Source of the DNA: Bacteroidales bacterium
GTDB taxonomy: Bacteria; Bacteroidota; Bacteroidia; Bacteroidales; WCHB1-69
Assembly (NCBI GenBank): GCA_017962275.1
Contig: JAGCVQ010000094.1
Location: 541 to 64,540, forward strand
Direction of reading: 5' to 3'
Length of the DNA: 64,000 nucleotides
Shown here in pieces: positions 1-64,000 of the stretch. How positions within the stretch are numbered: the first letter of the stretch is position 1; every line of letters starts with the position of its first letter. The notes below the pieces were generated by a model, which was not told the DNA's origin, made no database searches, and saw only the letters and a list, made by a program, of their open reading frames with translations. The translations under genes and the position numbers were made by a program.

Positions 1-861
1 AGCAGAAAAATGACGACTGTATGCTGTTCCGCCCATGATGTTATTAGTACATGTATTGGATGCATCGTAAGGATCACAACCCCAACCTGCATCATGATAA
101 CACACTTGTGTAGAGGGTGCATTGCACCAAGTTTGTGTTTCCGTTCCAAACACATCCCACAAAAATTCAGGATTTGAAATATAAGGTGTTTCGCTGTCGT
201 AAGTATGGCCAAGCCCGAAATTGTGACCGAATTCATGTGCCATGTGTAAGGCTAAACCATACAAGTCATTATATTTGTGTTGTCGAACTGTTGTGACAGC
301 AGGATATTGGTAATTGTAGCCTGTTGAATACCCCCACCATGCAGCAGTAGAATCTATTGTCAAATGGTAATTGAAATGATTTAGGCGATCAGGGTAATAT
401 TGTAGAAAGTAGTCTACAAAAGGGTATGGACTGGTCTTCAATGCCATTTCTGTATTATTGTAATAAAAAACAGTATCCATTACAAATCTAACTTTCGTAT
501 CCTGAACGAACTGAGTGTTAGGAATAGATAGACTCTAAAGAACATTGTTGGAATAAATAGTATTCAGATAATCGAAAACCAATCGCAGACTGTCTCTGAA
601 AGCAGGCGTGTCCTGCCAGTAATTGCCTGTCCCGTCATCTTTTCTCCATATATTGATGTTCACAGGAATAGTGACTATCGGAGTACTATTGTTTGGGATA
701 TAGGATGAAACTAACAATCCTATATCATATATATTGGTTGGAAATACACGACTACAACCATCCCGAAAATCATAGGTCTCAATAGTTTCATGACATTCAT
801 ATTGCGCATAAGAATTACTTAATAAGGCAATTAACAGTAGTGGCAATAATATCTTTTTCAT
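1..861 (-). pseudogene. Secreted zinc metalloprotease (HExxHxxGxxH metzincin-type motif) interrupted by an in-frame TAG. The 3' end runs off the window.
   Basis: ORF 535..861 encodes the signal peptide MKKILLPLLLIALLSNSYAQ and ends at TAG 535-537. The same frame stays open from 534 to 1. My translation of it reads ...LYGLALHMAHEFGHNFGLGHTYDSE, with the motif at about 205-237. Confidence 0.6.
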
Positions 862-1895
862 AATTTAATGATTTTTTGTGTATAATATTTTTTCGATTGT
901 TCAAGGATAATTGTGTATATCCCTTTCGGAAGGAAATCAACACTTATTACTTTGTCTAACTCCAGTTCCTCATAAGTTTCGCTATAGACGCATAAGCCCA
1001 TTGTATTGAAAATCCGCACACTTATGTCTTTGTCCTCCATTTGTTGGGAGGAAATGTGTAGCCACTCCGTTGCTGGATTCGGATAAATTTTGGCAAATAA
1101 TTTTTCCACTTCCGACACTTCCCCGCCAAATCCGTTGCTGTAACAGTCATCAGGGTCTTCATCAAAGTCAAATCCAGTTTGGAGTGCGCCACCCAGGCTG
1201 TCTGTAAAACACAGAAGAATTTTGTGTCCGGCATCCGTTGTGGACAAGGCCATTTCATCATTTCCGTAAATGCTTCCTATCCCTTCTATCCAGACATGCT
1301 GTAAATTTATCGCCATGCTTGTATTGCTCAAAAAAAACTGTCTTCTCGAAGAACTGTCCGACAAATATACAAGGGAATCCCCTGCTGCGTATTGATGACT
1401 CACCAGCGAACCATCGTGTTCACCACACCAAATTTGGGCCGATTCAACGCATACTGCCTCACATTCGAAAAAGATGTGCTCCCCCAGCGTGTAAAAATGC
1501 ACTGTGTCACCCAACCGCAGGGAAAAATCAAACAACAGAACCTCTTGTGCTTCCTCGGTTTGAAACATGGCAAAGGTCATGTCTGTTTTCCTCACCCACA
1601 TTCCCGCCGGAAGGTATGCATAAACTTTCCTCCCCGCTGTATCATTACGGATGGCAGCGAAGTATTGCGCGTTATCCCAAAAGGACTCGGATGGCTGGTT
1701 ACCGACCTGCCGATAAAGCTTCAAGTAGGTCTGTCCGTCAATTACGGTGTCTCCTGCCGTCTTGTATTTCTCATCGCTCACCAACCAAATGCAACCGTCG
1801 GTGATAGGGTGATAGACGCTTTGAGCCTGGATAAACCCTGCCATAAGCAGCAGGGTTGTCGTTATCCATAAGGATGTCATTTTTTTCTTTTTCAT
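858..1895 (-). CDS. Secreted hypothetical protein with a T9SS (Por) C-terminal sorting domain
   Basis: It has the signal peptide MKKKKMTSLWITTTLLLMAGFIQAQ. The C-terminal ~80 aa (KIYPNPATEWLHIS...GIYTIILEQSKKYYTQKIIKL) looks like a T9SS CTD. Its stop overlaps the next start as ATGA at 858-861. Confidence 0.6.
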   Translation of the reverse strand: MKKKKMTSLWITTTLLLMAGFIQAQSVYHPITDGCIWLVSDEKYKTAGDTVIDGQTYLKLYRQVGNQPSESFWDNAQYFAAIRNDTAGRKVYAYLPAGMWVRKTDMTFAMFQTEEAQEVLLFDFSLRLGDTVHFYTLGEHIFFECEAVCVESAQIWCGEHDGSLVSHQYAAGDSLVYLSDSSSRRQFFLSNTSMAINLQHVWIEGIGSIYGNDEMALSTTDAGHKILLCFTDSLGGALQTGFDFDEDPDDCYSNGFGGEVSEVEKLFAKIYPNPATEWLHISSQQMEDKDISVRIFNTMGLCVYSETYEELELDKVISVDFLPKGIYTIILEQSKKYYTQKIIKL

Positions 1896-1952
1896 AATAG
1901 GGATATTTTAATGATACTAATTACATAATAACATGAATCATTCAGTATAATC

Positions 1953-2468
1953 CTAATCATTGTTGTATGCCGCCGTGCTGCTGAAGAACATCCCCGTGAA
2001 CGTGAACTGCTGCGTGACACTGTCGCGGAAGACCAACTGCGCCGGAATGTTGAGGTACGTGGCGTTCTCGGAAACCGCGTCGAGAACGGTTAACGAACGG
2101 TTCGGCATGTTGAAGAAGTCCTCCGTGGTGAGACTCCACACCGTATCTATTACCGCACTGAACGTCGCCCCCTTGGGGTTCCCACCTATGGGCCAAATCT
2201 GTATCGTAATCACGCAAGCTTCGCCGAACCCTTGGCAATCCGCGTGGCAGGGAACACCATTTTGCGTGATACAGGCGTTGCCGCATTCACTCGCATCGTG
2301 ACCTACAGCATAAGTGATTACAATAGGCTTCCCATCCTCCTTTGAGGACACAAGACCCATCGTTGCGTAATTGTCCGGCTTCGGGTCAAGGCTGACAGCG
2401 TTTTCATTCTTGTTGCAGGCCGCCATTATCATTACGGCCAATACTAATACGAATGTAATCCTTTTCAT
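1953..2468 (-). CDS. Hypothetical lipoprotein with a Cys-rich middle segment
   Basis: There is a lipobox-like LAVMIMAAC at the N-terminus. I do not recognise a family. Confidence 0.4.
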   Translation of the reverse strand: MKRITFVLVLAVMIMAACNKNENAVSLDPKPDNYATMGLVSSKEDGKPIVITYAVGHDASECGNACITQNGVPCHADCQGFGEACVITIQIWPIGGNPKGATFSAVIDTVWSLTTEDFFNMPNRSLTVLDAVSENATYLNIPAQLVFRDSVTQQFTFTGMFFSSTAAYNND

Positions 2469-2536
2469 ACTTAGGTGATTTTAAAAGTTGCAGGACAAAG
2501 ATAACTCTTTCTTACACAAGAAATCACAAAAAGTAC

Positions 2537-2685
2537 ATGTCGGAATAACTTTTTTTTTCGAGGACAAAATATGTCGGAATAAAAAGTCTTCTATTTTTTT
2601 GATAATAAGCGTATTGGAAGACGATTGGTATGACTTCGGTGTCGGAATAGATTTGGCCGTACAGAAGAGATTCATGTCGGAATAA
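2537..2685 (+). promoter_or_regulatory. Four phased 12-bp direct repeats ATGTCGGAATAA (the third is GTGTCGGAATAG)
   Basis: Copies lie at 2537-2548, 2571-2582, 2639-2650 and 2674-2685. The spacings are 34, 68 and 35 bp, all in the same orientation, upstream of the LytTR-type gene. Confidence 0.5.
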
Positions 2686-2741
2686 ACGGCCTTTTGGGGC
2701 ACAAAAATCTACCTGTTTTCGCAGGATTTCTGAAAAATTGG

Positions 2742-2749
2742 TATCTTTG
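2742..2749 (+). promoter_or_regulatory. Bacteroidota -7 promoter box TATCTTTG
   Basis: It matches TAnnTTTG and lies 10 nt before ATG 2760. Confidence 0.55.
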
Positions 2750-2759
2750 CCGCATCAAA

Positions 2760-3728
2760 ATGATAACAACAATGAACCCGTTTTTTCAAAACCACCGGAA
2801 AGGAATCACCCTTGCATTTAACCTGCTCTTTTGGCTGATCGCCTGCTTTTTCTTTGTAAGGTATTCCACACTCCGTCCAGGATGTTTCATTCATATTTAC
2901 AAAGAGTTTATCTGCTTTGGCTTTATCATTGCAGTCGTGCTTGTCACACAGCAACTTACCATTCCCCGACTATTTCAGCACGGTCGCTTTGGAGTGTTCT
3001 GGTTAGTTTCAGTTTGTTTGCTTCTTTGCGCAACCTCTTTGGAAATTCTACTGGTCACGCCTGATGTTTTAATGAATGTACGAATTCAACAGGGCGGAGC
3101 TAATTATATTTCCATGATTTTCGTTGCAGTATTGTTCCGCGACTCCTGTTTCTTCGCATGGTTCTTAGTGCTCCGGCTATATACCTTGCAAAAGGAGACG
3201 TTCAAGGCGAAACAGCGGGCGTCGGTGCTGGAGCATCAGGCGGTGCAGTTTTCCACCCCCGACCAGAGGGAGATTTCCATTCCCGTTGACACCATCGTCT
3301 ATATTCAGGAGATTGACCACACCACCCGGGTTCATTGCACAACGGATGAGGTAATCACCGTTACAGAACCGTTTTCCCACTGCAAGAAGATGATTCCCGA
3401 CACCCTGTGGACCCTTGAGAACCCAGATAAAATGGTCTTTCACCAGCATCTTTCGGAGTATGTGCAAACACTAAGCAAGCCGGAAATCCGTGAAATCAAG
3501 ACCGTCATCATGCTGAGCGACAGACAGTACCGCATTTTCAAGACCATTCGGGAAAACCCGGGATGCAACACAACGTTCCTCTATGACAGATTTCGCGGAA
3601 AAGTCGCCCAGCGCACGATTGAGCGCGATCTCGCCACCCTGCGTAGCAATGGGGTTATCTTCCACAACGGCACCAACAAAGAGGGCGGCTATGAGATTTG
3701 CCACCAAAATGTGGTGTCGATGGAGTAA
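2760..3728 (+). CDS. Membrane-anchored LytTR-like DNA-binding regulator with a C-terminal HTH-like region
   Basis: The N-terminus has several hydrophobic helices. ISIPVDTIVYIQEIDHTTRVHCTTDEVITV resembles a LytTR domain. The C-terminal RTIERDLATLRSNGVI is HTH-like. The track start at 2694 is a TTG upstream of the promoter box, so I prefer ATG 2760. Confidence 0.5.
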   Translation: MITTMNPFFQNHRKGITLAFNLLFWLIACFFFVRYSTLRPGCFIHIYKEFICFGFIIAVVLVTQQLTIPRLFQHGRFGVFWLVSVCLLLCATSLEILLVTPDVLMNVRIQQGGANYISMIFVAVLFRDSCFFAWFLVLRLYTLQKETFKAKQRASVLEHQAVQFSTPDQREISIPVDTIVYIQEIDHTTRVHCTTDEVITVTEPFSHCKKMIPDTLWTLENPDKMVFHQHLSEYVQTLSKPEIREIKTVIMLSDRQYRIFKTIRENPGCNTTFLYDRFRGKVAQRTIERDLATLRSNGVIFHNGTNKEGGYEICHQNVVSME

Positions 3729-3769
3729 CAGGCAATAGGCAACAGGCAATAGGCAACAGAGAATAGGAA
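3729..3769. repeat. 7-nt word array (acaggca/ataggca family)
   Basis: The units read acaggca ataggca acaggca ataggca acagaga ataggaa. The array starts right after the stop at 3726-3728. TAG at 3736, 3750 and 3764 falls in three different frames. Confidence 0.8.
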
Positions 3770-3782
3770 TCGGTCCCGATTC
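3767..3782. terminator. Small hairpin between convergent genes
   Basis: The sequence is GAATCGG-TC-CCGATTC. It is a weak stem with no clear U-tract. Confidence 0.25.
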
Positions 3783-3783
3783 T

Positions 3784-3818
3784 CAATTATCAATTATCAA
3801 TTATCAATTCTTAATTGG
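3784..3818. repeat. 7-nt word array (caattat family)
   Basis: The units read caattat x3, caattct, taattgg. The array overlaps the rlmN stop at 3797-3799. Confidence 0.8.
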
Positions 3819-4840
3819 TTCTTCACCAATTGCCCGCAGGCCGCGGCGATGTCCTGGCCCTTGCTTTGGCGGATGTTCACCACCATGTTGCAACGCTCCA
3901 ATATGTCGATGAAACGCTGGCGGCGAGTGGGATCCGATTTGTGGAACAACGAATCCGGGGTGGAATTGTACTCGATGATGTTGATTTTCACGGGGAACGG
4001 ACGGCAGAACTTCGCTAACTGCTCGGCCGCCTTCTCCGAATCGTTCACCTTCGACAACAACAAATACTCGATGGTGATGCGCTCCCCTGTTTTCTGGTGG
4101 TAATAGACCAACGCCGACTGCAATTCGTGCAACGGATTGCCTTCGGTCACCGGCATGATTTGGCCGCGGACGGTCGGGTCGGCACTGTGCAACGAAATGG
4201 CCAATCCGCAACGGAATCCTCTGTCCGCCAAGGCTTTGATGCCCTTGATGATGCCCGCCGTGGAGAGCGTGATCCGCGCCGGCGACAACCCGAAATAGTC
4301 CTTGCCGGTCAAGATGTCGATAGCCGTCATCATGTTGTCGAAGTTGAGCAAGGGTTCGCCCATCCCCATGAAAACGATGTTGGTAATGTGCTGGTTGTAA
4401 ATCTCTTGCGCCCGGTTGTTGAGCAGGATATATTCGTCCACGACCTCGCTGTAGTGCAGATTTCGGATAAAGCCCATGGTGCCGGTGGCGCAAAACGCGC
4501 AGTGCAACGGGCAACCGATTTGTGTGGAAAGACATGCCGTAACGCGATCTTTGCTCGGAATGAGAACGCCTTCGACCATCTTCCCATCGTGGAACTGCAA
4601 CAGGAATTTGGTGGTCTTATCCTTGCTTTGCACCTCGCCGGCGATTTCCGCCCGGTGAAACGTGAAATTCTCCTGCAATTTCGTCCGCAACGCCACGGAG
4701 AGGTCGGTCATCTCGTCAAACGAGCCCGCGCCCCGCTTCCACAGCCACGTCCAAATCTGCTTCGCCCGGAACCGCTTCTCGCCGTTTTCCTGCAAAAAAG
4801 ATTCCAATTCCGTAAAATGAATATCACGTATATCTTTCAT
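3797..4840 (-). CDS. rlmN: 23S rRNA/tRNA adenine-C2 methyltransferase RlmN (radical SAM)
   Basis: It carries CPLHCAFCATG (CxxxCxxC) and the N-terminal FRAKQIWTWLWKRG. Length is 347 aa. Confidence 0.9.
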   Translation of the reverse strand: MKDIRDIHFTELESFLQENGEKRFRAKQIWTWLWKRGAGSFDEMTDLSVALRTKLQENFTFHRAEIAGEVQSKDKTTKFLLQFHDGKMVEGVLIPSKDRVTACLSTQIGCPLHCAFCATGTMGFIRNLHYSEVVDEYILLNNRAQEIYNQHITNIVFMGMGEPLLNFDNMMTAIDILTGKDYFGLSPARITLSTAGIIKGIKALADRGFRCGLAISLHSADPTVRGQIMPVTEGNPLHELQSALVYYHQKTGERITIEYLLLSKVNDSEKAAEQLAKFCRPFPVKINIIEYNSTPDSLFHKSDPTRRQRFIDILERCNMVVNIRQSKGQDIAAACGQLVKNQLRIDN

Positions 4841-4863
4841 TACTTACTAACTTTTATCATCAT

Positions 4864-4943
4864 CCCCACATTGCGCTCCTTCGTCGCTTATGTGGGGTTA
4901 TTAGCGCTTCGCGCGTCTTGTCCCTCCGGGACTGCTCAAGGAA
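4864..4943 (+). repeat. REP-A three-hairpin element, copy 1
   Basis: The hairpins are CCCCACAT...ATGTGGGG, GCGC-TTC-GCGC and GTCCC-TCC-GGGAC, ending in ...CTCAAGGAA. It lies 23 nt upstream of the rlmN start, relative to the minus-strand gene. Confidence 0.8.
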
Positions 4944-4953
4944 TATGTTTAAT

Positions 4954-4988
4954 CACCCCGCCCTTCGGGCACCCCTCCAAAGGAGGGG
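4954..4988 (+). repeat. REP-B two-hairpin element, copy 1
   Basis: The sequence is CACCCC GCCC-TTC-GGGC A CCCCTCC-AAA-GGAGGGG. It follows REP-A copy 1 by 10 nt. Confidence 0.7.
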
Positions 4989-5047
4989 AATTTCACCGCG
5001 CCGGCACCGCAGTGCCGTAGCAAGAAATAGAATTGCAACGATTGACC

Positions 5048-5082
5048 AACTACTAACTACTAACTACTAGCTGCTAACTTCC
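5048..5082. repeat. 7-nt word array (aactact family)
   Basis: The units read aactact x3, agctgct, aacttcc. The array contains the miaB stop at 5074-5076. Confidence 0.8.
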
Positions 5083-6384
5083 CAACAGCGTCGCCGGCGT
5101 GCATTCCGTCACCGTCACATCCACATAATCCCCGATTTGGTGCTCGCCTTTCGGGAAAATAATCACCTTGTTCTGGCTGTTGCGGCCGAATAACTGGTCC
5201 TCAGAACGTTTGGAGGTGCCTTCGACCAGCACACGGAAGGTTTTGCCCACGTCGCGGCGGTTGCTTTCCATCGAAAGATCGCCTTGCAGCGCGATAACCT
5301 CTTCCAAACGGCGGGTTTTCTCCTCGTCGGGAATGTCGTCGGGATACTGCTTGGAAGCCAACGTGCCGCCGCGCTCGGAGTACTTGAACATGTAGGCGTA
5401 CTCATAACCGACCTCGCGCATAATGGACAACGTATCTTGATGGTTCTCAAGGGTTTCGCCGCAGAATCCCACAATGATGTCGGTGGTGATGGCACATTCC
5501 GGCAGCACCTCCTTGATCTTGCGCACCCGCTCCAAATAGCTCTCGCGGGTATAGACTCGGCGCATCTTCTTGAGCATCTCGTCGCTACCCGATTGCACCG
5601 GCAAATGGATGCACTTGCAGATGTTGTCGTAACGCGCAATCGTCTCGATAAGCTCGTCGGAGAGGTCCTTGGGATGCGACGTGGCGAAACGGACACGCAA
5701 TTCCGGCGACATCTCGGCCACCATCGCCATCAGTTTCGCAAAGGAGACTTCCTGATTTTCCTCTTTCCAGAAGTAGGAGTTCACATTCTGACCTAACAGC
5801 GTGACCTCTTTGTAGTTGTCTTTCAACAAATCCTCAATTTCGCCGAGGATGGTCTTGGGACTGCGGCTACGCTCGCGCCCGCGGGTGTAGGGCACCACGC
5901 AATAAGAGCAGAAGTTGTTGCAGCCGCGCATGATGGAGACAAACGCCGATACGCCGTTGGCACCGTAACGCACCGGCATGATGTTGTCGTAAGTCTCTTC
6001 CTTCGAAAGCAACACGTTGAAGGAGGTATGCCCGTGCCGCGACTCTTCGATAAGCTGCGGCAAGGAACGATAGGCGTCCGGACCGGCGATAAAATCCAAC
6101 ACTGGCTCCGTTTGCAGCAGTTCCTCCTTCATCCGTTCGGCCATGCAACCCAACAGTCCCACCTGCATTGTCCGTTTTTTGCGCTTAAACGCCTCCAATT
6201 CCTTCAAACGCTTGTGGATGCGCTGCTCGGCCTTGTCGCGGATGGAACAGGTGTTCAGGAGGATTAAATCGGCTTCCTGAATCTCTTTGGTCAGCGCGTA
6301 GTCATCCTTCAAAATGGAAGCCACCACCTCGCTGTCTGCAAAATTCATCTGACAGCCGTATGTTTCGATAAAGAGTTTCTTCAT
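5074..6384 (-). CDS. miaB: tRNA-i6A37 methylthiotransferase MiaB
   Basis: It reads MKKLFIETYGCQMNFADSE and has the radical-SAM motif CNNFCSYCVVP. The upstream 31 codons of the track ORF only translate the heptamer array, so I use the start at 6384. Confidence 0.9.
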   Translation of the reverse strand: MKKLFIETYGCQMNFADSEVVASILKDDYALTKEIQEADLILLNTCSIRDKAEQRIHKRLKELEAFKRKKRTMQVGLLGCMAERMKEELLQTEPVLDFIAGPDAYRSLPQLIEESRHGHTSFNVLLSKEETYDNIMPVRYGANGVSAFVSIMRGCNNFCSYCVVPYTRGRERSRSPKTILGEIEDLLKDNYKEVTLLGQNVNSYFWKEENQEVSFAKLMAMVAEMSPELRVRFATSHPKDLSDELIETIARYDNICKCIHLPVQSGSDEMLKKMRRVYTRESYLERVRKIKEVLPECAITTDIIVGFCGETLENHQDTLSIMREVGYEYAYMFKYSERGGTLASKQYPDDIPDEEKTRRLEEVIALQGDLSMESNRRDVGKTFRVLVEGTSKRSEDQLFGRNSQNKVIIFPKGEHQIGDYVDVTVTECTPATLLGS

Positions 6385-6397
6385 TCGCTTATTGTTT

Positions 6398-6446
6398 GAC
6401 GTGAGACGTGAGACGTGGGACGTGAGATTTGGGACTTTGAACCCCT
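6398..6446. repeat. 7-nt word array (gacgtga ... gactttg family)
   Basis: The units read gacgtga gacgtga gacgtgg gacgtga gatttgg gactttg aacccct. It lies 13 nt from the miaB start. Confidence 0.8.
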
Positions 6447-6515
6447 CATCGCGGGCTTGACCCGCGATCCCCAACATAAACGGAGGGGATGCCGGCTCAA
6501 GGCCGGCATGAGGGG
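6442..6515. repeat. Symmetric cloverleaf-like GC-rich element with twin 21-nt hairpins
   Basis: An outer pair CCCCTC (6442-47) / GAGGGG (6510-15) encloses three inner parts. These are ATCGCGGG-CTTGA-CCCGCGAT (6448-68), CCCC-N12-GGGG (6469-88) and ATGCCGGC-TCAAG-GCCGGCAT (6489-6509). The two 5-nt loops are complementary to each other. Confidence 0.6.
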
Positions 6516-6532
6516 TGGCTTATACCTTGATT

Positions 6533-7837
6533 CTATTTCTTCCTAAAGTAAATCTCCATCGGGACGCCGGCGAAATCCCAGTTCTTGCGGATCTGGTTCT
6601 CCAAGAAACGCTTGTAGGAATCGACCACATACTGAGGCAGATTGCAGAAGAACGCAAACGTGGGGTACGCCACCGGCAATTGTGTAACATATTTGATACG
6701 AATCACTTTGTCCTTGTTCATCGGGGGCGGGGTCTGCTCGATGATGGGCAGCAACGTGTTGTTGAGCTCGGAAGTGGAAATCCGGCGCTGACGGTTCTGA
6801 TAGACCTGGATAGCGGTCTCCAGCACTTTGTAGATACGCTGTTTTTCGGTCACGGAGGTGAAGATGATCGGCACATCGGTGAACGGCGCGATACGTTTCT
6901 TCAACGCCTCCTCGAAGTTCTTGTGGGTATGCGTGTCCTTCTCCACCAAATCCCACTTGTTCATCACCAGCACGATGCCTTTGTGGTTTCGGGCGCACAA
7001 TCCGAAGATATTAAGATCTTGGGAGTCAAAACCTTGGGAAGCATCGGCCATCACGATGCAAACATCGGAGTTTTCGATGGAGCGCACGGCCCGCATCACA
7101 GAGTAGAACTCCAGACTCTCTTCCACTTTGCTCTTTTTGCGCAGACCGGCCGTATCGATGAGGTAGAAGTCGAAGCCGAAACTCTTGTAGCGGGTGAAGA
7201 TGGTGTCGCGGGTAGTGCCGGCCAACGGAGTCACGATATGACGGTCTTCGCCGAGGAACGCATTGATTATCGAGGACTTGCCCACATTCGGCTTACCCAC
7301 GATAGCGATGCGCGGCAGGTCATCGGGCAGGTCGTCCTTGTCTTTGCTGAAGTGCTTCACCACCTCGTCCAAAAGCTCGCCCGTGCCGCTGCCGGAAACC
7401 GCGGAAATCGGGTAAATCTCACCGATACCGAGCGCATAGAACTCCGTGTAGTCGAAGTAGTTGCTCGGACTGTCGATCTTGTTCACCGCCAGATAATACG
7501 GCTTCTTGGACTTGCGCAGAATGTCGGCGATCTCCTCGTCTAACGGGGTCAGCCCCTCGCGACCATCGACCATAAAGACGATGACATCCGATTCCTCGAT
7601 GGCCAGCGCCGCCTGCTTGCGGATTTCCGACTCGAAAATGTCGTCGGAACCCACCACATAACCGCCGGTGTCAATCACCGAAAAATCGTAGCCGTTCCAG
7701 TCGGATTTGCCGTAATGGCGGTCGCGGGTCACGCCCGCCGTGGCATCCACAATGGCCTCCCGCGCCTGGATCAGCCGGTTGAAAAACGTCGATTTGCCCA
7801 CATTCGGCCGACCGATTAATGATAATATGTTTCCCAT
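6533..7837 (-). CDS. der: Ribosome-associated GTPase Der/EngA
   Basis: It has two GTPase domains (GRPNVGKSTFFN and GKPNVGKSSIIN) plus a KH-like C-terminus. Confidence 0.9.
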   Translation of the reverse strand: MGNILSLIGRPNVGKSTFFNRLIQAREAIVDATAGVTRDRHYGKSDWNGYDFSVIDTGGYVVGSDDIFESEIRKQAALAIEESDVIVFMVDGREGLTPLDEEIADILRKSKKPYYLAVNKIDSPSNYFDYTEFYALGIGEIYPISAVSGSGTGELLDEVVKHFSKDKDDLPDDLPRIAIVGKPNVGKSSIINAFLGEDRHIVTPLAGTTRDTIFTRYKSFGFDFYLIDTAGLRKKSKVEESLEFYSVMRAVRSIENSDVCIVMADASQGFDSQDLNIFGLCARNHKGIVLVMNKWDLVEKDTHTHKNFEEALKKRIAPFTDVPIIFTSVTEKQRIYKVLETAIQVYQNRQRRISTSELNNTLLPIIEQTPPPMNKDKVIRIKYVTQLPVAYPTFAFFCNLPQYVVDSYKRFLENQIRKNWDFAGVPMEIYFRKK

Positions 7838-7847
7838 AATAAATTAA

Positions 7848-7875
7848 TTGATAATGGATAATGGACAATGGATAA
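7848..7875. repeat. 7-nt word array (tggataa family)
   Basis: The units read ttgataa tggataa tggacaa tggataa. It lies 10 nt from the der start. Confidence 0.75.
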
Positions 7876-7896
7876 TTCCCCTACCTCAATGCCTCT

Positions 7897-7953
7897 TAAC
7901 CATGTAACCGTATAACCATGTAACCGTGTAACCCTCTAACCTTTTAACCATTA
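7897..7953. repeat. 8-nt word array (taaccgtg family)
   Basis: The units read taaccatg taaccgta taaccatg taaccgtg taaccctc taacctttt aaccatta. The array overlaps the yicC stop at 7951-53. Confidence 0.8.
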
Positions 7954-8826
7954 CAAAACATTTGCCAACTGCTCCTTCAATTTCTCCAGCTCGTCCTTCA
8001 TGCGGACCACAATCTGCTGGATGTCGAAATCGTTGCTTTTGGAGCCGAGGGTGTTGATTTCGCGGCCGCACTCCTGCACGATGAAGCCGAGTTTCTTGCC
8101 GTTGGATTGGTTGTCTTGGAGCGTTTCGAGGAAATAGTCGCAATGTTTGCGCAGACGGACTTTCTCCTCGGTGACGTCCAACTTTTCCAGGTAGAAGAAA
8201 ATCTCCTGTTCGAGGCGGTTGGGGTCGTACTGCACCTTCGGGGCGAGGTCTTTGAGGGAAGTCTCGAACTTCTCGCGAATTTTGACGATGCGCTGCTCCT
8301 CGAACGGGGTCACTTCGTCGATCATATCGCGGATCATCGTGATGCGCTTCACGAAATCCTTCTCCAGCACCTTGCCTTCGGAGATGCGGAACTCGTTAAG
8401 TTGTTTGCAAGCGTCGAGGATGGCGTTGCGAAGTTTCTCCCAAAGCTCGTCGCTGACTTCATCTTGCGGGGTGGAGACCACGTCGGGCATCCGCAGCACG
8501 TGCAGGAAGATGTCGCTCTCCACAGGGTTGCCCACATTCTTGGACAACTCCGTAAGCGTCTGATAATAAGACATCGCCAGTTCCGTATTGATGGCCACGG
8601 AACTGCTGACAGAACGGTTTTCGACCGTAATGGTGAAATCCGCTTTGGCACGCTCCAGCTCCTTGGAGAGAATGGAGCGGATGTCGTTTTCATAATTTTT
8701 GAACAGCAGCGGAATCCGGGTGTTCAAGTCCAACTGTTTGCTGTTCAAGGTGCGGATTTCCACGGTGATGCATTTGCCGTCGGTTTCCAGCACAGTCCGA
8801 CCAAAGCCGGTCATGGATTTAATCAT
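7951..8826 (-). CDS. yicC: YicC-family stress-induced protein
   Basis: It has the N-terminal MIKSMTGFGR and the C-terminal EINTLGSKSND motif. Length is 291 aa. Confidence 0.8.
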   Translation of the reverse strand: MIKSMTGFGRTVLETDGKCITVEIRTLNSKQLDLNTRIPLLFKNYENDIRSILSKELERAKADFTITVENRSVSSSVAINTELAMSYYQTLTELSKNVGNPVESDIFLHVLRMPDVVSTPQDEVSDELWEKLRNAILDACKQLNEFRISEGKVLEKDFVKRITMIRDMIDEVTPFEEQRIVKIREKFETSLKDLAPKVQYDPNRLEQEIFFYLEKLDVTEEKVRLRKHCDYFLETLQDNQSNGKKLGFIVQECGREINTLGSKSNDFDIQQIVVRMKDELEKLKEQLANVL

Positions 8827-8852
8827 AACAAAAAGACTTTATACAGAAAAAA

Positions 8853-8875
8853 GGCAGGTCGCTCTTCGGCCTGCC
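8853..8875 (-). terminator. Intrinsic terminator after the T9SS cargo gene
   Basis: The stem is GGCAGG..CCTGCC, followed by TTTTTT in the minus-strand sense (the A-run at 8846-8852). Confidence 0.6.
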
Positions 8876-8899
8876 TTTTCTGAAATATCGAATACTAAA

Positions 8900-10897
8900 T
8901 TATCTCACGATCAACTTCTGGGTGGAAGTGCCCTTGTTGGATCTGATGTTCACCATGTAAATGCCGGCGGGGAGTTGGTTAACGGGAACGTTCACCATAT
9001 TGTAACCCTCATAGACATTCACATCCATGTTGTAAACAGTCTGACCCATGAGGTTCATCACGCTCAAGATGGCGTTGGCGTTCTCCTCAGAGGAGAAGGT
9101 GATGTTCACAGACTCAGAAGCCGGGTTCGGATACATCTTCATACCGGAGAAGATTCTGTTGGCAACAGCCGTGGAGTCAAGCCACAAGCCTTGGCAAACT
9201 TCGTCGGTATTGTTATAGATACCGATTTCGCTGGCATCGATGGAGAAGAAATAGATGAGAGACTCTCTCTGACACATGCCAACGCTGTTTTCCTTAATTT
9301 CAGAACCAGCGGTATAGTCATTCTGCCAGCTCATGTTGAGTTTTCCATTCACAATGTGGGAAGCCACTGCCGGGAACATATTCTCACTTTCAATCTCCAC
9401 AGCATCACGCATGTCAGCGATCGTGAACGTATCTTCCTCTTGGAGGACAGTCCAACCCCAATCGTTGATGTAGTAGCACTCGTTGTTGTAGGAAAGCCAG
9501 CTGGTAGCGCCAGACCAAGTGTTGCCGTTGTCAGAAGATTTCTGACCGAAGACACCGCGGAAGTAAGCTCCGTTCTCTACATCGAGGAACGGGAAATCCA
9601 AAAGTTGCGTGTAGATCACATAAACATTGCCGCCCTCAGCCACAATTTGAGGAACAGAGACACCAGACACGCCATAGCTCGGCATTTCAGCATTTTCGGC
9701 AAAATAAACATGGCCGTCGCCAGTCAAGTCATTGCGCATGAACACTTGATAACCAGCAGCAAGCAAAGTGTCGGGATCCAAGGTGTTGCGACCAACATTC
9801 AGGATGGGCTGCATGTCCTCGTTCCAATAGACCATACCGCAAACGCCGGGGAAATAGCTGTAAGTTTCATCCGTAAGATCGTCATTCAACAGACGGGTAA
9901 GACCGAAAGCAACGTGAGCTTTACCTTGGTCATCCAAAGCAACCGCACAAGCACCGTCAGCCACATAAGGAGTATCCGTCACGAGAGTGGTGGACTCGTT
10001 ATAACCAGGATAGGGGTGGGCAGCAACGGTCGTTTTGGTGAAATTCACACCGTTGTCGGTAGATTTCCACAAGAAAGCTTCGTGAGAGGTGTTAGCCGTG
10101 AAAATGGCGACAGTGTTGTTTTTAGCAGCGATAGCATAAGCATCACCACTGAAAGCGGAAATCTCAGAAGCGGTCACATTACCCACAATACGCGGGCTCT
10201 CCCAAGAAATAGTGTTGGATGAAGCATCGTAGGTACCGCGATAATAGACCAGGCAGGTCTGGATGCCTTGATAAAGGTAACCGGCATCAGACTCGGTGCA
10301 AGCGATCAAGTGAACAACATTGCCGGAAGAAGCAAGCTGGGGCCACAAGAGGCAAGTGCTGGTGCTGGTGCCGTTGCTGACAGCGGGGCCTTGGAGAGTG
10401 GTTTGAGTCCAGTTGTTCGTACCCTTTTGCGGACAAATGTTGATAAGGAGGGCGTCGTTACCGTTGTGAGCGGCCACGATTTCGGCATCGCCGACGCAGG
10501 TCAACGTACCCCAACCGCAACGAGCGTTCTCAATACGAGCGGTGCTGGAGGCATCGTTAATCCAGCTGGTACCATTGAAATAGTTGTAACCGGTACCACG
10601 AGAGGAAGAAGTAGAACCATTGGTAGTCCAAACTGAGGAGATGGTACCATCGTTGTGAGCGACCATCTTCGGGGCCATAGAACCATTGGTTTGGAGGTCA
10701 TAATAGGTCGTGCCGATATAGTTGCGGCTCGTGGCACGCATCATCGGGATGACATTTGCGGGCTCAGCGGTCTCACGACCCGTGATGGTTTTCTTCACCA
10801 TCGGCACATTCTTGGCATCGGTGGTTCTCACCACGCCTTGTGCGAACACTGCACTAACTAAAAAGAGCGCAGAAACAGCAAGTAAAATTTTTTTCAT
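8900..10897 (-). CDS. Secreted protein with a T9SS C-terminal sorting domain; function unknown
   Basis: It has the signal peptide MKKILLAVSALFLVSAVFAQ. The C-terminus MYPNPASESVNITF...GIYMVNIRSNKGTSTQKLIVR looks like a T9SS CTD. Confidence 0.55.
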   Translation of the reverse strand: MKKILLAVSALFLVSAVFAQGVVRTTDAKNVPMVKKTITGRETAEPANVIPMMRATSRNYIGTTYYDLQTNGSMAPKMVAHNDGTISSVWTTNGSTSSSRGTGYNYFNGTSWINDASSTARIENARCGWGTLTCVGDAEIVAAHNGNDALLINICPQKGTNNWTQTTLQGPAVSNGTSTSTCLLWPQLASSGNVVHLIACTESDAGYLYQGIQTCLVYYRGTYDASSNTISWESPRIVGNVTASEISAFSGDAYAIAAKNNTVAIFTANTSHEAFLWKSTDNGVNFTKTTVAAHPYPGYNESTTLVTDTPYVADGACAVALDDQGKAHVAFGLTRLLNDDLTDETYSYFPGVCGMVYWNEDMQPILNVGRNTLDPDTLLAAGYQVFMRNDLTGDGHVYFAENAEMPSYGVSGVSVPQIVAEGGNVYVIYTQLLDFPFLDVENGAYFRGVFGQKSSDNGNTWSGATSWLSYNNECYYINDWGWTVLQEEDTFTIADMRDAVEIESENMFPAVASHIVNGKLNMSWQNDYTAGSEIKENSVGMCQRESLIYFFSIDASEIGIYNNTDEVCQGLWLDSTAVANRIFSGMKMYPNPASESVNITFSSEENANAILSVMNLMGQTVYNMDVNVYEGYNMVNVPVNQLPAGIYMVNIRSNKGTSTQKLIVR

Positions 10898-10938
10898 AAA
10901 TATTGAATTTTAATTTGTTAATGAATTTTAAATACAAA

Positions 10939-10970
10939 TTCAGGGCAATGACGATGCATCGCCCTGAATG
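10939..10970 (-). terminator. Hairpin after exbD
   Basis: The structure is ATTCAGGGC-N14-GCCCTGAAT, followed by a T-rich run in the minus-strand sense. Confidence 0.5.
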
Positions 10971-10984
10971 ATATTGTTACACTA

Positions 10985-11473
10985 TTAGTTCTTCTCCACC
11001 TTCTTACCGGCTGCGTAGTTGATTTTCAACGCGTTGTTGGCACGCAGCTCCTGTTTGATGGTGTTCACGTAGCGCATCTGCACATCCTTATCGACTTTCA
11101 ACGAGAAGGTCAGACGGTCTCTGTCTTGTGCATCGCGGGATTCTTTCTCAGTACCGATGAAGTCACGCACGTCTCTTTTCAAATCCTCAGCCTTGATGGT
11201 CTGGTCATTGAGCTGCACGGAGACTTCTCCGGGGGGAAGGGTGTTCTCATTCTTAGCGATAGGGGCACCGATATAGATATTGGCAACCAGCGACTTTTTC
11301 TCCAGTTTCTGGATTTCGGTAGCTTGCGGCGGCTGGAAATGAACCTTCAAGGACGCCTCACGCATGGTGGTGATCACCATGAAGAAGAACAGGAACATGA
11401 AGATGATGTCGGACATGGAACCCATGTTGAGCTCCGGGGTCTCTTTTTTTCCTTCTTTTCTGAATCTTGACAT
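10985..11473 (-). CDS. exbD: ExbD/TolR-family biopolymer transport protein
   Basis: It has a single N-terminal TM helix (MSDIIFMFLFFFMVITT). Size and gene context also fit. Confidence 0.75.
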   Translation of the reverse strand: MSRFRKEGKKETPELNMGSMSDIIFMFLFFFMVITTMREASLKVHFQPPQATEIQKLEKKSLVANIYIGAPIAKNENTLPPGEVSVQLNDQTIKAEDLKRDVRDFIGTEKESRDAQDRDRLTFSLKVDKDVQMRYVNTIKQELRANNALKINYAAGKKVEKN

Positions 11474-11491
11474 AATCTTGCGTTTTAAAGG

Positions 11492-12076
11492 TTATTTGCC
11501 GGGGTTGCTATAGTCGATAGGCGGAGCCTCGGAGATGCTCATGGGGATAGCGGCGGAGACAGCGCGTTGTGCGGCGGAGTCAAGACCGTCGAATTTCTTG
11601 CCGAAGTAGAGCAGGGCGGTCTCGTCGCGCAACTCGTTCACGGCACGTTGCAGCTCGTTCTGCACCTGCACGTACATGTTGTAGCTCGTACCTTGGTCGT
11701 TGGTCAGCGACACCACGCCCTTGGAGACCTGGAAATCGCCGATACCGTCGATGGGTTTGCTCACCTTCTCCGGCAGGGAGGGGTCGTTATTGGGGTTCGC
11801 GAAGAACTCCTTTGCTTTGGCCTTCAGGTCGCTCACCAGGATTTCCTCACCGTTGACGGAGATTTCGTCACGGAAGTTCACCAGCACGTTCAGCACATTA
11901 CGCTTGTTGATATCCACCTTCAGATCCTTGGCGTCTTCCTTCTTTGGGGGCGGAAGCTTTCTCGGAATACCCTGCTCCGTGTTGATGGAGGAGGTCAGCA
12001 GGAAGAAGGTCAACAGCAGAAATGAGATATCTGACATTGCGCCTGTATTCAAGCCGGGTGTTTTTCTTTTGCTCAT
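11492..12076 (-). CDS. exbD: ExbD/TolR-family biopolymer transport protein (second copy)
   Basis: It has an N-terminal TM helix (MSDISFLLLTFFLLTSS) and sits next to another exbD. Confidence 0.75.
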   Translation of the reverse strand: MSKRKTPGLNTGAMSDISFLLLTFFLLTSSINTEQGIPRKLPPPKKEDAKDLKVDINKRNVLNVLVNFRDEISVNGEEILVSDLKAKAKEFFANPNNDPSLPEKVSKPIDGIGDFQVSKGVVSLTNDQGTSYNMYVQVQNELQRAVNELRDETALLYFGKKFDGLDSAAQRAVSAAIPMSISEAPPIDYSNPGK

Positions 12077-13026
12077 TATCTTCTGTTTTTAACGGCGTTC
12101 ATAATCATGGATGCAATGATCGAGAAAATTGCACCGAACAAACACACATAGACCGTGAACACGGCGGCGTTCACCATCTTGTAGCCTGAGCCTGTCATGC
12201 CGGCCTTGATAGCCGAGGGGCTGAGGGTGGGCGTACCCACGAGGTAACCGATGAAGAAGGCCAAAATCAGCAGAACCACACCCACGAGGATCTTGTAGGA
12301 GGTCTTGAAATTGGTAATCATGTTGGTCAACAAGAAGAACACCATGAGAGCGGCAGCACCGATCAGGAGGATGTAGGTCAGAATGATGAAGAAGTTCTGC
12401 AGAGAAGCGCTCTTGCCGAAGCTCTTCAGGTCATTCTGGAAATTACCGAACTCAGCCTCTTTCTTGCTGGCAGAAGCAGTGGTGTTGATTCCGTCGGCAC
12501 GGCCGATGAGGGCGTTGGCGGATTTGATGTAGTTACGCTCCACCAGATACTGTTGTTTCAGATCGGTGTAGTCATTGTTCACCTCTTCCACATAACCTTC
12601 AAGATCCTTATAGGTTTGCACTTTGTTGAAGCCGTCCACATATTTCTGCTTGTTCTCGCTCTTGGCGAACAAACCGGCAGCGCGTTCGGGGAAATTGGCT
12701 TTATAGGTGTCGAAGCTGTTCTCGTCCAGGTTTTTCAGATCCTGCAGATAGGTGTAGAGGATATCCTTCTCCATCTGGACGGTCTTAAGGTTGTTGTTAC
12801 GTTCCGCGGTCTCCTTCTGATATTTTTCAATCACGGAGGGGAGAGTCTCCAAAGTAGCTGTCTCGAAATCAGCCACCATCTCGGGTGTCTGAGCCTTCAC
12901 CTCCTGCGTCTGGATATAGTTCTCTTTTTTATCCGCATCGAAGGAGAAGAAAGAGAAAGCAATAGCCACCAGACACGCCAGGATTGCGACAGCAAATATG
13001 ACGATTGTGATAATTCTATTCTTCAT
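12076..13026 (-). CDS. Hypothetical membrane protein of the ExbB/ExbD cluster
   Basis: It has an N-terminal TM helix, a coiled-coil-like middle and three C-terminal TM helices. Its stop overlaps the exbD start as TAATG. Confidence 0.4.
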   Translation of the reverse strand: MKNRIITIVIFAVAILACLVAIAFSFFSFDADKKENYIQTQEVKAQTPEMVADFETATLETLPSVIEKYQKETAERNNNLKTVQMEKDILYTYLQDLKNLDENSFDTYKANFPERAAGLFAKSENKQKYVDGFNKVQTYKDLEGYVEEVNNDYTDLKQQYLVERNYIKSANALIGRADGINTTASASKKEAEFGNFQNDLKSFGKSASLQNFFIILTYILLIGAAALMVFFLLTNMITNFKTSYKILVGVVLLILAFFIGYLVGTPTLSPSAIKAGMTGSGYKMVNAAVFTVYVCLFGAIFSIIASMIMNAVKNRR

Positions 13027-13082
13027 TATACAACGTATTAAAAATTATTGTATATATATATTATACCGGAACGTATTCCTTA

Positions 13083-13907
13083 TTATTTGTTTTTGTATTT
13101 CACCAGGATGTCCATGAAGGAGATGGTGGCATCTTCCATGTCATTGACGATGGCGTCGATACGGGTGAGGAGGTAGTTGTAGAACACTTGGAGGATCATG
13201 GCGGTGATCAAACCGAACACGGTGGTCAACAAAGCCACTTTCATACCGCCGGCGACGATGGTCGGGGAGATATCACCTGCGCGCTCGATATCATCGAATG
13301 CCTGGACCATACCGATGACCGTTCCCAAGAATCCCAAGGACGGGGCGAGGGCGATGAACAGGCTGATCCAAGTCATGTTGTTCTCCAGCTTGGCCATTTG
13401 GACGGCGCCGTAAGAGGTGAGGGATTTCTCCACAGACTCGAGACCTTCGTCATAGCGGTCGAGGCCTTGGAAGAAGACAGCGGCGAGGGGGCCCTTGGTA
13501 TCGCGGCAGAGCTCCTTGGCAGCGTCCACGCCTTTGGTGTTGAGGGTATTTTCAACCTTGTCGAGCAGTTTCTTGGAATTCACTGAGGAGAGGTTGAGAT
13601 AGAATATACGTTCGATGACGAATGCAAGACCGAGGATCAAGCAGATCAACACGGGGGTCATCCACACAGCGCCACCCTGGATGAATTTGTCTTTCAACGT
13701 GTAGTGCAAGCTTTGGTTGATGGAGTCATCAGGATCCTCCGACAGCTCAGCCTGAGCGGTGGCGGCGGGAGCCTCAGCCACTTCCTCTGCAGCCTGCTCG
13801 GTGGCGGCAGGTTCGGCAGATTTTTGGTCTTTCTGCGCAAAAGCAGTGTTGGCAATACCGAAGGTCAAGAAACCGAAAACGGTAAGTAAGGCGATAAGCT
13901 TTTTCAT
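13083..13907 (-). CDS. exbB: MotA/TolQ/ExbB proton-channel family protein
   Basis: It has a signal peptide, an acidic low-complexity linker and a C-terminal three-TM region (LAPSLGFLGTVIGMVQAF). Confidence 0.8.
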   Translation of the reverse strand: MKKLIALLTVFGFLTFGIANTAFAQKDQKSAEPAATEQAAEEVAEAPAATAQAELSEDPDDSINQSLHYTLKDKFIQGGAVWMTPVLICLILGLAFVIERIFYLNLSSVNSKKLLDKVENTLNTKGVDAAKELCRDTKGPLAAVFFQGLDRYDEGLESVEKSLTSYGAVQMAKLENNMTWISLFIALAPSLGFLGTVIGMVQAFDDIERAGDISPTIVAGGMKVALLTTVFGLITAMILQVFYNYLLTRIDAIVNDMEDATISFMDILVKYKNK

Positions 13908-13973
13908 AATTGATTTTGATTTGTTGAAATTAAATTATTATTACTTTACTGATTTTCAAACTATTACGTTCAG

Positions 13974-14061
13974 CGGAGAGAATGGGATTCGAACCCATGA
14001 AGCGCTTTTGGCGCTTACGCGCTCTCCAGGCGCGCGCCTTCGACCACTCGGCCATCTCTCC
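13974..14061 (-). tRNA. tRNA-Ser (anticodon GGA)
   Basis: I folded it by hand. The acceptor is GGAGAGA/TCTCTCC, the anticodon loop is CTGGAGA, there is a long variable arm, and the T-arm is ATGGG-TTCGAAT-CCCAT. Length is 88 nt. Confidence 0.9.
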
Positions 14062-14076
14062 TTCAAAAATCGGCTG

Positions 14077-14084
14077 TAAAAATA
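14077..14084 (-). promoter_or_regulatory. Promoter-like box TATTTTTA (a variant of TAnnTTTG) for tRNA-Ser
   Basis: It lies 15 nt upstream of the tRNA 5' end. This spacing matches the other tRNA promoters in the window. Confidence 0.35.
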
Positions 14085-14109
14085 CACTTTTTTTCAATCG
14101 CCACAACAC

Positions 14110-14138
14110 TTCCGACAAAAAAAATTTCATCGTCGGAA
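14110..14138. promoter_or_regulatory. 7-bp inverted repeat TTCCGAC-N15-GTCGGAA upstream of the serC promoter
   Basis: The repeat is perfect and lies 27-55 nt upstream of the TATCTTTG box. It shares the GTCGGAA core with the 2537-2685 repeats. Confidence 0.3.
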
Positions 14139-14164
14139 AATTGACTGAACGACAGCAAATTTTG

Positions 14165-14172
14165 TATCTTTG
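14165..14172 (+). promoter_or_regulatory. -7 promoter box TATCTTTG (serC)
   Basis: It matches TAnnTTTG and lies 57 nt before the ATG. Confidence 0.5.
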
Positions 14173-14229
14173 CCGCACTATATTTTGTATTTATCACCTT
14201 TCATAAAATTATAACGTATCTTATTAGTT

Positions 14230-15348
14230 ATGAGCGAAGTACACAATTTTAACGCAGGACCTTGCGTCCTCCCGAAAGAGGCTGTTGAATCCACCATCAA
14301 CGCCATCCGCAACTTTGACAACACCGGCATCGGTCTGATGGAGATCTCCCACCGCACCCCGGGTTGGGAAAGACTTATGGCTGAAACCCGCCAACTTTGG
14401 CGCGATTTGCTCAACATCCCCGACAACTACGAGGTCCTCTTCCTCGGCGGCGGTGCCAGCACCCAGTTCTTCATGGTGCCCGCCAACCTGATGAAGACCA
14501 AGGCCGCCTACCTCCAGACCGGCGTCTGGGCCAAGAAGGCCGCCAAGGAAGCCAAGAACTTCGGCAAAACCGAAATCGTCGCTTCTTCCGAGGACAAAAC
14601 CTACAACTACATCCCCAAAGGATGGACCGTCCCCGCTGACGCCGACTATTTCCACATCACCACCAACAACACCATCTACGGCACCGAAATCCGCAAGGAC
14701 TTCACCGCAGAAGAGTGCAACAATGTCATGCTCGTCGCCGATATGAGCTCCGACATCATGAGCCGTCCCGTCGATGTGACCAAATACGGCCTCATCTACG
14801 GCGGTGCCCAGAAGAACGTCGGTCCTGCCGGTGTCACTTTCGTCATCGTGCGCAAGGACATCCTCGGCCAGATCGGTGACCGCGCCTACATGAACCCACT
14901 GCCCACCATGATCGACTACCGCACCCACGCCGCTGAGGAAGCCAAGAACATCTCCATGTTCAACACGCCCCCCGTGCTCCCCATCTTCGTGATGCACGAA
15001 ACCCTCACCTGGCTGAAGAACACCATCGGCGGTGTCGCTGAAATGAACAAGATCAACATGAAGAAATCCAACCTGCTGTACGAAGAAATCGACCGCAACA
15101 GCATGTTCGTGGGCACCGTCGCCGACAAGGCCGACCGTTCCATCATGAACCACTGCTGGGTGATGGCCCCCGGTTACGAAGACAAGCAGGATGCCTTCAT
15201 GGCTTTCGCCAAAGAACGCGGCATGGTCGGCATCAAGGGCCACCGTTCCGTGGGCGGTTTCCGCGCCTCCCTCTACAACGCTTGCACCGTCGAGGACGTC
15301 GAAGCTCTCGTGGCTTGCATGCAAGACTTCGAAAAAGCAAACAAATAA
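14230..15348 (+). CDS. serC: Phosphoserine aminotransferase
   Basis: It begins MSEVHNFNAGPCVLPKEAV and has a class-V aminotransferase layout. It is adjacent to serA. Confidence 0.9.
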   Translation: MSEVHNFNAGPCVLPKEAVESTINAIRNFDNTGIGLMEISHRTPGWERLMAETRQLWRDLLNIPDNYEVLFLGGGASTQFFMVPANLMKTKAAYLQTGVWAKKAAKEAKNFGKTEIVASSEDKTYNYIPKGWTVPADADYFHITTNNTIYGTEIRKDFTAEECNNVMLVADMSSDIMSRPVDVTKYGLIYGGAQKNVGPAGVTFVIVRKDILGQIGDRAYMNPLPTMIDYRTHAAEEAKNISMFNTPPVLPIFVMHETLTWLKNTIGGVAEMNKINMKKSNLLYEEIDRNSMFVGTVADKADRSIMNHCWVMAPGYEDKQDAFMAFAKERGMVGIKGHRSVGGFRASLYNACTVEDVEALVACMQDFEKANK

Positions 15349-15349
15349 A

Positions 15350-15377
15350 CCCTAAACTCTAAACCCTAAACTAATTA
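15350..15377. repeat. 7-nt word array (ccctaaa family)
   Basis: The units read ccctaaa ctctaaa ccctaaa ctaatta. The array fills the whole serC-serA spacer. Confidence 0.75.
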
Positions 15378-16294
15378 TGAAAGTTTTAGTTGCTACCCAA
15401 AAACCTTTCGCGAAAGCCGCTGTGGATGGCATTCGCGCCATCGTGGAAAAAGCCGGCTATGAATTGGTTCTGCTGGAAAAGTATGAGACTCCCGAGGAAC
15501 TGTACGCCGCTGTGGCGGATGTGGATGCCATGATTGTCCGTTCCGACAAGGTGACGGCCCAAGTGGTGGACGCTGCCAAGAACCTCAAGGTGGTGGTTCG
15601 CGCCGGCGCCGGTTTCGACAACCTCGATCTCGCTGCCTGCACCGCCAACAACATCGTGGCGATGAACACCCCCGGCCAAAACTCCAACGCCGTGGCTGAA
15701 CTGGCCCTCGGCATGATGATCTACATGGCCCGCAACACCTTCAAACCCGGCACCGGTGCTGAGCTGAAAGGCAAGAAAGTCGGTATCCAGGCTTACGGTA
15801 ACGTCGGTCGCCTCGTGGCTGAGAAGGCCCGCGCCCTCGGCATGGATGTCTGGGCTTTCGACCCGTTTGTCCCGAAAGAGAAAATGGAGGCTGAAGGCGT
15901 TGTCGTTCCCGCCACCCTCGAAGATATGTATAAGAATTGTAACTACATTTCCCTGCATATCCCGGCCAACGACCAGACCAAAAAGTCCATCAACAAGGCC
16001 TTGGTCGGCCTCATGCCGAAAGGCGGCTGCGTGATCAACACCGCCCGCAAGGAGGTCATCAACGAGGAAGAACTCATCGCCCTGATGACGGAGCGCGAAG
16101 ACCTCAAATACTGCACCGACATCGCCCCCGATGCTCTTGACGAGTTCAACAAATTCGAGAAACGCTTCTTCGCCACGCCGAAGAAACAGGGTGCCGAGAC
16201 TGCCGAGGCCAACATCAACGCAGGTCTTGCCGCCGCCACCCAAATCGTGAACTTCTTCGTCAACGGTGACAAAAAGTTCCAAGTGAACAAATAA
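15377..16294 (+). CDS. serA: D-3-phosphoglycerate dehydrogenase / D-2-hydroxyacid dehydrogenase
   Basis: It has the NAD-binding motif GIQAYGNVGRLVA, is 305 aa long, and follows serC. Confidence 0.8.
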   Translation: MKVLVATQKPFAKAAVDGIRAIVEKAGYELVLLEKYETPEELYAAVADVDAMIVRSDKVTAQVVDAAKNLKVVVRAGAGFDNLDLAACTANNIVAMNTPGQNSNAVAELALGMMIYMARNTFKPGTGAELKGKKVGIQAYGNVGRLVAEKARALGMDVWAFDPFVPKEKMEAEGVVVPATLEDMYKNCNYISLHIPANDQTKKSINKALVGLMPKGGCVINTARKEVINEEELIALMTEREDLKYCTDIAPDALDEFNKFEKRFFATPKKQGAETAEANINAGLAAATQIVNFFVNGDKKFQVNK

Positions 16295-16316
16295 TAGGAA
16301 TTTTTTTCCGATTTCC

Positions 16317-16346
16317 TGTAGAGACGCACGGCCGTGCGTCTCTACA
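16317..16346. terminator. 30-bp perfect palindrome TGTAGAGACGC-ACGGCCGT-GCGTCTCTACA followed by a T-run
   Basis: It lies 22 nt after the serA stop and is followed by TTTTTTTT. It is one of three palindromes that share the same arms. Confidence 0.75.
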
Positions 16347-16353
16347 TTTTTTT

Positions 16354-16361
16354 TATCTTTG
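16354..16361 (+). promoter_or_regulatory. -7 promoter box TATCTTTG (pdxA)
   Basis: It lies 19 nt before ATG 16381. Confidence 0.5.
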
Positions 16362-16380
16362 CGACCTTAAAAATAGAACT

Positions 16381-17406
16381 ATGGCTGAGAATAAGAATTT
16401 TGTAATAGGCATCACGCAAGGCGACATCAACGGCATCGGCTACGAAGTGATTATCAAGTCGTTGAGCGACAACAGAATCATGGAAATGTGCACCCCCGTG
16501 GTTTACGGACTCTCGAAAGTGGCATCTTACCATAAAAAATATATGGAGATGCCGGACTTCACGTTCCAGTACACCAAAACGGCGGAACAGCTCTCCACCA
16601 AACGTCCCAACCTCATCAACCTCTATGAAGAGGAGGTGAAGATCGACCTCGGTACCTCCACGAAAATCGCCGGCCAGATGGCGGAACGTTCCCTCTACGC
16701 GGCCGGCCGCGACCTGAAAAACAAGCTGATCGACGCCATCGTGACCGCGCCTGTCAACAAAAACAACATCCAGTCCGAAAAATTCAAATTCCCCGGGCAC
16801 ACCGCTTTCTTCGAACACTATTTCGGCGGCAAGGAGTTTCCGGCGCTGATGCTGATGGTGGCCGAGAACCTGCGTGTCGGGTTCGCTACCAACTACATGC
16901 CCGTCAAAGAAGTGGCCGGGAACCTCACCACGGAGGCCCTCGTCCAGAAGCTGGAAATCCTCAACCGTTCGCTCAAGCAGGACTTCGCCCTCAACAACCC
17001 GAAAATCGCTGTGCTGTCTTTCAACCCGCACAACGGCGACGACGGCATCTTAGGGGATGAGGATCAGAAAATCGTGCAACCGGCTGTGGCACAAGCTTTC
17101 CACAACGGCATCAACGCCTTCGGTCCCTTCTCCGCCGACGGTTTCTTCGCCTCCGGTGCCTACACGAAATTCGACGCCGTGCTGGCCATGTACTACGACC
17201 AAGGCATGATTCCGTTCAAGCTGCTCGGCAAAAACGGCGTGAACTTCACCGCCGGACTTCCCATCGTGCGCACCGCCCCCGCCCACGGCACCGCCTACGA
17301 CATCGCAGGCAAAAACATCGCCGACCCGCAGTCCATGCGCAACGCCATCTACCTCGCGATTGACATCCTCCGTAATAGGCAACAGGCATCAGGCATCAGG
17401 CAATAG
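16381..17406 (+). CDS. pdxA: 4-hydroxythreonine-4-phosphate dehydrogenase
   Basis: It carries ITQGDINGIGYEVIIK and RTAPAHGTAYDIAGK. The last 11 codons (RNRQQASGIRQ) are encoded by a heptamer array. Confidence 0.9.
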   Translation: MAENKNFVIGITQGDINGIGYEVIIKSLSDNRIMEMCTPVVYGLSKVASYHKKYMEMPDFTFQYTKTAEQLSTKRPNLINLYEEEVKIDLGTSTKIAGQMAERSLYAAGRDLKNKLIDAIVTAPVNKNNIQSEKFKFPGHTAFFEHYFGGKEFPALMLMVAENLRVGFATNYMPVKEVAGNLTTEALVQKLEILNRSLKQDFALNNPKIAVLSFNPHNGDDGILGDEDQKIVQPAVAQAFHNGINAFGPFSADGFFASGAYTKFDAVLAMYYDQGMIPFKLLGKNGVNFTAGLPIVRTAPAHGTAYDIAGKNIADPQSMRNAIYLAIDILRNRQQASGIRQ

Positions 17407-17408
17407 GG
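17374..17408. repeat. 7-nt word array (aataggc/atcaggc family) inside the pdxA 3' end
   Basis: The units read aataggc aacaggc atcaggc atcaggc aataggg. The array supplies the pdxA stop TAG at 17404-06 and abuts the coaX GTG. Confidence 0.8.
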
Positions 17409-18139
17409 TGGACATCGTCATCGACATAGGAAACACATTGCGGAAAGTCGCGGTCTTTTCGGAAGAGGGCGTACTCATGCGTCTTTTTTCGGAAAAACAG
17501 CTGACTGTACCTTTCTTTGAGCATCTTTTTGAAGAATTTGAGATCCGGCGGGCCATTTTCTCGTCCGTGGGCGCAGGCGACGAAGAGGTTTTGGCATGGC
17601 TGGATGCGCACACGCGCCTTGTCCGATTCTCCCACGACTGCAGGTTGCCCATCACATTGAAATACGCCACCCCGGAGACTTTGGGCACCGACCGAATTGC
17701 CAACGCCGTGGGAGCCAATGCGTTATATCCTAATTGCAATGTGCTTTCCATTATGGCCGGCACCTGCCTCGTGGCTGATTTCGTGAATGCGAACGGGGAG
17801 TATCTCGGCGGCAGCATCGCCCCGGGCATGCGGATGCGTTTCCAGGCTCTGCCGCAATTCACCGCCAAGCTGCCGCTGGTGGAACCCGAAAAAATCGATT
17901 TCCTCATCGGCGATACGACGCAAAACTCCATCCTGTCGGGCGTGATCAACGGCATGGCGGCGGAAATCGACGGTTTGATAGACCGTTACACCCAGGATTT
18001 TGACGACCTACATATAATATTTTCGGGCGGTGATTCCCCATTGCTCCAAAATTCCATAAAAAAACGTATATTTGCCGCCCAAAATCCGATTCTGTTCGGA
18101 CTGTTTAAAATATTAAAACTGAATGCTTCAGAAAACTGA
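17408..18139 (+). CDS. coaX: Type III pantothenate kinase
   Basis: It reads VDIVIDIGNT and GTDRIANAVGA. I prefer the GTG start at 17408, because the track ATG at 17360 lies inside pdxA and the repeat array. Confidence 0.85.
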   Translation: MDIVIDIGNTLRKVAVFSEEGVLMRLFSEKQLTVPFFEHLFEEFEIRRAIFSSVGAGDEEVLAWLDAHTRLVRFSHDCRLPITLKYATPETLGTDRIANAVGANALYPNCNVLSIMAGTCLVADFVNANGEYLGGSIAPGMRMRFQALPQFTAKLPLVEPEKIDFLIGDTTQNSILSGVINGMAAEIDGLIDRYTQDFDDLHIIFSGGDSPLLQNSIKKRIFAAQNPILFGLFKILKLNASEN

Positions 18140-19406
18140 CCATCGTTTGTGGATGTTTCTGTTTTGCTGCTTGTTTGCACTTTCTGCACAGGCACAGAAC
18201 GAAATCAGTATGCCCTATTCCAGCTACGGCATAGGGATGGTGAATCATTCGTCGAACGGCATCCTCGACGCCATGGGCGGGGTTTCCTACGGCATGCAGA
18301 ATCCCTATTACATCAACTTCCGGAACCCTGCCTCCTACGCGGCCTTCGATTCGCTGTCGTTCATCGCGGACGCCGCCGCGTCGGTCTATTCCTCTCATCT
18401 CAACCAAAAGCAACTCCATCAGAAAAACACCTACGCGAAACCGGGCTATATCGCCATCGGTCTGCCCGTCACGCGACACTGGCGCACCAGCGTGGGCATC
18501 AAGCCGTTCAGCGACATCGGCTACGGCATCGAAAACTCCGAAGAGATTGAAAACATCGGCAAAGTCAACTACACGTATAGCGGCGAGGGCGGCCTCAACC
18601 AACTTTACTGGGGCAACGCTTTCAAAATCTGCAAAGGGCTCTCCATCGGGTTGAATGCCAGCTACATGTTCGGTTCCGTTTACGCATACAGCAACACCGA
18701 ATTTGAAGGGAGCAACCTCTTCAACACCTACATCAACGACGCCTATTTCGTGGACGGCATCTACCTCGACGCCGGCATCCAATACCTATTCAACATCGGC
18801 GAGAATCACCGCATCGGATTAGGCGCCGTCTATAGCAACACCGCCTACATCTGGGCCAAAGAAAAACTGTTAGTAAACTCATACTCAGGAACATATATTT
18901 CCACTACGCTTTACGACACCGTCCTTTACAAAGACGATTTGCGCGGCAGACTGAACATCCCGCAGTCGATTGGCGGCGGCTTTAGCTACACCTACAAAGA
19001 CAAAATGACGATCGCCGCCGACGTGACCTGGCAGAACTGGGAGAAATACCAGTTCCTGAAGCCTTCCAACGACACCATGCGCAACTCCGTCACGGCCTCC
19101 CTCGGCTTCCAATTCATCCCCGACCCGCTCTCCAACAAGTTTTTCAAGAAAATGGCGTTCCGGGCAGGCGGAAAATATTCCACCGGGGAACTGATGCTGC
19201 GCAATAAACCTATCTCCGAGTTGGGAGTCTGTATAGGCATAGGAGTACCCCTGACAACCTTCAATACTCACTCGTCCATCAACATCCTATTCGAATACGG
19301 AAAAGTCGGAACTCTCGCCAACGATCTGGTACGCCAGAACTACTTCAGGTTCTCCTTCTGCTTCACCTTGCAAGAACGCTGGTATCAACGAGTTAAGTTA
19401 GATTAA
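18123..19406 (+). CDS. Putative outer-membrane beta-barrel protein
   Basis: It has a signal peptide ending ALSAQAQ and a Gly/Tyr/Asn-rich pattern of alternating strands. I do not recognise a family. Confidence 0.4.
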   Translation: MLQKTDHRLWMFLFCCLFALSAQAQNEISMPYSSYGIGMVNHSSNGILDAMGGVSYGMQNPYYINFRNPASYAAFDSLSFIADAAASVYSSHLNQKQLHQKNTYAKPGYIAIGLPVTRHWRTSVGIKPFSDIGYGIENSEEIENIGKVNYTYSGEGGLNQLYWGNAFKICKGLSIGLNASYMFGSVYAYSNTEFEGSNLFNTYINDAYFVDGIYLDAGIQYLFNIGENHRIGLGAVYSNTAYIWAKEKLLVNSYSGTYISTTLYDTVLYKDDLRGRLNIPQSIGGGFSYTYKDKMTIAADVTWQNWEKYQFLKPSNDTMRNSVTASLGFQFIPDPLSNKFFKKMAFRAGGKYSTGELMLRNKPISELGVCIGIGVPLTTFNTHSSINILFEYGKVGTLANDLVRQNYFRFSFCFTLQERWYQRVKLD

Positions 19407-19435
19407 ATAAGTATAACCCTATAAAAAACGAAGAA

Positions 19436-20881
19436 ATGAAAAAGATTATTGCAATCGTCGTTATGGTTCTCTGCGGAGGCTTCGTCTTCGCTCAAAGTCC
19501 CTGCTCCTTCAAATACGGAGCCAACGAGGCCGACTCCATCAAATGCTTGGAGCAAATCACCATTTTCAGAACCTTTTACAACGACAAAAACTACAAAGAC
19601 GCCTACGAGTCATGGCAGTATGTCATCCAACACAGCCCTTGCGCTTACGATGGCATCTACACCAATGCGCAAACGCTGTTCCAGAATCTGATTAAGGACG
19701 AGAAGGATTCCGCCCGTCGCGAGCTGCTTATCGACTCCCTGCTCTACACCTTTGATGTCCGCAGCACCTACTTCCCCGACAAATTCACGCCGGGTTCCGG
19801 TCTCGGATTCAAGGCTTACAACACCATCCGTTATCGGAAAGACCAGTACGAAAAGGCTTTCGACTGGTTCGTGCAATCTGTGGAAATGGAGAAGGAGAAC
19901 ACCCAGCCCGCCATTTGGGACGCTTACTTCCAGCTGGCTGAGAATCTGACCAAAGCCAAAAAGGACACCTCCATCGTGATTGAGGCTTACGAGCGTGCCA
20001 CCGACTACATCGATCTCTCCATCTTGAACGCCACCAAGTCCTACGAAGCCAGCACGGACGCTTTGGATTCCCTGCAGGCCAAGTTCGACAACGCCGAAAT
20101 CGACCGTCTGGTGCTCGACAAGCAAGCCAAGAAATACATCACCGACACCACTCGCCAGTCCAAACTCATCGTCAACTATCGCAAAACCCTGGCCAAGATC
20201 AACAACGCGGTGACGCCTTACGCTTCCTGCGAGGTGATGGAACAACTCTACACCAAGAAGTTTGAGGACATCAAGGGTGATCTCACCGCCGTCAGCAAAA
20301 TGGTCAACACGATGTTCAAGGGCGACTGCACCGACAGCCCCGTGTTCCTCGAAGGTCTGTCCATCCTCCACAAAGCCAGCCCGAGCCGCAACACGGCCTA
20401 CATGATGGGTAACCTCACCTTGAAGAAATACGCCACGAACAAGAGCGACGAGGATTTCAACGCCACCGTCAGCTACTTCAAAGAGGCTGTGAAGCTGAGT
20501 GAGACGCACGAGCAGCAAGCTGACGCCAACTACATGCTGGCCCTCGCTTACCAGCTGAAAGGTGCCAACTCTGAGGCCCGCGCCGCCGCATACGAAGCCC
20601 TCAAGGCAAGACCCAACATGGGCAAGGCTTACATCCTGATTGGTGACCTCTACTCCCGCGGATGCTCCGGCGAAAACGAGATTCCGGGCGCTTACGCCTG
20701 GGCTGCTGCCGACAAATACGCCAAGGCTGCCGCTGTTGATCCCAGCTGCGCCAACGATGCCAACAACCACCGCGCCAAACTGAGATACCCCAGCAAGGAC
20801 GAACTCTTCAAACGCGGTCTGAAGAACGGCGACACCGTACACGTGGGCTGCTGGATCCAGGAGAACACGACCGTGAGATAA
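19436..20881 (+). CDS. Secreted TPR-like repeat protein
   Basis: It has the signal peptide MKKIIAIVVMVLCGGFVFAQ and helical-repeat composition (AxxYxxAL-type motifs). Confidence 0.45.
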   Translation: MKKIIAIVVMVLCGGFVFAQSPCSFKYGANEADSIKCLEQITIFRTFYNDKNYKDAYESWQYVIQHSPCAYDGIYTNAQTLFQNLIKDEKDSARRELLIDSLLYTFDVRSTYFPDKFTPGSGLGFKAYNTIRYRKDQYEKAFDWFVQSVEMEKENTQPAIWDAYFQLAENLTKAKKDTSIVIEAYERATDYIDLSILNATKSYEASTDALDSLQAKFDNAEIDRLVLDKQAKKYITDTTRQSKLIVNYRKTLAKINNAVTPYASCEVMEQLYTKKFEDIKGDLTAVSKMVNTMFKGDCTDSPVFLEGLSILHKASPSRNTAYMMGNLTLKKYATNKSDEDFNATVSYFKEAVKLSETHEQQADANYMLALAYQLKGANSEARAAAYEALKARPNMGKAYILIGDLYSRGCSGENEIPGAYAWAAADKYAKAAAVDPSCANDANNHRAKLRYPSKDELFKRGLKNGDTVHVGCWIQENTTVR

Positions 20882-20887
20882 TCTCCG

Positions 20888-21451
20888 ATGTCGTTCAACC
20901 CTAAATATCTGTACATAAGCATCATAACGGCTTCGTTCGTTATGATGCTTTTTGCTGGCTGCAAGTCGAAGGAGGGTCACGCCCAGCTGTTGGAGTTCGA
21001 AGGCAAATTCCCTGACGAGTCGGCCGAGAACATGACCATCACGGTGAGCGATTCCGGACAGACCGCCTTCATCGTGAACGCCCCCATGCTCAACCGCTAC
21101 AACGGCGACACCACCTACACCGACTGTCCGAAAGGCATCGTAATCACCTCGTTCAACGATTACGGGCGGAAACAGGCCGTCATCACCGCCGACTATGCCT
21201 GCCAGATCAACAACAACCTCTTCAAGGCCACCGGCAACGTCATCATTTACGACTATACCAACGGCGACTCCGTTATCACCGAGGAGGTGATCTGGGACCA
21301 GCGCAAACGCTCCATCTATTCCACCAAGCAGGTGAAGCAGGTGAAACGGGACGGCTCAGTGAACTACGGGGACGGTTTCGACGCGGACGAACGGTTTACG
21401 AAATACACCATCATTCACCCTCACGGGGAGATGGTGGGATATGATTTCTGA
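20888..21451 (+). CDS. lptC: LptC-like periplasmic LPS export protein
   Basis: It has an N-terminal anchor, beta-jellyroll-like repeats (ATGNVIIYDYTNGDSVITEEVIWD) and a size of 187 aa. Confidence 0.5.
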   Translation: MSFNPKYLYISIITASFVMMLFAGCKSKEGHAQLLEFEGKFPDESAENMTITVSDSGQTAFIVNAPMLNRYNGDTTYTDCPKGIVITSFNDYGRKQAVITADYACQINNNLFKATGNVIIYDYTNGDSVITEEVIWDQRKRSIYSTKQVKQVKRDGSVNYGDGFDADERFTKYTIIHPHGEMVGYDF

Positions 21452-21459
21452 CAAACTGT

Positions 21460-21572
21460 CATTGGCTCATGCGTATATAGGCATTGGCTCATGCGTATAT
21501 AGGCATCGGCTCATGCGTATATAGGCATCGGCTTATGCGTATATAGGCATCGGCTTATGCGTATAGGCATCG
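21460..21572. repeat. Tandem 22-bp minisatellite, about 5.2 copies
   Basis: The unit is CATTGGCTCATGCGTATATAGG. Units lie at 21460, 21482, 21504, 21526 and 21548 (the last is 20 bp), plus a partial copy. Variants change stepwise (catTggctCat, then catCggctCat, then catCggctTat). Confidence 0.9.
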
Positions 21573-21578
21573 ACGGAG

Positions 21579-21650
21579 TAGTCCCGAGGGGAATCGAACC
21601 CCTATCAAAAGTTTAGGAAACTTCCGTTCTATCCATTGAACTACAGGACC
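21579..21650 (-). tRNA. tRNA-Arg (anticodon CCT)
   Basis: I folded it by hand. The acceptor is GGTCCTG/CGGGACT with two G-U pairs, the anticodon loop is TTCCTAA, and the T-arm is AGGGG-TTCGATT-CCCCT. Confidence 0.85.
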
Positions 21651-21667
21651 CTTTGCGAAAAAGCGCG

Positions 21668-21675
21668 CAAAAATA
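21668..21675 (-). promoter_or_regulatory. -7 promoter box TATTTTTG (tRNA-Arg-CCT)
   Basis: It lies 17 nt upstream of the tRNA 5' end. Confidence 0.5.
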
Positions 21676-21710
21676 CAACTTTTTCGGTATCGGGTGACAT
21701 CAAAAGAAAA

Positions 21711-21732
21711 GGCGCGAATGTCTGTTCGCGCC
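21711..21732. terminator. Bidirectional intrinsic terminator
   Basis: The structure is GGCGCGAA-TGTCTG-TTCGCGCC, flanked by an A-run and a T-run. It sits just after the pepT stop. Confidence 0.75.
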
Positions 21733-21756
21733 TTTTCTTTGTTAATAAACTGACAA

Positions 21757-22968
21757 TCAGCACTTCGCGATGTTCACAATCACCTCCGTGGCTTTCACCA
21801 TGGACTCAAGCGGCACGTACTCGTACTTACCGTGGAAATTGTGGCCGCCGGCGAAGATGTTGGGACAGGGAAGGTTGCGGAACGAGAGGTTCGCGCCGTC
21901 TGTACCGCCGCGGATAGGCACGATGACCGGCTCCACACCGGCCTCCTTCATCGCCTTCACAGCACGTTCCACCACGTAATAGACCGGCTCTACTTTCTCC
22001 CTCATGTTGTAATACTGATCCTTAATTTCGCAGGTAATGCAATTTTTGTATTTGATATTCAGGAAGTTGACAATTTCCTGCATGAATGCCTTCTGCGCCT
22101 CGAAAGCCTCGCGGTCGTGGTTGCGGATGATGTACGACATTTTCGTCTCCTCCACCGTGCCCTCGATATGCGTGAGCAGGTAGAAACCTTCGTAATCCTG
22201 CGTGTGCTCCGGACGTTGCGCAGCAGGCAGCAAGTTGTTGAGTTCCATAGCGATAAGCTGAGAATTGACCATTTTGTTCTTGGCATATCCGGGATGGATG
22301 TTCTTGCCTTGGATGCGGATGTTGGCGCCGGCAGCATTGAAGTTTTCGAATTCCAGTTCTCCGATGGCGCCACCATCCATCGTATAGGCGAAATCACAGC
22401 CGAAGGCCTCCACGTCGAAGAATTTCACGCCGTTGCCGACCTCTTCGTCGTGCGAGAAAGCCACCTTGATGTCGCCGTGTTTGATTTCGGGATGTTGGAT
22501 GAGGTATTCCATCGCGCAGACTATTTCCGCCACGCCCGCTTTGTCATCGGCCCCGAGCAGCGTCTTGCCATCGGTGGTAAGGATGGTTAACCCTTTGTAA
22601 TCCAGCAGTTCCGGAAATTCCTCGGGCGAAAGCACCGTATTGGTTTCCTTGTCGAGGACGATGGTGCCGCCGTCGTAGTTCGGAATAATCACGGGCGCAG
22701 CGATGCCGGGCATGTCGGGTGCGGTGTCGAGATGCGCCATAAAGCCGATTACGGGTTGTTTTTCCGTGGTGTTGGCGGGAAGCAGCGCGGTTACATAACC
22801 GTGCTGGTCTTTTGTAACATTCTGCATGCCAATATTTTTCAATTCCTCCACCATGACATCGGCAAAATCGAGGAGCGCCTGCGTGCTCGGATAGGTTTCC
22901 GAATTCGGATCCGCGGTGGTCGCGTAGGAGATATACTTGCTGAAACGTTGCAACAAAAGGTCTTTCAT
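21757..22968 (-). CDS. pepT: Peptidase T (M20B tripeptide aminopeptidase)
   Basis: It begins MKDLLLQRFSKYISYATTADPNSETYPST and carries HLDT, DDKAG and GGTDGA motifs. I chose the start at 22968 (the 25th residue, M25, of the track ORF). Confidence 0.85.
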   Translation of the reverse strand: MKDLLLQRFSKYISYATTADPNSETYPSTQALLDFADVMVEELKNIGMQNVTKDQHGYVTALLPANTTEKQPVIGFMAHLDTAPDMPGIAAPVIIPNYDGGTIVLDKETNTVLSPEEFPELLDYKGLTILTTDGKTLLGADDKAGVAEIVCAMEYLIQHPEIKHGDIKVAFSHDEEVGNGVKFFDVEAFGCDFAYTMDGGAIGELEFENFNAAGANIRIQGKNIHPGYAKNKMVNSQLIAMELNNLLPAAQRPEHTQDYEGFYLLTHIEGTVEETKMSYIIRNHDREAFEAQKAFMQEIVNFLNIKYKNCITCEIKDQYYNMREKVEPVYYVVERAVKAMKEAGVEPVIVPIRGGTDGANLSFRNLPCPNIFAGGHNFHGKYEYVPLESMVKATEVIVNIAKC

Positions 22969-23029
22969 ATTTCTAAGATTTTGGTTATTAAACACTTGTT
23001 GAAAAAAAGCCCGTTTTGAGGGGGAAAGG

Positions 23030-23037
23030 CAAAGGTA
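23030..23037 (-). promoter_or_regulatory. -7 promoter box TACCTTTG (pepT)
   Basis: The reverse complement of CAAAGGTA matches the box. It lies 61 nt upstream of ATG 22968. Confidence 0.4.
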
Positions 23038-23094
23038 CATTTTTTTTAAGAATTTTTTCGAAAAAAAACACTTGACAAACGCCTAAAAATATTG

Positions 23095-23102
23095 TATCTT
23101 TG
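23095..23102 (+). promoter_or_regulatory. -7 promoter box TATCTTTG (queA)
   Basis: It lies 19 nt before ATG 23122. Confidence 0.5.
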
Positions 23103-23121
23103 CGCGCCAAAATTTTAGTGG

Positions 23122-24195
23122 ATGAAATTATCTGAATTTAAGTATTATTTACCTCAGGAGCTGATCGCGCTTCACCCTGTGGAGGAGCGTGACGAAGCGC
23201 GTATGATGGTGCTCAATAGAAAGACGAAAACCATTGAGCATAAGCTATTTAAAGATATTATTGACTATTTCGACGAAGGGGATTTGTTCGTGATGAACAA
23301 CACCCGCGTCTTCCCCGCGCTGATGTTCGGCGAGAAGGAGCAGACACGCGCCCAGATCCGCGTTTTCCTGCTGCGTGAGCTCGATGAGGAGAGCCGTCTG
23401 TGGGACGTGCTGGTCGATCCCGCCCGCAAGATCCGCATCGGCAACAAGCTCTCGTTCACCGAAGACGACAGTTTGGTGGCCGAGGTCATCGACAACACGA
23501 CCTCCCGCGGCCGCACCCTGCGTTTCCTCTTCGACGGCGACCACGATGCCTTCAAGAAGAAACTGATGGAAATCGGCACCACCCCGCTGCCCAACGACAT
23601 CCAGCGTCTGCGCGAGATCGAGCCGAGCGACGAGGACGACTACCAGACCATCTACGCCACTGAGGAAGGTGCCGTGGTGGCTCCCGCGGCCGGATTCCAC
23701 TTCAGCCGTTTCCTGCTCTCCAAGATGGAGCTCAAGGGCATCGAACGCACCTACATCACCTTGCACGCCGGATTAAGTAATTTTAACGATATTGACGTGG
23801 AGGATTTGTCGAAGCACAAACCCGATTCCGAGCGAATGATTATCCGTGCGGCCGTGGCCGACAAAATCAACGAGGCCAAAAAGGAAGGCCACAAAATCGC
23901 GGTGGTCGGCACCACCACGATGAAGGCTCTGGAGTCTTCCGTCTATGACAGCGGCATGGTGAAAACCACTGAAATGAACGGCAAAGAGGACATGTGGACC
24001 AACAAGTTCATCTACCCGCCTTACCGCTTCAAAGTGGCCAATGCCATGGTCACCAACTTCCATGCCCCGCAAAGCTCCATGCTGATGATGGTGGCGGCGT
24101 TCGGCGGCTATGAATTCGTGATGAAAGCCTACAAGGAGGCTGTGGCGGAGAAATACCGCTTCCTCACCTACGGCGATGCAATGTTGATTATTTAA
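23122..24195 (+). CDS. queA: S-adenosylmethionine:tRNA ribosyltransferase-isomerase
   Basis: It begins MKLSEFKYYLPQELIALHP and carries VGTTTMKALES. Confidence 0.9.
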   Translation: MKLSEFKYYLPQELIALHPVEERDEARMMVLNRKTKTIEHKLFKDIIDYFDEGDLFVMNNTRVFPALMFGEKEQTRAQIRVFLLRELDEESRLWDVLVDPARKIRIGNKLSFTEDDSLVAEVIDNTTSRGRTLRFLFDGDHDAFKKKLMEIGTTPLPNDIQRLREIEPSDEDDYQTIYATEEGAVVAPAAGFHFSRFLLSKMELKGIERTYITLHAGLSNFNDIDVEDLSKHKPDSERMIIRAAVADKINEAKKEGHKIAVVGTTTMKALESSVYDSGMVKTTEMNGKEDMWTNKFIYPPYRFKVANAMVTNFHAPQSSMLMMVAAFGGYEFVMKAYKEAVAEKYRFLTYGDAMLII

Positions 24196-24217
24196 CGTTT
24201 TTTAATACGATATAACT

Positions 24218-25252
24218 ATGTCAAAAGCATATCAGGAAGCAGGCGTGCAGCTGGAGGCCGGCTATGAGTCGGTGCGCCTCATCAAGAAACACATTTCCCG
24301 CACCAACCGCCCCGGCATGATGGGCAACATCGGCAGCTTCGGCGGCATGTTCGACCTCGCCTCCCTCGGCTACAAGGAACCCGTTCTGGTGAGCGGCACC
24401 GACGGCGTGGGCACCAAACTGAAATTGGCGTTCATGATGGACCGCCACGACACCATCGGGCAGGACGCCGTCGCCATGTGCGTGAACGACGTGCTCGCCC
24501 AGGGCGCGGCCCCCCTCTTCTTCCTCGACTATATCGCCGTGGGCAAGAACCACCCCGCGAAAATCGAGGCGATTGTGAAAGGCGTGGCCGATGGCTGCGT
24601 CCTCTCCAATTGCGCCCTCATCGGCGGCGAAACGGCCGAGATGCCTGACATGTACGACGAAGACGAGTACGACATTGCCGGTTTCACCGTCGGCGCGGTA
24701 GAGAAATCCAAACTCATCGACGGTTCCAAAGTCAATGTCGGGGATGTGCTCATCGGTCTGGCTTCCAGCGGCGTGCACTCTAACGGATTCTCCCTCGTCC
24801 GCAAAATCGTCTTCAAAGACAACCAGTTAGACCTCAACACGAAATACGACACCCTGCCCGACACGCTCGGCAACGTGCTGCTCACCCCCACGCGCATCTA
24901 CGTGAAGCCCGTCTTGGAAGTGTTAAAAAGTGTTGACATTCACGCTATCTGCCACATCACCGGCGGCGGCTTCGACGAGAACATCCCGCGTGCGCTGCGT
25001 CCGGGACAAGGCATCTTCGTCGATGAGCACAATTGGGAGAAACCCGCCATTTTCGCTTTCCTCGAAAAATACGGCAAAGTCGATCACCGCGAAATGTTCA
25101 ACGTCTTCAACATGGGCATCGGCATGGTCCTGATGGTCGATCCGAAGGACGCCGACCAAACGGTGAAGATGTTCAACGAACTGGGCGAAAAGGCCTACGT
25201 TATCGGCAATGTCACCGACAAAGAAGGGGTGGTCGATATTCGTTTGAAATGA
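24218..25252 (+). CDS. purM: Phosphoribosylformylglycinamidine cyclo-ligase (AIR synthetase)
   Basis: It carries [25 protein letters not shown] and GGETAEMP. Confidence 0.9.
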
Positions 25253-26091
25253 AATACCTCGGACCACACGTCAGCGCCTCCGGAGGCGTGGAGAACGCCC
25301 CGCTGAACGCCATGCAGGTGGGCGCCACGGCGTTTGCCCTGTTCACGAAAAACCAGCGGCAGTGGTTCTCCGCACCTTTGAGCGAAAAATCCATCTCCGC
25401 CTTCAAGGAAAACCTCGAAAAATCGGGCATTTCCACCGACTATGTGCTGCCGCACGACAGCTACCTCATCAACCTTGGCAGTCCCGATGCGGAGGGCTTA
25501 GAAAAATCCCGCAACTCGTTCCTCGAAGAGATGCAACGCTGCGAGCAACTCGGGTTAAAAATGCTTAATTTCCATCCGGGCAGTCACCTCAAACAGATCA
25601 CCTTGGAAGAATGTCTCACCCGCGTGGCCGAAAGCATCAACTTCGCATTGAACAAAACCCAGGGTGTGACCGCCGTCATTGAGAACACGGCCGGACAAGG
25701 CTCCAACGTGGGCTTCAGCTTCCAACATTTAGCGTATATCATTGACAAAGTGGAAGATAAGAGTCGTGTAGGGGTCTGTCTCGACACCTGCCACACCTAC
25801 TCCGCGGGCTACGACCTCAAAACCGAAGCAGGCTACAAAACCACCTTCGAAGAATTTGAGGAAGAGGTTGGGTTCAAGTACCTGCGGGCCATCCATCTCA
25901 ACGACACAAAGAAAGAGTTCGGTAGCCGCGTGGATCGCCACGACAGCATCGGCAAGGGTCTTTTGGGCATGGAATTCTTCGAACGCTTCATGAAAGACCC
26001 GCGTTTCGATAACATGCCGTTGATTCTCGAAACCCCGGACGAAACGTTGTGGGCAGAGGAGATTCAACGGCTGTTGGCGGTTAGCTGTTAG
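25249..26091 (+). CDS. nfo: Endonuclease IV
   Basis: It begins [13 protein letters not shown] and has HxxYLINL and LNFHPGSH motifs. Its ATG overlaps the purM stop (ATGA at 25249-52). Confidence 0.9.
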
Positions 26092-26096
26092 CTTTC

Positions 26097-26159
26097 CCTA
26101 TTGCCTCTATCCTATTGCCTTTTGCCTTTTGCCTTTTGCCTATTGCCTTTTGCCTCCTA
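26097..26159. repeat. 7-nt word array (cctattg/ccttttg family), nine units
   Basis: It lies between the convergent nfo stop (26089-91) and the kinase stop (26157-59). It is the reverse complement of the GGCAATAG family. Confidence 0.85.
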
Positions 26160-27014
26160 CGGGAACACCAGCGCGAAAACCGTCTGGTGGCGGTCGCTTT
26201 GGCGTAGCAAGAGGGAGCCGTTATGGCGTTGCATGATGCGGCGCGAGAGGCTCAGTCCGATGCCGTTACCGTTAGGTTTGGTGGAATAGAAGGGCACGAA
26301 AATCTCCTCTTGCTGGCGCAATGGAACAGGCTTGCCGTTGTTGCGCACCTGAATCACCGTGCGATCCTCGTTGTCTAATTCGGCCATCAACTTAATTTCC
26401 GAGGCATTCGCCTCCAACGCATTCTTAACCAGATTGTTGAAAACCTGCATCAACTGCGATTCGTCCGCATAAAGCATTAAGTCGGGCGGATTGACCTGGT
26501 AGGTGATGACGGCGTTGCAATCCACCACCTTGATTTCGTTGAGACGCACTACCCTATCCAACAATTCACTGACCATCAATGTTTTGCAAACAGTCGGGGT
26601 CGCTTTGGTAAACGTGCGGTACGACTCCACAAAACGAATCAGCTCCTTCGAAGAGGAGGAGATGGTCTCCAATCCCGCCTTCGTGTCCAACGTGTCGTCT
26701 TTCGCAAGGGCATCGCTGAGGGCGGCAATCGGGGTCACCGTGTTCATCATCTCGTGCGTGATGACACGGAAGAGCTTGCTCCACGAAATCTCCTCATTGT
26801 TAGCGCTTTGCCGCTCCACAATTTTGCGGATGCGGTTGAGTTCACGGTTCATAGCCGAATTATCGCGGAAACGGAAATTCGTCTCGCCATCCTCCAAAGC
26901 ATCCATCATGTAGGCCACCTTTTCGCGGTTGCGCTTCAACACCCACAAAGCAGCCAGCAAAGCCGACACAATGCAACCGCCTGCCAATATTCCTATCCAA
27001 GCCCACGTACTCAT
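26157..27014 (-). CDS. Sensor histidine kinase (one TM helix, HisKA and HATPase domains)
   Basis: It has the H-box ITHEMMNTVTPI, the N-box NLVKNALEA and the G-box GNGIGLSLSRRI. Confidence 0.8.
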   Translation of the reverse strand: MSTWAWIGILAGGCIVSALLAALWVLKRNREKVAYMMDALEDGETNFRFRDNSAMNRELNRIRKIVERQSANNEEISWSKLFRVITHEMMNTVTPIAALSDALAKDDTLDTKAGLETISSSSKELIRFVESYRTFTKATPTVCKTLMVSELLDRVVRLNEIKVVDCNAVITYQVNPPDLMLYADESQLMQVFNNLVKNALEANASEIKLMAELDNEDRTVIQVRNNGKPVPLRQQEEIFVPFYSTKPNGNGIGLSLSRRIMQRHNGSLLLRQSDRHQTVFALVFP

Positions 27015-28354
27015 ATCCCGTATTTTTTCAGACGATTGTACAGTGTCGGGCGACTGATATTCAACGCTTTAGCCACCAAAGTCAGGTTGCCGTTGTACTT
27101 TTTGAGCGCGTTGCGGATGACCTTCTCTTCGGCCTCCTCCAACGACTCAACCGTAGCCGTTTTTTCTTTCGTAATCAGCTCAGCATCATTGATTTGGAGA
27201 TCTTCCGGTTGGAGAATCTCGTTTTCGGAGAGGATGACGGCCTTCTCCATGCGGCTTTGCAGTTCCCGGACATTTCCCGACCAGCGACAACGTTGCAGTA
27301 ACGCTACCGCCTCGTCAGAAACGGCTGTGACATTGCGGCGGTACTTTTTGGCATAACGCTCTATGAACAAGGCGGCTAACGGCGCGATTTCGTCCGTGCG
27401 CTCACGCAAGGGCGGCAGTTGTATCGCCACCGTGTTGATACGGTAGTAGAGGTCTTCACGGAAGCGACCGTCGCGCACCATCGCGGGCAAATCCTTGTTT
27501 GTGGCGCAAATCAGCCGTATGTCGATGGGAATCTCTTTGGTGTCGCCCACTTTCGTGACGCAGCGGTTTTGCAGCACCCGCAACAGCTTGGACTGCAGAT
27601 GCAGCGGGATGTTCCCAATTTCGTCGAGGAAGAGCGTCGTGCCGTTGGCTTGCTCGAATTTGCCAGTATGGTCGGTGCGTGCGTCGGTGAAGGCGCCTTT
27701 CACATGCCCGAACAATTCGCTCTCGAACAGAGTCTCCGACAACGAACCGATATCGACGCTCACCATCGGTTTGGCTGCCCGCGACGACAGTCGGTGTATC
27801 TCGTTGGCCAACACATCCTTGCCAGTACCGTTCTCGCCGGTAATCAGGACCGTGGCATCGGTCGGGGCCACCTTCTCCACCGTGCGGCGGATAGCGGTCA
27901 TGGCGGAACTCTCGCCCCACAGCATCTCGGAATGCTCCGCAGGCGTTGCAGTCTGTTTGTCCGCTTTTCCGTGATGGCAAGCAGCCTCCAGTGTGGCCAT
28001 CAGGTGCGCATTGTCCCACGGTTTCACGATGAAGTCGAAGGCACCGCGCTTCATACCCTCCACAGCGAGCGGCACATCCGCGTAAGCCGTCATCAGAACC
28101 ACCTCAATCTCAGGGAATTGCCGTCTCAGTTCAGTCAGCCAAAAGAGTCCCTCGTTGCCGGTGTTGATGTCGGTCTCGAAGTTCATGTCGAGCAGCACCA
28201 CATCGGGGCGGAAGCTGCGCAGTGTGGAAATCAGCACTTTGGGCGTAGCAACGGTTTCCACCGCCTCGAAACGCGGCGGCAGCAGTATCTTCAGCGTGGC
28301 GCGGATGCCCGCGTTGTCATCCACGACTAATATTCTGGATTTGAGTTTGGACAT
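27011..28354 (-). CDS. Sigma-54-dependent response regulator (NtrC/Fis family bEBP)
   Basis: It has a receiver domain (VVLLDMNF), an AAA+ domain (GENGTGKDVLANEIH, GAFTDA, ESELFGH) and a C-terminal HTH (LVAKALNISRPTLYNRLKKYGI). Its stop overlaps the kinase start (ATGA). Confidence 0.9.
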   Translation of the reverse strand: MSKLKSRILVVDDNAGIRATLKILLPPRFEAVETVATPKVLISTLRSFRPDVVLLDMNFETDINTGNEGLFWLTELRRQFPEIEVVLMTAYADVPLAVEGMKRGAFDFIVKPWDNAHLMATLEAACHHGKADKQTATPAEHSEMLWGESSAMTAIRRTVEKVAPTDATVLITGENGTGKDVLANEIHRLSSRAAKPMVSVDIGSLSETLFESELFGHVKGAFTDARTDHTGKFEQANGTTLFLDEIGNIPLHLQSKLLRVLQNRCVTKVGDTKEIPIDIRLICATNKDLPAMVRDGRFREDLYYRINTVAIQLPPLRERTDEIAPLAALFIERYAKKYRRNVTAVSDEAVALLQRCRWSGNVRELQSRMEKAVILSENEILQPEDLQINDAELITKEKTATVESLEEAEEKVIRNALKKYNGNLTLVAKALNISRPTLYNRLKKYGI

Positions 28355-28398
28355 AATCTTATGATGAAAGCGTATTGAATTTTACAACGAGCATGCTG

Positions 28399-28406
28399 CA
28401 AAAATA
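28399..28406 (-). promoter_or_regulatory. -7 promoter box TATTTTTG (response regulator / kinase operon)
   Basis: It lies 44 nt upstream of ATG 28354. Confidence 0.45.
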
Positions 28407-28441
28407 CACTTTTTCCAACGAAAAAACAACTACCCAACCCG

Positions 28442-28489
28442 TTTTTCTGAACGAATATTTAGCTTTTAGCCCATTTTTCTGAACGAATA
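28442..28489 (-). promoter_or_regulatory. Two 16-bp direct repeats TATTCGTTCAGAAAAA (minus-strand sense), 32 bp apart
   Basis: The plus-strand sequence tttttctgaacgaata occurs at 28442-57 and 28474-89. Both copies are upstream of the regulator promoter box. Confidence 0.5.
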
Positions 28490-28536
28490 ATTCATATCTA
28501 TTATCACGAAATTAATTGTATTTCAACATTTTAAAA

Positions 28537-28566
28537 TGTAGAGACGCAAAATTTTGCATCTCTACA
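28537..28566. terminator. 30-bp palindrome TGTAGAGACGC-AAAATTTT-GCATCTCTACA
   Basis: It starts 4 nt after the permease stop. The single arm mismatch becomes a G-U pair in the minus-strand RNA. A T-rich run follows in that sense. Confidence 0.7.
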
Positions 28567-28569
28567 GGG

Positions 28570-30933
28570 TTATTCGTTCCGCAGCGACTTCACCGGGTTC
28601 ACCGTGGCGGCGCGCAGACTGCGTAACGTCACCACCGCAACCGTGACGGCGAGGACCGCCAGCAACGCCAAGGCGAAGACCCACCAATGCAGCGGCACAC
28701 GATAGGCGAAACCTTCCAGATAGCGGTGCATGATGACGATGCTGAGGGGCACGGCAATGACGAAGCAGACCAGCACAATCTTCACGAATCGGGCGTTGAA
28801 CATCGCCAGCACCTCCCCTTCCGTAGCCCCGTTTACCCGACGGATACCAATCTCCTTGCGACGGTGCTCCGTCTCGAACATCACCAACCCGAACACGCCC
28901 ATGAGCGAGATGACGATGGCCAAAACAGTGAACAAGGTGACCAATTTCGAGAGATTCTGCTCTTTTATGTATTGGTTCTCAATGGATTGGGAGAAAGGCC
29001 ACACCTCGTATGACATCTCCTCGCCCATGGTGGGGTCAAGGTCGTTGAGGGTTTTGGTGATGCGCTCCATCAAAGCTGGGACATCCACGCCTGCCTCAGT
29101 GCGGATAAACAATCTCATGCAAATGTGCCACGGATCTTTACCATAAACATAGAATGCAAAAGGCTCAATCCCTTGCCGCAGCGAGGCGAAATTGAAGTCC
29201 TCGCAAAAGCCCGCAATTTCGGCGATTTGGTCACCATGACCGCCAATCTGGTCTTCAAGAGTGATTTGGTACTTGTCTTTTGCGGTTTTGTTGAAGATAT
29301 ACACGCCATTAGACTGCTCATCGGCTTCGGTGAAATCACGGCCTTCGATGATGTCGATGCCCATAAAGCGCAGGAAGTTCCACGAAACAGGATAAACCTG
29401 CCAACCGGCATCTTCGCCACGCACTTTTCTACCCCAACTCATGCGGGAATCTTGGATGAAGGGACCGTCACCCCAAGCGACATCTTTGATGGCAGCATCG
29501 GCTTTCAACTTACTTTCCACTGCCTCGCGGTTCTTGGCAAGATTCCATGAAACCTGCGACTGCAACAGACATTCTTGGTCGAAGCCCATTTCATGGTTCA
29601 TCATGAAACGGCGTTGCTCGTGAACGAATATCGCACAGATTATCAACACTATAGAAATAGTGAACTGCAAGCCAATCAGACCGATGCGGAAAGCTTTTCC
29701 TTTTTGCGTGGTGCCGAAAGTGCCTTTCAAGGCGAAGACCAGATTAAACGAGGTGGCGAACAAGGCGGGATAAATACTGGCAGCTACGGAGATGAGCAAT
29801 GCCAAGCCGATAGTCAAAGCAACGACGCCACCATTCTGTCCGAAATCAAGTGAAGTGTCAATCAATGAAGCCAATGTAGATTGTTTGAAGAGGATAACCA
29901 CACCTACAGCAAGTGCCAAAGATATAGCCACCATCAGCACCGATTCGCCCACCGACGACATCACCAACTGGAAACGACTGCTACCCAGTATCTTGCGCGT
30001 GTTGATGCTGCGCAGACGAAGGGGCAACATGGCGAAGAAAAAGTTGATGTAGTTGATGAAGGCGATGACCACCACGAAAATGGCGATGACGAGCAGGGTC
30101 ATCGTTGTGGTTTTGTTGCCCGCTTTACCAGGGGCAAAATACGAATTGCTGTCGAAGTACATATCGGTCAATCGCACAGGGTAAAGTCCAAACTTGACAT
30201 CCTCGTCAGTGGCCTCTTTTCCTGTCATTTCACTGAAAAAACGTCTGGTCACAGGCTTTGCCACTTCGACAATCGCATTGGGATCTGCACCTTTGCGAAG
30301 TTTCAGAAAATAGTTGAACGAGAACTCGCTCCATTCATTGATGCAATTATCGCCAAAATCGGCCAACATTTCAAAAGAAGAAAGGTCGCTGTGCTTCGGC
30401 ATATCTTTATAGATGACCACGATGGATATTTCCCGCCACGCTGAGCCATCATAATACTTTATTATATCACCCACTTGGACACCCAAACGTTTTGCCGCCG
30501 ATTCCGAGAGAGCAAAGCCCGTGCCTGTCAAATCGTCCCAATTGCCAGTCACGAGTTCGAAACCGAAAACATCACGTGCGCCCTTGTTCATGGCAGCTAT
30601 TGAGATGGACACAGGTGATTGTCCATCGCTTACACGAACTGTGATGGGATTGCCTATGATTTTACCACAGCCACCAGCTTCGATATCAGGGGAAGAGTTG
30701 ACAACATACTCCCCCATGGGTCGGCAGAGGTAAGAGGAATATTCGCTTTGGTTGATTTCCTTCTGGGTAAGGACATAGATCCGGTCGCTGTCCTTGAGTG
30801 CCTTGTTGTAGGACAGGTCGTGATGCACCTGCACGAGGATGATGTACAGGGCGGCGAAGGCGGCCGTCAGTCCGAGGATGTTGAGGATTGACGACACCAT
30901 GGTGGTTTTGCCTTTTTTGAATATGCGTGACAT
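28570..30933 (-). CDS. ABC transporter permease, MacB/FtsX-like (two FtsX domains)
   Basis: It is 787 aa with an N-terminal TM helix, a large periplasmic domain, two four-TM blocks and a C-terminal NPVKSLRNE. Confidence 0.8.
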   Translation of the reverse strand: MSRIFKKGKTTMVSSILNILGLTAAFAALYIILVQVHHDLSYNKALKDSDRIYVLTQKEINQSEYSSYLCRPMGEYVVNSSPDIEAGGCGKIIGNPITVRVSDGQSPVSISIAAMNKGARDVFGFELVTGNWDDLTGTGFALSESAAKRLGVQVGDIIKYYDGSAWREISIVVIYKDMPKHSDLSSFEMLADFGDNCINEWSEFSFNYFLKLRKGADPNAIVEVAKPVTRRFFSEMTGKEATDEDVKFGLYPVRLTDMYFDSNSYFAPGKAGNKTTTMTLLVIAIFVVVIAFINYINFFFAMLPLRLRSINTRKILGSSRFQLVMSSVGESVLMVAISLALAVGVVILFKQSTLASLIDTSLDFGQNGGVVALTIGLALLISVAASIYPALFATSFNLVFALKGTFGTTQKGKAFRIGLIGLQFTISIVLIICAIFVHEQRRFMMNHEMGFDQECLLQSQVSWNLAKNREAVESKLKADAAIKDVAWGDGPFIQDSRMSWGRKVRGEDAGWQVYPVSWNFLRFMGIDIIEGRDFTEADEQSNGVYIFNKTAKDKYQITLEDQIGGHGDQIAEIAGFCEDFNFASLRQGIEPFAFYVYGKDPWHICMRLFIRTEAGVDVPALMERITKTLNDLDPTMGEEMSYEVWPFSQSIENQYIKEQNLSKLVTLFTVLAIVISLMGVFGLVMFETEHRRKEIGIRRVNGATEGEVLAMFNARFVKIVLVCFVIAVPLSIVIMHRYLEGFAYRVPLHWWVFALALLAVLAVTVAVVTLRSLRAATVNPVKSLRNE

Positions 30934-30979
30934 GATACTATTTGTTTTTAGTTGTTATTCAGATTTTCAGTTTTTTTCT

Positions 30980-30987
30980 TACTTTTG
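30980..30987 (+). promoter_or_regulatory. -7 promoter box TACTTTTG (two-gene cassette)
   Basis: It lies 15 nt before ATG 31003. Confidence 0.45.
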
Positions 30988-31002
30988 CAAAAACATTTGG
31001 AC

Positions 31003-31341
31003 ATGCAGATTCTTCAAGAGAAAATATCAAGAGAACAGCTTAAAGAGTTGGCTGCCAACACCTTCATTGACATGATTAAATGTGTAGCGGATGTCAACCA
31101 AGGCCTTCTGGCTGTCGATGCCGAGCTCCATGCCGATTTGGAATCCATGTTGCTTGAAAACGGTTCGGAGCTGGAAAATCTTTGGGGATTCAATCTGTAT
31201 CCAGAAGAAACAGGGGATGACTTCATCGAATTTGACTCCTTAATCAATATCCGTTCTTGGCAAGGCAACCGCAGCCGTGATGTTGAGAATCCAGAAGTCA
31301 GGGAACAAATAAAATCCATCGTTTCAAAATTCGTTGAATAA
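31003..31341 (+). CDS. Small conserved protein of unknown function. From memory it resembles the DUF5674 family; this is unverified.
   Basis: It is 112 aa and carries ELHADLESMLLENGSELENLWGFNLYPEE and FDSLINIRSWQGNRSRDVENPEVREQI. Its GC content is visibly lower than the neighbouring genes. Confidence 0.45.
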   Translation: MQILQEKISREQLKELAANTFIDMIKCVADVNQGLLAVDAELHADLESMLLENGSELENLWGFNLYPEETGDDFIEFDSLINIRSWQGNRSRDVENPEVREQIKSIVSKFVE

Positions 31342-31670
31342 TGCAGCACGAGACACTCAGGAACGGAGCATGGGCTGAGATGACACTGGCCCAACAGATG
31401 GCAAATATCGGCAGTGAAAGTTACCGTGCTACGAAATGGCTTACAAAAGGTCGTGGTGACATGGCTGAAAAGGCCTTTGAGCGGATGCAAGAACTGACAG
31501 ACCTCACCATTGCGTACGGTCGCCGAGGTGCCCCGAACCGCAAGGCTCTCCTCAAAGAAATATGCCGCTTCAGAGAACTCTTTTGCGCAGCGTTCCTCGC
31601 CGCCAATCTGGACGAGCTCGCCTCCCTCAATCTCTATCTGGATAATTTTGCACATATAACAAACCGATAA
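31341..31670 (+). CDS. Hypothetical helical protein, translationally coupled to the previous gene
   Basis: It is 109 aa. The TAATG overlap is at 31339-43. I do not recognise a family. Confidence 0.35.
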   Translation: MQHETLRNGAWAEMTLAQQMANIGSESYRATKWLTKGRGDMAEKAFERMQELTDLTIAYGRRGAPNRKALLKEICRFRELFCAAFLAANLDELASLNLYLDNFAHITNR

Positions 31671-31684
31671 TTCCATTTTCGCAC

Positions 31685-31714
31685 TGTAGAGACGCGATTA
31701 ATCGCGTCTCTACA
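31685..31714. terminator. 30-bp perfect palindrome TGTAGAGACGC-GATTAATC-GCGTCTCTACA
   Basis: It lies between the convergent stops at 31670 and 31727. Confidence 0.65.
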
Positions 31715-31726
31715 AAGGAATAAGGA

Positions 31727-32407
31727 TTACAATTCCGGTAACACGTCCTCCACCACCCTGCCGTCGAACAGGTTGATGATGCGGTCGGCGTAGCCGGCGT
31801 CGCGCTGGGAGTGGGTGACCATCACGATGGTGGTGCCCTCTTTGTGGAGCTCGGTGAGCAGGTCCATCACCTCCTTGCCGTTCTTGGAGTCGAGGTTGCC
31901 GGTGGGCTCGTCGGCGAGAATCAGCTTGGGATTGGCGACAACGGCGCGGGCGATGGCGACACGCTGCTGCTGACCGCCCGAGAGTTGCTGCGGAAAATGC
32001 TTGGCACGGTGCGTGATGGCCATCCGCTTCATCATGGCCGTGACCCGCTCCTTGCGCTCGGTAGCACTGATTTTCATGTACTTGAGCGGTAACTCAATGT
32101 TCTCATAGACGTTCAGCTCGTCGATGAGGTTGAAGCTCTGGAATACGAAGCCGATGTTGCCCTTGCGGAATTTGGTGCGCTCACGCTCCTTCAGCTTTCC
32201 CACCTCCTGACCGAGCAGCTCGTAGGTGCCGCCCGTGGGGTTGTCCAACAGCCCGAGGATGTTGAGCAGCGTGGATTTGCCGCAGCCCGAAGGGCCCATC
32301 ACGGCGACGAACTCGCCAGTTTGAATTTCGAATGAGACACCATCCAACGCGAGGGTCTCGATTTCTTCCGTGCGGAAGATTTTTGATAGGTTTTGTACTT
32401 TGATCAT
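31727..32407 (-). CDS. ABC transporter ATP-binding protein (MacB/LolD type)
   Basis: It has Walker [13 protein letters not shown], the signature [14 protein letters not shown] and Walker [13 protein letters not shown]. Confidence 0.9.
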
Positions 32408-32436
32408 ATTTAAGGAATTTTTGATGTTTCTATACG

Positions 32437-32510
32437 CCCCACACTGCGCTGCGCTTGTGTGGGGTTAATTGCACTTCGTGCGTTTTGTCCCTCCGGGACT
32501 GCTTAAGGAA
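32437..32510 (+). repeat. REP-A three-hairpin element, copy 2
   Basis: The hairpins are CCCCACAC...GTGTGGGG, GCAC-TTC-GTGC and GTCCC-TCC-GGGAC. It lies 29 nt upstream of the ATPase start. Confidence 0.8.
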
Positions 32511-32531
32511 AAAAGTATCCTCAATAAAGCA

Positions 32532-32547
32532 AACATTTTCCGTGCCA
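32532..32547 (-). promoter_or_regulatory. Degenerate sigma-54-like element TGGCACGGAAAATGTT
   Basis: The -24 TGGCAC is perfect. The -12 position reads TGT instead of TGC, and a TTGC lies 4 nt out of register. The flank matches the tolC-upstream element (TTGGCACGG). Confidence 0.25.
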
Positions 32548-32599
32548 AAAGCGTAAACGGTTGATTTTCAAATTTCTATATAGAACGTAAAAAGGGGAG

Positions 32600-32638
32600 T
32601 GTAAAGTATTCTTACAAGTTGTGTAAATAACCTTTACA
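32600..32638. promoter_or_regulatory. Two TGTAA-N7-TTACA dyads, 22 bp centre to centre
   Basis: The dyads are at 32600-32616 and 32622-32638. They start 53 nt from the GTGCCA hexamer. The geometry matches 39243-39281. Confidence 0.5.
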
Positions 32639-32685
32639 GGCGACTTCATCCTTATTATCACAAAAACGATGTGCGATAACAATGG

Positions 32686-32693
32686 CAAAGATA
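32686..32693 (-). promoter_or_regulatory. -7 promoter box TATCTTTG pointing toward the ABC ATPase gene
   Basis: The reverse complement of CAAAGATA matches the box. It lies 278 nt upstream of ATG 32407. Confidence 0.35.
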
Positions 32694-32806
32694 CTATTTT
32701 CGGGGCATGTCCTCACCCTTTCGTGAAAACAAGTTTTTTGGCGCAATCTTGTTGTTATCTTATCAACAAAAAAATTATAATGTTCTTGATATTAAACAAA
32801 AAAGTG

Positions 32807-32814
32807 TATTTTTG
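32807..32814 (+). promoter_or_regulatory. -7 promoter box TATTTTTG (hipB)
   Basis: It lies 24 nt before ATG 32839. Confidence 0.45.
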
Positions 32815-32838
32815 CGCAAAATTTTGAACATTATAAAA

Positions 32839-33156
32839 ATGAAACGACCTTTATTACCAAAACAGGAAAGAATGTTGCGAGGCATGGGAGATAACCTCCG
32901 CCTGGCTCGATTGCGCCGTGACCTAAGTTCGGAACAGGTAGCTGAACGCGCCGGCATTTCACGAAACACCCTGATCAAAATCGAGAAAGGGGATGAAGGG
33001 GTTGCCATCGGCATGTATTTCCGTGTGCTCATAGTGCTTGGATTGCAGGATGACCTATCGCTCATCGCCCGCGACGATGTGTTAGGCCGCAAACTTCAAG
33101 ACATTGGTCTGACTACCCCACGCCGCGCCACCAAACGACCACCCCTAAATAACTGA
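32839..33156 (+). CDS. hipB: XRE-family HTH regulator, HipB-like antitoxin
   Basis: It carries LRLARLRRDLSSEQVAERAGISRNTLIKIEKG and sits immediately upstream of a hipA remnant. The track start at 32707 lies upstream of the promoter box. Confidence 0.7.
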   Translation: MKRPLLPKQERMLRGMGDNLRLARLRRDLSSEQVAERAGISRNTLIKIEKGDEGVAIGMYFRVLIVLGLQDDLSLIARDDVLGRKLQDIGLTTPRRATKRPPLNN

Positions 33157-33160
33157 CACC

Positions 33161-33758
33161 ATGGACAAAACAATCTATGTATATTTCGACGACTCCTATT
33201 CCAAAGCCCCCACTTTGATAGGAATGCTTTCGGCGCAGCAAGTGCGCGGTCGCGAAGAGATTTGACAGGGCCGAACAGGGCAAGCGAATTCATTTCACCT
33301 CGGCGATGACCATGCTTGGATACTCCGATGGAAACACTGAAGGCTGCAGTTATTTAGAGTTATTTGAATGGATTGCTAACAATTGCTGTGAAGTTGAGAA
33401 AAACCTTGCCGAGATGTGGCTACGCATCGTTTTCAACATTGCCGTGTCAAACTGTGACGACCATTTACGCAATCACGGGTTTTTGCTTACGCCAAATGGT
33501 TGGACGCTTTCGCCCGCCTACGACCTCAATCCGCTGGAGTACGGTACCGGATTAAATCTTAATATTAATGAATATGAGAACGCTCTTGATTTCTCACTTG
33601 CCATTGAGGTTGCCCAATATGCTGGAATCACAAAAGATGAAGCGAACAAAATCGTGCAACACACGAAGGAAACAGTTTCCCAATGGCACCGTATAGCAAC
33701 TTCATATCAAATTCCTCGCGAAGAGCAAGAGATGATGTCAGCGGCGTTTAAAGTTTAA
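33161..33758 (+). pseudogene. hipA: HipA-family kinase toxin with an internal deletion and frameshift
   Basis: The N-terminal 34 codons (MDKTIYVYFDDSYSKAPTLIGMLSAQQVRGREEI) end at TGA 33263-65. A different frame then continues as ...RFDRAEQGKRIHFTSAMTMLGYSDG...NCDDHLRNHGFLL (the catalytic loop). The total is about 0.6 kb, compared with roughly 1.2-1.3 kb expected. Confidence 0.7.
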
Positions 33759-33784
33759 TGTTAGACTCTTCTCTGAACAAAAAA

Positions 33785-36127
33785 TCATTCTTTCTTCAAC
33801 GCCTCCGCAGGATTCGTTTTCGCCGCGCGCAACGTCTGCCAGAGAACCGACAGGAACGCAATTAGGAGCGAAAGCACGACGGCGAGGATGAAGATCCACG
33901 GGGAGAGGTCGATGCGGTAGGCGAAGCGTTCTAAGTACTTGCCGCACACGTAGATGGCGATGGGGACAGCTATTGCGTTGGCGAGCAGCATCAGGATGAG
34001 GTACTCAATCAGACTACGGCAGGTTTCGCTTTCCAAGGTGCCACCGAAGACCTTGCGGATGGCGATGCTCCTTTCCCGCTCGGAAGCGAAATGGGCGCTC
34101 ATGGCCACCAAGCCCAACAACGACAGCAGCACCGAAACAGCCATGATCAGCTCGATGAGACGCATCTGCCGTTTGGTTTTTCCGTATTTCGAGGCGACGA
34201 CATTCTTCAGAAAATCGTTGTAATCCGGCTCCATATAGGTGCCCAAAGCCGCCATGCAATGCTTCTCATACACCGCATCAATGGCTCGTTTGGCCTCCTT
34301 GTGGTCGCCCAAGATCTCCAACAACGGATGAGCGACTCGTGCAAAAACAGGATCGCCATTGCTAAAAACAATGGTAAAGTCTTCGTCGGCGGCATGCAGG
34401 GCATCCAACATGTTGAAATCCTTGATGACACCGCAAACATCGTTAGCGATATTGCCCTGCCTCCAAAGCAAAATCGTGTCATAATTATAGTCACCGTATG
34501 GTAGCCCCGTCAAGCCTGCCACGGCACTTTCCGTCATCCAAAAACTCGTCGCTTCCGGTTCATGGAACTGTTCAACCACCTGAAAACCCAACATGCGGAA
34601 GGCCGCCGTGTCGCAATTAAACGAAAAAACAATGGTATTCCTTTCCGTCTCGCCCATTTTGGTCATAACCAAATCCGTGGTTGTAACGCCCGGAACATTC
34701 TCTGTAAAAGCCAATTCCTTCACGCATGGCAAGCTGCGGACTTCATCGACAAAAGCGGTCTTTTCGGGAAGATCGTCCAACTTGGAACTGACGAAATAAA
34801 GGTTGTCCGTCTGCAGACCGACGGGACGATTCATCATGTGCCGCATTTGCAGTTGCATCGTAATCACCACGGCGATCAGCACGATGGAAATGACGTTTTG
34901 GACCACCATGAAGAGCCGCGACAACTCTTTGCGTGAGCGAAAGCGGAAGGTGCCCTTCACCACATCTATAGGTTTGGTCTGCGACACGATGAGAGCGGGC
35001 AAGATACCAGCCAAAAGCGACACCACCACGACCATCAGCAGGTAGGCCAGAAGATAACCCGTTGTGAACGGAATGCGCACCGCCACATCAGCCCTCAACA
35101 AATCGTTGACGTATGGCACACTAGCGTAGGCCAGCAGCAATCCGACGATAAAACAGCCCAACGTGAACCAAAACGATTCGGCCAGGAAACGTCCGATGAC
35201 AGCCGATTTTTGCGCCCCCAACAATCGCCGCGACGCCATCTCCTTCGCACGTTTCCCCACAAGCGCCACATTCAGGTTGATATAGTTGATGAGCGCGGAG
35301 AGCAGCAGCAACAGCCCGACCACAACCACGGTGCGGAGCATCGACCTGTCACCTTGTTGCAAATGACATTTTGTTTCACTGAAAAAGATCTCATCCATCC
35401 GAATCATCGTGACATTCTCCTTGTAGAAGACACTATAAATATGGTCATACTTCTCCTTGCAAAGAGCATCCACCTTCTCTGCCAGAAGCGCACGGTCTGC
35501 ATTCGGCACCGCCTTGATGAAGGTATGGAAACTATTATGATAATAAAGTGGATTCTCTCTGTAAACAGCCAATTCTTTGCAGGTTTCAATGTTGCCTATG
35601 ATATCGGCGTCATACAACAAGGAACTGCCCAAGTCGGAAATCACGCCTACTATAGTCAGCGTGTCATTCTCCGCAATAACCTGTTTTCCAACCACTTCCC
35701 CTTTCATTTTGGAAGCCAACTTTTCCGAAATAAAAGCCACATGGGCTTTGGTCAGATTGTCGGGACCACCCTCTTTGAACTGAACGGGGAAGATGTCGAA
35801 GAAGTCGCGGTCACAGGAGAGGACATTGCCCACAAACGACTCGCCTTCCGCTTTCAGGAGCTGGTCGTGCTGAAAATAGAAATGGGTCACACATTCCACT
35901 TCAGGGATTTTGTCGCCGATGATTTCCTTCATCCCGTAGCCATTGGTCATATTATCGCTGCCCACGGCATAGATCCGTTCGCGGTCGGGGTTCTCGCGCG
36001 GCACGGCGTATTGCTGCATCACGTAGCAGAAGCTGATGATGACGAAGGCGAGCGACACGCTCAGCCCCACCGCCTCGATGGCGGTGTATAACTTGTTTCT
36101 GCTGAGGAATTTAAGGTATGATCTCAT
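33785..36127 (-). CDS. ABC transporter permease, MacB/FtsX-like (two FtsX domains)
   Basis: It begins MRSYLKFLSRNKLYTAIEAVGLSVSLAFVI, is 780 aa, and ends NPAEALKKE. Confidence 0.8.
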   Translation of the reverse strand: MRSYLKFLSRNKLYTAIEAVGLSVSLAFVIISFCYVMQQYAVPRENPDRERIYAVGSDNMTNGYGMKEIIGDKIPEVECVTHFYFQHDQLLKAEGESFVGNVLSCDRDFFDIFPVQFKEGGPDNLTKAHVAFISEKLASKMKGEVVGKQVIAENDTLTIVGVISDLGSSLLYDADIIGNIETCKELAVYRENPLYYHNSFHTFIKAVPNADRALLAEKVDALCKEKYDHIYSVFYKENVTMIRMDEIFFSETKCHLQQGDRSMLRTVVVVGLLLLLSALINYINLNVALVGKRAKEMASRRLLGAQKSAVIGRFLAESFWFTLGCFIVGLLLAYASVPYVNDLLRADVAVRIPFTTGYLLAYLLMVVVVSLLAGILPALIVSQTKPIDVVKGTFRFRSRKELSRLFMVVQNVISIVLIAVVITMQLQMRHMMNRPVGLQTDNLYFVSSKLDDLPEKTAFVDEVRSLPCVKELAFTENVPGVTTTDLVMTKMGETERNTIVFSFNCDTAAFRMLGFQVVEQFHEPEATSFWMTESAVAGLTGLPYGDYNYDTILLWRQGNIANDVCGVIKDFNMLDALHAADEDFTIVFSNGDPVFARVAHPLLEILGDHKEAKRAIDAVYEKHCMAALGTYMEPDYNDFLKNVVASKYGKTKRQMRLIELIMAVSVLLSLLGLVAMSAHFASERERSIAIRKVFGGTLESETCRSLIEYLILMLLANAIAVPIAIYVCGKYLERFAYRIDLSPWIFILAVVLSLLIAFLSVLWQTLRAAKTNPAEALKKE

Positions 36128-36146
36128 ATCTTTATTTATTTGGTGT

Positions 36147-36221
36147 CCCCCACATTGCGCTTCGCTTATGTGGGGTTAATTGCACTTCGTGCGTCTTGTC
36201 CCTTCGGGACTGCTCAAGGAA
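36147..36221 (+). repeat. REP-A three-hairpin element, copy 3
   Basis: The hairpins are CCCCACAT...ATGTGGGG, GCAC-TTC-GTGC and GTCCC-TTC-GGGAC. It lies 19 nt upstream of the permease start. Confidence 0.8.
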
Positions 36222-36236
36222 GCTATTTTATATTAC

Positions 36237-36275
36237 TACCCCGCCCTTCGGGCACCCCTTCTATAATAGAAGGGG
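36237..36275 (+). repeat. REP-B two-hairpin element, copy 2
   Basis: The sequence is TACCCC GCCC-TTC-GGGC A CCCCTTCTAT-A-ATAGAAGGGG. The second stem differs from copy 1 but is still self-complementary. Confidence 0.7.
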
Positions 36276-36292
36276 GATTGGGGTCGCCCGTT

Positions 36293-36383
36293 CCTTTTGC
36301 CTTTTGCCTTTTCCCTGTTGCCTATTGCCTTATAACTGCTAACTACTAACTGCTAACTACTAACTGCTAACTACTAACTCGTC
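36293..36383. repeat. 13-unit 7-nt word array with two families joined in one phase
   Basis: The units read ccttttg x2, ccttttc, cctgttg, cctattg, ccttata, then actgcta/actacta alternating x6, then actcgtc. The array contains the MFP stop at 36360-62 and encodes the protein's last residues. Confidence 0.85.
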
Positions 36384-37622
36384 TGCCTCCCCAAACCGTT
36401 CGTACGACGACGTGATCACCCTTTCCCCGGGCTCCAGCCCTTCAAGCACCTCGTAGTACTGCGGGTTCTGGCGGCCGATGCGGATTTCGCGTTTCACGGC
36501 TTTGGTGCCGTCGGGCGAGAGGACATAGATCCACTTGCCGCCGGTGGTTTGGTAGAACGCACCACGGGGGATTAAAATTGCCTCCACGGGCTGACCGAGC
36601 TGCAAATTTAGGTAAAAAGTCTGGCCGTTGCGAATGTTTGTAGGTTGCTCGCCAGAAAATTTGAAGTCGGCCTTGAACTTGCCGTCACGAACCTCGGGAT
36701 AGACCTTGCGTATCAGCACGTTATGCTTGCCATCCTGACGCTCCACCGTGGCTTCCAAACCCGCTGTCACCCGGTCGATGTAGTGCTCGTCTATCAGGGC
36801 TTCGATTTTGTAGTTGTCCTGATTGTTGATCTGTCCAACCTTGCTGCCCATCGCGACAGATTGCCCGAGCACCACATCCACCAGACCCAACTCGCCGTCA
36901 ATAGGCGCTTTGATGGTGAGATTCTCTTTCCGTTTGCGTATCATCTGCATGTTAAGTCGCATATTTTCAAGACTTTCGCGCATCTGTCGAATTTCGACGG
37001 AGCGATAGAGGCTGTCCTGCTTGGCGCGGTTCTCCACTAACGTCAGACGGTCCTGCGCCAGCTGGTAATCCTCCTCGGCCTGCAAAAAGGCCTCTTTCGC
37101 TATGAGATTGTCCTGATAGAGTGCCTTTTGAGAGTCGTAGGTGCGCTTCTTGCGACGAACCTCCATCCGCAACTGCAACATCTCCTGCTGCAACGTCAGT
37201 TTCTGTTGTTCCATGGAAATCAAGGTGTTACGCAAGATATTCTCTTTCTCAGCCAAGTCTGCCTCGGCGTTCAGAATCTGCATGTCGAGACTTTCGTTGC
37301 TGAGAACCAATATGACGTCGCCCTCGCGCACGTGCGAGCCCTCTTCCGCCACGATCTGCTGCACTATCCCACCCTCCAACGGACTGAGCTGCACGGTCGT
37401 CATGGGCACCACGCGCCCGCTCACACGGATGTAGTCGTTGAACTCGCCTCGCCGCACTTCGCTCACGGTGAGGTCGTTACCGCCCACGCGCAGCTTCTTC
37501 GCATCGTCACGTAGTAACAGCCACCCGATGAAGAGCAGCAAGAGTGCGCCGCCCCAGAAGGGGATGGCCTTGCGGGTGAAGATTTTTCGGATTCCTTTTG
37601 TTGGTTCTATTGTTCTGTCCAT
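36360..37622 (-). CDS. Efflux periplasmic adaptor (HlyD/MacA-type membrane fusion protein)
   Basis: It has an N-terminal TM helix, a coiled-coil hairpin (LTLQQEMLQLRMEVRRKK...) and beta-barrel C-terminal domains. Length is 420 aa. Confidence 0.85.
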   Translation of the reverse strand: MDRTIEPTKGIRKIFTRKAIPFWGGALLLLFIGWLLLRDDAKKLRVGGNDLTVSEVRRGEFNDYIRVSGRVVPMTTVQLSPLEGGIVQQIVAEEGSHVREGDVILVLSNESLDMQILNAEADLAEKENILRNTLISMEQQKLTLQQEMLQLRMEVRRKKRTYDSQKALYQDNLIAKEAFLQAEEDYQLAQDRLTLVENRAKQDSLYRSVEIRQMRESLENMRLNMQMIRKRKENLTIKAPIDGELGLVDVVLGQSVAMGSKVGQINNQDNYKIEALIDEHYIDRVTAGLEATVERQDGKHNVLIRKVYPEVRDGKFKADFKFSGEQPTNIRNGQTFYLNLQLGQPVEAILIPRGAFYQTTGGKWIYVLSPDGTKAVKREIRIGRQNPQYYEVLEGLEPGERVITSSYERFGEADELVVSS

Positions 37623-37640
37623 AGCATTTGTTCTTGTCTG

Positions 37641-37720
37641 CCCCCCCCCACATTACGCTTCGCTTATGTGGGGTTAATTGCGCTTCGCGCGTCTTGCCCC
37701 TAACGGGGCTGTTTAAGGAA
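37641..37720 (+). repeat. REP-A three-hairpin element, copy 4
   Basis: The hairpins are CCCCACAT...ATGTGGGG, GCGC-TTC-GCGC and GCCCC-TAAC-GGGGC (a compensated third stem). It lies 18 nt upstream of the MFP start. Confidence 0.8.
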
Positions 37721-37736
37721 AGTGTTTTTAATATTA

Positions 37737-37771
37737 TTCTTCATTATGCATTCTTCATTCTTCATTGATAA
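37737..37771. repeat. 7-nt word array (ttcttca family)
   Basis: The units read ttcttca ttatgca ttcttca ttcttca ttgataa. The array contains the TolC stop at 37755-57. The minus-strand sense reads TGAAGAA repeats. Confidence 0.75.
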
Positions 37772-39107
37772 GCCTCGCGTAGTACCGCACCACCTCGCAT
37801 TTCACGAAATACGTCAACCTCGCGTGCAGGTATTCGGCGGTGGCGTTCAGGTGGTTGTCGGCGACGGTTTGGTATTCGACGGCGGAGGTGAGGCCTTGCT
37901 CGAATTGTTTGGTGCTCAGCGCGTAAAGTTCCTGCTGGAGGGCGGCGTGCTGCTGTGCCTGGCGCAGGGCTTCGGCGGCACCGTCACGGTCGGCGATGGC
38001 GCGGCGCACCTCCGCGTCGGCCTCGTGTTGCGCCTGCTCGCGCCGCGCCTCCGCACGGTCGAGTTCGTTGCGCCGCCGCGCGATCTCAGACTGCCGCGAA
38101 AAACGGTCGTAAATCGGGATGTTCAGCGACAGCTGCACGTACTCACCGCCATTGTCTGCGATCTGTCGCCAGTAAGGGGCTGGCACATAGCCTGTTTTGC
38201 CGGGATAGGTAAAGTAGGTCGAGGACCAGCCGCCATACAACGACAGCGACGGCAACAGCCGCCACTTCGCGGTCCTGAGGGCGATGCGGGCGGTCTCATA
38301 CTCCCCATTGGCTATGATTACTCGCGGAAGCCGAGTCACCGCCTGCATCGCCCTTGCCGCCTCATCCTCATTGCCGGAAGATGTCGCGCCAAACATGGAA
38401 TCCGGCCATTCCATATCGATGTTCAACACCTTTTGATTATCATACAACATAATGTCTGTCAGGGTGATATATGCGTCATTGAGATGATTGCTGCATACCG
38501 TCAATTGATATTCACGGTCGGAGAGTTCCGCCTTGGTATGCAGCACATCGGAGTAGGATTTCTGTCCCAATTCGTACTGCCGCTGCGCAAAAAGCATCGC
38601 CTTCTCGGCCGTGTTCACCTGTGCGCGAATGGCGTTACTCAATTCGGTATAGTAAAGCACGTTGCAGTAAGCCTCCATCACGGCGAGACAGAGTCGGTCC
38701 TCAACCTGCTGTTGCTTGGTCAGTCCTGACTGTTCCGCAATCTTCGTGATTTTCAGATTGTTGACTGCCTGAAAACCGTTAAACAACGTGATGCCCGCCG
38801 ACAATCCATACCCATTGTGGAAAGAGGTAACCGTACTGTAGGTGTTGGTTTCGGGGTCAATCGAGCGTCCGAAGTTGGAATAAGCATACGCATCGCCACT
38901 GACGGTCGGGGTGAAGGCCCTGAGGATGGCCTCGCGACGGGAAATCTGCGCGTCCCGACAGTCTGCTTGCTGCAACCTCACTTCCGCTGAATGTGCCAAA
39001 GCGTAGCTCATGCACTCCCGCAACGTCATCCGCACGGTGTCCTGCGCGTGCGCCGTAAAAGACAGCACTGTCATCAGCATCATTATTATCCACATTCGCA
39101 AATACAT
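37755..39107 (-). CDS. TolC-family outer-membrane efflux protein
   Basis: It has a signal peptide ending FTAHAQ and two TolC repeats. It is 450 aa and is the first gene of the efflux cluster. Confidence 0.85.
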   Translation of the reverse strand: MYLRMWIIMMLMTVLSFTAHAQDTVRMTLRECMSYALAHSAEVRLQQADCRDAQISRREAILRAFTPTVSGDAYAYSNFGRSIDPETNTYSTVTSFHNGYGLSAGITLFNGFQAVNNLKITKIAEQSGLTKQQQVEDRLCLAVMEAYCNVLYYTELSNAIRAQVNTAEKAMLFAQRQYELGQKSYSDVLHTKAELSDREYQLTVCSNHLNDAYITLTDIMLYDNQKVLNIDMEWPDSMFGATSSGNEDEAARAMQAVTRLPRVIIANGEYETARIALRTAKWRLLPSLSLYGGWSSTYFTYPGKTGYVPAPYWRQIADNGGEYVQLSLNIPIYDRFSRQSEIARRRNELDRAEARREQAQHEADAEVRRAIADRDGAAEALRQAQQHAALQQELYALSTKQFEQGLTSAVEYQTVADNHLNATAEYLHARLTYFVKCEVVRYYARLINEE

Positions 39108-39120
39108 CCTATTTATATAT

Positions 39121-39211
39121 TGGCTATTAGTTGTTGGCTATTGGCACTAAACCATAAACCCTAAACCAAACCATGCCAATGCCGTGCCAAACCGGCAAAT
39201 CGCTAATCGAC
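39121..39211. repeat. Extended 7-nt phased region (tggctat, aaaccat, aatcgct words)
   Basis: The units read tggctat tagttgt tggctat tggcact aaaccat aaaccct aaaccaa accatgc caatgcc gtgccaa accggca aatcgct aatcgac. It starts 13 nt from the tolC start and includes the sigma-54-like element. Confidence 0.6.
39174..39189 (-). promoter_or_regulatory. Candidate sigma-54 promoter TGGCACGGCATTGGCA
   Basis: The GG-N10-GC spacing is satisfied. The -24 TGGCAC is perfect and the -12 is TGGCA against the consensus TTGCA. It lies about 65 nt upstream of the tolC ATG, and a sigma-54 bEBP is encoded in the same cluster. Confidence 0.45.
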
Positions 39212-39242
39212 AACATCTTACAAAAACAAACAAGGGGAACGT

Positions 39243-39281
39243 TGTAAGAAATTCTTACAACGACTGTAAGCGGAATTTACA
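39243..39281. promoter_or_regulatory. Two TGTAA-N7-TTACA dyads, 22 bp centre to centre (candidate bEBP UAS)
   Basis: The dyads are at 39243-39259 and 39265-39281. The first is part of the 21-bp perfect palindrome GTTGTAAGAA-A-TTCTTACAAC. They start 54 nt upstream of the -24 hexamer. Confidence 0.5.
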
Positions 39282-39352
39282 ATGACGACGCGCATTTCCT
39301 GTCTTTGGACAAAAAATTATTCGGAATTACATCGTGGTATCAAAAAAAAGTG

Positions 39353-39360
39353 TATTTTTG
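39353..39360 (+). promoter_or_regulatory. -7 promoter box TATTTTTG (tRNA-Glu)
   Basis: It lies 15 nt upstream of the tRNA 5' end. Confidence 0.5.
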
Positions 39361-39375
39361 CCGCCGATTTCAACT

Positions 39376-39447
39376 GCTGCGTTCTTCTAACGGTTAGGAA
39401 TCAAGATTCTCAATCTTGCAATACGAGTTCGATTCTCGTACGCAGTA
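39376..39447 (+). tRNA. tRNA-Glu (anticodon CTC)
   Basis: I folded it by hand. The acceptor is GCTGCGT/ACGCAGT, the D-arm is TTCT-AACGGTTA-GGAA, the anticodon arm is CAAGA-TTCTCAA-TCTTG, the variable loop is 4 nt, and the T-arm is ACGAG-TTCGATT-CTCGT. Confidence 0.85.
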
Positions 39448-39454
39448 CAAAAGG

Positions 39455-39476
39455 CCACCTGTTCGTGAGAAGGTGG
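39455..39476 (+). terminator. Intrinsic terminator after tRNA-Glu
   Basis: The structure is CCACCT-N10-AGGTGG, followed by TTTTTTT at 39477-83. Confidence 0.75.
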
Positions 39477-39483
39477 TTTTTTT

Positions 39484-39518
39484 ATAGGCAATAGGCAACA
39501 GGCAATAGTGATTAGGTA
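39484..39518. repeat. 7-nt word array (ataggca family)
   Basis: The units read ataggca ataggca acaggca atagtga ttaggta. Confidence 0.75.
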
Positions 39519-39531
39519 TTTTTGAGAAGAA

Positions 39532-39598
39532 TTCCTTAAACAGTCCCGAAGGGACAACATCTTAATAACCCCATGCAAGGCGAAGCCGCAGTGCGGGG
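39532..39598 (-). repeat. REP-A element, copy 5 (inverted; middle hairpin missing)
   Basis: It reads TTCCTTAAACA GTCCC-GAA-GGGAC ... CCCCATGCAAGGCGAAGCCGCAGTGCGGGG. It lies 12 nt upstream of ATG 39611. Its polarity relative to that gene is the same as for copies 1-4. Confidence 0.7.
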
Positions 39599-39610
39599 AT
39601 CATAAAAAAA

Positions 39611-40603
39611 ATGAAAAAACTCCTCTACTGGATTCAAAATGCGCGGGCGTACGCGCTGCCGCAGAGCGTACTTCCCTCCCTGGTGGCCGTCTTCATGGCC
39701 GCCGGCAACGAGAATTTTTCCATCGGACTGAGCATCGTGGCGGTGCTGGGGGTGATGATCGCCCACCTGTCCGTCAACCTTTTCGACGACTACTTCGATT
39801 ACCCCTTCCACAGCGAAGAGGCGCGCGAGGAGACCGTGGCGGAGGGACAGCGCGCCCGCATCGCGAAAAGTCCCTACCTGACTTCCGGCGAGGTGACGAC
39901 GAAACAACTCTTCATCGTGGCTTCCCTGTTCGCGCTGGCCGCCATCCTGTTGGGCTGCATCGTCTTCATAAAACGCGGACTTATACCGCTTTACATTGCC
40001 TTGGCCGCCGGTTTTCTCGGATTTTTCTATTCCGGAAAACCCATCCGCTTCTGCTATCACGGTCTGGGCGAATTGGTCACAGGTCTCATTTTCGGTCCTT
40101 TGCTGATGGCCGGCGTACACTATGCGGCGTGCGGCACGCTCAACGCCAGTCTGTACGTGGTTTCCGTCGCTGTCGGTTTGTGGGTGGTCAACATTCTTTA
40201 CACCCACTCCATCATGGATGCCACCGCCGACCGCAAAGTGGGCAAAAAGACGCTGGCCGAAGTGTTGAAAACCAAGCCGCTGAAATTGGCCGCCTCCGCC
40301 GTCTTCAATTTTACGCCGTATCTCATCTTACTTATCTCATTGATTAACGGCTCCTTACATCCGATCTTCGCCGCTATTTATATCATTCTCCCGCTATCTG
40401 TTGCCCTGTTCTACCTGCTGTATCAGTTCTGCTATCATCCCGAGCGAGAATTCGAACGCAAATGGTGGTACGGCCCCATCGAGCATTGGGATGCCATCTG
40501 CGAAAACCATCTCGAATGGTTCGCCATCCGCTGGTTCCTGGCCCGCAACATCCTGCAATTCGCGAGCCTCATCTTCATCGTTTGCTCTTTGGTCTCCCAT
40601 TGA
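39611..40603 (+). CDS. UbiA-family prenyltransferase (MenA-like)
   Basis: It has about 8-9 TM helices and the Asp-rich motif NLFDDYFDY. Length is 330 aa. Confidence 0.65.
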   Translation: MKKLLYWIQNARAYALPQSVLPSLVAVFMAAGNENFSIGLSIVAVLGVMIAHLSVNLFDDYFDYPFHSEEAREETVAEGQRARIAKSPYLTSGEVTTKQLFIVASLFALAAILLGCIVFIKRGLIPLYIALAAGFLGFFYSGKPIRFCYHGLGELVTGLIFGPLLMAGVHYAACGTLNASLYVVSVAVGLWVVNILYTHSIMDATADRKVGKKTLAEVLKTKPLKLAASAVFNFTPYLILLISLINGSLHPIFAAIYIILPLSVALFYLLYQFCYHPEREFERKWWYGPIEHWDAICENHLEWFAIRWFLARNILQFASLIFIVCSLVSH

Positions 40604-40633
40604 TTTCTGGTTGTTAGCTGGTGATATTTGGTA

Positions 40634-40696
40634 AAGGCTAATAGCCAAAAGCTAAAAGCTAATAGCCAGATGCAAATAGCTGAAAGCTAAGCGCTA
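40634..40696. repeat. 7-nt word array (aaagcta/atagcca family), nine units
   Basis: The units read aaggcta atagcca aaagcta aaagcta atagcca gatgcaa atagctg aaagcta agcgcta. Confidence 0.8.
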
Positions 40697-40727
40697 AAAA
40701 AAAATGCTCAATTGTACGAAAAAAAAC

Positions 40728-40735
40728 GTACCTTT
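40728..40735 (+). promoter_or_regulatory. -7 promoter box TACCTTTG (tRNA-Arg-CCG, possibly also yggS)
   Basis: It lies 13 nt upstream of the tRNA 5' end. Confidence 0.5.
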
Positions 40736-40748
40736 GCCGCCAAAATCC

Positions 40749-40822
40749 GGCCCCGTAGTTCAGCTGAATAGAACGTCAGATTCCGGTTCTGAAAGTCGTG
40801 GGTTTGAATCCCGCCGGGGTCA
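40749..40822 (+). tRNA. tRNA-Arg (anticodon CCG) with an unusual A19/U56 elbow pair
   Basis: I folded it by hand. The acceptor is GGCCCCG/CGGGGTC and the anticodon loop is TTCCGGT. The D-loop reads AGCTGAATA (GA where GG is usual). The T-loop reads TTTGAAT (T where C56 is usual). Confidence 0.85.
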
Positions 40823-40837
40823 CTAAATACAGTCCGT

Positions 40838-41509
40838 ATGAACATCGAAAAATACGACGAAATCCGGGCTTCCTTGCCCGCCGGCGTGCGACTGGTCGCC
40901 GTCTCCAAATTCAAACCGGCGGAGGACATTGCCGCGCTGTACCAACATGGGCAGCGCGTTTTTGGTGAGAACCATGCGCAGGAGATGAAATCCAAACACG
41001 AGATTCTTCCTCAAGACATCGAATGGCACTTCATCGGGCACCTGCAAACCAACAAAATCAAATACATCGCGCCGTATGTTGCACTGATTCACAGCATTGA
41101 CAGCTTCAATTTGCTGAAAGAGGTCAACAAACAGGCTGTCAAGAACAACCGCGTAATTCCCTGCCTGCTGCAATTCCACATCGCCGACGAAGAGACCAAA
41201 TTCGGGTTCAGTTTGGAAGAATGCGAGGAGATGCTGCAAAGCCCCGATTTTCAGGAGTTAAAAAACGTGAAAATCCACGGGGTAATGGGCATGGCCACTT
41301 TCACGGACGACCACGGGCAGGTGCGCCGAGAGTTCCATCATCTGCATGACATTTTCGAAACACTCAAATTCCGATATTTCTCGCAAAATCCTGATTTCAA
41401 AGAGCTTTCGATGGGCATGACCGACGACTACCCCATCGCCATCGAGGAGGGCAGCACCCTGATCCGTATCGGCAGCGCCATTTTCGGCCCACGGAATTAT
41501 CAGACGTGA
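40838..41509 (+). CDS. yggS: YggS-family PLP-binding homeostasis protein
   Basis: It carries RLVAVSKFKPAEDI (the PLP lysine) and HFIGHLQTNK. Length is 223 aa. Confidence 0.85.
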   Translation: MNIEKYDEIRASLPAGVRLVAVSKFKPAEDIAALYQHGQRVFGENHAQEMKSKHEILPQDIEWHFIGHLQTNKIKYIAPYVALIHSIDSFNLLKEVNKQAVKNNRVIPCLLQFHIADEETKFGFSLEECEEMLQSPDFQELKNVKIHGVMGMATFTDDHGQVRREFHHLHDIFETLKFRYFSQNPDFKELSMGMTDDYPIAIEEGSTLIRIGSAIFGPRNYQT

Positions 41510-41565
41510 GACGTATGACGTAAGACTTTGAACTTGAAACTTTGAACCTTGAACTTTGAACTTTA
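41503..41565. repeat. 7-nt word array (gacgtga ... aactttg family)
   Basis: The units read gacgtga gacgtat gacgtaa gactttg aacttga aactttg aaccttg aactttg aacttta. The first unit supplies the yggS stop TGA at 41507-09. The vocabulary matches 6398-6446. Confidence 0.85.
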
Positions 41566-41577
41566 ATACAACTGAAT

Positions 41578-42996
41578 ATGAAAAAATTTTCCACCCTACT
41601 GATCATCGCCCTGCTGGCGGGCATTTTCTCTGCGTACGCGAATGACGGCGACACCACCGCAGTCCAACGAGACAAAAAACCCAAGAAAGAAAAAAGCGAG
41701 GTTCGTACCGGCTGGACGTTCGGCATCCTGCCCAGTGTGGCGTATGACGCGGACAAGGGGTTCCAATACGGCGTGCTTGCCAATGTTTACGACTTCGGCG
41801 ACGGTTCCGCCTATCCCGACTACTTCCACTCGCTCTACTTCGAGGCGGCCTACACCACCAAACGGTCGGGCCTGTTCCGCTTCGCCTACGACTCCAAACA
41901 CCTGCTCCCGGGTCACCATTTGAAACTCGATGTCTCCTATCTGCCTGACGCACTGTGCGATTTCTACGGTTACAACGGTTACCAGACGGTCTATAACGGC
42001 GGTTGGGCCAAGAAAAAAAGCGAGGACTACATCTCCCGTGCCTTCTACAAATCGCAACGCGACCTGCTCCGCATCGCCGGTGACATTGACGGCAGTATCG
42101 GGTCAAACTGGTACTGGAACGCCGGCTTGGGTTTGCTTTGGTACAACATCGCGCCGGTGAACATCGACATGATCAACAAGGGCAAGAAACCGGAGAACAT
42201 GCTGCCCTACGTGGACGGAATGTACGACAAATACGTGAAATGGGGCATTCTGTCGGCGGCGGAAGCCAACGGCGGCTGGCACCCCTACGTGCGCGGCGGT
42301 ATCTCTTACGACAGTCGCGACCGCCAGCAAAATACGAAAAAAGGCATGAATGCGGATGCTTTCCTGACCTATTATGCCGGCTTCGGTGAGGACAAAGGCG
42401 CCAACAGCTTGATTTTCAATGCCAGTTTTCGTCATTTCGTACCGGTCTATCAAGACAAAATCACGTTTGCCTACCGTGTGGCCGCACAATTGGACGTGGC
42501 CGGCGATGCACCGTTCTACCTCAACAACTATTATAACAACTTGTTTATCCAGAGGGTGTTATACGAAGGATTGGGCGGCGGTAACACCTGCCGCGGCATC
42601 CTGCGTCACCGCATCTCTGCCAAGAGCTACGCCTTCGCCAACGTGGAATTCCGCTTCCAAATCTGCAAATTCGACATCGGCAAGGAGCACTTCTTCATCG
42701 GCCTCAACCCGTTCGTCGATATGGGCCTTGTCCTGCAGCCCTACCGCCTCGACCAAAACACCATCATCGACAATATCGTGAAAAACGATCCCGAGTTCGA
42801 CCTGAACAATCTGTCCGACTACATCGTTTTCGACGAGAGCAAAAACGTCTATCGCCCGCACTTTTCCGGCGGTTTAGGTCTGAAACTGATGATGAACGAC
42901 AACTTTGTGCTCTCCGTTGATTGGGCAGTGCCGTTCGACAAACGCGACAACGACGGCATGGCCAACATCTACGTCAAGATGGGTTACATGTTCTAA
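41578..42996 (+). CDS. Outer-membrane beta-barrel protein, Omp85/BamA-like barrel without an evident POTRA domain
   Basis: It has a signal peptide ending FSAYA, Gly/aromatic-rich strands and the C-terminal YVKMGYMF (terminal Phe). Confidence 0.45.
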   Translation: MKKFSTLLIIALLAGIFSAYANDGDTTAVQRDKKPKKEKSEVRTGWTFGILPSVAYDADKGFQYGVLANVYDFGDGSAYPDYFHSLYFEAAYTTKRSGLFRFAYDSKHLLPGHHLKLDVSYLPDALCDFYGYNGYQTVYNGGWAKKKSEDYISRAFYKSQRDLLRIAGDIDGSIGSNWYWNAGLGLLWYNIAPVNIDMINKGKKPENMLPYVDGMYDKYVKWGILSAAEANGGWHPYVRGGISYDSRDRQQNTKKGMNADAFLTYYAGFGEDKGANSLIFNASFRHFVPVYQDKITFAYRVAAQLDVAGDAPFYLNNYYNNLFIQRVLYEGLGGGNTCRGILRHRISAKSYAFANVEFRFQICKFDIGKEHFFIGLNPFVDMGLVLQPYRLDQNTIIDNIVKNDPEFDLNNLSDYIVFDESKNVYRPHFSGGLGLKLMMNDNFVLSVDWAVPFDKRDNDGMANIYVKMGYMF

Positions 42997-42999
42997 TCT

Positions 43000-44010
43000 A
43001 TGAAATTAACTGAATATCAAAATCTTAAAGATTACAACACCTTCGGAATGGAGGTGGCCGCGCAGCGTTTTCTGCAAATCGAAAACGCTGACGAGGTGCC
43101 TTCCGTCATCCGCGAATACCTGCAAGAAAAACCGTATTACATTCTCGGCGGCGGCAGTAACACGCTGTTCACCAAAGACTTCGATGGTATCATCGTCCAT
43201 CCTGCCTTCACCGGCATCGAACTCATGGAACAAACCAGCGATGATGTGGTGTTGCGCGTGGCCGCCGGTGAACCTTGGGACAACCTGATTCAATATTGCA
43301 TCAAACGTCAACTCTATGGTATAGAGAATCTTACGGCTATTCCCGGACTGGTGGGCAGTGCCCCCGTGCAGAATATCGGGGCCTACGGGGTGGAGGTGAA
43401 AGACACCGTTTTGAAAGTGGAAGGGTATGTCATCTCCACCGGAGAACCCTTCTCGCTGACCAACCCCGAATGCCGCTTCGCTTACCGCAACTCCATCTTC
43501 AAACAGGAGCTGAAGCATGACTGCATCATCACTTACGTTTGGTTCCAACTATCTAAGATAAAACACTTTACGCTTTCCTATCAAGGGCTCGCAAAAGCGT
43601 TGGAGGAACGGGAACTGCCCTTGACGCTGCACAGTGTCTCCGACTGCGTGCGGAAAATCCGCGACGCCAAACTGCCGGATCCCAAAATGGTGGGCAACGG
43701 CGGCAGTTTTTTCAAAAACCCGGTCGTTCCGATTGAACAATTCACGGAATTGACTGTCCAATACCCTGACCTCGTGGGTTACGATGCGCCTGACGGAATG
43801 AAGAAACTCTCTGCAGGCCAGCTAATTGAGAAGGCAGGATGGAAAGGAAAACGTTTGGGCAACGCGGGTACATGGAAGAACCAGGCATTGGTGCTGGTGA
43901 ACTACGGCGGGGCTACCCCGAACGAGGTGCTGCAGGTGGCTGAAACTATTATCCATGATGTCAAAACCTTGTTTGACATTACGTTAGAGATGGAAATCAA
44001 TCAAATATAG
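43000..44010 (+). CDS. murB: UDP-N-acetylenolpyruvoylglucosamine reductase
   Basis: It has the FAD-binding motif ILGGGSNTLF and the C-terminal GSFFKNP. Length is 336 aa. Confidence 0.9.
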   Translation: MKLTEYQNLKDYNTFGMEVAAQRFLQIENADEVPSVIREYLQEKPYYILGGGSNTLFTKDFDGIIVHPAFTGIELMEQTSDDVVLRVAAGEPWDNLIQYCIKRQLYGIENLTAIPGLVGSAPVQNIGAYGVEVKDTVLKVEGYVISTGEPFSLTNPECRFAYRNSIFKQELKHDCIITYVWFQLSKIKHFTLSYQGLAKALEERELPLTLHSVSDCVRKIRDAKLPDPKMVGNGGSFFKNPVVPIEQFTELTVQYPDLVGYDAPDGMKKLSAGQLIEKAGWKGKRLGNAGTWKNQALVLVNYGGATPNEVLQVAETIIHDVKTLFDITLEMEINQI

Positions 44011-44023
44011 GATCGAATCAAAA

Positions 44024-44422
44024 ATGAAAAAAACAGCTCATATCATCCAAAACATCCGCAAAAAGGGCATCACAGGGCTCTGCTTCTGTTGTGTCGTTTT
44101 GCTGATGGCCGGTTGCGACCTCTTTCCGAGCAAGGAAAAGTTCGACAAGACACTACTTTCCGGCTACTGGGTGAGCGGGACTGTACACGAATTTTACAAC
44201 GCCAACGGCACCGGTTACACTTGGGACACCGCCGACGATGTGACCGAAGAGGAGGCGCAACCCTTCACCTGGACGTTGGAAAAGGCCACCCTGACCCAAA
44301 TCCATCAGATGGAAATGGGCGGCAACGTGCCGAAAACCTACACCGTTACAAAACTGAACACCACCTCGCTGGAATATCACGACGACTACGGCAAATATTA
44401 TACTTACATTAAAGACAGATGA
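44024..44422 (+). CDS. Hypothetical lipoprotein
   Basis: It has the lipobox VLLMAGC. Its stop overlaps the next start (ATGA). Confidence 0.4.
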   Translation: MKKTAHIIQNIRKKGITGLCFCCVVLLMAGCDLFPSKEKFDKTLLSGYWVSGTVHEFYNANGTGYTWDTADDVTEEEAQPFTWTLEKATLTQIHQMEMGGNVPKTYTVTKLNTTSLEYHDDYGKYYTYIKDR

Positions 44423-47400
44423 AGAAAGCGCTGAAAATAGGGCTGATTTCCATTGGTTCGGTGATTTTGATTCTTGCAATTGCCGTCACCATCGCGCTTT
44501 ATAGCCTCTTCTCACCTTCCAAACTGGCCAAAATCGTCAACAACCAAGCGGACCGATACCTCACCTGCGATTTCCATATTGACAAGGTCGGGCTCACTTT
44601 TTTCAAGACATTCCCGAAAATCGGGCTGGATTTGGAGAATGTGGTGCTGAAAAATCCCCAAAACACGCTGGTTTCCGACACATTGCTGTACGCCAAGAAC
44701 TGCGTGGCTTCCCTCAACATCCGCGAACTCCTCAAAAACAAACATGCCGAAATTAACGATTTTTCACTTGACAACGGTCTCGTGAATCTCTACATTGACG
44801 AACATGGCAATGGAAATTACAACGTGTTTGTCACTCATCCAGAGGACACCACTTCTGAGAATTATACCATTGATTTACAAAAAGTTAAGGCGACAAATCT
44901 CGACATTCGTTATCTGAATGCACAAACGAAGCAAAAGGTGGTCGCCAAAGAGGCGGATGTGACGGTGAAAGGGACCTTTGTGGAGAACAATCTCGACGGT
45001 CATGCTGATGTGAAAGCGAAAAACCTGCTGTTCGTGATGGCAGACAGTACGCGGCTGCACTTTTCCGGCAACCAAATACAAGCCGCTTACGATGGCTCTT
45101 TCACAGATTTTAACTTGATTGACGGCAACCTCAACGCCGACATTCAAGATGCTGTACTCATTCTCGATACCACGCACTACCTCAACGGGATGGATATTGC
45201 CGTATCGTCAGACCTGCAGGCGGATTTGGCAGCGCGGGATTTCCAGTTGAAGGAGACACGATTAAGTCTTGACAAACAGGAACTTGAGGTAAACGGACGG
45301 GTCAATATCGACACCACCAACAGCGACATCCATACCGATCTGCACTACAAAACGGGCAACTGGAAAATCGAGGAAGTACTGCCGTTAGTTCCCCGAGCCA
45401 TTATCGGTAACAAACTGGATGACATACAGATAGATGGAAACATCGCCTTGGAAGGGGATGTAAAGGGAACGTTCAGCGAGACGCAAACCCCGAAAATCAC
45501 CTCCGACATTGCCTGGCACAACGGTCGTTTCGCGATGAAGGACCTGCCGCTCGATTTCGAGAAAGCTGATGGTCTTTTCGACCTTCATCTGGATCTGGAC
45601 AACCAGTCGGATGTGACCGTGAAAAGTCTCTCGGCAACCACCCGCAAGCGCAACAAACTTACCGCATCGGGAACAATTAAAAACCTGTTAGGCAAGATGT
45701 TGTGTGACATCGTCGCGACGGGAAACCTCCATATCACCGACTTCAAAGACTTCCTCCCTGAAGACTTTACCGAGTACGGCGGGAAGGCCGACCTCAAGGT
45801 AAACACGCAATTTGCCTACGACCCTGAAAGGGATTTTTCGGTTGACAACATCACCAAAGCCGTCATCAACGGACAGTTTAAGGATTTGAAGATGTTGTAT
45901 GACGACACGATGTCCGTCTATTCGCCTGACATGCAGGTGGATTTGACTTTCCCATTGACCGAAAAGCCGTACAAAATCAACGAATGGCTCAACGCAAAAG
46001 TAAAAACGAGTGAACTATCGATCCTAAACATTCGCTCTCATGCCCGAAAAGAAATTATTGGCAACGCCATTCAGTTGGATGCTTATACGAACAATCTGTT
46101 AGACAGCACAGTAGAACTCAAACTTGCCACTACCTATCAGCTCAATCAGCTCAGGATATGGGCGGACACGATTTCTGCGGATCTCTCAAATCCTCAAGGC
46201 GTTTTCGTGTTGAAAAACATGAATCAAATGCGGTTCGATTTCAACGGAAACGATGTCAGTGTTTCCGTCAGCAACTCAGGGCAACCCACGAATTCCAGCA
46301 AGGGAGATCTCGTCGATTTCACTACGGATAAAATAAATTTGCAAGCGGAAATTGATTATAAGGAAAATGAAGAGCATCCGCTATTGCAATGGTCTCCTGT
46401 CGTGAAATTGCAAACCACGAATGCGAAAGCCGATATTCGGGATCTGGAACACGCCGTAGTAATACCCGCCCTCAATCTCGATTTCAACCCGCAGAAATGT
46501 GTGTTAAAAAAGGCTAATTTGAAGTTCGGACAGTCGGACGTCAACCTCACGGGCACCATCACGGGCATTGAGCGCTACTTACATGGCAAAGGCCTTCTGA
46601 AAGGCAATTTAGAACTCATCGCCAACTATCTGAACCTTAATGAGTTGATAGCCCTTACCAACGGTTTTGGTGCTCCTGACTCCTTGGTGGAACAGGCGGA
46701 AGAGGTAGCCGCGCAAAGCGGTGATTCTCCGTTCATTGTCCCGTTTGGAGTCGATGTCAACATGAACACCACCATCAAAAAGGCGCTGTATGAAGAGGCT
46801 GAGTTCCGCAACATTGCCGGTCGGGTTTATGTGAAAGACGGCGTGCTGGTCTTGGAGGAGATGGGTCTCACCAACGATGCCGCGCGGATGCAACTCACGG
46901 CTATGTACCGCACCCCCCGCATGAACCACCTCTTCCTCGGTTTCGACTTCCATCTGCTTGATATCAAGATCGATAAGCTCATCGCGATGATTCCGGAGGT
47001 CGATACCATCCTGCCCATGTTGAAAGCCTTCAGCGGCAACGCGGAGTTCCATTTCGCCGCCGAAACCTACCTCAAATCCAACTACGACATCAAATATTCC
47101 ACCCTTCGGGGCGCGGCCGCCATCAACGGCCATGACTTGGTGGTTCTGGATAACGAAACGTATAAGACAATCGCCAAGAAGCTGATGTTCAGTAAGAAAA
47201 CGGAAAACAAAATCGACAGTCTATCGACCGAAATCACCATTTTCAAGAACGAAATCGATGTCTATCCGTTCCTGCTCTCCATCGACAAATACAGCGCGAT
47301 CATCTCCGGGCGGCACAATTTGGACATGACCTACGATTACAACATCTCCTTACTCAAACCCGTACGTATCGGATTGGATATCATCGGGTTGGAAGACAGA

Positions 47401-47547
47401 TTGAAATATAAGGTCGGCAAAGCGAAATACGCCACGCTGTTCGTTCCCGAAAAACGCAAGGTGGTGGAATCCAACGTGATGGAACTGAAAACGCTCATCA
47501 ACAAGACGTTGCAGGAAAACGTGAAAACCGAAAATGGCGTGAAATGA
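44419..47547 (+). CDS. AsmA-family large envelope protein
   Basis: It has an N-terminal TM anchor and is a long beta-rich 1042-aa protein. The N-terminal region is AsmA-like (KLAKIVNNQADRYL...IDKVGLTFF). Confidence 0.55.
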   Translation: MKKALKIGLISIGSVILILAIAVTIALYSLFSPSKLAKIVNNQADRYLTCDFHIDKVGLTFFKTFPKIGLDLENVVLKNPQNTLVSDTLLYAKNCVASLNIRELLKNKHAEINDFSLDNGLVNLYIDEHGNGNYNVFVTHPEDTTSENYTIDLQKVKATNLDIRYLNAQTKQKVVAKEADVTVKGTFVENNLDGHADVKAKNLLFVMADSTRLHFSGNQIQAAYDGSFTDFNLIDGNLNADIQDAVLILDTTHYLNGMDIAVSSDLQADLAARDFQLKETRLSLDKQELEVNGRVNIDTTNSDIHTDLHYKTGNWKIEEVLPLVPRAIIGNKLDDIQIDGNIALEGDVKGTFSETQTPKITSDIAWHNGRFAMKDLPLDFEKADGLFDLHLDLDNQSDVTVKSLSATTRKRNKLTASGTIKNLLGKMLCDIVATGNLHITDFKDFLPEDFTEYGGKADLKVNTQFAYDPERDFSVDNITKAVINGQFKDLKMLYDDTMSVYSPDMQVDLTFPLTEKPYKINEWLNAKVKTSELSILNIRSHARKEIIGNAIQLDAYTNNLLDSTVELKLATTYQLNQLRIWADTISADLSNPQGVFVLKNMNQMRFDFNGNDVSVSVSNSGQPTNSSKGDLVDFTTDKINLQAEIDYKENEEHPLLQWSPVVKLQTTNAKADIRDLEHAVVIPALNLDFNPQKCVLKKANLKFGQSDVNLTGTITGIERYLHGKGLLKGNLELIANYLNLNELIALTNGFGAPDSLVEQAEEVAAQSGDSPFIVPFGVDVNMNTTIKKALYEEAEFRNIAGRVYVKDGVLVLEEMGLTNDAARMQLTAMYRTPRMNHLFLGFDFHLLDIKIDKLIAMIPEVDTILPMLKAFSGNAEFHFAAETYLKSNYDIKYSTLRGAAAINGHDLVVLDNETYKTIAKKLMFSKKTENKIDSLSTEITIFKNEIDVYPFLLSIDKYSAIISGRHNLDMTYDYNISLLKPVRIGLDIIGLEDRLKYKVGKAKYATLFVPEKRKVVESNVMELKTLINKTLQENVKTENGVK

Positions 47548-47572
47548 TAAAATGATGTATTCGTAATTTGTG

Positions 47573-47580
47573 TACTTTTG
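47573..47580 (+). promoter_or_regulatory. -7 promoter box TACTTTTG (sufE)
   Basis: It lies 50 nt before ATG 47631. Confidence 0.4.
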
Positions 47581-47630
47581 CACCTTCTTAATTGAAAATG
47601 TAAAACACAGATATAAAGATTGTTATCGTT

Positions 47631-48056
47631 ATGGCTACGATGAAAGAGACCGAAGAAGAACTGATTCAGGAGTTCGAAATGTTCGACGACTGGATGGACA
47701 AATACAACTACATCATCGAATTGGGCAAGGATTTGCCGATGATCGACCCGCAATTCAAGACCGAAGAGTACCTCATCAGCGGATGCCAGTCGCAGGTGTG
47801 GCTGCACCCCGAGATGCGCGACGGTTTGCTTTTCTTCACCGCTGACAGCGACGCCATCATCACGAAAGGCATTGTCAATCTGTTGATTAGAGTGCTTTCC
47901 GGACACACCCCGCAGGAAATTCTCGACAACGATTTGTCCTATATTGATGCCATCGGTTTGAAAAACCACCTTTCCCCTACCCGTTCCAACGGATTGGCAT
48001 CCATGATCAAACAGATAAAATTGTATGCTTTGGCCTATTCCGCCAAACAATCATAA
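47631..48056 (+). CDS. sufE: SufE-family sulfur acceptor protein
   Basis: It carries YLISGCQSQVWL (the active-site Cys). Length is 141 aa. Confidence 0.8.
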   Translation: MATMKETEEELIQEFEMFDDWMDKYNYIIELGKDLPMIDPQFKTEEYLISGCQSQVWLHPEMRDGLLFFTADSDAIITKGIVNLLIRVLSGHTPQEILDNDLSYIDAIGLKNHLSPTRSNGLASMIKQIKLYALAYSAKQS

Positions 48057-48070
48057 AAAAAGTTAATTCA

Positions 48071-48316
48071 ATGAAAAAAATCATCAGCCTTTTTATCCTG
48101 TTGGCTTGCGTAATCGGGCTTTCCTCCTGTAAGATGAAAGAGTGCAGGTGCTATTCCACCAATGTGATCACGCAAAACGACAGCATCATCCAAAATGAGA
48201 CAGACACGGTGAACAACTACACACGTGGCAATTGCGAGGAATTCAACAAAGACGAAGATCTGGAGATGGATTCTGTGACCTTCGTCCACCACTCCATCAT
48301 TTGCATGGAAGACTAA
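48071..48316 (+). CDS. Small hypothetical lipoprotein
   Basis: It has the lipobox GLSSC and is an 81-aa Cys-containing protein. Confidence 0.35.
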   Translation: MKKIISLFILLACVIGLSSCKMKECRCYSTNVITQNDSIIQNETDTVNNYTRGNCEEFNKDEDLEMDSVTFVHHSIICMED

Positions 48317-48345
48317 CCTCTAACGCTGTTAATAATCCTTAAATA

Positions 48346-49212
48346 ATGGGAGATACTTCAAACAAGGGGGTGGCGCTCGTGACGGGCGCTGACGGCGGCA
48401 TGGGCCGCATACACACACGTGAACTGGCCAAGGCGGGCTACGAAGTCATCATGGCCTGCATCGACACCGATGCAGCCCGTCCGGAGATGGAAGAAATCCA
48501 ACGGGAAACCGGCGGGACTTTTCATCTCATGCGTGTGGATCTTGGCGACCTTTCCGACATTGTCCGTTTTGCTGACGAGGTGAAAAATCGCTTCCCCTCC
48601 CTGCAGATCCTGCTCAACAACGCGGGAGTATTGCCCAGCCACTCCAAGACGAGCGTAAACAACGTTGAGTACATCATGGCGGTTAACTACCTGGGACACT
48701 TCACGTTGACCAATCTCCTTCACCCGATTATGGGCCAAGGTACCCGCATCGTCAGCATGATTTCCCTGGCCTACTCCCTCGGGAAAATCACCCCCGACAC
48801 CTTCAAACCCAAAACCCAAAAAGAATACAACCGCTTCGTCGCCTACGGCAGTTCGAAACTGGCCCTTTACTACTTCATGCTCGATGCTTCCGAAGCGTGG
48901 AAGGACGAAGGCATCTGCTTCAACGTTTCCGACCCGAACATTGTGGATACCGGCATCATCCGGATGGACAACATCGTGGTGGACAAACTTTGCGACTGGT
49001 TTTTCCGTCCGCTCATCAACACCCCCGAGCAAGGTGCAGCCAACATGCTGACGGCCGCGATAAATCCTGAATACCAAAATGTTACAGGGAAAATCTTCAA
49101 AAACTGCAAGGTGGTGGAACCCAAACGGCGTTTCCAAAACAATGTGAAGGAACGCAAACTGCTGAGAGAGTTGACATTGCAAATTCTCGCCGACAACAAT
49201 ATCGCATTATGA
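48346..49212 (+). CDS. Short-chain dehydrogenase/reductase (SDR) family oxidoreductase
   Basis: It has the Rossmann motif ALVTGADGGMG, NNAG, and the catalytic YGSSK. Confidence 0.75.
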   Translation: MGDTSNKGVALVTGADGGMGRIHTRELAKAGYEVIMACIDTDAARPEMEEIQRETGGTFHLMRVDLGDLSDIVRFADEVKNRFPSLQILLNNAGVLPSHSKTSVNNVEYIMAVNYLGHFTLTNLLHPIMGQGTRIVSMISLAYSLGKITPDTFKPKTQKEYNRFVAYGSSKLALYYFMLDASEAWKDEGICFNVSDPNIVDTGIIRMDNIVVDKLCDWFFRPLINTPEQGAANMLTAAINPEYQNVTGKIFKNCKVVEPKRRFQNNVKERKLLRELTLQILADNNIAL

Positions 49213-50123
49213 GTGTCCCGCCCTACCTAAACCCTGGAGATACAGTGGCCTTGGCCGCGCCCGCCCGCAAGATTTCCCAAGCTGAAATCCTGCCTGCGGA
49301 ACGATGGCTGAAATCCGTCGGTTTTAACGTTTTTTATGATGACCGCCTCTTTGCCGAAGAGCATCAGTTTGCCGGCAGTGACGAGGTGCGTGCCCAGTAT
49401 TTCCAAGAGCTGTTAGACTGCGATGAAATCAAAGCAATATGGTGTGTCAGAGGGGGTTACGGTTCGGCCAGAATCATTGACAAACTCGATTTTTCACACT
49501 TCCGTCAGCATCCGAAATGGGTTTGCGGCTACAGCGATATCACCGTTTTCCACAGCCATGTCCAACAGAACTTCCAAACCGCCACGTTGCACGCCACCAT
49601 GCCGATCAATGTGACGGAAGAGAATACGCAAACTCCTGCCGTACAGTCGTTTTTGGCGGCGTTGACGGGGAAACCGCTCACCTACGAGATTGCACCTCAC
49701 CCCTTGTCACGACAAAAGGTGTTTTCAGGAATTTTAACAGGAGGTAACCTCTCCATGCTCTATTCTCTCGTCGGCTCCCCGTCTGACATCGACACGACCG
49801 ATAAAGTGCTGTTTATAGAAGACTTAGACGAATATCTGTACCACATCGACCGAATGATGCTCAACCTGAAACGGAGCGGCAAGCTGACGAGCATCAAAGC
49901 CTTGTTGGTCGGGCACTTAAGCGACATGCACGACAATACCGTGCCTTTCGGGAAAACGGCGGAGGAGATCGTGGCCGACCATTGCCGTGACCTCGACATC
50001 CCGCTTATTTTCAACGTCCCCGCAGGGCATCTTCCCGACAACCGCGCCTTCCGGATGGGCTGTAAAATCGAAGGTTCTTTCAAAGACAACAAGTTTATAA
50101 TCAATAGTTTGAATCATGACTAA
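49209..50123 (+). CDS. ldcA: LD-carboxypeptidase (peptidase S66)
   Basis: It carries GDTVALAAPA and the nucleophile motif GYSDIT, and has a C-terminal His region. Confidence 0.75.
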   Translation: MSVPPYLNPGDTVALAAPARKISQAEILPAERWLKSVGFNVFYDDRLFAEEHQFAGSDEVRAQYFQELLDCDEIKAIWCVRGGYGSARIIDKLDFSHFRQHPKWVCGYSDITVFHSHVQQNFQTATLHATMPINVTEENTQTPAVQSFLAALTGKPLTYEIAPHPLSRQKVFSGILTGGNLSMLYSLVGSPSDIDTTDKVLFIEDLDEYLYHIDRMMLNLKRSGKLTSIKALLVGHLSDMHDNTVPFGKTAEEIVADHCRDLDIPLIFNVPAGHLPDNRAFRMGCKIEGSFKDNKFIINSLNHD

Positions 50124-50703
50124 AAGTGAATTCTTCTTCAAATATATCTATCGGCTGAAACCCGTTGAATACCCTGACCCAAACGGCACACTGCCTAAAA
50201 GCGTGCTGATGATGGCGCCGCACACCTCCTTCATGGATTTCATCATCGGGCTTTCGGCGATGAGCTATTACGACCTGCACGCCAGCACCATCATCAAAAA
50301 GGAGATTTTCGTATTCCCTTTGAACTTGATACTAAAGAAGTTAGGCGGTATTCCCGTGGATCGGAAACATGCGCGGAATTTCGTGAGCTACGCCGCCGAC
50401 ATCATCAAAAAACGGGATCGCATCACGCTGATTATCTGTCCGGAAGGCACCCGGAAACGCACCGACAAATGGAAACGCGGCTTCTATCAGATCGCCATGG
50501 AGGCCGGCGTGCCCATCAGCTTGGGCTTCATCGACTATCGTACGCGCACCTGCGGCATCATGTCGATTTTCCACCCCACCGGCGACTACGAAAAGGACAT
50601 TCAAGAAATCCAGAAACAGTATTACGGGCTGGAGGGCTACCACAAAGGGCAGTTCAACTTGGAAGACAAGCCGCACGCCCACCCGGAATGGTACGACTTA
50701 TAG
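50116..50703 (+). CDS. Lysophospholipid (1-acyl-glycerol-3-phosphate-type) acyltransferase
   Basis: It has the HX4D motif PHTSFMD and a PEGTR motif. Confidence 0.65.
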   Translation: MTKSEFFFKYIYRLKPVEYPDPNGTLPKSVLMMAPHTSFMDFIIGLSAMSYYDLHASTIIKKEIFVFPLNLILKKLGGIPVDRKHARNFVSYAADIIKKRDRITLIICPEGTRKRTDKWKRGFYQIAMEAGVPISLGFIDYRTRTCGIMSIFHPTGDYEKDIQEIQKQYYGLEGYHKGQFNLEDKPHAHPEWYDL

Positions 50704-51915
50704 TCCGCAAACTTCCGCCACCGTCGCTTTCGTCACCCGAATCACCTCTGCCACCTGCTCGTCGGTCAAATTGAAATAGACCGGCAAGCTGATTTCACAC
50801 GCATACTGGCGATAGGCATTGGGATAATCTTCGATTTTGTAACCCAAAGACTTATAAGCTGTTAGGAGTGGAAGCGGGATAAAATGAACATTCGCGGCCA
50901 CGCCCTGATGCGCCATTTTGAAGATGATCTCGTCGCGCTGTGTTTCCGATGCACCGTTCACCCGCAACGTGAACACATGGTAGGAAGAACGTTTGTCGGG
51001 CGTTTCGTACGTGGGAACCTTGAATCTTGTATCACCGCTAAATGCCTGGTTATAAGCATCGAAGATTTCCCTACGGCGAGGGAGAATCATCTGGTCATAG
51101 CGAGCTAATTCCACCAATCCCATCGCGGCGGCCACATCCGTCATGTTGCACTTATAACCCACGGAGGTGACATCATAACGCCAGCCTCCCGCTTTGGTCT
51201 TGGCCAAGGCATCTTTCGTTTGACCATGCAACGAGCTGATACATAATTCTTTATATACATCCTCCGTACTGAACGGTTCCGGCAAATTCAGACAAATGGC
51301 ACCGCCTTCCGCCGTGGTGAGGTTCTTGACGGCATGGAAAGAGAAGACGGAAATGTCAGCTACAGCACCCGTTTTCTTCCCCTTGTAATGAGCTCCTAGG
51401 GAATGCGCGGCATCCGACAGAATCAGAATCCGACCCAAGGAGCGCTGTTGCTCATTGGCTGCCTGAAACTGTGATTTGATGGCTGTATCGTTCACGATAT
51501 CAAACAGTTGGTCGTAATCGCACGGCAATCCGACAATGTCCACTGGCAGTATCACTTTCGTGCGGGGCGTGATGGCACGGCGCATTTGACCCATATCCAT
51601 CAGAAAATCGTCATCGACATCCACCATAACCGGCTTGGCACCGCAGTGAATCACCACCTCGGCAGTGGCGGTGTAGGTATAGGCGGGTACAATCACCTCG
51701 TCGCCCTCCCCGACGCCAAACCAACGCAATGCGAGTTCCAGCCCGGCAGAGGCGGAACTGACACATACAACATGCTGAATGTCACAATATTCCGCTAACT
51801 TCTTTTCGAAAAGCTTCGTCCGCGGCCCGGTCGTAATCCAACCTGAGCGAAGGGCAGCCGCCACTTCGTCAATAATCGCGTCGTCAATATGGGGAGGTGA
51901 AAAGGGTATATTCAT
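50698..51915 (-). CDS. DegT/DnrJ/EryC1/StrS-family aminotransferase
   Basis: It begins IPFSPPHIDDAIIDEV and has the PLP-lysine region SFHAVKNLT. Length is 405 aa. Confidence 0.85.
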   Translation of the reverse strand: MNIPFSPPHIDDAIIDEVAAALRSGWITTGPRTKLFEKKLAEYCDIQHVVCVSSASAGLELALRWFGVGEGDEVIVPAYTYTATAEVVIHCGAKPVMVDVDDDFLMDMGQMRRAITPRTKVILPVDIVGLPCDYDQLFDIVNDTAIKSQFQAANEQQRSLGRILILSDAAHSLGAHYKGKKTGAVADISVFSFHAVKNLTTAEGGAICLNLPEPFSTEDVYKELCISSLHGQTKDALAKTKAGGWRYDVTSVGYKCNMTDVAAAMGLVELARYDQMILPRRREIFDAYNQAFSGDTRFKVPTYETPDKRSSYHVFTLRVNGASETQRDEIIFKMAHQGVAANVHFIPLPLLTAYKSLGYKIEDYPNAYRQYACEISLPVYFNLTDEQVAEVIRVTKATVAEVCGL

Positions 51916-51917
51916 AA

Positions 51918-53012
51918 TTATGGGGTGATTCGTTCTAATTTTCTTGTTTTTCGCTCTTTGCTGTTCTTAGCCAGCTCGTCGAAATTGAAGGCCAGGTCAA
52001 TGCAATTCGGGGTCGCGCCCACCGCATAATGCAGACGGGAGAACCCGAATCGTATTCCTTTGATATTCAGCTGGAAACCGTATGAAAATCCGGCCATTGA
52101 CTTTCGTGACAACACCTTCATTTCCTGATGGATGTTGTGGTTGTAAGCCAATTGCAAGGAGAAATATTTGCTCGGTTCGATTTCGAGTCCGAAGACGAAA
52201 TGCCGGAAGAAATTGTCGGCAAACTGCGCCACCTTGGAGGGGTATTGAAGCTCGCCGGTGATGGCATCCGTCTCCATGAACGGGTTGTCGTAGCCGTAAT
52301 AGTTCATGTTCCAGCGATATAGCGAATGAAGGGTGATGTGATAGCGCACCGGCACATGCTTGAGTCGCTGCGAAAGGGCGAGCTGCAGGTCGAAGGGCAG
52401 TGTCTCACGATTGCCAGGCGCATACGAGCACAATTGCAATCCGACATTCTTTGCCAAAAGCGTGATTGACAGATTCTTATCTTCGTTGAAATAACTGCCT
52501 GCCAAATCCAGCGCCATACCTGCCGAAAAATAAGCGTCGTAGTGGCTGAAAACCGTTTTGAGGTTGGCCCCAACGGAAAAATTCGGGGAAAGCTCACGTC
52601 CCCAGCCGAGAATCAACGCATAGTCACCGGCCGTGAATTTGCCCGTCTCCACCCCCGTCTCATCCATGCCCTGGAACGAACCGTAAGCCAACGCCTGGAC
52701 ACCGATCGCAAAACTGCCCGCCTTGGGAAACGTGTAAGAATAGACTGCCGACATGGCACTGTTGTGCGCAAAGTGATCTGTGTAGTTCAACGAAAGCGTA
52801 TTATGATGGCGCCCGCTGATATAAGAGGGATTCACCAACAGCAACGAAGGACAGGAATCATGCACGGAAATGAGATTGCCTCCGAGCGCGTTCACTCTCG
52901 ATGAATAACTGATATTCAGGAAATTATAAACATAACGACCGCCCGTTTGTGCCTGAAGCGGCATCATTCCGGCCATCCACAACAAAAGCCATATAAGGGG
53001 TCTTCCGTTCAT
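51918..53012 (-). CDS. porQ: PorQ-like type IX secretion outer-membrane protein
   Basis: It has a signal peptide ending LQAQ and the N-terminal YNFLNISYSSRVNALGG motif typical of PorQ-family barrels. Confidence 0.6.
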   Translation of the reverse strand: MNGRPLIWLLLWMAGMMPLQAQTGGRYVYNFLNISYSSRVNALGGNLISVHDSCPSLLLVNPSYISGRHHNTLSLNYTDHFAHNSAMSAVYSYTFPKAGSFAIGVQALAYGSFQGMDETGVETGKFTAGDYALILGWGRELSPNFSVGANLKTVFSHYDAYFSAGMALDLAGSYFNEDKNLSITLLAKNVGLQLCSYAPGNRETLPFDLQLALSQRLKHVPVRYHITLHSLYRWNMNYYGYDNPFMETDAITGELQYPSKVAQFADNFFRHFVFGLEIEPSKYFSLQLAYNHNIHQEMKVLSRKSMAGFSYGFQLNIKGIRFGFSRLHYAVGATPNCIDLAFNFDELAKNSKERKTRKLERITP

Positions 53013-53026
53013 AAGATTTCAACCTG

Positions 53027-53034
53027 CAAAAATA
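53027..53034 (-). promoter_or_regulatory. -7 promoter box TATTTTTG (porQ)
   Basis: It lies 14 nt upstream of ATG 53012. Confidence 0.45.
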
Positions 53035-53122
53035 ACAATTCTTCGGTTATGCTGTCGGCGGTTTGTCGTTTTAAGAATTATTAGGAAAAGGCATTGGTTT
53101 TCCGTCCGTGTTTAAAAAAATG

Positions 53123-53130
53123 TATCTTTG
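53123..53130 (+). promoter_or_regulatory. -7 promoter box TATCTTTG (trkA-trkH)
   Basis: It lies 76 nt before ATG 53207. Confidence 0.5.
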
Positions 53131-53136
53131 CCGCCG

Positions 53137-53168
53137 AAAGCCAGAAACGGGAAAAAGCTTCTGGTTTT
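53137..53168 (+). promoter_or_regulatory. Leader hairpin with a U-tract in the trkA 5' leader
   Basis: The structure is AAAGCCAGAA-N12-TTCTGGTTTT, followed by TCTTTT. It is a weak stem with a CCAG/CTGG core and one G-U pair. Confidence 0.3.
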
Positions 53169-53206
53169 TCTTTTGCGAACGAAAACGTTACGGATATTGT
53201 AAGATT

Positions 53207-53902
53207 ATGGCACAGAAAAAATTCGCCGTCATCGGCGCGGGACAGTTCGGACAGGCCATCAGCCTGGCGCTCTCGGAGAAGGGCTTCGAGGTGTTGGTCA
53301 TCGACAGGGACATGAAGAAGGTGCAGAGCATCAGTGACGATGTGGCCTACGCCGTCTGCACGGACGCCACCGACAAGCGCGCATTGCTCAACGAAAACAT
53401 CAAGGACTTCGACGCCGTGATTGTGGCCATCGGTGACGACTTTGTGGAGCGATTGCTCTGTATTTCCAACCTCATTGACCTCGGTATCAGCAAGATATAC
53501 TGCCGTACCAAAGGCTCTCACCAGCAGACCATTCTCGAAAAGATGGGCATCACCGAATTCCTGTCACCTGAAGAGGAGCTGGCCACGATGCTGGCTGAAC
53601 GGCTGAGTAACCCCAACATCCTCTCCTACCTGCAGATGCCAGACGAATACCGCATTGCCTCCATCATCGCTCCCGACCGGCTTGAAGGACTCACCCTCGG
53701 CGACATCAACTTCCGCGACAACCACCACCTCAGCTTGGTGACCATCCGTCGCAACTTCGAAGAGATTGAGAACAAGGAACTCACTATGAAACAACACATT
53801 ATAGGCGTTCCTGACAATTCGACGGTCATCCGCAAAGACGACGTCTTCGTGTTGTTCGGCAAAGACCGTGACATTGATAACTTCATCAAAATCAACCTGT
53901 AA
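53207..53902 (+). CDS. trkA: Potassium uptake protein TrkA/KtrA (NAD-binding)
   Basis: It begins MAQKKFAVIGAGQFGQAISLAL and has a TrkA-C region. I chose ATG 53207, downstream of the promoter box. Confidence 0.85.
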   Translation: MAQKKFAVIGAGQFGQAISLALSEKGFEVLVIDRDMKKVQSISDDVAYAVCTDATDKRALLNENIKDFDAVIVAIGDDFVERLLCISNLIDLGISKIYCRTKGSHQQTILEKMGITEFLSPEEELATMLAERLSNPNILSYLQMPDEYRIASIIAPDRLEGLTLGDINFRDNHHLSLVTIRRNFEEIENKELTMKQHIIGVPDNSTVIRKDDVFVLFGKDRDIDNFIKINL

Positions 53903-55704
53903 TGCGTCTGTTCGGTAATCGCGACGAATACCACGGGAAGCTCCGCGTCCACATCGTAAACAACAAAGACCGCATCCAACTGGCCCTCCAGATTTGCAGT
54001 CTGTTGATTTCCCTTGTGACCATCGCGTGCATTTTCTGCTACCACGGACTTTACATCACCCAACAGACCAAAAACCTCATCCGCTGGCTGATTCATGCCA
54101 GCCTTTTCTTCTATGTCATCAAATATTTCGTACTGCTTTTCTACTCACTTCACCGAGGCGAATACATTCGGCAATCGTGGGTCGAGTTTCTGATCATCAT
54201 CATCCTGATACTACAGTTCATCTCCGTCCATTTCTTCCACTTTGACATCTTTGATGCCCAAAACTTTGAGAATATCTACCTGATTTTCATTCAGTTCTAT
54301 TTCCTCATCATCGTTTTGGTGGAGATTGCGAAGATGAGCAGTTCCTTGGGAAAGTACCATCTCAGCCCGCCCATTCTGATGGTGGGATCGTTCCTCTTCC
54401 TGATTGCCATCGGTACGCTTCTGCTGAAGATGCCGCGCATGACCAACTACGGCATCTCCTTCATTGATGCGCTTTTCACGGCCACCAGCGCGAGTTGCAT
54501 CACCGGTCTTTCGGTAGTGAGCACACCGGAAACCTTCACCTTCAAAGGACAACTTGTGATTCTGGTGCTGATCCAGTTGGGCGGCATGAGCATCCTCTCG
54601 TTCGCTACCTTCTTCTCCACATTTTTGTCCCGTTCAATGGTCGGACTGCGCTACCAATACATGATCCGCGACATGATGTCCACCGACCGCCTTTCCGATT
54701 CGGTAGGGTTGTTGCGGAGCATCGTGCTCACCACCTTCATTATCGAGGCGGCAGGTGTTGCGTTTATGTTCACCTATTGGAAATCCACGGGCTTTTTCCT
54801 TTCCGACAAACAGAATCTCTTTTTCTCGATTTTTTACACCGTTTCGGCCTTCAACAACGGCGGTTTCGTACTCATTGACGACAGTCTGCTGAACCTCGGC
54901 GTGCCGGGCAGCTACTTCCCGCAAGTGGTCATCATGGCGTTGGTGTTCCTCGGCGGCATCGGGTTCGTCACCATCCGCGACTTTTTCAGCTACCGATACA
55001 TCCGCGAACGCAACAAATATCGCTGGAAAACGCTGATGCCACAAACCAAAATCGTCCTTTATGTCACGTTTGCCATCATCATCATCGGCAGCGTGCTCTT
55101 TTTCCTGCTCGAATACAATAACACCTTGAAAGATATCAACGGGATGGGAAACAAAGTTTTCACCACCGTCTTTCAAGTGGTCACTTGCCGGACTTCCGGC
55201 TTCAATGTGTTGGACCTCAACAAGATGCATGTTGCCACAATCATTCTGATCTTGGTGGCTATCTTTATTGGCGGTTCACCAAGCTCCACCGGCGGCGGCA
55301 TCAAAACCACCTCGTTGTTCATCGTCATTAAGTCCGTGATAGCTACCGTGAACGGCAAGAAAAACATCGAGTTCGACCACAAGTCGATTTCGCCGGCGTT
55401 GGTGGAAAAAGCAACCACCATCATGATGATGTCGGCCGGTTTCATCTTAGTATCATGTTTCCTGCTTACAGCGGTGGAACCCGATGTGCAGCTGCTGCAC
55501 GCGCTGTTCGAGACCTCCTCGGCGTTCACCACCTGCGGACTTTCCACCGGAGAATGCGCCAACTGGAACTGGATCGCCAAGCTCATCCTCACCGTCAATA
55601 TGTACTGCGGCCGTATCGGCACCCTGACGCTGGCCTTCGCCCTTACCCGTCACAAAAAGGAATCGCCGCACCAGTACCCCGACCTCTACATCATGATCGG
55701 CTAA
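53902..55704 (+). CDS. trkH: TrkH/KtrB-family potassium transporter
   Basis: It is polytopic and has selectivity-filter-like motifs (SCITGLS, AFNNGGF, TSGFN, TCGLSTG). Confidence 0.85.
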   Translation: MRLFGNRDEYHGKLRVHIVNNKDRIQLALQICSLLISLVTIACIFCYHGLYITQQTKNLIRWLIHASLFFYVIKYFVLLFYSLHRGEYIRQSWVEFLIIIILILQFISVHFFHFDIFDAQNFENIYLIFIQFYFLIIVLVEIAKMSSSLGKYHLSPPILMVGSFLFLIAIGTLLLKMPRMTNYGISFIDALFTATSASCITGLSVVSTPETFTFKGQLVILVLIQLGGMSILSFATFFSTFLSRSMVGLRYQYMIRDMMSTDRLSDSVGLLRSIVLTTFIIEAAGVAFMFTYWKSTGFFLSDKQNLFFSIFYTVSAFNNGGFVLIDDSLLNLGVPGSYFPQVVIMALVFLGGIGFVTIRDFFSYRYIRERNKYRWKTLMPQTKIVLYVTFAIIIIGSVLFFLLEYNNTLKDINGMGNKVFTTVFQVVTCRTSGFNVLDLNKMHVATIILILVAIFIGGSPSSTGGGIKTTSLFIVIKSVIATVNGKKNIEFDHKSISPALVEKATTIMMMSAGFILVSCFLLTAVEPDVQLLHALFETSSAFTTCGLSTGECANWNWIAKLILTVNMYCGRIGTLTLAFALTRHKKESPHQYPDLYIMIG

Positions 55705-55756
55705 CCCCATAACCGTGTAACCGTGTAACCGTGTAACCCCTCTACCCGTGTAACCC
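55702..55756. repeat. 8-nt word array (taaccgtg family)
   Basis: The units read taacccca taaccgtg x3, taacccct, ctacccgtg, taaccc. The first unit supplies the trkH stop TAA at 55702-04. Confidence 0.85.
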
Positions 55757-55766
55757 AAAAAAATCG

Positions 55767-55774
55767 TATCTTTG
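55767..55774 (+). promoter_or_regulatory. -7 promoter box TATCTTTG
   Basis: It lies 22 nt before ATG 55797. Confidence 0.5.
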
Positions 55775-55796
55775 CCGCCAGATTATCTTGACGAAG

Positions 55797-56933
55797 ATGG
55801 ATTTTGAAGACATACGACCTTACACCAATCTTGAATTCAAGGCGGCCTATCTCCGACTCTTGGAAGACCGCCGTTTTCAGGAGGCTATCGCTATGTTCCT
55901 ACCCGACTATTCCGTCCGTCAATTCCAAGAAGATTTAGGAAAATTTAACACTGTTGAGGAAGTGCAATGCGACCTCGACAAGCGGTTCGTGGACGTCTTC
56001 ATCGCCCAATCCTCCAAAGGGGTCACCCTGTCAGGCATCGAAAACATCAACGAGGACGAGGCCTACATGTTCATCGGCAACCACCGTGACATCACCTTCG
56101 ACCCTGCACTTTTGGAGTACTATTTCTTCGTCGAGAACCGCAACACCTCCCGCATCGCCGTGGGTGACAATCTCTACTCCACCCCTTCGCTGAACGAAAT
56201 CGCCAAACTGAACAAGATGATCAAGGTGAAACGGACCGGCACCATGCGTGAGAAGTTGGAAAATTCCTACACGCTCGCCGCCTACATCCAACAATCCCTT
56301 TTCGAGGAGAACGAATCCGTCTGGATTGCCCAGCGCGACGGCCGCACCAAAGACGGCAACGATTTCACCAAACACGGGCTCGTGAAGATGATCACCCTCG
56401 GCAACGAACAGAATTTGATGGAGACCATCCGCCGGATGAAGATCACCCCCGTGACCGTCTCCTACGAATATGAACCTTGTGACAAACTGAAAGCCAGGGA
56501 ATTGGCTATCAGTGAACACAGCGTCTATCACAAACAGCCCGGCGAGGACTTCAACAGCATCAAGCAGGGCATCTTCGGGCAGAAAGGACGTATGTCGCTC
56601 ACCATCGGCACACCCATTATCAGTGAATTAGACAATATCCCCGAAGAACTATCCAACAATGAAAAAATCAACGAAGTCTGCAAACTCATTGACAAGCAGA
56701 TATATAAGGATTACACCCTCTATCCCAACAACTACATCGCCCATGACCTGATGCATCAGGACGAAACCTACCGAGAATACTATTCCGATGCTGAAAAGAC
56801 TTCTTTTGAACAATATTTGCAACGAAATTCGCAGATTCCGGATGTGCCGGAGGAGAAAATGCGGGAGAATCTGCTGAAAATCTACGCCACCCCCGTGGAC
56901 AATCATTATAAAACCATATCCGAAGTAAATTAA
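55797..56933 (+). CDS. Putative glycerolipid acyltransferase (HX4D family)
   Basis: It carries GNHRDITFD (HX4D). The track start at 55788 is a TTG, so I prefer ATG 55797. Confidence 0.5.
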   Translation: MDFEDIRPYTNLEFKAAYLRLLEDRRFQEAIAMFLPDYSVRQFQEDLGKFNTVEEVQCDLDKRFVDVFIAQSSKGVTLSGIENINEDEAYMFIGNHRDITFDPALLEYYFFVENRNTSRIAVGDNLYSTPSLNEIAKLNKMIKVKRTGTMREKLENSYTLAAYIQQSLFEENESVWIAQRDGRTKDGNDFTKHGLVKMITLGNEQNLMETIRRMKITPVTVSYEYEPCDKLKARELAISEHSVYHKQPGEDFNSIKQGIFGQKGRMSLTIGTPIISELDNIPEELSNNEKINEVCKLIDKQIYKDYTLYPNNYIAHDLMHQDETYREYYSDAEKTSFEQYLQRNSQIPDVPEEKMRENLLKIYATPVDNHYKTISEVN

Positions 56934-56949
56934 TTATTTTTAACACACT

Positions 56950-57960
56950 ATGGACGAACAACAACCCCCGTCGCAACCGAAGATTTTAATCATCCGACTC
57001 AGTTCCATTGGAGACATCGTATTGACCACCCCTGTCGTCAGGGCGGTGAACGAACAGCTGCCCGAAGCGGAAGTGCATTTTTTGGTTAGAAAGGACTATC
57101 TGCCTGTGGTTGAGAACAATCCGCACATCCACAAGGTACATGCCTACGATCCTGACAATGTCAGCCAAACCCTCGAGGAATTGAAAAGGGAGCAGTTTGA
57201 CGTGGTCATTGACCTGCAGAAAACCATGCGTTCCCGCAAGGTGGTGCGCAGTCTGAAAGTGCCTTCCTACACCTTCAACAAGCACAATTTCTCCAAATGG
57301 ATTTGCTACCGCCTCAAAATGAACGGCATGCCCGAAACCCACATCGTGGAACGCTATTTCGAGGCCGTCAAGGATTTGAATGTGCACAACGACCACAAGG
57401 GATTGGAATTCTATATTCCCGAAAACCAGGGTTTTGAAGAAGACGACCTGCCGATGATGTTCGAAGACGGCTTCGTGGCCATCGTATTGGCGGCCCAGCA
57501 CTTCACCAAGCGGATTCCGGTCAGCAAGGTGGTGGAAATCGGCAGCATCCTGCACAAACCCATCATGCTGTTGGGCGGCAAAGACGTTTTCGAGGAGGGT
57601 GAGCAGGTGGTCTCCCAGCTTGGGGAACGCGCTACCAACGGCTGCGGCAAATACACGCTCTACCAATCGGCAGCCATCTTGCAACATGCTGACTGTGTGA
57701 TTACTGGCGATACCGGTCTGATGCACATCTCCGCCGCGCTGCATAAACCCACGGCGGCCATTTTCGGTTCCACCATTCCCGAATACGGGTATTACCCCTA
57801 CATGCCCGGCGAACGCAATATGTTCCGCAACTTTGAAGTCTGCCCGCTCAACTGCCGTCCCTGCTCGAAGTTCGGTAGCTCCAAATGCCGTCGCAAACAT
57901 TTCAAGTGCATGAAGAACATCTCCGCAACGGAGGTGGCGGAATGGGTGAATAGGTTCTGA
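56950..57960 (+). CDS. Glycosyltransferase family 9 (heptosyltransferase-like)
   Basis: It begins KILIIRLSSIGDIVLTTPVVRA and carries the C-terminal ITGDTGLMHISAAL. Confidence 0.7.
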   Translation: MDEQQPPSQPKILIIRLSSIGDIVLTTPVVRAVNEQLPEAEVHFLVRKDYLPVVENNPHIHKVHAYDPDNVSQTLEELKREQFDVVIDLQKTMRSRKVVRSLKVPSYTFNKHNFSKWICYRLKMNGMPETHIVERYFEAVKDLNVHNDHKGLEFYIPENQGFEEDDLPMMFEDGFVAIVLAAQHFTKRIPVSKVVEIGSILHKPIMLLGGKDVFEEGEQVVSQLGERATNGCGKYTLYQSAAILQHADCVITGDTGLMHISAALHKPTAAIFGSTIPEYGYYPYMPGERNMFRNFEVCPLNCRPCSKFGSSKCRRKHFKCMKNISATEVAEWVNRF

Positions 57961-57961
57961 T

Positions 57962-58016
57962 CCCCACACTGCGGCTTCGCCTTGTGTGGGGTTATTAGCA
58001 CTTCGTGCGTGTTGCC
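57962..58016 (+). repeat. REP-A element, copy 6 (truncated; third hairpin missing)
   Basis: The hairpins are CCCCACAC...GTGTGGGG and GCAC-TTC-GTGC. It lies between convergent genes and encodes the last ~7 codons of trmO. Confidence 0.7.
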
Positions 58017-58693
58017 TTATAACTACGTTTAATAGCTTTAACGAGAACCGTTCTTTCAGACACGGAAAAAGAAACCTCGTACCCGTCAAACGGAAACCCA
58101 TATATCCTATCCTCGTCATGATGGTAGGCGGGACGCGGGTCTTGGGCTAAGACTTCGCGTAGCTTTTTCATTTTTTCGGGTTTAAGCTTTTTGGCTATAC
58201 TATCGGGAATTTCCACGTCAAGCTGGTAGTCTTCATGCTCCTGTGTAAAGCCTTTGGTGGCTTCCGGATGGCAGTCGGTGGTGAGCAGATAGGGTTTGAT
58301 GTCGTAAATCGGGGTGCCGTCCATAAGGTCGGCACCGCCTACGAGCAAAGTCGGATTCTTGGGATTGAGATCGACCTCGATGAGCTCCACACACGAAAGT
58401 CCGATGGGGTTGGGGCGAAAAGGCGAGCGCGTGGCGAACACACCCATGCGTCGATTGCCGCCAAGCCTCGGGGGACGCACCGTGGGCGACCACCGTTCCT
58501 GATGCGCCTCCGAAAAGTCCCAAATCAGCCACAGATGGGAGAATGCCTCGATACCACGCAACGCCTCCGCATTCCGGAACTCCGGCTCGAACACGATGCG
58601 CGCCCGCAACGACGGCACCAGCCCGCTCTGCCTCGGAATCCCGAATTTCGACGGGAACTCGCTGCACACTCGCGCTATTATTTTCATCACCAT
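57995..58693 (-). CDS. trmO: tRNA (t6A37) methyltransferase TrmO/TsaA
   Basis: It carries FGIPRQSGL, FSHLWLIWDF and RSPFRPNPIGLS. Confidence 0.8.
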   Translation of the reverse strand: MVMKIIARVCSEFPSKFGIPRQSGLVPSLRARIVFEPEFRNAEALRGIEAFSHLWLIWDFSEAHQERWSPTVRPPRLGGNRRMGVFATRSPFRPNPIGLSCVELIEVDLNPKNPTLLVGGADLMDGTPIYDIKPYLLTTDCHPEATKGFTQEHEDYQLDVEIPDSIAKKLKPEKMKKLREVLAQDPRPAYHHDEDRIYGFPFDGYEVSFSVSERTVLVKAIKRSYKATRTKC

Positions 58694-58780
58694 TTTGTTT
58701 TCGTCCTAATCATTACCACCCTCGTCATTCTGTCTCCGACGTCAGGAGGAGACGGAACCTCCATCTCGCAAGGGCACGCA

Positions 58781-60028
58781 CTACCGTTTCTCAATTTTGT
58801 ACCCCACCGTTGCGAAGAACAGAATGTACGCGTAGCTGACGAACAGCAAGGCGTAAGCGGAATGCGGGTTCACAGCATCCGCGATCTTGCCGTAGATCAG
58901 CGGCATGACGGCACCACCCACGATGGCCATCACCATCAACGCGGAGGCGAACTCGGTACGATCACCCAAGTCATGGATGGCCAACGGCCAGATGGCGGGC
59001 CACATGATGGCATGCGCGAAACTCAGACAGATGATGGCGATAATGGAGACAAGGCCCGTGGTACACAATGCCACGATGACCAGCGTGAAGGAAAGCAACA
59101 GTTGAATAATCAGGGCATTACGCTGAGAAATAACCTTCGGCACAAACAAGATGCCGCAGAAGTAACCCACCAACAAAGCGATCAGCGCGTACACGCCGAA
59201 ATAGTGGGAAACAGCGGTCGGGATACCATAGTAATCGCCGTAAGGAATCAGCGTGTCAATGGCGATAACCTCAGCACCCACATAGAAGAAAATGGCCAAA
59301 ACGCCGAGCCACATATACGGGAAGCTGAAAATGCTAGTCTTCTCTCCTTCGATCTTTTTCTCCTCCTCCACAATGTCGGGCAGATGCGCCGTCTTGATGA
59401 AGAGCACTAACGCGATGAGCACGGCTGTCATGATGAGGTAGGGAACGATGACGCCGTTGGAAAGTTGCTGCAGCATAGCCTCTTTCTCCGCACCGGGAGC
59501 CATCTCCTTGATGCTTTCGAAGAGATGTTCCTTGCCGCTGAACAGGGCGTTGTAAAGCACGAGGATGCCGATCATGCCGGCCACCTTGTTGCAGATGCCC
59601 ATGATGCTCATACGCCGCGCTGCCGATTCAATCGGACCGATAACCGTGACGTAGGGATTGCTGGCCGTCTGCAACAGCGACAACCCGCTGCCCTGCAAGA
59701 ACAGACCTAACAGAAACATCGGGTAGCTGCGCATCTTCGCGCCCGGAATGAACATCATGCAGCCGATGGCCATGACGATCAAACCCAATGCCATGCCGTT
59801 ACTGTAGCCCGTCTTCTTCAACACAAACGACGACGGAATCGACATCACAAAATAGGCAATGTAGAATGCAAACGTCACTAAGTAGCCCTGCACTTGCGTG
59901 GTCAGCTCGCACGAAGTGCGCATATACGGAATCAGAATGTTGTTCAGCCATGTCACGAAACCGAATACGAAAAACAGCGATCCGATGACGAACATGCAAT
60001 AAGCAGTGCTTCTTTTCTTTTCAGTCAT
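58781..60028 (-). CDS. MFS sugar transporter (FucP / glucose-galactose type)
   Basis: It has 12 TM helices and an N-terminal FVFGFVTWLNNILIPY motif. Confidence 0.7.
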   Translation of the reverse strand: MTEKKRSTAYCMFVIGSLFFVFGFVTWLNNILIPYMRTSCELTTQVQGYLVTFAFYIAYFVMSIPSSFVLKKTGYSNGMALGLIVMAIGCMMFIPGAKMRSYPMFLLGLFLQGSGLSLLQTASNPYVTVIGPIESAARRMSIMGICNKVAGMIGILVLYNALFSGKEHLFESIKEMAPGAEKEAMLQQLSNGVIVPYLIMTAVLIALVLFIKTAHLPDIVEEEKKIEGEKTSIFSFPYMWLGVLAIFFYVGAEVIAIDTLIPYGDYYGIPTAVSHYFGVYALIALLVGYFCGILFVPKVISQRNALIIQLLLSFTLVIVALCTTGLVSIIAIICLSFAHAIMWPAIWPLAIHDLGDRTEFASALMVMAIVGGAVMPLIYGKIADAVNPHSAYALLFVSYAYILFFATVGYKIEKR

Positions 60029-60060
60029 AATATTGATTTTTAATTATTTACGTTGTCCGT

Positions 60061-60729
60061 TTACGACTTACAGCCCGTCGTTCTCATTTGGCGAATGGTC
60101 TCCTCGGGATTCTCCGATTTGAATACAGCATTTCCGGCCACCACTGCATCAGCACCGGCCTTGATGATATCCGCGATATTGTCCGCATTGACCCCGCCGT
60201 CCACCTCGATGAGCGCGTTCGATTTGTTGCGCTTGATCATGGCGCGAAGTTCCGCGATGCGGTGCAACGAGCGTTGAATGAACTTCTGCCCGCCAAAACC
60301 CGGATTCACCGACATAATCAGCACTAAGTCAAGATCTTGGATAACATCTTCGAGACCAGATACCGGCGTGTGCGGATTCAGAGCGACACCGGCTAACATG
60401 TCGTGCTCCTTGATTTGGTATATAGTACGGTGCAGATGCATGCACGCCTCCCAATGCACCGTCAGCAAATCACATCCTATCTCCTTGAAAGTCTGAATAT
60501 AACGTTCCGGCTGCACAATCATCAGATGGGTATCCAGCGGCTTCTGCGCCAACTTCCGGACCGACTTGATGACGGGCATCCCGAACGAAATATTCGGCAC
60601 AAACACGCCATCCATCACGTCCAAATGAATCCAATCCGCCTCGGAACGGTTGAGCATCTCTATCTCTTCCCCCAAACGGTTGAAATCCGCCGACAACAAC
60701 GACGGAGCGATAATCGGTTTCACACTCAT
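60061..60729 (-). CDS. rpe: Ribulose-phosphate 3-epimerase
   Basis: It carries IAPSLLSADF, HLDVMDG and SVNPGFGGQKF. Confidence 0.9.
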   Translation of the reverse strand: MSVKPIIAPSLLSADFNRLGEEIEMLNRSEADWIHLDVMDGVFVPNISFGMPVIKSVRKLAQKPLDTHLMIVQPERYIQTFKEIGCDLLTVHWEACMHLHRTIYQIKEHDMLAGVALNPHTPVSGLEDVIQDLDLVLIMSVNPGFGGQKFIQRSLHRIAELRAMIKRNKSNALIEVDGGVNADNIADIIKAGADAVVAGNAVFKSENPEETIRQMRTTGCKS

Positions 60730-60749
60730 ACTCTTTTATTTTGAGGGCG

Positions 60750-60757
60750 CAAAAGTA
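60750..60757 (-). promoter_or_regulatory. -7 promoter box TACTTTTG (rpe)
   Basis: It lies 20 nt upstream of ATG 60729. Confidence 0.45.
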
Positions 60758-60780
60758 CTAAAAACTTGGATTAGCCCGCA

Positions 60781-60822
60781 ACCCCTTTTAACCCTGTAAC
60801 CCTTTAACCCTGTAACCCTAAT
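60781..60822. repeat. 8-nt word array (taaccctg family)
   Basis: The units read taaccctg taacccttt aaccctg taacccta. The array contains the GH3 stop at 60818-20. Confidence 0.8.
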
Positions 60823-62965
60823 ACCTCACCTCCAACTCCTGGTCCCCATAATGGAACACAAACGTCCCGGGATGATTCTCAAAATGCTGATACCCATCCA
60901 CAAACGTTTGGAAAAAGTCATCGTCAATCTCGAACGACACCCACACAGACTGTCCGGCGGGCACAAAAACCCGCTCGTATCCCACCAGTGTTTTCACCGG
61001 ACTTTTGGGATCCCCGCTGTTGGTCAGGTAAAGTTGCGCTACCTCTTCGCCGTCTCGGTCCCCAGTGTTCTCAATACGGAACGTAAAGGTATGTGTATTC
61101 TGGTCATATCGTCCGTCCGTATGTTTGAAATCCGTGTAACTCAATCCATAACCAAATGGATAAAGAGGAGTTTCGGTCATGTAGCGGTAGGTACGGTGCT
61201 CCATTTCGTAACTGTCAAACGGAGGAATATAATTACCTACACTATAGAATGTTACGGGAAGTTTGCCGCTCGGATTCACCTTGCCGAAAAGAACATCGGC
61301 CAAAGCTGTTCCCGCCGCCTGACCGCCGTACCAGGCTGCCAGCACCGCATCCAAATTCTCGTCTTCCCAATCCAAGGCCACCGCACCTCCGGAACAGAGC
61401 ACAAACACAACGGGCTTCCCCATCTTCTTGATTTTCATCAACATACCCTCCTGAATGCGCGGCAGATCGATGGTGGTTCGGTCGCCACCGTGAAACCCTT
61501 GCATCTCCACTTTCAGCTCCTCTCCTTCCAACTCCGGCGAAAGTCCGCCGACGAAAATCACGAGGTCGCACTTCGCGATTTGCTTGTCGAAATCATTCGG
61601 CAGACGGTATGTGCCATCAACGTGATGGCAGGCAGTGTCGAAATAGATATGAGGACGGTCCTTGGCGGGTAACTGTTTGATATAGTTGACGATACCTTCA
61701 TAAATGGTGACCGCATGACGGGGCGTGCCGTTATAGTTGCCACAGAGCATCACTGAATCCGCCGCATTGGGACCCACAATGGCGATGTTTTTGTACTTTG
61801 CAGGTTCCAACGGGAGGATTTTATTGTTATTCTGCAACAAAACTATACTTTTTTGTGCCATTTCGAGGGCTTTCTGCTCAAAGAGGGTCGTATCCGGCAT
61901 CTCCGTAAACGGCTGTTTCGGATCGAACATGCCCAATTCAAAACGGGCTTTGAGAATCTTAAACACATGATTATCAATAATGTCAATCGGCACCATCCCT
62001 TTGTCGTACGCCTCCTTCAAGGCATTCAATCCGCTGCCGCACTCCAAATCCACAACGGAACCGAACGCGGCGGTGGCAGCATCCGCAGCACTCGCGTGCG
62101 TCTCGTGCCTCGGAATAACAGTGTCGCGCTCCCAACAGTCGTTCAACGCCCAGCAATCGGTGACAAACAAACGATCGTAACCCCACTGCTCGTGCAAAAT
62201 ATTCACCAACAGCTTCTCGTTAGTGCAGCACGGCATCCCGTTCAGCCGGTTGTAACCGCACATCACCATGCCCACGTCCGTATGGTTCACAATATACTTA
62301 AACGCAGGCAGATAGGTCGTCCAAAGGGCCCGCCCACTGACGGTGGCATCGAACGAATGCCGGTCAGCTTCCGGACCGCTGTGCACAGCGAAATGCTTGA
62401 TGCAGGCGAGAGTCTTGTATCGACCGTCCACCATTTGCTGCAGGCCATTGACGCAGGCGGTACCCATGCGGGCGGTGAGGTATGGATCCTCGCCATAGGT
62501 CTCCATGCCCCGGCCCCAGCGCGGGTCGCGGAAGATATTGATGTTCGGGGTGAAAAACGTCAGCCCCGTATAGTCACCATATTCGCCAGCCTGCTGCGAA
62601 CGGTAATATTTCATCCGTGCCTCGTCAGCAATCATGCCGAACATCTCCTCCACCGCCTTGTCATCGAAAGTGGCGGCCAACGCGGTAGGCATCGGATAGA
62701 CCGTCGCGAAACCGTTGCGGGCCACCCCGTGCAACGCCTCGTTCCACCAACTGTAAGCCGGAATTCCCAACCGCTCAATGGCGGGATTCTGATGCTCCAT
62801 CATCCCCAACTTCTCTTCCAAAGTAAGCTGGTCCAGAAGCAGTTGCACCCGCTCGTCAATCGGAAGGTCCGGGTTGCGAAAGTCCTGCTGCGCCGCCGCG
62901 CAAAAGACGATGATGATTCCTATTAGGCTGACGAAGATTTTTCTCATATCGCTGATTTTAATCAA
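60818..62965 (-). CDS. Glycoside hydrolase family 3 (beta-glucosidase/xylosidase type)
   Basis: It has a signal peptide and the motifs WNEALHG, KHFAVHSGPE and VTDCWA. Length is 715 aa. Confidence 0.85.
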   Translation of the reverse strand: MIKISDMRKIFVSLIGIIIVFCAAAQQDFRNPDLPIDERVQLLLDQLTLEEKLGMMEHQNPAIERLGIPAYSWWNEALHGVARNGFATVYPMPTALAATFDDKAVEEMFGMIADEARMKYYRSQQAGEYGDYTGLTFFTPNINIFRDPRWGRGMETYGEDPYLTARMGTACVNGLQQMVDGRYKTLACIKHFAVHSGPEADRHSFDATVSGRALWTTYLPAFKYIVNHTDVGMVMCGYNRLNGMPCCTNEKLLVNILHEQWGYDRLFVTDCWALNDCWERDTVIPRHETHASAADAATAAFGSVVDLECGSGLNALKEAYDKGMVPIDIIDNHVFKILKARFELGMFDPKQPFTEMPDTTLFEQKALEMAQKSIVLLQNNNKILPLEPAKYKNIAIVGPNAADSVMLCGNYNGTPRHAVTIYEGIVNYIKQLPAKDRPHIYFDTACHHVDGTYRLPNDFDKQIAKCDLVIFVGGLSPELEGEELKVEMQGFHGGDRTTIDLPRIQEGMLMKIKKMGKPVVFVLCSGGAVALDWEDENLDAVLAAWYGGQAAGTALADVLFGKVNPSGKLPVTFYSVGNYIPPFDSYEMEHRTYRYMTETPLYPFGYGLSYTDFKHTDGRYDQNTHTFTFRIENTGDRDGEEVAQLYLTNSGDPKSPVKTLVGYERVFVPAGQSVWVSFEIDDDFFQTFVDGYQHFENHPGTFVFHYGDQELEVRY

Positions 62966-62968
62966 ACA

Positions 62969-64000
62969 CTATCGTACAATCAATTTCTTGGTGACAAACA
63001 TATTATCTTTCTGTATGTAAACAAGATATGTTCCTGATTTCAGCATTTTAGTGGAAATCCTGTTCGTTCCAGACTGCGCCTCGCCGAACATCACGCATTG
63101 TCCAGTTGCATTGTAAATCCGCCATTGCAACATCTCTTCCGTAGGATTCTCCAATGTGAAATATCCCTGCGTAACAGGATTCGGTGCAAGGTTAATTTTT
63201 GTTAAAACATTGTCGGGGATTCCAGCTTCAATAATAAAATACACCACATATTCCCGAAAAGTTTGATGTGGAGTGGAGGCCGTGTACGTTACGGGGTAGT
63301 AAAAGTTTTGTCCTTCGTTTTCAGAGGGAGAAATCGTAACACCAAGCGGTTTTACAATAGTGGGTTTAAGATTGGTGATATCAGGTAGGACACATCCATA
63401 AATATGGAAAAGAATAGAATCATCAGGAGTAATAGTCCCATACAGATTGTTATAATATTCCGGATAGGCAAGGCCAGGATTATTTTCCAAGAAAAAGTCA
63501 AACGATAAAATCTCCGGTTCTATCACATTGATAGGCAAATAATTGACAAGTCCGTATGAAGCATTGTCCGCCTGGTGGAAAATCACGGCTTCCGCTGCCG
63601 CGTCGTTGTCGCAGCCCCAATAGTTTCCGACGGCGTTCATGTTACTGAAAGCGTTGTTGTACAGCTCGTAGTCAACACCTCCGTTGCCGTTGCCGTACAG
63701 CACATTGTAACCGGGATCCTCGGCAGTGCCCATATCCACGTTATGGTAATTGATGGCCGTGACGCCCCACAAATTGCCCGTGATGAGGTTGCGACGCAGC
63801 TTGGCAGCGCAAGTGTTTTCGTAACCGTAGATACTGATTCCGCTGCCGCCGTTGTTCGGGGTGACTTCCAAATCGTTCTCTATGAACTGGTTGTCGAAGA
63901 TTTCCGAGGAAATGCGATAGCCCATTTGCGTATAACCATAACGGTTGTGCGCAATCACATTATCCTGCAACAGCACCTTGGTGATACCCGTATTCGTCAG
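62969..64000 (-). CDS. Secreted parallel beta-helix repeat protein with a T9SS C-terminal sorting domain. The N-terminus lies beyond the window.
   Basis: The frame is open to position 64000. It has beta-helix-like repeats (NLITGNLWGV, NVLYGNGNGG). The C-terminus INLAPNPVTQGYFTL...GTYLVYIQKDNMFVTKKLIVR looks like a T9SS CTD. Confidence 0.55.
   Translation of the reverse strand: MTNTGITKVLLQDNVIAHNRYGYTQMGYRISSEIFDNQFIENDLEVTPNNGGSGISIYGYENTCAAKLRRNLITGNLWGVTAINYHNVDMGTAEDPGYNVLYGNGNGGVDYELYNNAFSNMNAVGNYWGCDNDAAAEAVIFHQADNASYGLVNYLPINVIEPEILSFDFFLENNPGLAYPEYYNNLYGTITPDDSILFHIYGCVLPDITNLKPTIVKPLGVTISPSENEGQNFYYPVTYTASTPHQTFREYVVYFIIEAGIPDNVLTKINLAPNPVTQGYFTLENPTEEMLQWRIYNATGQCVMFGEAQSGTNRISTKMLKSGTYLVYIQKDNMFVTKKLIVR

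Follow-up and report, generated by a model that had tools for sequence, protein, structure and literature searches.

REP, BIME and REPIN sequences of Enterobacteria and Pseudomonas are short, GC-rich, imperfect palindromes that are confined to gene gaps and present in tens to hundreds of copies; to our knowledge, REP-like repeats are poorly known outside Proteobacteria. Their stems carry compensatory changes, and they assemble into mosaics and short tandem arrays, are transcribed with their neighbours and serve as recombination substrates. Mycobacterial interspersed repetitive units (MIRUs) are direct repeats in tandem whose small ORFs overlap the termini of the adjacent genes, and Supply et al. 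in 1997 reportedly placed them between the cistrons of operons, oriented with the operon. The orientation of IS200/IS605-type single-strand elements is tied to the direction of replication (lagging-strand template). In classical REPs, one end of the palindrome bears a conserved tetranucleotide, GTAG or CGTC (PMC3733652), and RAYT subclasses with atypical REPs have been described in Bacteroidetes (PMC6006769). Intergenic heptamer direct repeats of the TAACTGA type occur in Beggiatoaceae, Cyanobacteria and a few Bacteroidetes (PMC4679880). In addition, a DNA mini-hairpin motif, GCGNAGC/GCGNNAGC, has been described, the RNA versions of which are much less stable (PMC13037366).

The repeat reported here, termed element A, is present in six copies in the window, which is the whole stretch of 64,000 nucleotides that was analysed. 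It is best read as a new, strictly polar REP/BIME-like repeat residing inside mRNAs, not as a regulator of particular genes, and the best explanation of its occurrence is a lineage-specific, high-copy intergenic repeat that has spread through the gene gaps of a ruminant-gut Bacteroidales clade. Element A shares with REP/BIME/REPIN sequences all of the properties listed above. Compared to them, however, it lacks the GTAG/CGTC tag, and no flanking RayT gene was found in the sampled loci; its copies are single and about 96% in sense, not arranged as inverted pairs or alternating units. Moreover, its three distinct hairpins keep a fixed order, its single-stranded leader (TTCCTTRAGCA) and linker (WAWTAA) are conserved, its loops are capped by G-N-A, and its host is an uncultured Bacteroidales clade. 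As regards membership in the REP/RAYT system, the palindromes, copy number and intergenic position were observed, whereas the tag, a RayT gene flanked by copies in the sampled loci and a common arrangement in inverted pairs were not.

Similar to MIRUs, element A occupies intercistronic positions and is oriented with the operon, but it is a single hairpin mosaic that has no start codon and bears stops in two frames. The DNA mini-hairpin motif occurs in single-strand replication origins and engineered oligonucleotides, whereas element A is a dispersed repeat; we know of no dispersed genomic repeat that has this motif as a building block. Unlike IS200/IS605-type elements, copies of element A follow their own genes, as seen in locus L085 and in the window. 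With the TAACTGA-type heptamers it has in common that it is polar, lies forward of start codons, is non-coding and turns over between close relatives, and the window gaps with element A also hold arrays of period 7 or 8; those heptamers, however, are unstructured 7-nt tandem arrays, whereas element A is a structured 78-nt unit (PMC4679880). No description of element A was found in the literature.

Architecture of element A and its copies in the window

Element A is about 78 nt long and reads, in the sense of the gene, as the leader TTCCTTRAGCA, hairpin H3, the linker AARAC, hairpin H2, a second linker (AATTAA, TAATAA or AAATAA) and the long hairpin H1. The stem of H3 occurs as GCCTC/GAGGC, GTCCC/GGGAC, GCCCC/GGGGC or GTCTC/GAGAC and that of H2 as GCGC/GCGC or GCAC/GTGC, and H1 has the stem CCCCACAY/RTGTGGGG with a small inner hairpin enclosed. 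The minimum free energy fold of the gene-sense strand comprises exactly these three hairpins, which RNAalifold recovered independently. All loops on this strand, each with a closing C-G pair, follow the pattern G-N-A or G-N-N-A. In H3, 64 copies have GAA and 46 have GGA; H2 has GAA; and the inner loop of H1 varies among GAA, GCA, GTA, GGA, GTAA, GATA, GTTA, GCAA and others, with the C-G closing pair throughout. The 3' edge is sharp, with the information content at background immediately past GGGG, and on the 5' side an A/T-rich run of ~15 nt is only softly delimited, 89% of copies having A at -6. The two termini, TTCCTT and GTGTGGGG, are not inverted repeats. Read directly, the sequence contains no start codon, and the stops TGA/TAA and TAA fall in two frames. 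The repeat is also a modular mosaic, with variants that lack H2, extra H1 units in tandem and a second repeat, repeat B, beside or inside it; the 5' end is missing in 25 copies and the 3' end in 3. The copies in the window and the other repeats in the same gaps are as follows.

4864 to 4943, minus strand: element A copy 1, full length, between the stop codon of the MiaB-like gene (end 5074) and the rlmN start (4840); 91.8 bits
32437 to 32510, minus strand: element A copy 2, 29 nt 5' of the ABC ATPase start in a divergent gap; 97.9 bits
36148 to 36221, minus strand: element A copy 3 (the copy originally flagged), in the MFP/FtsX intercistronic gap, about 19-20 nt before the FtsX start at 36127; 96.7 bits
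37641 to 37720, minus strand: element A copy 4, in the OEP/MFP intercistronic gap, with the H3 loop GTTA; 88.3 bits
39532 to 39598, plus strand: element A copy 5, a variant without hairpin H2; 53.6 bits
57962 to 58016, minus strand: element A copy 6, 5'-truncated, with H2 and H1 only; 65.1 bits
4956 to 4993, minus strand: repeat B, a second polar hairpin repeat, directly 5' of copy 1
36239 to 36279, minus strand: repeat B, directly 5' of copy 3
36293 to 36379, minus strand: two tandem heptamer arrays, TAGTTAG/CAGTTAG six times and then AAGGCAA six times (gene sense), which make up the rest of the MFP/FtsX gap
37736 to 37766, minus strand: heptamer array AGAATGA (gene sense), between the OEP stop and copy 4

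A covariance model derived from 122 copies matched the window at six places only, with scores of 53.6-97.9 bits against 10.7 for the next best match. The 24-nt core GAAGYGCWAWTAACCCCACAYAAG was found five times on the minus strand (at 4887, 32454, 36165, 37663 and 57981; 0 expected), and the leader TTCCTTRARCAGYCCC also five times, the plus-strand copy at 39532 included (0.14 expected). These matches bear out the positions of the six copies given in a preliminary description of this DNA, which had also recorded the stem variants of each copy correctly, as well as the distances of 23, 29, 19, 18 and 12 nt to the start codons of the genes for RlmN, the ABC ATPase, FtsX/MacB, the HlyD-type MFP and UbiA. 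Pfam assigned these names to the neighbours, in addition to the MiaB-like and outer-membrane efflux proteins. The same description saw copies in three consecutive gaps of the efflux operon, and this applies to copies 3 and 4; copy 2 instead lies in a divergent gap, because FtsX is parted from the ABC ATPase by an HTH gene and a HipA fragment that are encoded on the other strand. Its claim that the polarity is fixed even for the gene on the other strand holds: copy 5 on the plus strand is in sense with its own gene, unlike copies 1-4 on the minus strand.

Copy 5 has a tRNA (39376-39447, plus strand) on its 5' side and the UbiA start (39611, plus strand) on its 3' side, and an H2-less variant of the same type is located at 566-638 of locus L020. 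Copy 1 has an orthologous copy in locus L008. Copy 6 is situated between the convergent genes for GT9 (stop end 57960) and TrmO, and the stop codon TAA of TrmO (57995-57997) is the linker of the element itself. Repeat B at 4956 to 4993 reads ..TTCCCCTCC-TTTG-GAGGGG-T-GCCC-GAA-GGGC-GGGG and has the same c-GNA-g cap as element A. Its polarity also matches that of element A, by 18 to 1, and in loci L014, L047 and L027 it is nested in the loop of hairpin H3.

Spread, covariation and turnover of the copies

The loci compared are 8-kb samples of metagenome-assembled genomes (MAGs), in which copies were ascertained via the exact 24-nt core and genes were called with a purpose-built codon-usage caller trained on long ORFs. 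The exact core gave at least 124 copies (at least 119 in the loci and 5 in the window), and nhmmer gave at least 155 in the loci and the window together. In a scan of species-representative genomes, at least 108 stretches among the matches listed came from about 25 assemblies, and all of the listed matches belong to ruminant-gut Bacteroidales MAGs, from goat, sheep, yak, buffalo, cattle, reindeer and deer. One MAG that bears element A carries the label Synergistales, probably through a binning error. The window shares 96-97% identity with locus L067 of a yak MAG and so belongs to the same species or a near relation of it. Copies adjoining unrelated genes are ~90% identical to each other. Apart from tRNAs, Rfam gave no match, either at the gathering threshold across the entire window or at E<10 in the surroundings of the flagged copy.

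Stem covariation, which had been noticed among the six window copies, was strengthened in the 122-copy alignment. Paired stem cells amounted to 98.5%, compared to 94.1% in shuffles, and 139 cells were changed on both sides against 48.8 in shuffles, a number that 0 of 500 shuffles reached. The search pattern fixed part of H2 and part of H1, leaving the partner halves and all of H3 free. Four pairs of alignment columns switch between pairing states: 15:26 (CG 96, UA 20), 17:24 (UA 72, CG 45), 35:41 (GC 70, AU 48) and 57:78 (CG 87, UA 23, UG 10). The inner hairpin of H1 covaries as well (CG73/GC44). As repeat copies share ancestry, linkage was computed over all polymorphic columns. The r2 of the four pairing partners was 0.89, 0.96, 0.86 and 0.50, whereas other column pairs showed values of ~0-0.25, even when they lie 2 nt apart in the same stem or when one is a loop column between the partners; the exceptions were the linker columns 44/46 (0.69) and the inner-hairpin columns, where the alignment contains indels. 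Since high linkage is confined to pairing partners, the pattern reflects selection on pairing and not co-inherited subfamilies. The covariation therefore shows selection for the hairpins, whether as RNA or as single-stranded DNA.

Among orthologous operons of the OEP-MFP type with an MFP identity of 65-88%, 0 of 80 metagenomic loci carry element A beside the MFP gene, and their gaps hold heptamer arrays or nothing. For 29 pairs of copies at orthologous positions, with flanks ~87% identical, the identity was 0.826, the same as for random pairs (0.826), and the state differences out of 10 polymorphic sites were 4.9 compared to 4.6. As orthologous copies are no more alike than random ones, copies must be replaced or converted faster than the genes diverge. 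A related exchange is seen in the 5' UTR of a blaI-like gene, which in L057 and L016 contains element A followed by an A-rich tail of 46 nt. In L194-L199, where the promoter box and the start region are identical to those of L057/L016, heptamer arrays take up 95 nt instead. The genomes with the two types of 5' UTR are about 82-87% identical overall, and the replacement of the spacer is not recent, since the flanks of L057 and L194 are only ~82% identical. In three candidate pairs of empty and filled sites, as in the blaI 5' UTR, the spacer differs over its entire length; owing to the rapid evolution of the gaps, exact junctions could not be defined.

Copies also serve as recombination substrates. 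Locus L067 has the gene order promoter, element A, an 819-aa ORF (FtsX/MacB-type permease by Pfam), element A and ABC ATPase, whereas the corresponding site of the window has a single hybrid copy, copy 2, and the permease gene is missing. This difference is explained by recombination between two direct copies of element A in the lineage of the window, which deleted the permease gene. Altogether, element A is gained, lost and replaced quickly.

Polarity and position relative to genes

In co-directional gaps, 110 copies are in sense and 4 in antisense (p about 7e-28), which is about 96% of the informative cases, and the ratio is 16 to 2 for copies found without the seed pattern. Gaps that bear the element comprise 114 co-directional, 10 divergent and 8 convergent ones, compared to a background of 81%, 10% and 9%; because the gap types match the background, element A needs only the sense orientation, and neither a downstream start nor an upstream stop. 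The 3' edge lies a median of 34 nt from the start codon (interquartile range 22-60 nt, 5th percentile 15 nt), whereas the distance from the upstream stop codon to the element is more broadly spread, with a median of 43 nt. For the sampled loci, these figures provide the tabulation of orientation and start distance that was called for in the preliminary description. Its alternative reading as a REP/BIME-like repeat with strong polarity gains support from at least 155 copies beside unrelated genes in ~25 species, the 110:4 orientation, the modular mosaic and the deletion caused by recombination.

The orientation follows transcription and not replication. In L085, two oppositely oriented copies only 3.3 kb apart are each in sense with their own genes, and the same applies to copy 5 in the window as against copies 1-4; the evidence comes from such neighbouring copies, the GC skew of the window being confounded by gene direction and replichores not being mappable in 8-kb loci. 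A promoter inside or just before element A was considered and rejected, as no more than 7 of 111 copies have a TAnnTTTG box in the 120 nt upstream of them, and with a median of 34 nt to the start codon a promoter would not fit between element and gene. Judging by position, transcription of most copies must therefore occur together with the downstream gene, as intercistronic RNA. In L016 and L057, element A starts 8 nt past a TAnnTTTG box, and hence would lie at the extreme 5' end of the transcript.

The spacer between element A and the start codon is 53% A and 14% T, compared to 42% and 26% in ordinary upstream regions, and the 3' flank of the element is A-rich with 3-13% T. RNA parameters show no difference in folding between the two strands (-29.5 kcal/mol for sense and -29.6 for antisense), so the hairpins alone do not explain the polarity. 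With DNA parameters, 97 of 99 copies fold more stably on the sense strand, the difference being 0.84 kcal/mol. Among 2,024 stem cells, G-U pairs and A-C mismatches number 16 and 14, or 14 and 7 at positions outside those fixed by the search pattern, and pair 57:78 has an excess of U-G, 10 against 2. In a terminator scan, the antisense strand of element A was not called terminator-like. Antisense copies accordingly have no obvious harmful effect that would account for their purging, even between operons, and a filter in which antisense copies terminate transcription was not supported.

Transcript-level and DNA-level explanations

Three explanations can be weighed against these data. That element A might be a gene-specific cis-regulatory leader (a riboswitch, thermometer, attenuator or protein-binding operator) of the efflux operon and a few other genes was suggested by its start-proximal location, its fixed polarity and its conserved, covarying structure. 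However, ~90% identical copies stand beside unrelated genes, the element is missing from 80 of 80 orthologous operons, it is also found in convergent gaps and overlaps a stop codon, there is no Rfam match, and the stems have no conserved internal loops resembling a ligand pocket; this reading is close to refuted. Accordingly, of the structured 5'-UTR or intercistronic regulatory RNA proposed in the preliminary description, the location stands and the tie to particular genes does not, again with no match in Rfam. An ordinary MITE or a family of intrinsic terminators would fit a short, non-coding intergenic repeat with GC-rich hairpins, but is highly implausible: for a MITE, both terminal inverted repeats and a target duplication are absent, with no target-site duplication detected and the shared flank words distributed as in a shuffled control; for a terminator, the A-rich 3' flank with 3-13% T is the opposite of a U tract, the copies were not called by the terminator scan, and they lie 15-45 nt before the start codons of co-transcribed genes. 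It is also distinctly unlikely that element A is a REP of the classical type moved by a RAYT (RayT/TnpA-REP) tyrosine transposase whose gene lies elsewhere in the genome, although RayT-like genes do exist in these bacteria. A phmmer search with approximate IS200, IS608 and E. coli RayT queries gave one marginal match, which led to a RayT-like ORF at 3895-4640 of L057 (minus strand). This ORF contains the motifs NHFH, WQ and YIRNNP, shows a weak match to Pfam Y1_Tnp (E 0.006) and has thousands of homologues, some named RayT. It corresponds, in-frame palindromes within the gene included, to subclass 2.4 of the Bacteroidetes/Cyanobacteria RAYTs, and such Bacteroidetes subclasses have atypical REPs (PMC6006769). 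Several MAGs share the gene order blaR/blaI, RayT, a YARHG gene and a second Y1 gene, and one of them, ruminal_MAG_164, possesses both a RayT-like gene and element A. In L057 and L016, a copy of element A is located ~130 nt 5' of the RayT gene and is divergently oriented; this adjacency is, however, about chance expectation, with one RayT gene among ~760 sampled genes. Six orthologous RayT loci (L194-L199) have no copy within 6 kb, so in the sampled loci the check for a RAYT gene, as outlined in the earlier work, turned up RayT-like genes but, in those six, no flanking copies. Moreover, the palindromes that accompany the Y1 genes are of other families: GGGGCGTATCGCATACGCCCC lies in frame inside RayT, and GACGCTTCCAGCGTC is found around the second of these genes. 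Element A has no GTAG tag, and GACG is restricted to the 45 of 112 copies that have the linker variant AAGAC, unlike the conserved GTAG or CGTC of classical REPs (PMC3733652). Finally, its copies are mostly single and polar; inverted pairs occur only in L020, L028 and L033, and in nearly all multi-copy loci the copies have the same orientation.

A fourth explanation, possible if unlikely, places the selection on single-stranded DNA: the hairpins would matter on the non-template strand as GNA-capped mini-hairpins, and not in the RNA. Either a hairpin-recognising enzyme would copy element A into single-stranded DNA exposed by transcription, or very stable hairpins would be tolerated on the non-template strand only, and both routes would yield the polarity. 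In its favour, the c-GNA-g or c-GNNA-g loops in all four hairpins of element A and in repeat B represent the mini-hairpin motif (PMC13037366). The full motif is present in H2 and in the inner hairpin of H1 (GCGAAGC, GCGCAGC, GCGTAGC, GCGTAAGC and GCGATAGC), and H3 and repeat B share the c-GNA-g cap. In addition, G-U pairs are not favoured over A-C mismatches, DNA parameters favour the sense strand in nearly all copies where RNA parameters show no difference, and target-site duplications and terminal inverted repeats are absent, as in HUH/Y1-type systems. Repeat B, which shares the polarity, is itself inserted into a hairpin loop of element A. On the other hand, no enzyme was found in the sampled loci, the energy difference is small, and known single-strand transposition tracks replication, whereas the orientation of element A follows the genes. 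The U-G excess at 57:78 and the translation-compatible spacing point to constraints on RNA.

Polarity with transcription, the obligatory position within transcripts, a spacing that keeps the ribosome site unobstructed and the U-G excess at 57:78 are in favour of the RNA side. We propose, with a probability of roughly 45%, that it is at the level of the transcript that polarity and copy retention are determined, element A being a structured spacer or decay barrier before an unstructured initiation region. According to this proposal, only copies whose hairpin-forming strand is the mRNA strand would persist. In the mRNA, the element may form a stable structured spacer that acts as a barrier to 3' exonucleases for the upstream cistron, and may insulate the following 15-45 nt, which would be A-rich, T-poor and unstructured and would allow translation of the downstream gene without a Shine-Dalgarno sequence. 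The copies would be homogenised and exchanged by recombination or gene conversion at the DNA level, not by a cut-and-paste transposase. More speculatively, and with little probability of being correct, the gene gaps may be filled by interchangeable polar cassettes (heptamer arrays, repeat B and element A) that are installed and swapped by a transcription-coupled single-stranded DNA mechanism placing GNA-capped mini-hairpins specifically on the non-template strand. If true, such a mobile or maintained element would be of a new kind and would depend neither on RAYT nor on single-strand transposition coupled to replication.

Six copies in 64 kb make up a visible share of the intergenic DNA of abundant uncultured rumen bacteria. 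The near-absolute polarity, the strict G-N-A loops and the linkage restricted to pairing partners render element A a good system for the question of selection on RNA versus single-stranded DNA. As regards a phage origin, only three matches to element A were found in a viral collection. The copies drive deletions and operon rearrangements, are a possible source of stop codons and will cause breaks or mis-joins in metagenome assemblies; the covariance model can be used to annotate them.

Element A at the efflux locus and at TrmO

In L067, a locus of a yak MAG that is 97% identical to the window, an 819-aa ORF encoding an FtsX/MacB-type permease is located between two copies of element A, the polar intergenic repeat with hairpins H3, H2 and H1 in gene sense (707-3323). 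By contrast, the window has one hybrid copy of element A at 32437-32510 and lacks this permease gene. Comparison of the two sequences shows that the permease gene was lost from the window by deletion, via recombination between element A copies acting as direct repeats. The gene order of the efflux locus in the window also differs from that of its relatives, OEP-MFP-ABC ATPase-permease. Between the FtsX and ABC ATPase genes of the window lies what is left of a hipBA-like toxin-antitoxin pair:

32707-33758, plus strand, Xre-type HTH gene and truncated HipA C-terminal fragment

At TrmO, the stop codon (window 57995-57997) is the first TAA in the TAATAA linker of element A, so the insertion has taken the place of the gene's original end.

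Repeat B and variants of element A

Repeat B, a second polar hairpin repeat with the motif ..CCAATTCCCCTTCT-TTTA-GAAGGGG-T-GCCC-GMA-GGGC-GGGG-TAG.., is usually found immediately 5' of element A, and among 22 copies across loci, 18 are in sense and one in antisense orientation. In three loci, it replaces the loop of hairpin H3 of element A and is nested within the hairpin.

Copies of repeat B in the window and nested in H3
window 4956-4993, minus strand, repeat B
window 36239-36279, minus strand, repeat B
L014 about 6330-6400, nested
L047 about 4850-4900, nested
L027 about 1110-1190, nested

A complete copy of element A in L033 (6950-7950) is followed by a 32-nt unit, the 3' half of H1, in three tandem copies, and is adjoined by a diverged sister family, CACCACAC...GTGTGGTG, which has GCA loops and tandem tails of its own, in a region without clear genes. 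Full copies were also found on three contigs of a viral collection:

L191 420-497, element A
L192 11235-11312, element A
L193 5593-5670, element A

Y1 transposase genes

RayT-like genes of the Y1 transposase family, with the motifs NHFH, WQ and YIRNNP, occur in the following loci:

L057 3895-4640, minus strand, RayT-like gene
L194 4838-5575, Y1 gene
L194 6906-7643, Y1 gene
L195-L199, RayT-like gene

Besides in-frame palindromes (GGGGCGTATCGCATACGCCCC, translated as GVSHTP), the RayT-like ORF contains short tandem repeats. Close by is a second Y1_Tnp gene, with GACGCTTCCAGCGTC hairpins at either end of its ORF, and the synteny around these genes is kept in several rumen MAGs.

Palindromes and tandem arrays

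Perfect palindromes of the type TGTAGAGACGC....GCGTCTCTACA, with runs of A and of T on their flanks, are present at three window sites:

16317-16346, palindrome
28537-28566, palindrome
31685-31714, palindrome

They constitute a family with a GTAG tag, either REP-like or bidirectional-terminator-like, that is different from element A; in L012, one copy is found immediately 5' of element A.

Nearly all longer gene gaps of the window contain tandem arrays whose units, 7 or 8 nt long, read in gene sense as TAGTTAG/CAGTTAG, AGAATGA, AAGGCAA and TAACCGTG, among others.

Period-7 or period-8 arrays in the window
3727-3816
5048-5079
6398-6435
7845-7951
15346-15372
17377-17402
26070-26155
36293-36379
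37736-37766
39118-39168
39484-39508
40632-40699
41502-41564
55702-55756
60787-60819

Many arrays include a stop codon, which at a period of 7 nt falls in all three frames. In metagenomes, related operons carry other arrays at equivalent positions. These arrays resemble the polar TAACTGA-type heptamer repeats known from Beggiatoaceae, Cyanobacteria and a few Bacteroidetes (PMC4679880). In addition, a 22-nt unit, CATCGGCTCATGCGTATATAGG, is present five times in tandem at 21460-21572, directly adjoining a tRNA gene (21579-21650).

Follow-up and report, generated by a model that had tools for sequence, protein, structure and literature searches.

Degenerate 7- or 8-nt words are arrayed at gene boundaries in a stretch of DNA from an uncultured rumen/gut Bacteroidales genome. 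The array at positions 36293-36383 joins two word families in one unbroken 7-nt phase over 13 units, as the earlier note on this DNA had described. This locus raises the question of what such arrays are and why they stand where genes end. The window, i.e., the whole stretch of 64,000 nucleotides analysed here, encodes HlyD/MacB/TolC-type efflux components, a sigma-54 activator, and a histidine kinase. The only Rfam families detected in the window are four tRNAs, and nothing credible of the Rfam type was found at 36100-36400, where a U1 match (E = 0.08) is a chance hit.

Period-7 and period-8 arrays in the window

Tandem Repeats Finder recovered a period-7 or period-8 array at all 17 sites listed in the earlier note, and located a few further arrays, including those at 26070-26093 and, inside a CDS, at 48805-48821. 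Two of the 17 are weaker than had been described: at 39121-39211 scoring is limited to 39118-39145 and 39148-39168, the remainder being degenerate, and 40634-40696 is likewise less regular. In a period scan with a score of at least 10, 16 period-7 and 3 period-8 arrays were detected, against 0.03 and 0.27 expected (means of 30 second-order Markov shuffles). Periods 2-6 and 9-13 yielded 0-2 arrays each, and period 14 merely mirrors period 7. The arrays at 36333-36379, 15346-15372, and 60787-60819 form perfect higher-order repeats of 14 or 16 nt, a sign of recent expansion. Every strong array lies between genes or reaches no further into them than the last codons and the stop. The arrays consist of contiguous 7-8-nt units without spacers and thus differ from CRISPR-type repeats (24-48 nt, unique spacers). 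The statements of the earlier note on units, phases, and shared words all proved correct. The arrays and the features adjoining them are as follows.

3727-3769, + strand: AGGCAAT/AGGCAAC, about 6 units with a 14-nt higher-order period; begins at the TAA stop of the + gene 2694-3728
About 3766-3783: short hairpin between the arrays 3727-3769 and 3779-3818
3779-3818, - strand: TGATAAT (ATTATCA on the + strand), about 5 units; holds the stop of the convergent - gene 3797-4840
5048-5082, - strand: AGTTAGT/AGTTAGC, about 4.6 units; holds the stop of the MiaB-like gene 5074-6477
6398-6446, - strand: composite of GACGTGA x4 followed by GACTTTGAAC (+ strand); sense (-) strand C-rich and free of stops; about 14 nt upstream of the probable MiaB-like start, a start deduced from the Pfam domain, which begins at ORF residue 34
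7845-7876, - strand: TAATGGA (sense TCCATTA), about 4.6 units; 8 nt upstream of the start of the gene 6533-7837; no sense-strand stop
7897-7953, - strand: 8-nt TAACCRTG (sense CAYGGTTA), about 7 units with a 16-nt higher-order period; holds the stop of the gene 7951-8826
15346-15377, + strand: TAAACYC x4; the first TAA is the stop of the gene 14230-15348, and the array occupies the entire 28-nt spacer to the ATG at 15377
17374-17408, + strand: AGGCAWC, about 4-5 units; holds the stop of the gene 16381-17406
26070-26093, + strand: GCTGTTA/GTTAGCT, 3.4 units; at the 3' end and stop of the + gene ending at 26091
26093-26159, - strand: AGGCAAA/AGGCAAT, 9 units; takes up the convergent spacer as far as the stop of the histidine-kinase gene 26157-27014
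36293-36331, - strand: AGGCAAN, about 5-5.6 units; in phase with the array 36333-36383
36333-36383, - strand: GTTAGTA/GTTAGCA, about 7 units, 14-nt period 100% identical; at the stop of the HlyD gene 36360-37622, the first units encoding the final HlyD residues (ELVVSS*) and the TAG stop
37736-37771, - strand: GAATGAA, about 4.5 units; holds the stop of the TolC-like (OEP) gene 37755-39107
39118-39170, no strand assigned: TATTGGC x4 followed by TAAACCA x3; divergent region from the TolC-like start to tRNA-Glu, with degenerate units on to about 39211
39484-39518, + strand: ATAGGCA, about 4-5 units; 35 nt past tRNA-Glu and its terminator-like hairpin
40632-40699, + strand: degenerate TAAAAGC/TAATAGC, about 9.7 units with 63% matches; 28 nt past the stop of the gene 39611-40603
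41502-41565, + strand: composite of AGACGTR x3.6 followed by ACTTTGA x5.7; holds the stop of the gene 40838-41509 and ends 12 nt before the ATG at 41578
55702-55756, + strand: 8-nt TAACCGTG, about 6-7 units; the first TAA is the stop of the gene 53902-55704, and the sense strand is C-rich, which few others share
60781-60822, - strand: 8-nt units (sense AGGGTTAC/AGGGTTAA), about 4-5 units, 16-nt period 100% identical; holds the stop of the gene 60818-62965

The nearest public genomes are rumen Bacteroidales MAGs from goat, yak, and deer, whose HlyD proteins are 86-87% identical to that of the window; remoter relatives are named Candidatus Limimorpha, Cryptobacteroides, and Egerieisoma. Dense arrays are confined to the window's own clade, and the rest of the order is patchy. 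The window itself has a high density, with an array every 3 kb or so, and in its clade an array abuts about 22% of gene 3' ends. An independent ENA assembly of the same strain (L001) differs from the window by 8 SNPs over 21 kb, none of them in arrays, and by no indels. Since L001 carries the arrays unchanged, they are not assembly artefacts. Three sets of other relatives are near-identical among themselves (L084-86, L087/88, and L082/83). Variation is thus visible solely between species-level relatives.

Placement at gene ends and turnover between relatives

About 11 of the 22 tabulated arrays include the upstream gene's stop codon or lie directly against it. The stop frequently belongs to the repeat itself, examples being TAA-ACCC-TAA-ACTC in the array at 15346 and TAA-CCCCA-TAA-CCGTG in that at 55702. 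Where the spacer is long enough to leave a choice of position, arrays are anchored at the stop end (Fisher p = 1.3e-4, with each probability doubled to allow for either spacer end), and the bias to gene ends proposed in the earlier note therefore holds with spacer length controlled. Short spacers are taken up entirely by the array (15346-15377 and 26093-26159). At both array-bearing convergent junctions, each gene's own array abuts its own stop (3727-3769 with 3779-3818, and 26070-26093 with 26093-26159). In the window clade, the rate of abutting arrays at 3' ends is 23.8% for co-directional and 18.8% for convergent neighbours; convergent ends are arrayed as often as co-directional ones, which rules out a role specific to the downstream cistron. 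Arrays are about 2.5 times rarer per kb of spacer in divergent regions. The genes that flank them are functionally unrelated. The two HlyD junctions were considered as hot spots and rejected, since the 22 of 91 arrays found there represent a less than twofold excess over the share of two among approximately 15 junctions per locus.

Orthologous junctions reveal how the arrays change. Most Bacteroidales HlyD homologues end in ...DVLVF*, followed by a 10-20-nt spacer, and many relatives have no arrays, with 10-20-nt spacers in their place. In place of the ancestral ...DVLVF*, HlyD of the array-rich clade ends in the array-encoded tails VLEM*, VLEIKN*, VLEMKNVE*, ELVVSS*, and ELIVDR*. All five lineages compared carry an array at the HlyD stop, with differing words and copy numbers:

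Window: (GTTAGTA/GTTAGCA)x7 followed by (AGGCAAN)x5
L002 and L003: GAATTAA/GAATTAT x6
L082 (97% identical protein): AGTTGAT/AGTTAAT x5
L087: GAATGAT, about 2.5 units
L085: GAATGAT, about 12 units
L084: GAATGAT, more than 15 units, the scaffold being broken by Ns

The indels at this stop among relatives measure +7, +7, and about +56 nt, and copy number shifts in whole units (from 2.5 to more than 15, in 7-nt steps). The TolC-HlyD spacer of L002 and L084-88 consists of a GTTAGTA/GTTAGCA array of 3-4 units and nothing else; this array supplies the TolC stop and abuts the HlyD ATG. The same spacer holds ATAACCN x4 in L003, and GAATGAA x4 with an inserted hairpin element in the window. At the 15346 junction, the TAAACYC x4 array and 28-nt spacer of the window correspond to (GTTAGYA)x3 within an 85-nt spacer in L136, where the flanks are 87% identical. 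These three junctions indicate that the presence and period of the arrays persist, and that word and copy number do not. Conservation of the array sequences in sister genomes, without which the idea of the earlier note was to fail, is thus not observed: orthologous junctions bear other words and copy numbers. The edges of the arrays fall exactly where protein conservation ends.

Words nevertheless recur at unlinked loci above chance, in agreement with the earlier note. Among the 17 arrays, 3 identical and 12 one-mismatch unit pairs were found, against 0.19 and 3.6 expected (P = 0.003 each). The composite of GACGTGA followed by GACTTTGAAC occurs at 6398 and 41503, in opposite orientations relative to the flanking genes. 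An identical 14-mer, GTTAGTAGTTAGCA, lies at differing junctions in the window and sister genomes, and several rumen contigs join GTTAGYA to AGGCAAN or ACTTTGA arrays. Approximately 150 kb of the window clade contain dozens of distinct words. On a wider scale, (GTTAGYA)3 is present in at least 120 metagenome contigs of 25-69% GC from many habitats. In a broad viral collection it was found in 35 contigs, compared with 24, 41, and 18 for three composition-matched permuted heptamers; these counts rule out a universally preferred or horizontally spread word. Since GTTAGYA is no commoner than its permuted controls, its wide spread among contigs stems from the abundance of heptamer arrays in general and not from a shared element. 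The metagenomic GTTAGYA arrays number 64, 36, and 13 with 3, 4, and 5 units, respectively, a roughly geometric fall with a tail to 15. They display no preferred unit number and no peak at four, and none of 131 lies inside an ORF.

Two explanations address this recurrence directly. The arrays may be bound sequence-specifically by a protein that recognises DNA or RNA, in which case each word family would mark a regulon. Such proteins have been proposed in the literature for TAACTGA repeats and Nostoc heptamers, and deletion of heptamer repeats alters reporter output in Nostoc constructs and in E. coli; together with the above-chance recurrence, these reports would agree with binding sites. The orthologous junctions of sister genomes bear unrelated words, however, dozens of words coexist in about 150 kb of the clade next to functionally unrelated genes, and the test word GTTAGYA does not exceed its permuted controls. 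We therefore hold a binding-site function to be very doubtful. Alternatively, arrays may be copied between loci by ectopic recombination, gene conversion, or small mobile cassettes, as the composite shared by 6398 and 41503, the identical 14-mer, and the joined GTTAGYA arrays of several rumen contigs could suggest. Terminal repeats, target duplications, and a transposase are lacking, the array edges match codon constraints and not element ends, and related units can arise in place by the spreading of single mutations (GAATTAA to GAATTAT to GAATGAT). Copying between loci is accordingly a very unlikely source of the arrays.

Stop codons, strand orientation, and folding

The earlier note had advanced a frame-independent translational stop as one function, in which repeated stops, falling in successive frames because 7 and 8 are not multiples of 3, would halt ribosomes that had read through or shifted frame, whatever their phase. 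All three sense frames are covered in half of the arrays, and many contain or start with the gene's own stop. The TAGs cited as an example, at 3736, 3750, and 3764, are indeed at these positions. Coverage of three sense frames by 8 of 16 arrays is matched, however, by the 7.4 expected from units with permuted columns, in which composition and period are retained (P = 0.47). Stop coverage is thus compositional in origin. The arrays at 6398 and 7848 contain no sense-strand stops, AGGCAAA units have none, and 26097-26159 covers two frames only. The TGA run at 6402-6423, also given as an example, does recur every 7 nt but is antisense to the flanking genes. Furthermore, the stops of GTTAGYA on both strands cannot give rise to the orientation bias described below. 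A three-frame-stop function is not supported by these data, and we consider it extremely improbable. Of the three outcomes named in the earlier note as fatal to its idea, two were observed, namely frame coverage no better than chance and array sequences that differ between sister genomes, and one was not, since the positional bias is real.

The arrays are strand-asymmetric in G versus C, as had been noted, and the sense strand of those abutting stops is skewed to G. The pooled stop-abutting arrays have a sense-strand GC skew of +0.28 and 63% purine, compared with -0.03 and 51% for CDS. On the sense strand, G exceeds C in 22 stop-abutting arrays of the window and its sister loci, and C exceeds G in 4. 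This skew is partly expected because stop codons contain no C. The orientation was hence assessed with the word (GTTAGYA)3, which contains stops in all frames on both strands and was scanned in metagenomes. ORFs end at a GTTAGYA array 59 times on the G-rich strand and 11 times on the other (p = 4e-9). Upstream of starts the preference is reversed, the TRCTAAC strand being sense in 25 cases versus 12. Since GTTAGYA carries stops in all frames on both strands, this orientation bias cannot come from stops. The other arrays, across all fetched loci, favour a G-rich sense strand by 75 to 14, and the subset with stops in at least two frames on both strands does so by 31 to 9. A C-rich sense strand despite abutment to a stop is observed at 15346, at 55702, and at 9969 in L003. 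A replication-strand cause of the skew was rejected, as the + strand is C-rich in 9 window arrays and G-rich in 7, without bias. The orientation rule is therefore tied to transcription, and it needs strand-specific selection or mutation.

The absence of hairpins reported in the earlier note applies to 15 of 16 arrays; the exception, 40634-40696, folds strongly (-16.7 kcal/mol). The fold energy of arrays is -0.084 kcal/mol/nt, compared with -0.18 for CDS or other intergenic DNA. The arrays' own mononucleotide shuffles fold equally weakly (-0.087 kcal/mol/nt), and the low structure is therefore a consequence of composition, leaving no special folding to account for. No terminator-like site lies inside any array, and the count of such sites in 33000-42000 is at shuffle level. 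Sigma-70 promoter counts in arrays are also at shuffle level, in a scan outside which Bacteroidales promoters fall.

These properties bear on the alternative that the arrays are a selected, word-independent RNA element, namely an unstructured, purine-rich, C-poor 3'-UTR or intercistronic stretch. Such a stretch could block Rho loading, offer an RNase/S1 landing zone, or insulate structures, and selection would act on composition, orientation, and lack of structure alone, leaving the words free to turn over. This alternative would accommodate folding less than half as strong as that of CDS or other intergenic DNA, the purine-rich, G-skewed sense strand of stop-abutting arrays, the strong transcription-linked orientation, and the retention of an array at a given junction in several lineages despite a change of word. 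Moreover, Bacteroidia translate without regard to Shine-Dalgarno sequences and tune translation through mRNA structure, and roles in stability or coupling have been suggested for the STRRs discussed below. Conversely, composition alone yields the low structure, most relatives dispense with arrays, convergent ends are equally arrayed and so reveal no specificity for a downstream cistron, and the sense strand is C-rich at the three sites named above. Cyanobacteria are not known to carry Rho, so that avoidance of Rho cannot explain the arrays in general; an identical preference in orientation is reported for Nostoc (PMC4692102). We regard a selected RNA element of this kind as a tentative possibility, unlikely on the present evidence.

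Relation to known repeats and origin of the arrays

Heptamer arrays have been known since 1990. The cyanobacterial STRRs, for which a role in transcript stability or translational coupling has been suggested, resemble the window arrays in their 7-bp units, many intergenic loci, few word families per genome, and occasional location within operons. The host of the window, in contrast, is a member of the Bacteroidales and not a cyanobacterium, with a HIP1 count of 0 and sigma-54 activator genes present. The STRR words were first described in heterocystous strains, and those of STRR1-3 (CCCCAGT, TTGGTCA, and CAACAGT) differ from those of the window. Some STRRs form hairpins, whereas the window arrays almost never fold. 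The window arrays are STRR-like but are not STRRs, as both host and words fall outside the definition.

The long simple-sequence repeats (LSSRs) of Mrazek et al. 2007, as presented in PMC4679880 and PMC4692102, have 5-11-nt units, mostly heptamers, for which polymerase slippage was proposed. According to those accounts, they share with the window arrays tandem 7-nt units above chance, lineage-specific bursts, and the exclusion of units that are not multiples of 3 from coding sequence; the window arrays likewise consist of head-to-tail units in the 5-11-nt range beyond chance length. The LSSR survey, as related there, did not include this uncultured rumen Bacteroidales lineage, and the window arrays stand out by their high density and by also having 8-nt units.

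TAACTGA repeats have been described in Beggiatoaceae, Cyanobacteria, and five Bacteroidetes including one member of the Bacteroidales (MacGregor 2015, PMC4679880). They too are intergenic direct heptamers abutting gene boundaries, with 7-nt indels and mixed heptamers, and the window words TAACTGC/TAACTAC are one base from TAACTGA. The TRCTAAC-sense preference upstream of starts in the metagenomes matches the 'forward' orientation of that paper (PMC4679880). Membership of this family was rejected, as no tandem TAACTGA exists in the window even with 1 mismatch. In addition, TAACTGA repeats lie forward, a few nucleotides upstream of starts, whereas the window copies (5048 and 36333) are reverse and at stops.

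The quadruplex-forming heptamers GGGNATC/GGGGAYT of Xanthomonas and Nostoc follow a rule in which the G-rich strand is coding just after a stop and non-coding upstream of an ORF (Rehm et al. 2015, PMC4692102). This orientation and the scarcity between divergent genes are shared with the window arrays. As in the window clade, the same junctions are filled in sister species by repeats of other length and sequence. Only 60781-60822 (sense AGGGTTAC...GGGG) contains the at least four GGG tracts that make up the G-quadruplex criterion; the units of the other arrays have G or GG, and most are thus unable to form G-quadruplexes. Contingency-locus repeats are likewise hypermutable tandem repeats that vary in copy number between strains. 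These usually have 1-5-nt units and belong to surface-antigen genes, where they lie either within the reading frame or between the promoter elements, whereas the window arrays lie past the stops of housekeeping and efflux genes, where copy change switches no reading frame.

The view in the earlier note that no described class matches is therefore mistaken, given the heptanucleotide LSSRs, STRRs, TAACTGA, and GGGNATC repeats. These four classes are intergenic, stand near gene ends, change in 7-nt steps between strains, and occur in some lineages only. The window arrays belong to the known class of fast-changing bacterial heptamer simple-sequence repeats.

On balance, the window arrays are probably microsatellites with 7- and 8-nt units, driven by slippage, which occupy unconstrained spacer as far as the last codon under constraint. 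Replication slippage would create them and remodel them by one or two units at a time (7/8 or 14/16 nt). Arrays would begin at or around a stop codon and spread through free untranslated spacer, limited on one side by the last codon under selection. Selection would act only as a filter, preventing persistence in reading frames and leaving fewer arrays in divergent, promoter-only regions. Multi-frame stops, unstructured RNA, and variable C-terminal tails and spacer lengths may all be by-products. Both slippage as the generating process and near-neutrality are what we infer from several observations. Enrichment is limited to periods 7, 8, and their doubles. Words and copy numbers change at the HlyD, TolC-HlyD, and 15346 junctions, and HlyD tails are array-encoded. 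Copy numbers fall geometrically, and GTTAGYA is no commoner than permuted heptamers. Composition-matched controls reproduce both stop coverage and low folding. Co-directional and convergent ends are equally often arrayed, and array-free relatives exist. Finally, repeats in the literature behave in the same way, and slippage has been proposed for heptamers.

Three observations run against slippage. Identical words and composite arrays recur above chance, which would not be expected from slippage acting purely locally and independently at each site; the orientation rule is strong (59 versus 11, and 75 versus 14); and the two same-strain assemblies show no array differences. A spacer role, another alternative of the earlier note, is possible. 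The orientation rule also admits a broader reading, namely that several phyla keep an unstructured, purine-rich, C-poor RNA tract after stops, in which orientation, composition, and period are selected and the word drifts. We judge this reading speculative and unlikely. If it were true, the tract may shield untranslated RNA from termination or decay factors, or handle post-termination ribosomes, and the orientation rule found here, together with that in Xanthomonas and Nostoc, would be a signature of selection.

The arrays add an uncultured rumen Bacteroidales lineage to the bacteria that are rich in such repeats; about one in five of its gene 3' ends is arrayed. They also provide quantitative handles on this class of repeats: anchoring at the stop, a turnover of word and copy number that rewrites C-terminal tails, and a transcription-tied strand rule that holds across unrelated words and habitats. 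In practice, the arrays break metagenome scaffolds, as in L084, and shift predicted stop codons and C-termini between strains, and they could act as strain-typing markers.

Folding and sequence likenesses of individual arrays

The array at 40632-40699, composed of degenerate TAAAAGC/TAATAGC units and located between a gene stop on one side and tRNA-Arg(CCG) on the other, is the only array in the window with a strong predicted fold (-16.7 kcal/mol sense, -20.7 kcal/mol antisense). The palindrome AGCT, present in its units, accounts for this fold. In some contigs (L091, 1401-1477; L137, about 116-200), no more than about 30-40 nt separate a GTTAGYA array from the TRCTAAC array after it, which is its reverse complement. 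In contrast to the window arrays, these inverted pairs could form a long hairpin.

Some units at 15350-15371, 39147-39168, and 60781-60822 match telomere motifs of eukaryotes: CCCTAAA corresponds to the plant-type repeat, and GGGTTA is found inside the 8-mers. This likeness is almost certainly a coincidence. GGG tracts sufficient for a G-quadruplex are present only at 60781-60822.

Assembly breaks and other features of the region

In the related contig L084 (11326-11425), a run of N lies inside the GAATGAT array 3' of HlyD, in a 253 kb scaffold. The flanking sequence is otherwise 100% identical to that of the related contig L085. In metagenomes assembled from short reads, long heptamer arrays are therefore broken or given the wrong length.

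A tandem repeat of another kind than the heptamer arrays occupies 21460-21572, in the stretch that separates the stop codon of gene 20888..21451 from tRNA-Arg(CCT) at 21578-21650. It consists of 5.2 copies of a 22-nt unit, CATCGGCTCATGCGTATATAGG, with 95% identity.

Beside an HTH gene, the HipA_C-domain gene at 33306-33758 (13865-14317 in L001, an independent assembly of the same strain) encodes 150 aa; its counterpart in L082 (7970-9208), a closely related contig, encodes 412 aa. This difference in predicted length suggests that the toxin gene is truncated in the window strain.

A repeated element upstream of minus-strand genes

An element of approximately 75 nt, TTCCTTGAGCAGTCCCGAAGGGACAAGACGCACGAAGTGCAATTAACCCCACATAAGCGAAGCGCAATGTGGGGG, is repeated four times in the window, always on the minus strand and 20-45 nt 5' of a start codon.

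Copies of the ~75-nt element
4884-4943, minus strand, upstream of gene 3797..4840
32437-32510, minus strand, upstream of the ABC ATPase gene
36148-36221, minus strand, upstream of the MacB/FtsX permease gene
37645-37701, minus strand, upstream of the HlyD gene
Outside the window: L082, about 4060-4180 and 5520-5610; also comparison loci L097 and L105

Of the four window copies, three have a heptamer array on their upstream side, at the stop of the preceding gene. The element folds into three hairpins, each showing one compensatory double change among the copies, and Rfam yielded no credible match to it. It may represent a structured leader of efflux operons that has not been described so far, or a REP-like element of such operons.

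Follow-up and report, generated by a model that had tools for sequence, protein, structure and literature searches.

Upstream of a tolC-like gene in the genome of a rumen or gut Bacteroidales bacterium lies an arrangement of short motifs resembling a sigma-54 promoter with its enhancer, which raises the question of whether an efflux pump of this organism is under enhancer-dependent control and which regulator would exert it. The initial annotation of the window (the whole stretch of DNA analysed, 64,000 nucleotides) had proposed a circuit running from a histidine kinase through a sigma-54 activator, paired dyads and a sigma-54 promoter to the pump. Conservation in related loci, matrix ranks and the co-occurrence of regulator and kinase support this proposal, and the circuit as a whole has strong inferential support. 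Judging from its sequence, the region is very probably an enhancer-dependent (sigma-54, RpoN) promoter, one of two in the cluster (Table 1).

Candidate promoters and paired dyads in the efflux cluster

The cluster has the make-up of a MacAB-TolC-like tripartite exporter, encoding OEP, HlyD_3, FtsX plus MacB_PCD (twice) and ABC_tran domains. With MacAB-TolC and DarBCD exporters it shares a TolC-like channel in the outer membrane, an adaptor of HlyD type, a permease of FtsX/MacB type that has a periplasmic core domain, and an ATPase resembling LolD/MacB. Unlike them, the ATPase is a separate polypeptide, and the permeases are duplicated, ADOP-like proteins of ∼780 aa with several paralogues per cluster. 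The cluster proteins miss the NCBIfam equivalog cutoffs for MacB, MacA and TolC, as they do all curated equivalog cutoffs for exporters of these kinds. The pump is therefore of the same type as MacAB-TolC, not an orthologue of it.

Table 1. Coordinates of the genes and candidate regulatory elements of the efflux cluster, numbered from the first nucleotide of the window.
Feature	Position	Strand	Sequence	Basis or remark
P1 distal enhancer dyad	39265..39281	-	TGTAAATTCCGCTTACA	exact TGTAA-N7-TTACA; centre ∼-110; kept in orthologues
P1 proximal enhancer dyad	39243-39259, in palindrome 39240..39262	-	TGTAAGAATTTCTTACA	centre ∼-88
P1 sigma-54 type -24/-12 promoter (candidate)	39173..39190	-	TTGGCACGGCATTGGCAT	sequence match and orthologue-derived matrix
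tolC-like outer membrane efflux protein gene	37755..39107	-		Pfam OEP, E=1.3e-40
Membrane fusion (HlyD-type) adaptor gene	36360..37622	-		Pfam HlyD_3, HlyD_D23; DarC-like best NCBIfam match, below curated cutoff
FtsX/MacB-type duplicated permease A	33785..36127	-		Pfam FtsX and MacB_PCD; NCBIfam ADOP-like, below curated cutoff
P2 distal enhancer dyad	32622..32638	-	TGTAAAGGTTATTTACA	centre ∼-109
P2 proximal enhancer dyad	32600..32616	-	TGTAAGAATACTTTACA	centre ∼-87
IHF-consensus-like site (tentative)	32554..32566	-	AATCAACCGTTTA	exact match to WATCAANNNNTTR; between P2 enhancer and promoter
P2 sigma-54 type promoter (candidate)	32531..32548	-	TTGGCACGGAAAATGTTT	TGT, not TGC, at -12
ABC ATPase gene (MacB/LolD/DarD-like)	31727..32407	-		Pfam ABC_tran, E=1e-36; NCBIfam
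FtsX/MacB-type duplicated permease B	28570..30933	-		Pfam FtsX and MacB_PCD
Primary-sigma type -7 box	28399..28406	-	TATTTTTG	∼45 nt upstream of regulator gene; consensus TAnnTTTG
Sigma-54-dependent response regulator (REC, AAA+, HTH_8), candidate dyad binder	27011..28354	-		Pfam Sigma54_activat E=1.2e-68, Response_reg, AAA_lid_14, HTH_8
Histidine kinase, single N-terminal membrane helix, no extracytoplasmic domain	26157..27014	-		Pfam HisKA, HATPase_c; hydropathy and orthologues
Dyad centres are given relative to the predicted transcription start.

The first module, P1, stands where it had been annotated. Its site on the minus strand (TTGGCACGGCATTGGCAT, 39190-39173) stops 65 nt short of the tolC start codon (ATG at 39107). 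It reads TGGCACGGCATTGGCA, with a perfect TGGCAC, exact GG-N10-GC spacing and a -12 element (TGGCA) one mismatch away from TTGCA; it thereby follows the sigma-54 consensus layout (GG at -24, GC at -12, TGGCAC-N5-TTGCW). Transcription is predicted to start near 39163, leaving a 5'UTR of ∼56 nt. The tandem TGTAA-N7-TTACA dyads were likewise recovered; a distance of 22 bp separates their centres (39251 and 39273). The proximal one, described earlier as a 21-bp palindrome, is in fact a perfect palindrome of 23 bp. From its centre it is 62 nt downstream to the T of TGGCAC.

The initial annotation knew this single module. P1 stood, the count of one did not: a second module of identical build, P2, lies upstream of the ABC ATPase gene. 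Its dyads are also spaced by 22 bp, and in both modules TGGCAC begins 53-54 nt after the proximal dyad. Upstream activator sequences of NtrC-type activators have at least two dyad-symmetric sites ∼80-150 bp upstream of the start and in helical phase, and both modules conform to this layout. The P2 core (TGGCACGGAAAATGTT, its -24 part TTGGCACGG at 32548-32540) keeps the GG and the G at -13 and has T in place of C at -12; at the same position the orthologous loci L001 and L002 read TGGCACGGAAAATGAT. The predicted start is near 32521, with a 5'UTR of ∼114 nt. A candidate alternative -12 element, TGTTTGCT, 4 nt past the canonical one, was rejected, being absent from L001 and L002 and at odds with the strict GG-N10-G spacing of the family.

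Site scoring with a matrix derived from orthologues alone placed P2 (21.1 bits) first and P1 (18.5 bits) second among 127,960 window positions. The other high-scoring matrix hits in the window, at 22831, 20777, 32002 and 30526, were taken as chance, since they are intragenic and lack dyads. The dyad pattern occurs four times in the window, as two pairs, against 0.00 expected from 100 shuffles, a significant excess. The -24/-12 pattern by itself is not significant, with 2 matches at up to one mismatch against 1.66 expected per window.

Primary-sigma promoters of Bacteroidetes carry a -7 box of consensus TAnnTTTG, and a start-site map of B. thetaiotaomicron reported this primary-sigma motif and one other only (PMC7366714). 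On the minus strand no such box lies between the P1 dyads and tolC, leaving no competing primary-sigma promoter for this gene. The sole TAnnTTTG box of the P1 intergenic region, TATTTTTG at 39353, points toward tRNA-Glu. One primary-sigma box lies upstream of the P2 dyads, at 32693.

The spacer between enhancer and promoter of P2 holds an exact match to WATCAANNNNTTR, absent from P1. Across the orthologous modules the corresponding element is a loose consensus, partially conserved at matching positions; counted from TGGCAC, the family retains A at -30, T at -24 and TT at -10/-9. The IHF-like site may serve to bend the DNA; such a site between enhancer and promoter is common, not obligatory. 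In the Rfam searches, the whole window at gathering thresholds returned four tRNAs only, and region 32380-39320 at E<=1 returned no matches; neither the modules nor the 5'UTR elements thus correspond to a curated RNA family.

Conservation of the modules among related loci

Orthologue comparison strongly separates the modules from chance. Exact dyads number 156 in 80 orthologous loci taken from genome contigs (1.24 Mb), where ∼1 would be expected, and the composite of dyad and -24/-12 element recurs at fixed geometry upstream of tolC in 65 of 71 orthologous loci. Related loci totalling 2.48 Mb contain 101 composites, of which 99 lie on the same strand as the operon; five block-shuffled replicates together contain 2 (∼0.4 per replicate). 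The composite is thus far beyond chance. In most dyad clusters the last dyad is followed 52-56 nt further downstream by TGGCA, which is rarely found on the opposite side, and the distance from the proximal dyad centre to TGGCAC is 61-65 nt in 70 of 77 orthologous modules. The 17-bp dyads share the consensus TGTAAAG-N3-CTTTACA and are mostly spaced by 19-22 bp, with a few at 32-33 bp. A phylogenetic footprint over dyads and promoter is visible in an alignment of five sequences.

A profile of 77 non-redundant modules retains information at positions not forced by the anchoring. TT precedes TGGCA (90% and 74%), C and G stand at +5 (81%) and +6 (74%), and further on there are T at +12 (83%), G at +13, which is promoter position -13 (94%), and C or T at +14 (79%). 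These unselected positions reproduce TTGGCACG-N4-TTG(C/T), the overall form of the module being TTGGCACG-N4-T(T/G)G(C/T), and the profile reads as the canonical GG-N10-GC sigma-54 layout. The C at -12 is conserved in only 47% of the family.

The gene immediately behind an orthologous module is of the TolC, FtsX, ABC or regulator kind. Scanning metagenomes for the DNA pattern, with no other criterion, yielded 134 modules, 120 of them with a callable first downstream ORF, and 82 of these ORFs encode pump or regulator proteins: TolC (35), FtsX-type permease (39), ABC ATPase (5), membrane-fusion protein (2) and regulator (1). Other neighbours encode DUF2807, DUF4932 and a ∼765-aa CarboxypepD_reg-domain protein, at a guess an outer-membrane beta-barrel. 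Altogether, the related genomes and metagenome contigs in which a module stands before the equivalent pump genes number well above a hundred. The carriers are rumen, chicken and human gut Bacteroidales, including one cultured isolate, Bacteroides caecigallinarum An428a (L053).

Several further features accompany the family. Variant loci retain the half-site rearranged as direct repeats, T-rich sequence comes after many of the proximal dyads, and forward-strand TGTAAA half-sites lie directly downstream of many module promoters. Other palindromic repeats occur in this genome.

The candidate regulator and competing explanations

The last two genes of the cluster had been annotated as an NtrC-type sigma-54 regulator and a histidine kinase, and the Pfam architectures (REC-Sigma54_activat-HTH_8 and HisKA/HATPase) bear this out. 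The regulator has the composition of a group I bacterial enhancer-binding protein: a REC domain with acidic pocket and phospho-acceptor Asp, an AAA+ domain with Walker A and B motifs and loop, and a C-terminal Fis-type HTH. Recognizable in its sequence are DD12-13, D56, GENGTGK and LFLDEIG. The sigma-54 contact loop is GAFTDA (residues 219-224), conserved in 56 of 59 orthologues and listed among the functional variants of the GAFTGA loop (PMC4641369). In the kinase, the membrane anchor is followed by a conserved YMxDALEDGExNFRF segment. The -7 box ahead of the regulator gene is likely the basal promoter of regulator and kinase.

The regulator scores below the NCBIfam equivalog cutoffs for PrsR (405 against 503 bits), AtoC (376 against 714), NtrC (354 against 559) and ZraR (339 against 760). 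Because it falls below every curated cutoff, it is not regarded as an orthologue of any named regulator. Its best NCBIfam matches, of the ZraR, AtoC and PrsR type, share its three-domain architecture, and its closest solved structures are Aquifex aeolicus NtrC1 and NtrC4 (PDB 4l4u, 1ny5, 3dzd; E=1e-78 to 1e-88). It differs from all of these in DNA site and regulon.

From sequence we infer binding of the dyads by this regulator, the presence of a sigma-54 gene and its use, the transcription start sites and a bending element. The membrane-anchored kinase (26157-27014) would phosphorylate the regulator (27011-28354), whose dimers would sit on both dyads through the Fis-type HTH and form an AAA+ ring. 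By DNA looping, the ring would reach the sigma-54 holoenzyme, held as a closed complex at -24/-12, and ATP would serve to open the promoter; the AT-rich spacer between dyads and promoter may be bent. P1 (39173-39281) would drive tolC, the membrane-fusion gene and permease A, and P2 (32531-32638) the ABC ATPase gene, with possible read-through to permease B, the regulator and the kinase. Between P2 and these last three lie 0.8 kb that hold a hairpin and genes on the opposite strand, which makes autoregulation from P2 uncertain in this genome. The primary-sigma promoter before the regulator gene would supply a basal level of the two-component system.

Among the competing explanations, the one that survives best accepts the sigma-54 promoter and its enhancer and assigns the dyads to another sigma-54 activator encoded elsewhere. 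Several such activators are possible per genome, some loci have no regulator gene inside the 10-kb flank, and the pairing proposed here rests on synteny and on parallel conservation of helix and half-site. However, no DNA-binding or signalling genes other than regulator and kinase recur in the clusters, and these two accompany the pump genes in all 33 loci in which the retrieved sequence includes them, a count restricted to these loci. In locus L079, moreover, a module lies directly upstream of regulator-kinase-tolC-MFP, and the recognition helix (ISRPTLY-x-K/R-LKKY) is near-invariant across orthologues in parallel with the invariant half-site. An activator from elsewhere is thus unlikely.

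Still less probable is that the dyads are operators of another factor acting on a primary-sigma promoter. Palindromes are typical of operators, and the neighbourhood offers two candidates: an XRE-type (HipB-like) gene, divergent from P2, that starts 69 nt from the distal P2 dyad, and a factor controlling the divergent tRNA-Glu gene, which lies 95 nt from the distal P1 dyad. The former was rejected because the XRE gene occurs in 1 of 200 related loci, whereas the dyads occur in most. Control of tRNA-Glu was rejected as well, since this gene has its own -7 box at 39353 and is not a conserved neighbour, and the stretch from dyads to tolC is free of TAnnTTTG. More generally, upstream neighbours differ between loci while the placement of the dyads relative to TGGCAC and the pump genes is constant in both distance and orientation.

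Two explanations have very little probability left. Were the palindromes to work as nucleic-acid hairpins, in the manner of terminators or repetitive extragenic palindromes, and not as protein-binding sites, the stability of the two P1 dyads as RNA (-14.4 kcal/mol, z = -5), the T-rich sequence behind many proximal dyads and the other palindromic repeats of the genome would fit; against this, more than 100 instances keep TGTAAAG without compensatory changes, the stems are AT-rich, the position relative to the -24 element is fixed, and the direct repeats of the variant loci are incapable of forming hairpins. The other is that the -24/-12 match arose by chance or as a by-product of adjoining 7-nt words and has no promoter function; its by-product part, a caveat of the initial annotation, is refuted. 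This explanation could draw on the 1.66 one-mismatch TGGCAC-N5-TTGCA matches expected per window and on heptad arrays directly downstream, yet Tandem Repeats Finder detects weak arrays only (39118-39145 and 39148-39168), both ending short of P1, heptad-free relatives retain TGGCA(C/T)-N5-TGGCAT at the same dyad distance, the unforced TG at -12 is conserved in 83-94% of modules, and no other position in the window scores as high with the matrix as P1 and P2.

Relation to known systems and biological meaning

The preferred reading, a sigma-54 promoter served by its own two-component activator, places the module within a known kind, the NtrC-type enhancer with a sigma-54 promoter. The enteric NtrC/glnAp2 system likewise pairs a two-component REC-AAA+-Fis-HTH activator with two 17-bp dyads of 7-N3-7 layout, on the same helical face, upstream of TGGCAC-N5-TTGC, and in both systems activation is thought to proceed via oligomerisation and DNA looping. 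The differences lie in the half-site (TGTAAAG here, TGCACCA in NtrC), in the spacing (19-22 bp with centres near -88 and -110, against 32 bp with sites near -108 and -140) and in the target (an efflux pump, against nitrogen assimilation). The GAFTDA loop and the score below the NtrC equivalog cutoff further set the present regulator apart.

A functional analogy is offered by BceRS-BceAB of Firmicutes, in which a kinase lacking an extracytoplasmic sensor domain stands beside an FtsX-type ABC transporter and controls its genes, through an OmpR-type regulator and a sigma-70 type promoter and with no outer-membrane component. In the present cluster the regulator is of the sigma-54 type, an outer-membrane component is present, and the transporter as sensor remains an analogy.

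To our knowledge, sigma-54 regulons in Bacteroidales are almost uncharacterised experimentally. An RpoN box was not found in six-frame translations of the window and 200 related loci (2.17 Mb), which cover the genomes only partially. The presence of rpoN is presumed because of what is known of the order: the gene is known in P. gingivalis (PGN_1202; PMC11225630), and sigma-54-dependent genes of B. thetaiotaomicron are cited in PMC12316311. A literature search for the half-site strings returned unrelated papers only, and a search for a Bacteroides sigma-54 regulator of efflux pumps found only this latter study from 2025, which finds sigma-54 promoters statistically over-represented ahead of genes for COG0577 FtsX permeases in Bacteroidia (PMC12316311). 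It agrees with the present analysis on the link between sigma-54 promoters and FtsX-type transporters in the same bacterial class. Unlike the present analysis, the enrichment is at COG level, and the passages of that study concerned with it contain no enhancer motif, cognate two-component system, module geometry or tolC-first operon (PMC12316311).

What the analysis supplies is a tandem enhancer motif (TGTAAAG-N3-CTTTACA), a fixed module geometry, a candidate cognate two-component system and a set of target genes comprising TolC, the adaptor, FtsX-type ABC exporters and a few envelope proteins. The inducing signal is probably an envelope-active compound exported by the pump. A bolder and rather doubtful proposition sees in the module the cis-regulatory mark of an envelope-defence regulon that is widespread among gut and rumen Bacteroidales and relies on transporter-coupled sensing. 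If this were true, a kinase without sensing of its own would monitor how active its target FtsX-type transporters are, as BceS does with BceAB, and output through sigma-54 would keep the off state tight. The regulon would then reach secreted or outer-membrane proteins (DUF2807, DUF4932 and the ∼765-aa CarboxypepD_reg protein), and the downstream forward-strand TGTAAA half-sites would form an extra control layer. The composite motif can be used to annotate the regulon in metagenomes, and it makes testable how abundant commensals turn on MacB-like pumps, which are probably directed against antimicrobial peptides, bile or bacteriocins.

Two putative enhancer-promoter modules in the pump cluster

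The 270-bp gap between tRNA-Glu(CTC) and the tolC-like gene holds P1, a minus-strand module in which two TGTAA-N7-TTACA dyads, the candidate enhancer, precede a sigma-54 type -24/-12 element. The initial annotation had described this promoter, its dyads and the surrounding genes from sequence alone; re-reading of the sequence and Pfam searches found the description accurate, except that the perfect palindrome spans 23 bp rather than 21 bp and the extent given for a region of 7-nt phased words (39121-39211) was too long. The dyad occurs four times in 64 kb against 0 expected, and the two further copies belong to P2, a second module that had been overlooked. P1 and P2 have in common TTGGCACGG, as well as CCCCTT directly after the proximal dyad. 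The pump cluster contains two units: P1 would drive tolC, the adaptor and permease A, and P2 would drive the ABC ATPase gene and possibly also genes beyond.

Features of the pump cluster and of repeats in the window
Feature	Position	Strand	Remarks
tRNA-Glu(CTC)	39376-39448	plus	
P1 distal dyad TGTAAATTCCGCTTACA	39281-39265	minus	
P1 proximal dyad TGTAAGAATTTCTTACA	39259-39243	minus	within perfect palindrome 39262-39240
P1 spacer, proximal dyad to promoter element		minus	52 nt
P1 -24/-12 element TTGGCACGGCATTGGCAT	39190-39173	minus	then 65 nt to tolC ATG
Outer membrane factor, tolC-like	37755-39107	minus	Pfam OEP
Adaptor	36360-37622	minus	Pfam HlyD
Permease A	33785-36127	minus	Pfam FtsX + MacB_PCD
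P2 dyads	32622-32638, 32600-32616	minus	22 bp apart, as in P1
P2 promoter element TTGGCACGGAAAATGTT	32548-32532	minus	53 nt past dyads; 114-125 nt upstream of ABC ATPase gene
ABC ATPase	31727-32407	minus	Pfam ABC_tran
Permease B	28570-30933	minus	Pfam FtsX + MacB_PCD
Primary-sigma -7 box of regulator gene, TATTTTTG	28406-28399	minus	
Regulator	27011-28354	minus	Pfam REC, Sigma54_activat, HTH_8
Kinase	26157-27014	minus	Pfam HisKA, HATPase
~75-nt element	32425-32512, 36136-36223, 37634-37721, 4852-4945	minus	
~75-nt element, partial copy	near 57950-58000		
Heptad arrays (examples)	3730-3816, 5048-5079, 6398-6435, 7845-7951, 15346-15372, 26093-26155, 36293-36379, 37736-37766, 39118-39168, 39484-39508, 40632-40699, 41502-41564		
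GTAGAGACG-N10-CGTCTCTAC	16318-16345, 28538-28565, 31686-31713		

By itself, the -24/-12 match is not significant in the window (2 matches vs 1.66 expected), and the weight is carried by its context. Scoring with a sigma-54 matrix, proposed in the initial annotation, was carried out with a matrix built from orthologues, the window left out; P2 (21.1 bits) and P1 (18.5 bits) rank first and second of 127,960 window positions, and the hits that follow are intragenic and lack dyads. P2 also holds an exact match to the IHF consensus; a DNA-bending site between enhancer and promoter is plausible but unproven.

A solitary third half-site, TGTAAGA (39216-39222, minus), is situated 33 nt upstream of TGGCAC, in the stretch from the P1 dyads to the -24 element; relatives do not show it at the same position. 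Two small plus-strand gene pairs, both embedded in the minus-strand cluster, set permease B, the regulator and the kinase apart from P2 and the ATPase: an XRE-type HTH gene with a 150-aa HipA C-terminal fragment (32707-33758), between the P1 and P2 units, and a 109-aa ORF with a one-base overlap with a DUF5674 gene (30952-31670). Homologues of the latter pair and of HipA_C recur within the pump clusters of several relatives.

Conservation and geometry of the module

The 80 loci with the closest adaptor-protein relatives (67-87% identity, one genome per species) all come from rumen or gut Bacteroidales. Their 1.24 Mb contain 156 exact dyads, most of them ∼1.5 kb ahead of the adaptor gene, that is, before tolC. 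When clusters were selected by the dyad alone, the great majority had TGGCA 52-56 nt downstream of their last dyad, and hardly any had it on the opposite side. In the gene maps, nearly every related locus has the module immediately before TolC, and additional copies precede FtsX permease, ABC ATPase or regulator genes; regulator and kinase genes are present in 33/80 loci, a count limited to the fetched flanks. A composite of a sigma-54 matrix hit scoring 8 bits or more and a dyad (at most one mismatch) centred 55-70 nt upstream is present in 65/71 tolC orthologues, so that the comparison of orthologous upstream regions suggested at the outset finds a dyad and the -24/-12 element kept. Across 2.48 Mb there are 101 composites, 99 of them on the operon strand, against 2 in total in five block-shuffled replicates. 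The six composite-less loci follow the same logic in variant form: AGGTAC or AGGCAC at -24, TGTAAAG half-sites otherwise arranged and followed by a perfect TGGCACGGAGGTTGCA, or a module before regulator-kinase-tolC. In a five-sequence alignment of the P1 region, 59% identical overall, the invariant blocks map to both dyads and the -24/-12 element.

Alignment of 77 non-redundant modules on TGGCA, considering only positions unforced by the anchoring, yields T at -2 (90%) and -1 (74%), C at +5 (81%, the remainder T), G at +6 (74%), T at +12 (83%), G at +13 (94%), and C (47%) or T (32%) at +14, relative to the anchor. The consensus, TTGGCACG-N4-TTG(C/T), is the canonical sigma-54 layout, GG-N10-G(C). 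The TGGCA-type -12 of P1 also occurs in several relatives, as TGGCA(C/T)-N5-TGGCAT, and the TGT- or TGA-type -12 of P2 in two related loci, L001 and L002.

The dyad consensus is TGTAAAG-WWW-CTTTACA (unforced positions: A5 88%, G6 63%, C10 69%, T11 88%). In 70/77 modules the centre of the proximal copy precedes the T of TGGCAC by 61-65 nt; dyad starts are 19-22 nt apart, or 32-33 nt in a few modules. In the intervening DNA, the 77-module profile keeps some positions, counted from TGGCAC: A (-30), T (-24) and TT (-10/-9). Counting the -12 C as position -12, transcription is predicted to start near 39163 (P1) and 32521 (P2), with the dyads then expected to be centred around -88 and -110 in P1 and around -87 and -109 in P2.

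In 23/77 modules, TGTAAA is found on the forward strand only, between promoter and start codon. Over +17 to +157 there are 37 forward and 5 reverse occurrences, 34 of the former in +20 to +60; genome-wide frequency predicts ∼0.04 per 83-nt stretch per module. Examples (L025, L027, L029, L033, L047 and L062) lie 17-60 nt past the T of TGGCAC. The motif is absent after the window's own promoters; it may offer the regulator a further contact or act as a signal at the RNA level.

Regulator, kinase, rival readings and other repeats

By sequence and Pfam, the regulator shows all the defining features of a sigma-54 activator of the response-regulator type. Its sigma-54 contact loop, GAFTDA, counted among the functional loop variants (PMC4641369), is kept in 56/59 orthologues. 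Aquifex NtrC1 and NtrC4 are its closest solved relatives, and its scores fall short of the curated cutoffs for all named regulator families. The C-terminal recognition helix, ISRPTLY-x-K/R-LKKY, is nearly invariant in orthologues, including the clade with rearranged half-sites, which fits the invariance of the half-site. The regulator gene's -7 box could provide an inducible loop with the basal expression it requires. A single N-terminal membrane helix, followed directly by a conserved cytoplasmic YMxDALEDGExNFRF segment, is present in the kinase and in each of the 30 orthologues examined, and none of these proteins has an extracytoplasmic (periplasmic) domain. Orthologue lengths are mainly ∼285-293 aa and ∼400-435 aa; two are ∼317 aa, and one ends at the locus end.

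A sigma-54 activator encoded elsewhere might bind the dyads, but this is unlikely given the synteny of the module with the cluster regulator. Reading the palindromes as hairpins conflicts with the retention of the half-site sequence itself in >100 instances and with its occurrence as direct repeats. The initial caveat that the -24/-12 match could be a by-product of heptad words fails on position and conservation. Control of tRNA-Glu by the dyads was rejected, as this gene comes with a -7 box of its own (39353) and is not a conserved neighbour; so was an operator for the neighbouring XRE protein, whose gene is found in 1/200 related loci.

The heptad words themselves form ∼20 short tandem arrays, each with 3-10 copies of a unit of 7 nt (sometimes 8 nt) that varies between arrays. 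All seven checked in or around the pump cluster lie at gene boundaries (right after stop codons, or right before start codons or tRNAs), and relatives, including L002 and L053 (Bacteroides caecigallinarum An428a), have arrays of other units at equivalent junctions; position seems conserved, sequence not. The start codons of the adaptor, permease A and ABC ATPase genes are preceded on the sense strand, at a distance of 20-45 nt, by a repeated ∼75-nt element with three hairpins (GYCYC-GRA-GRGRC; GCRC-GAA-GYGC; CCCCACAY..GCGAAGC..RTGTGGGG); the ABC ATPase copy falls within the predicted P2 5'UTR, and L002 has four copies and L003 one. Nine copies yield 19 consensus pairs, of which 5 show compensatory changes; hardly any pair is broken. 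The element, without an Rfam match even at E<=1, could be REP-like or a cis-acting RNA. The palindrome GTAGAGACG-N10-CGTCTCTAC occurs three times in the window against 0 expected, twice in intergenic pump-cluster gaps (one directly behind the ABC ATPase stop, the other separating permease B from the regulator), with a similar sequence in the L001 P1 5'UTR. A 22-nt tandem repeat (unit CATCGGCTCATGCGTATATAGG, 5.2 copies, 95% identity, 21460-21572) adjoins tRNA-Arg(CCT) (21578-21650).

Breadth and relation to known systems

A metagenome scan for the DNA pattern only (dyad, 2-6 nt, dyad, 48-60 nt, TGGCA) returned at least 134 modules on at least 120 contig stretches from rumen, human gut and other samples. 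Among the 134 matches listed, the first downstream ORF encodes an FtsX permease in 39, TolC in 35, an ABC ATPase in 5, an adaptor in 2 and the regulator in 1; it has no match to pump or regulator proteins in 38, and 14 have no callable ORF. Six of the unmatched proteins, compared with Pfam, gave DUF2807, CarboxypepD_reg (in a ∼765-aa protein), DUF4932, TPR and, for two, no hit.

The available part of a 2025 comparative study (PMC12316311) describes sigma-54 promoters as statistically enriched upstream of COG0577 FtsX-type permeases in Bacteroidia, calls this the first evidence for such a link, and equates lineages without sigma-54 with those without activators; that part includes no enhancer, cognate two-component system or module geometry. 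For Bacteroides thetaiotaomicron, no sigma-54 motif is reported in the map of transcription starts (PMC7366714), and sigma-54 goes unmentioned in the modulome paper (PMC12596196); P. gingivalis PGN_1202 is a Bacteroidales rpoN example (PMC11225630).

The initial observation is confirmed and extended, and strong comparative evidence supports the proposed circuit from kinase through activator, dyads and sigma-54 promoter to pump. In kind, the predicted arrangement is a textbook NtrC-type enhancer with a sigma-54 promoter; the novelty lies in the specific motif, its geometry and regulon, and its wide spread in uncultured and cultured Bacteroidales.
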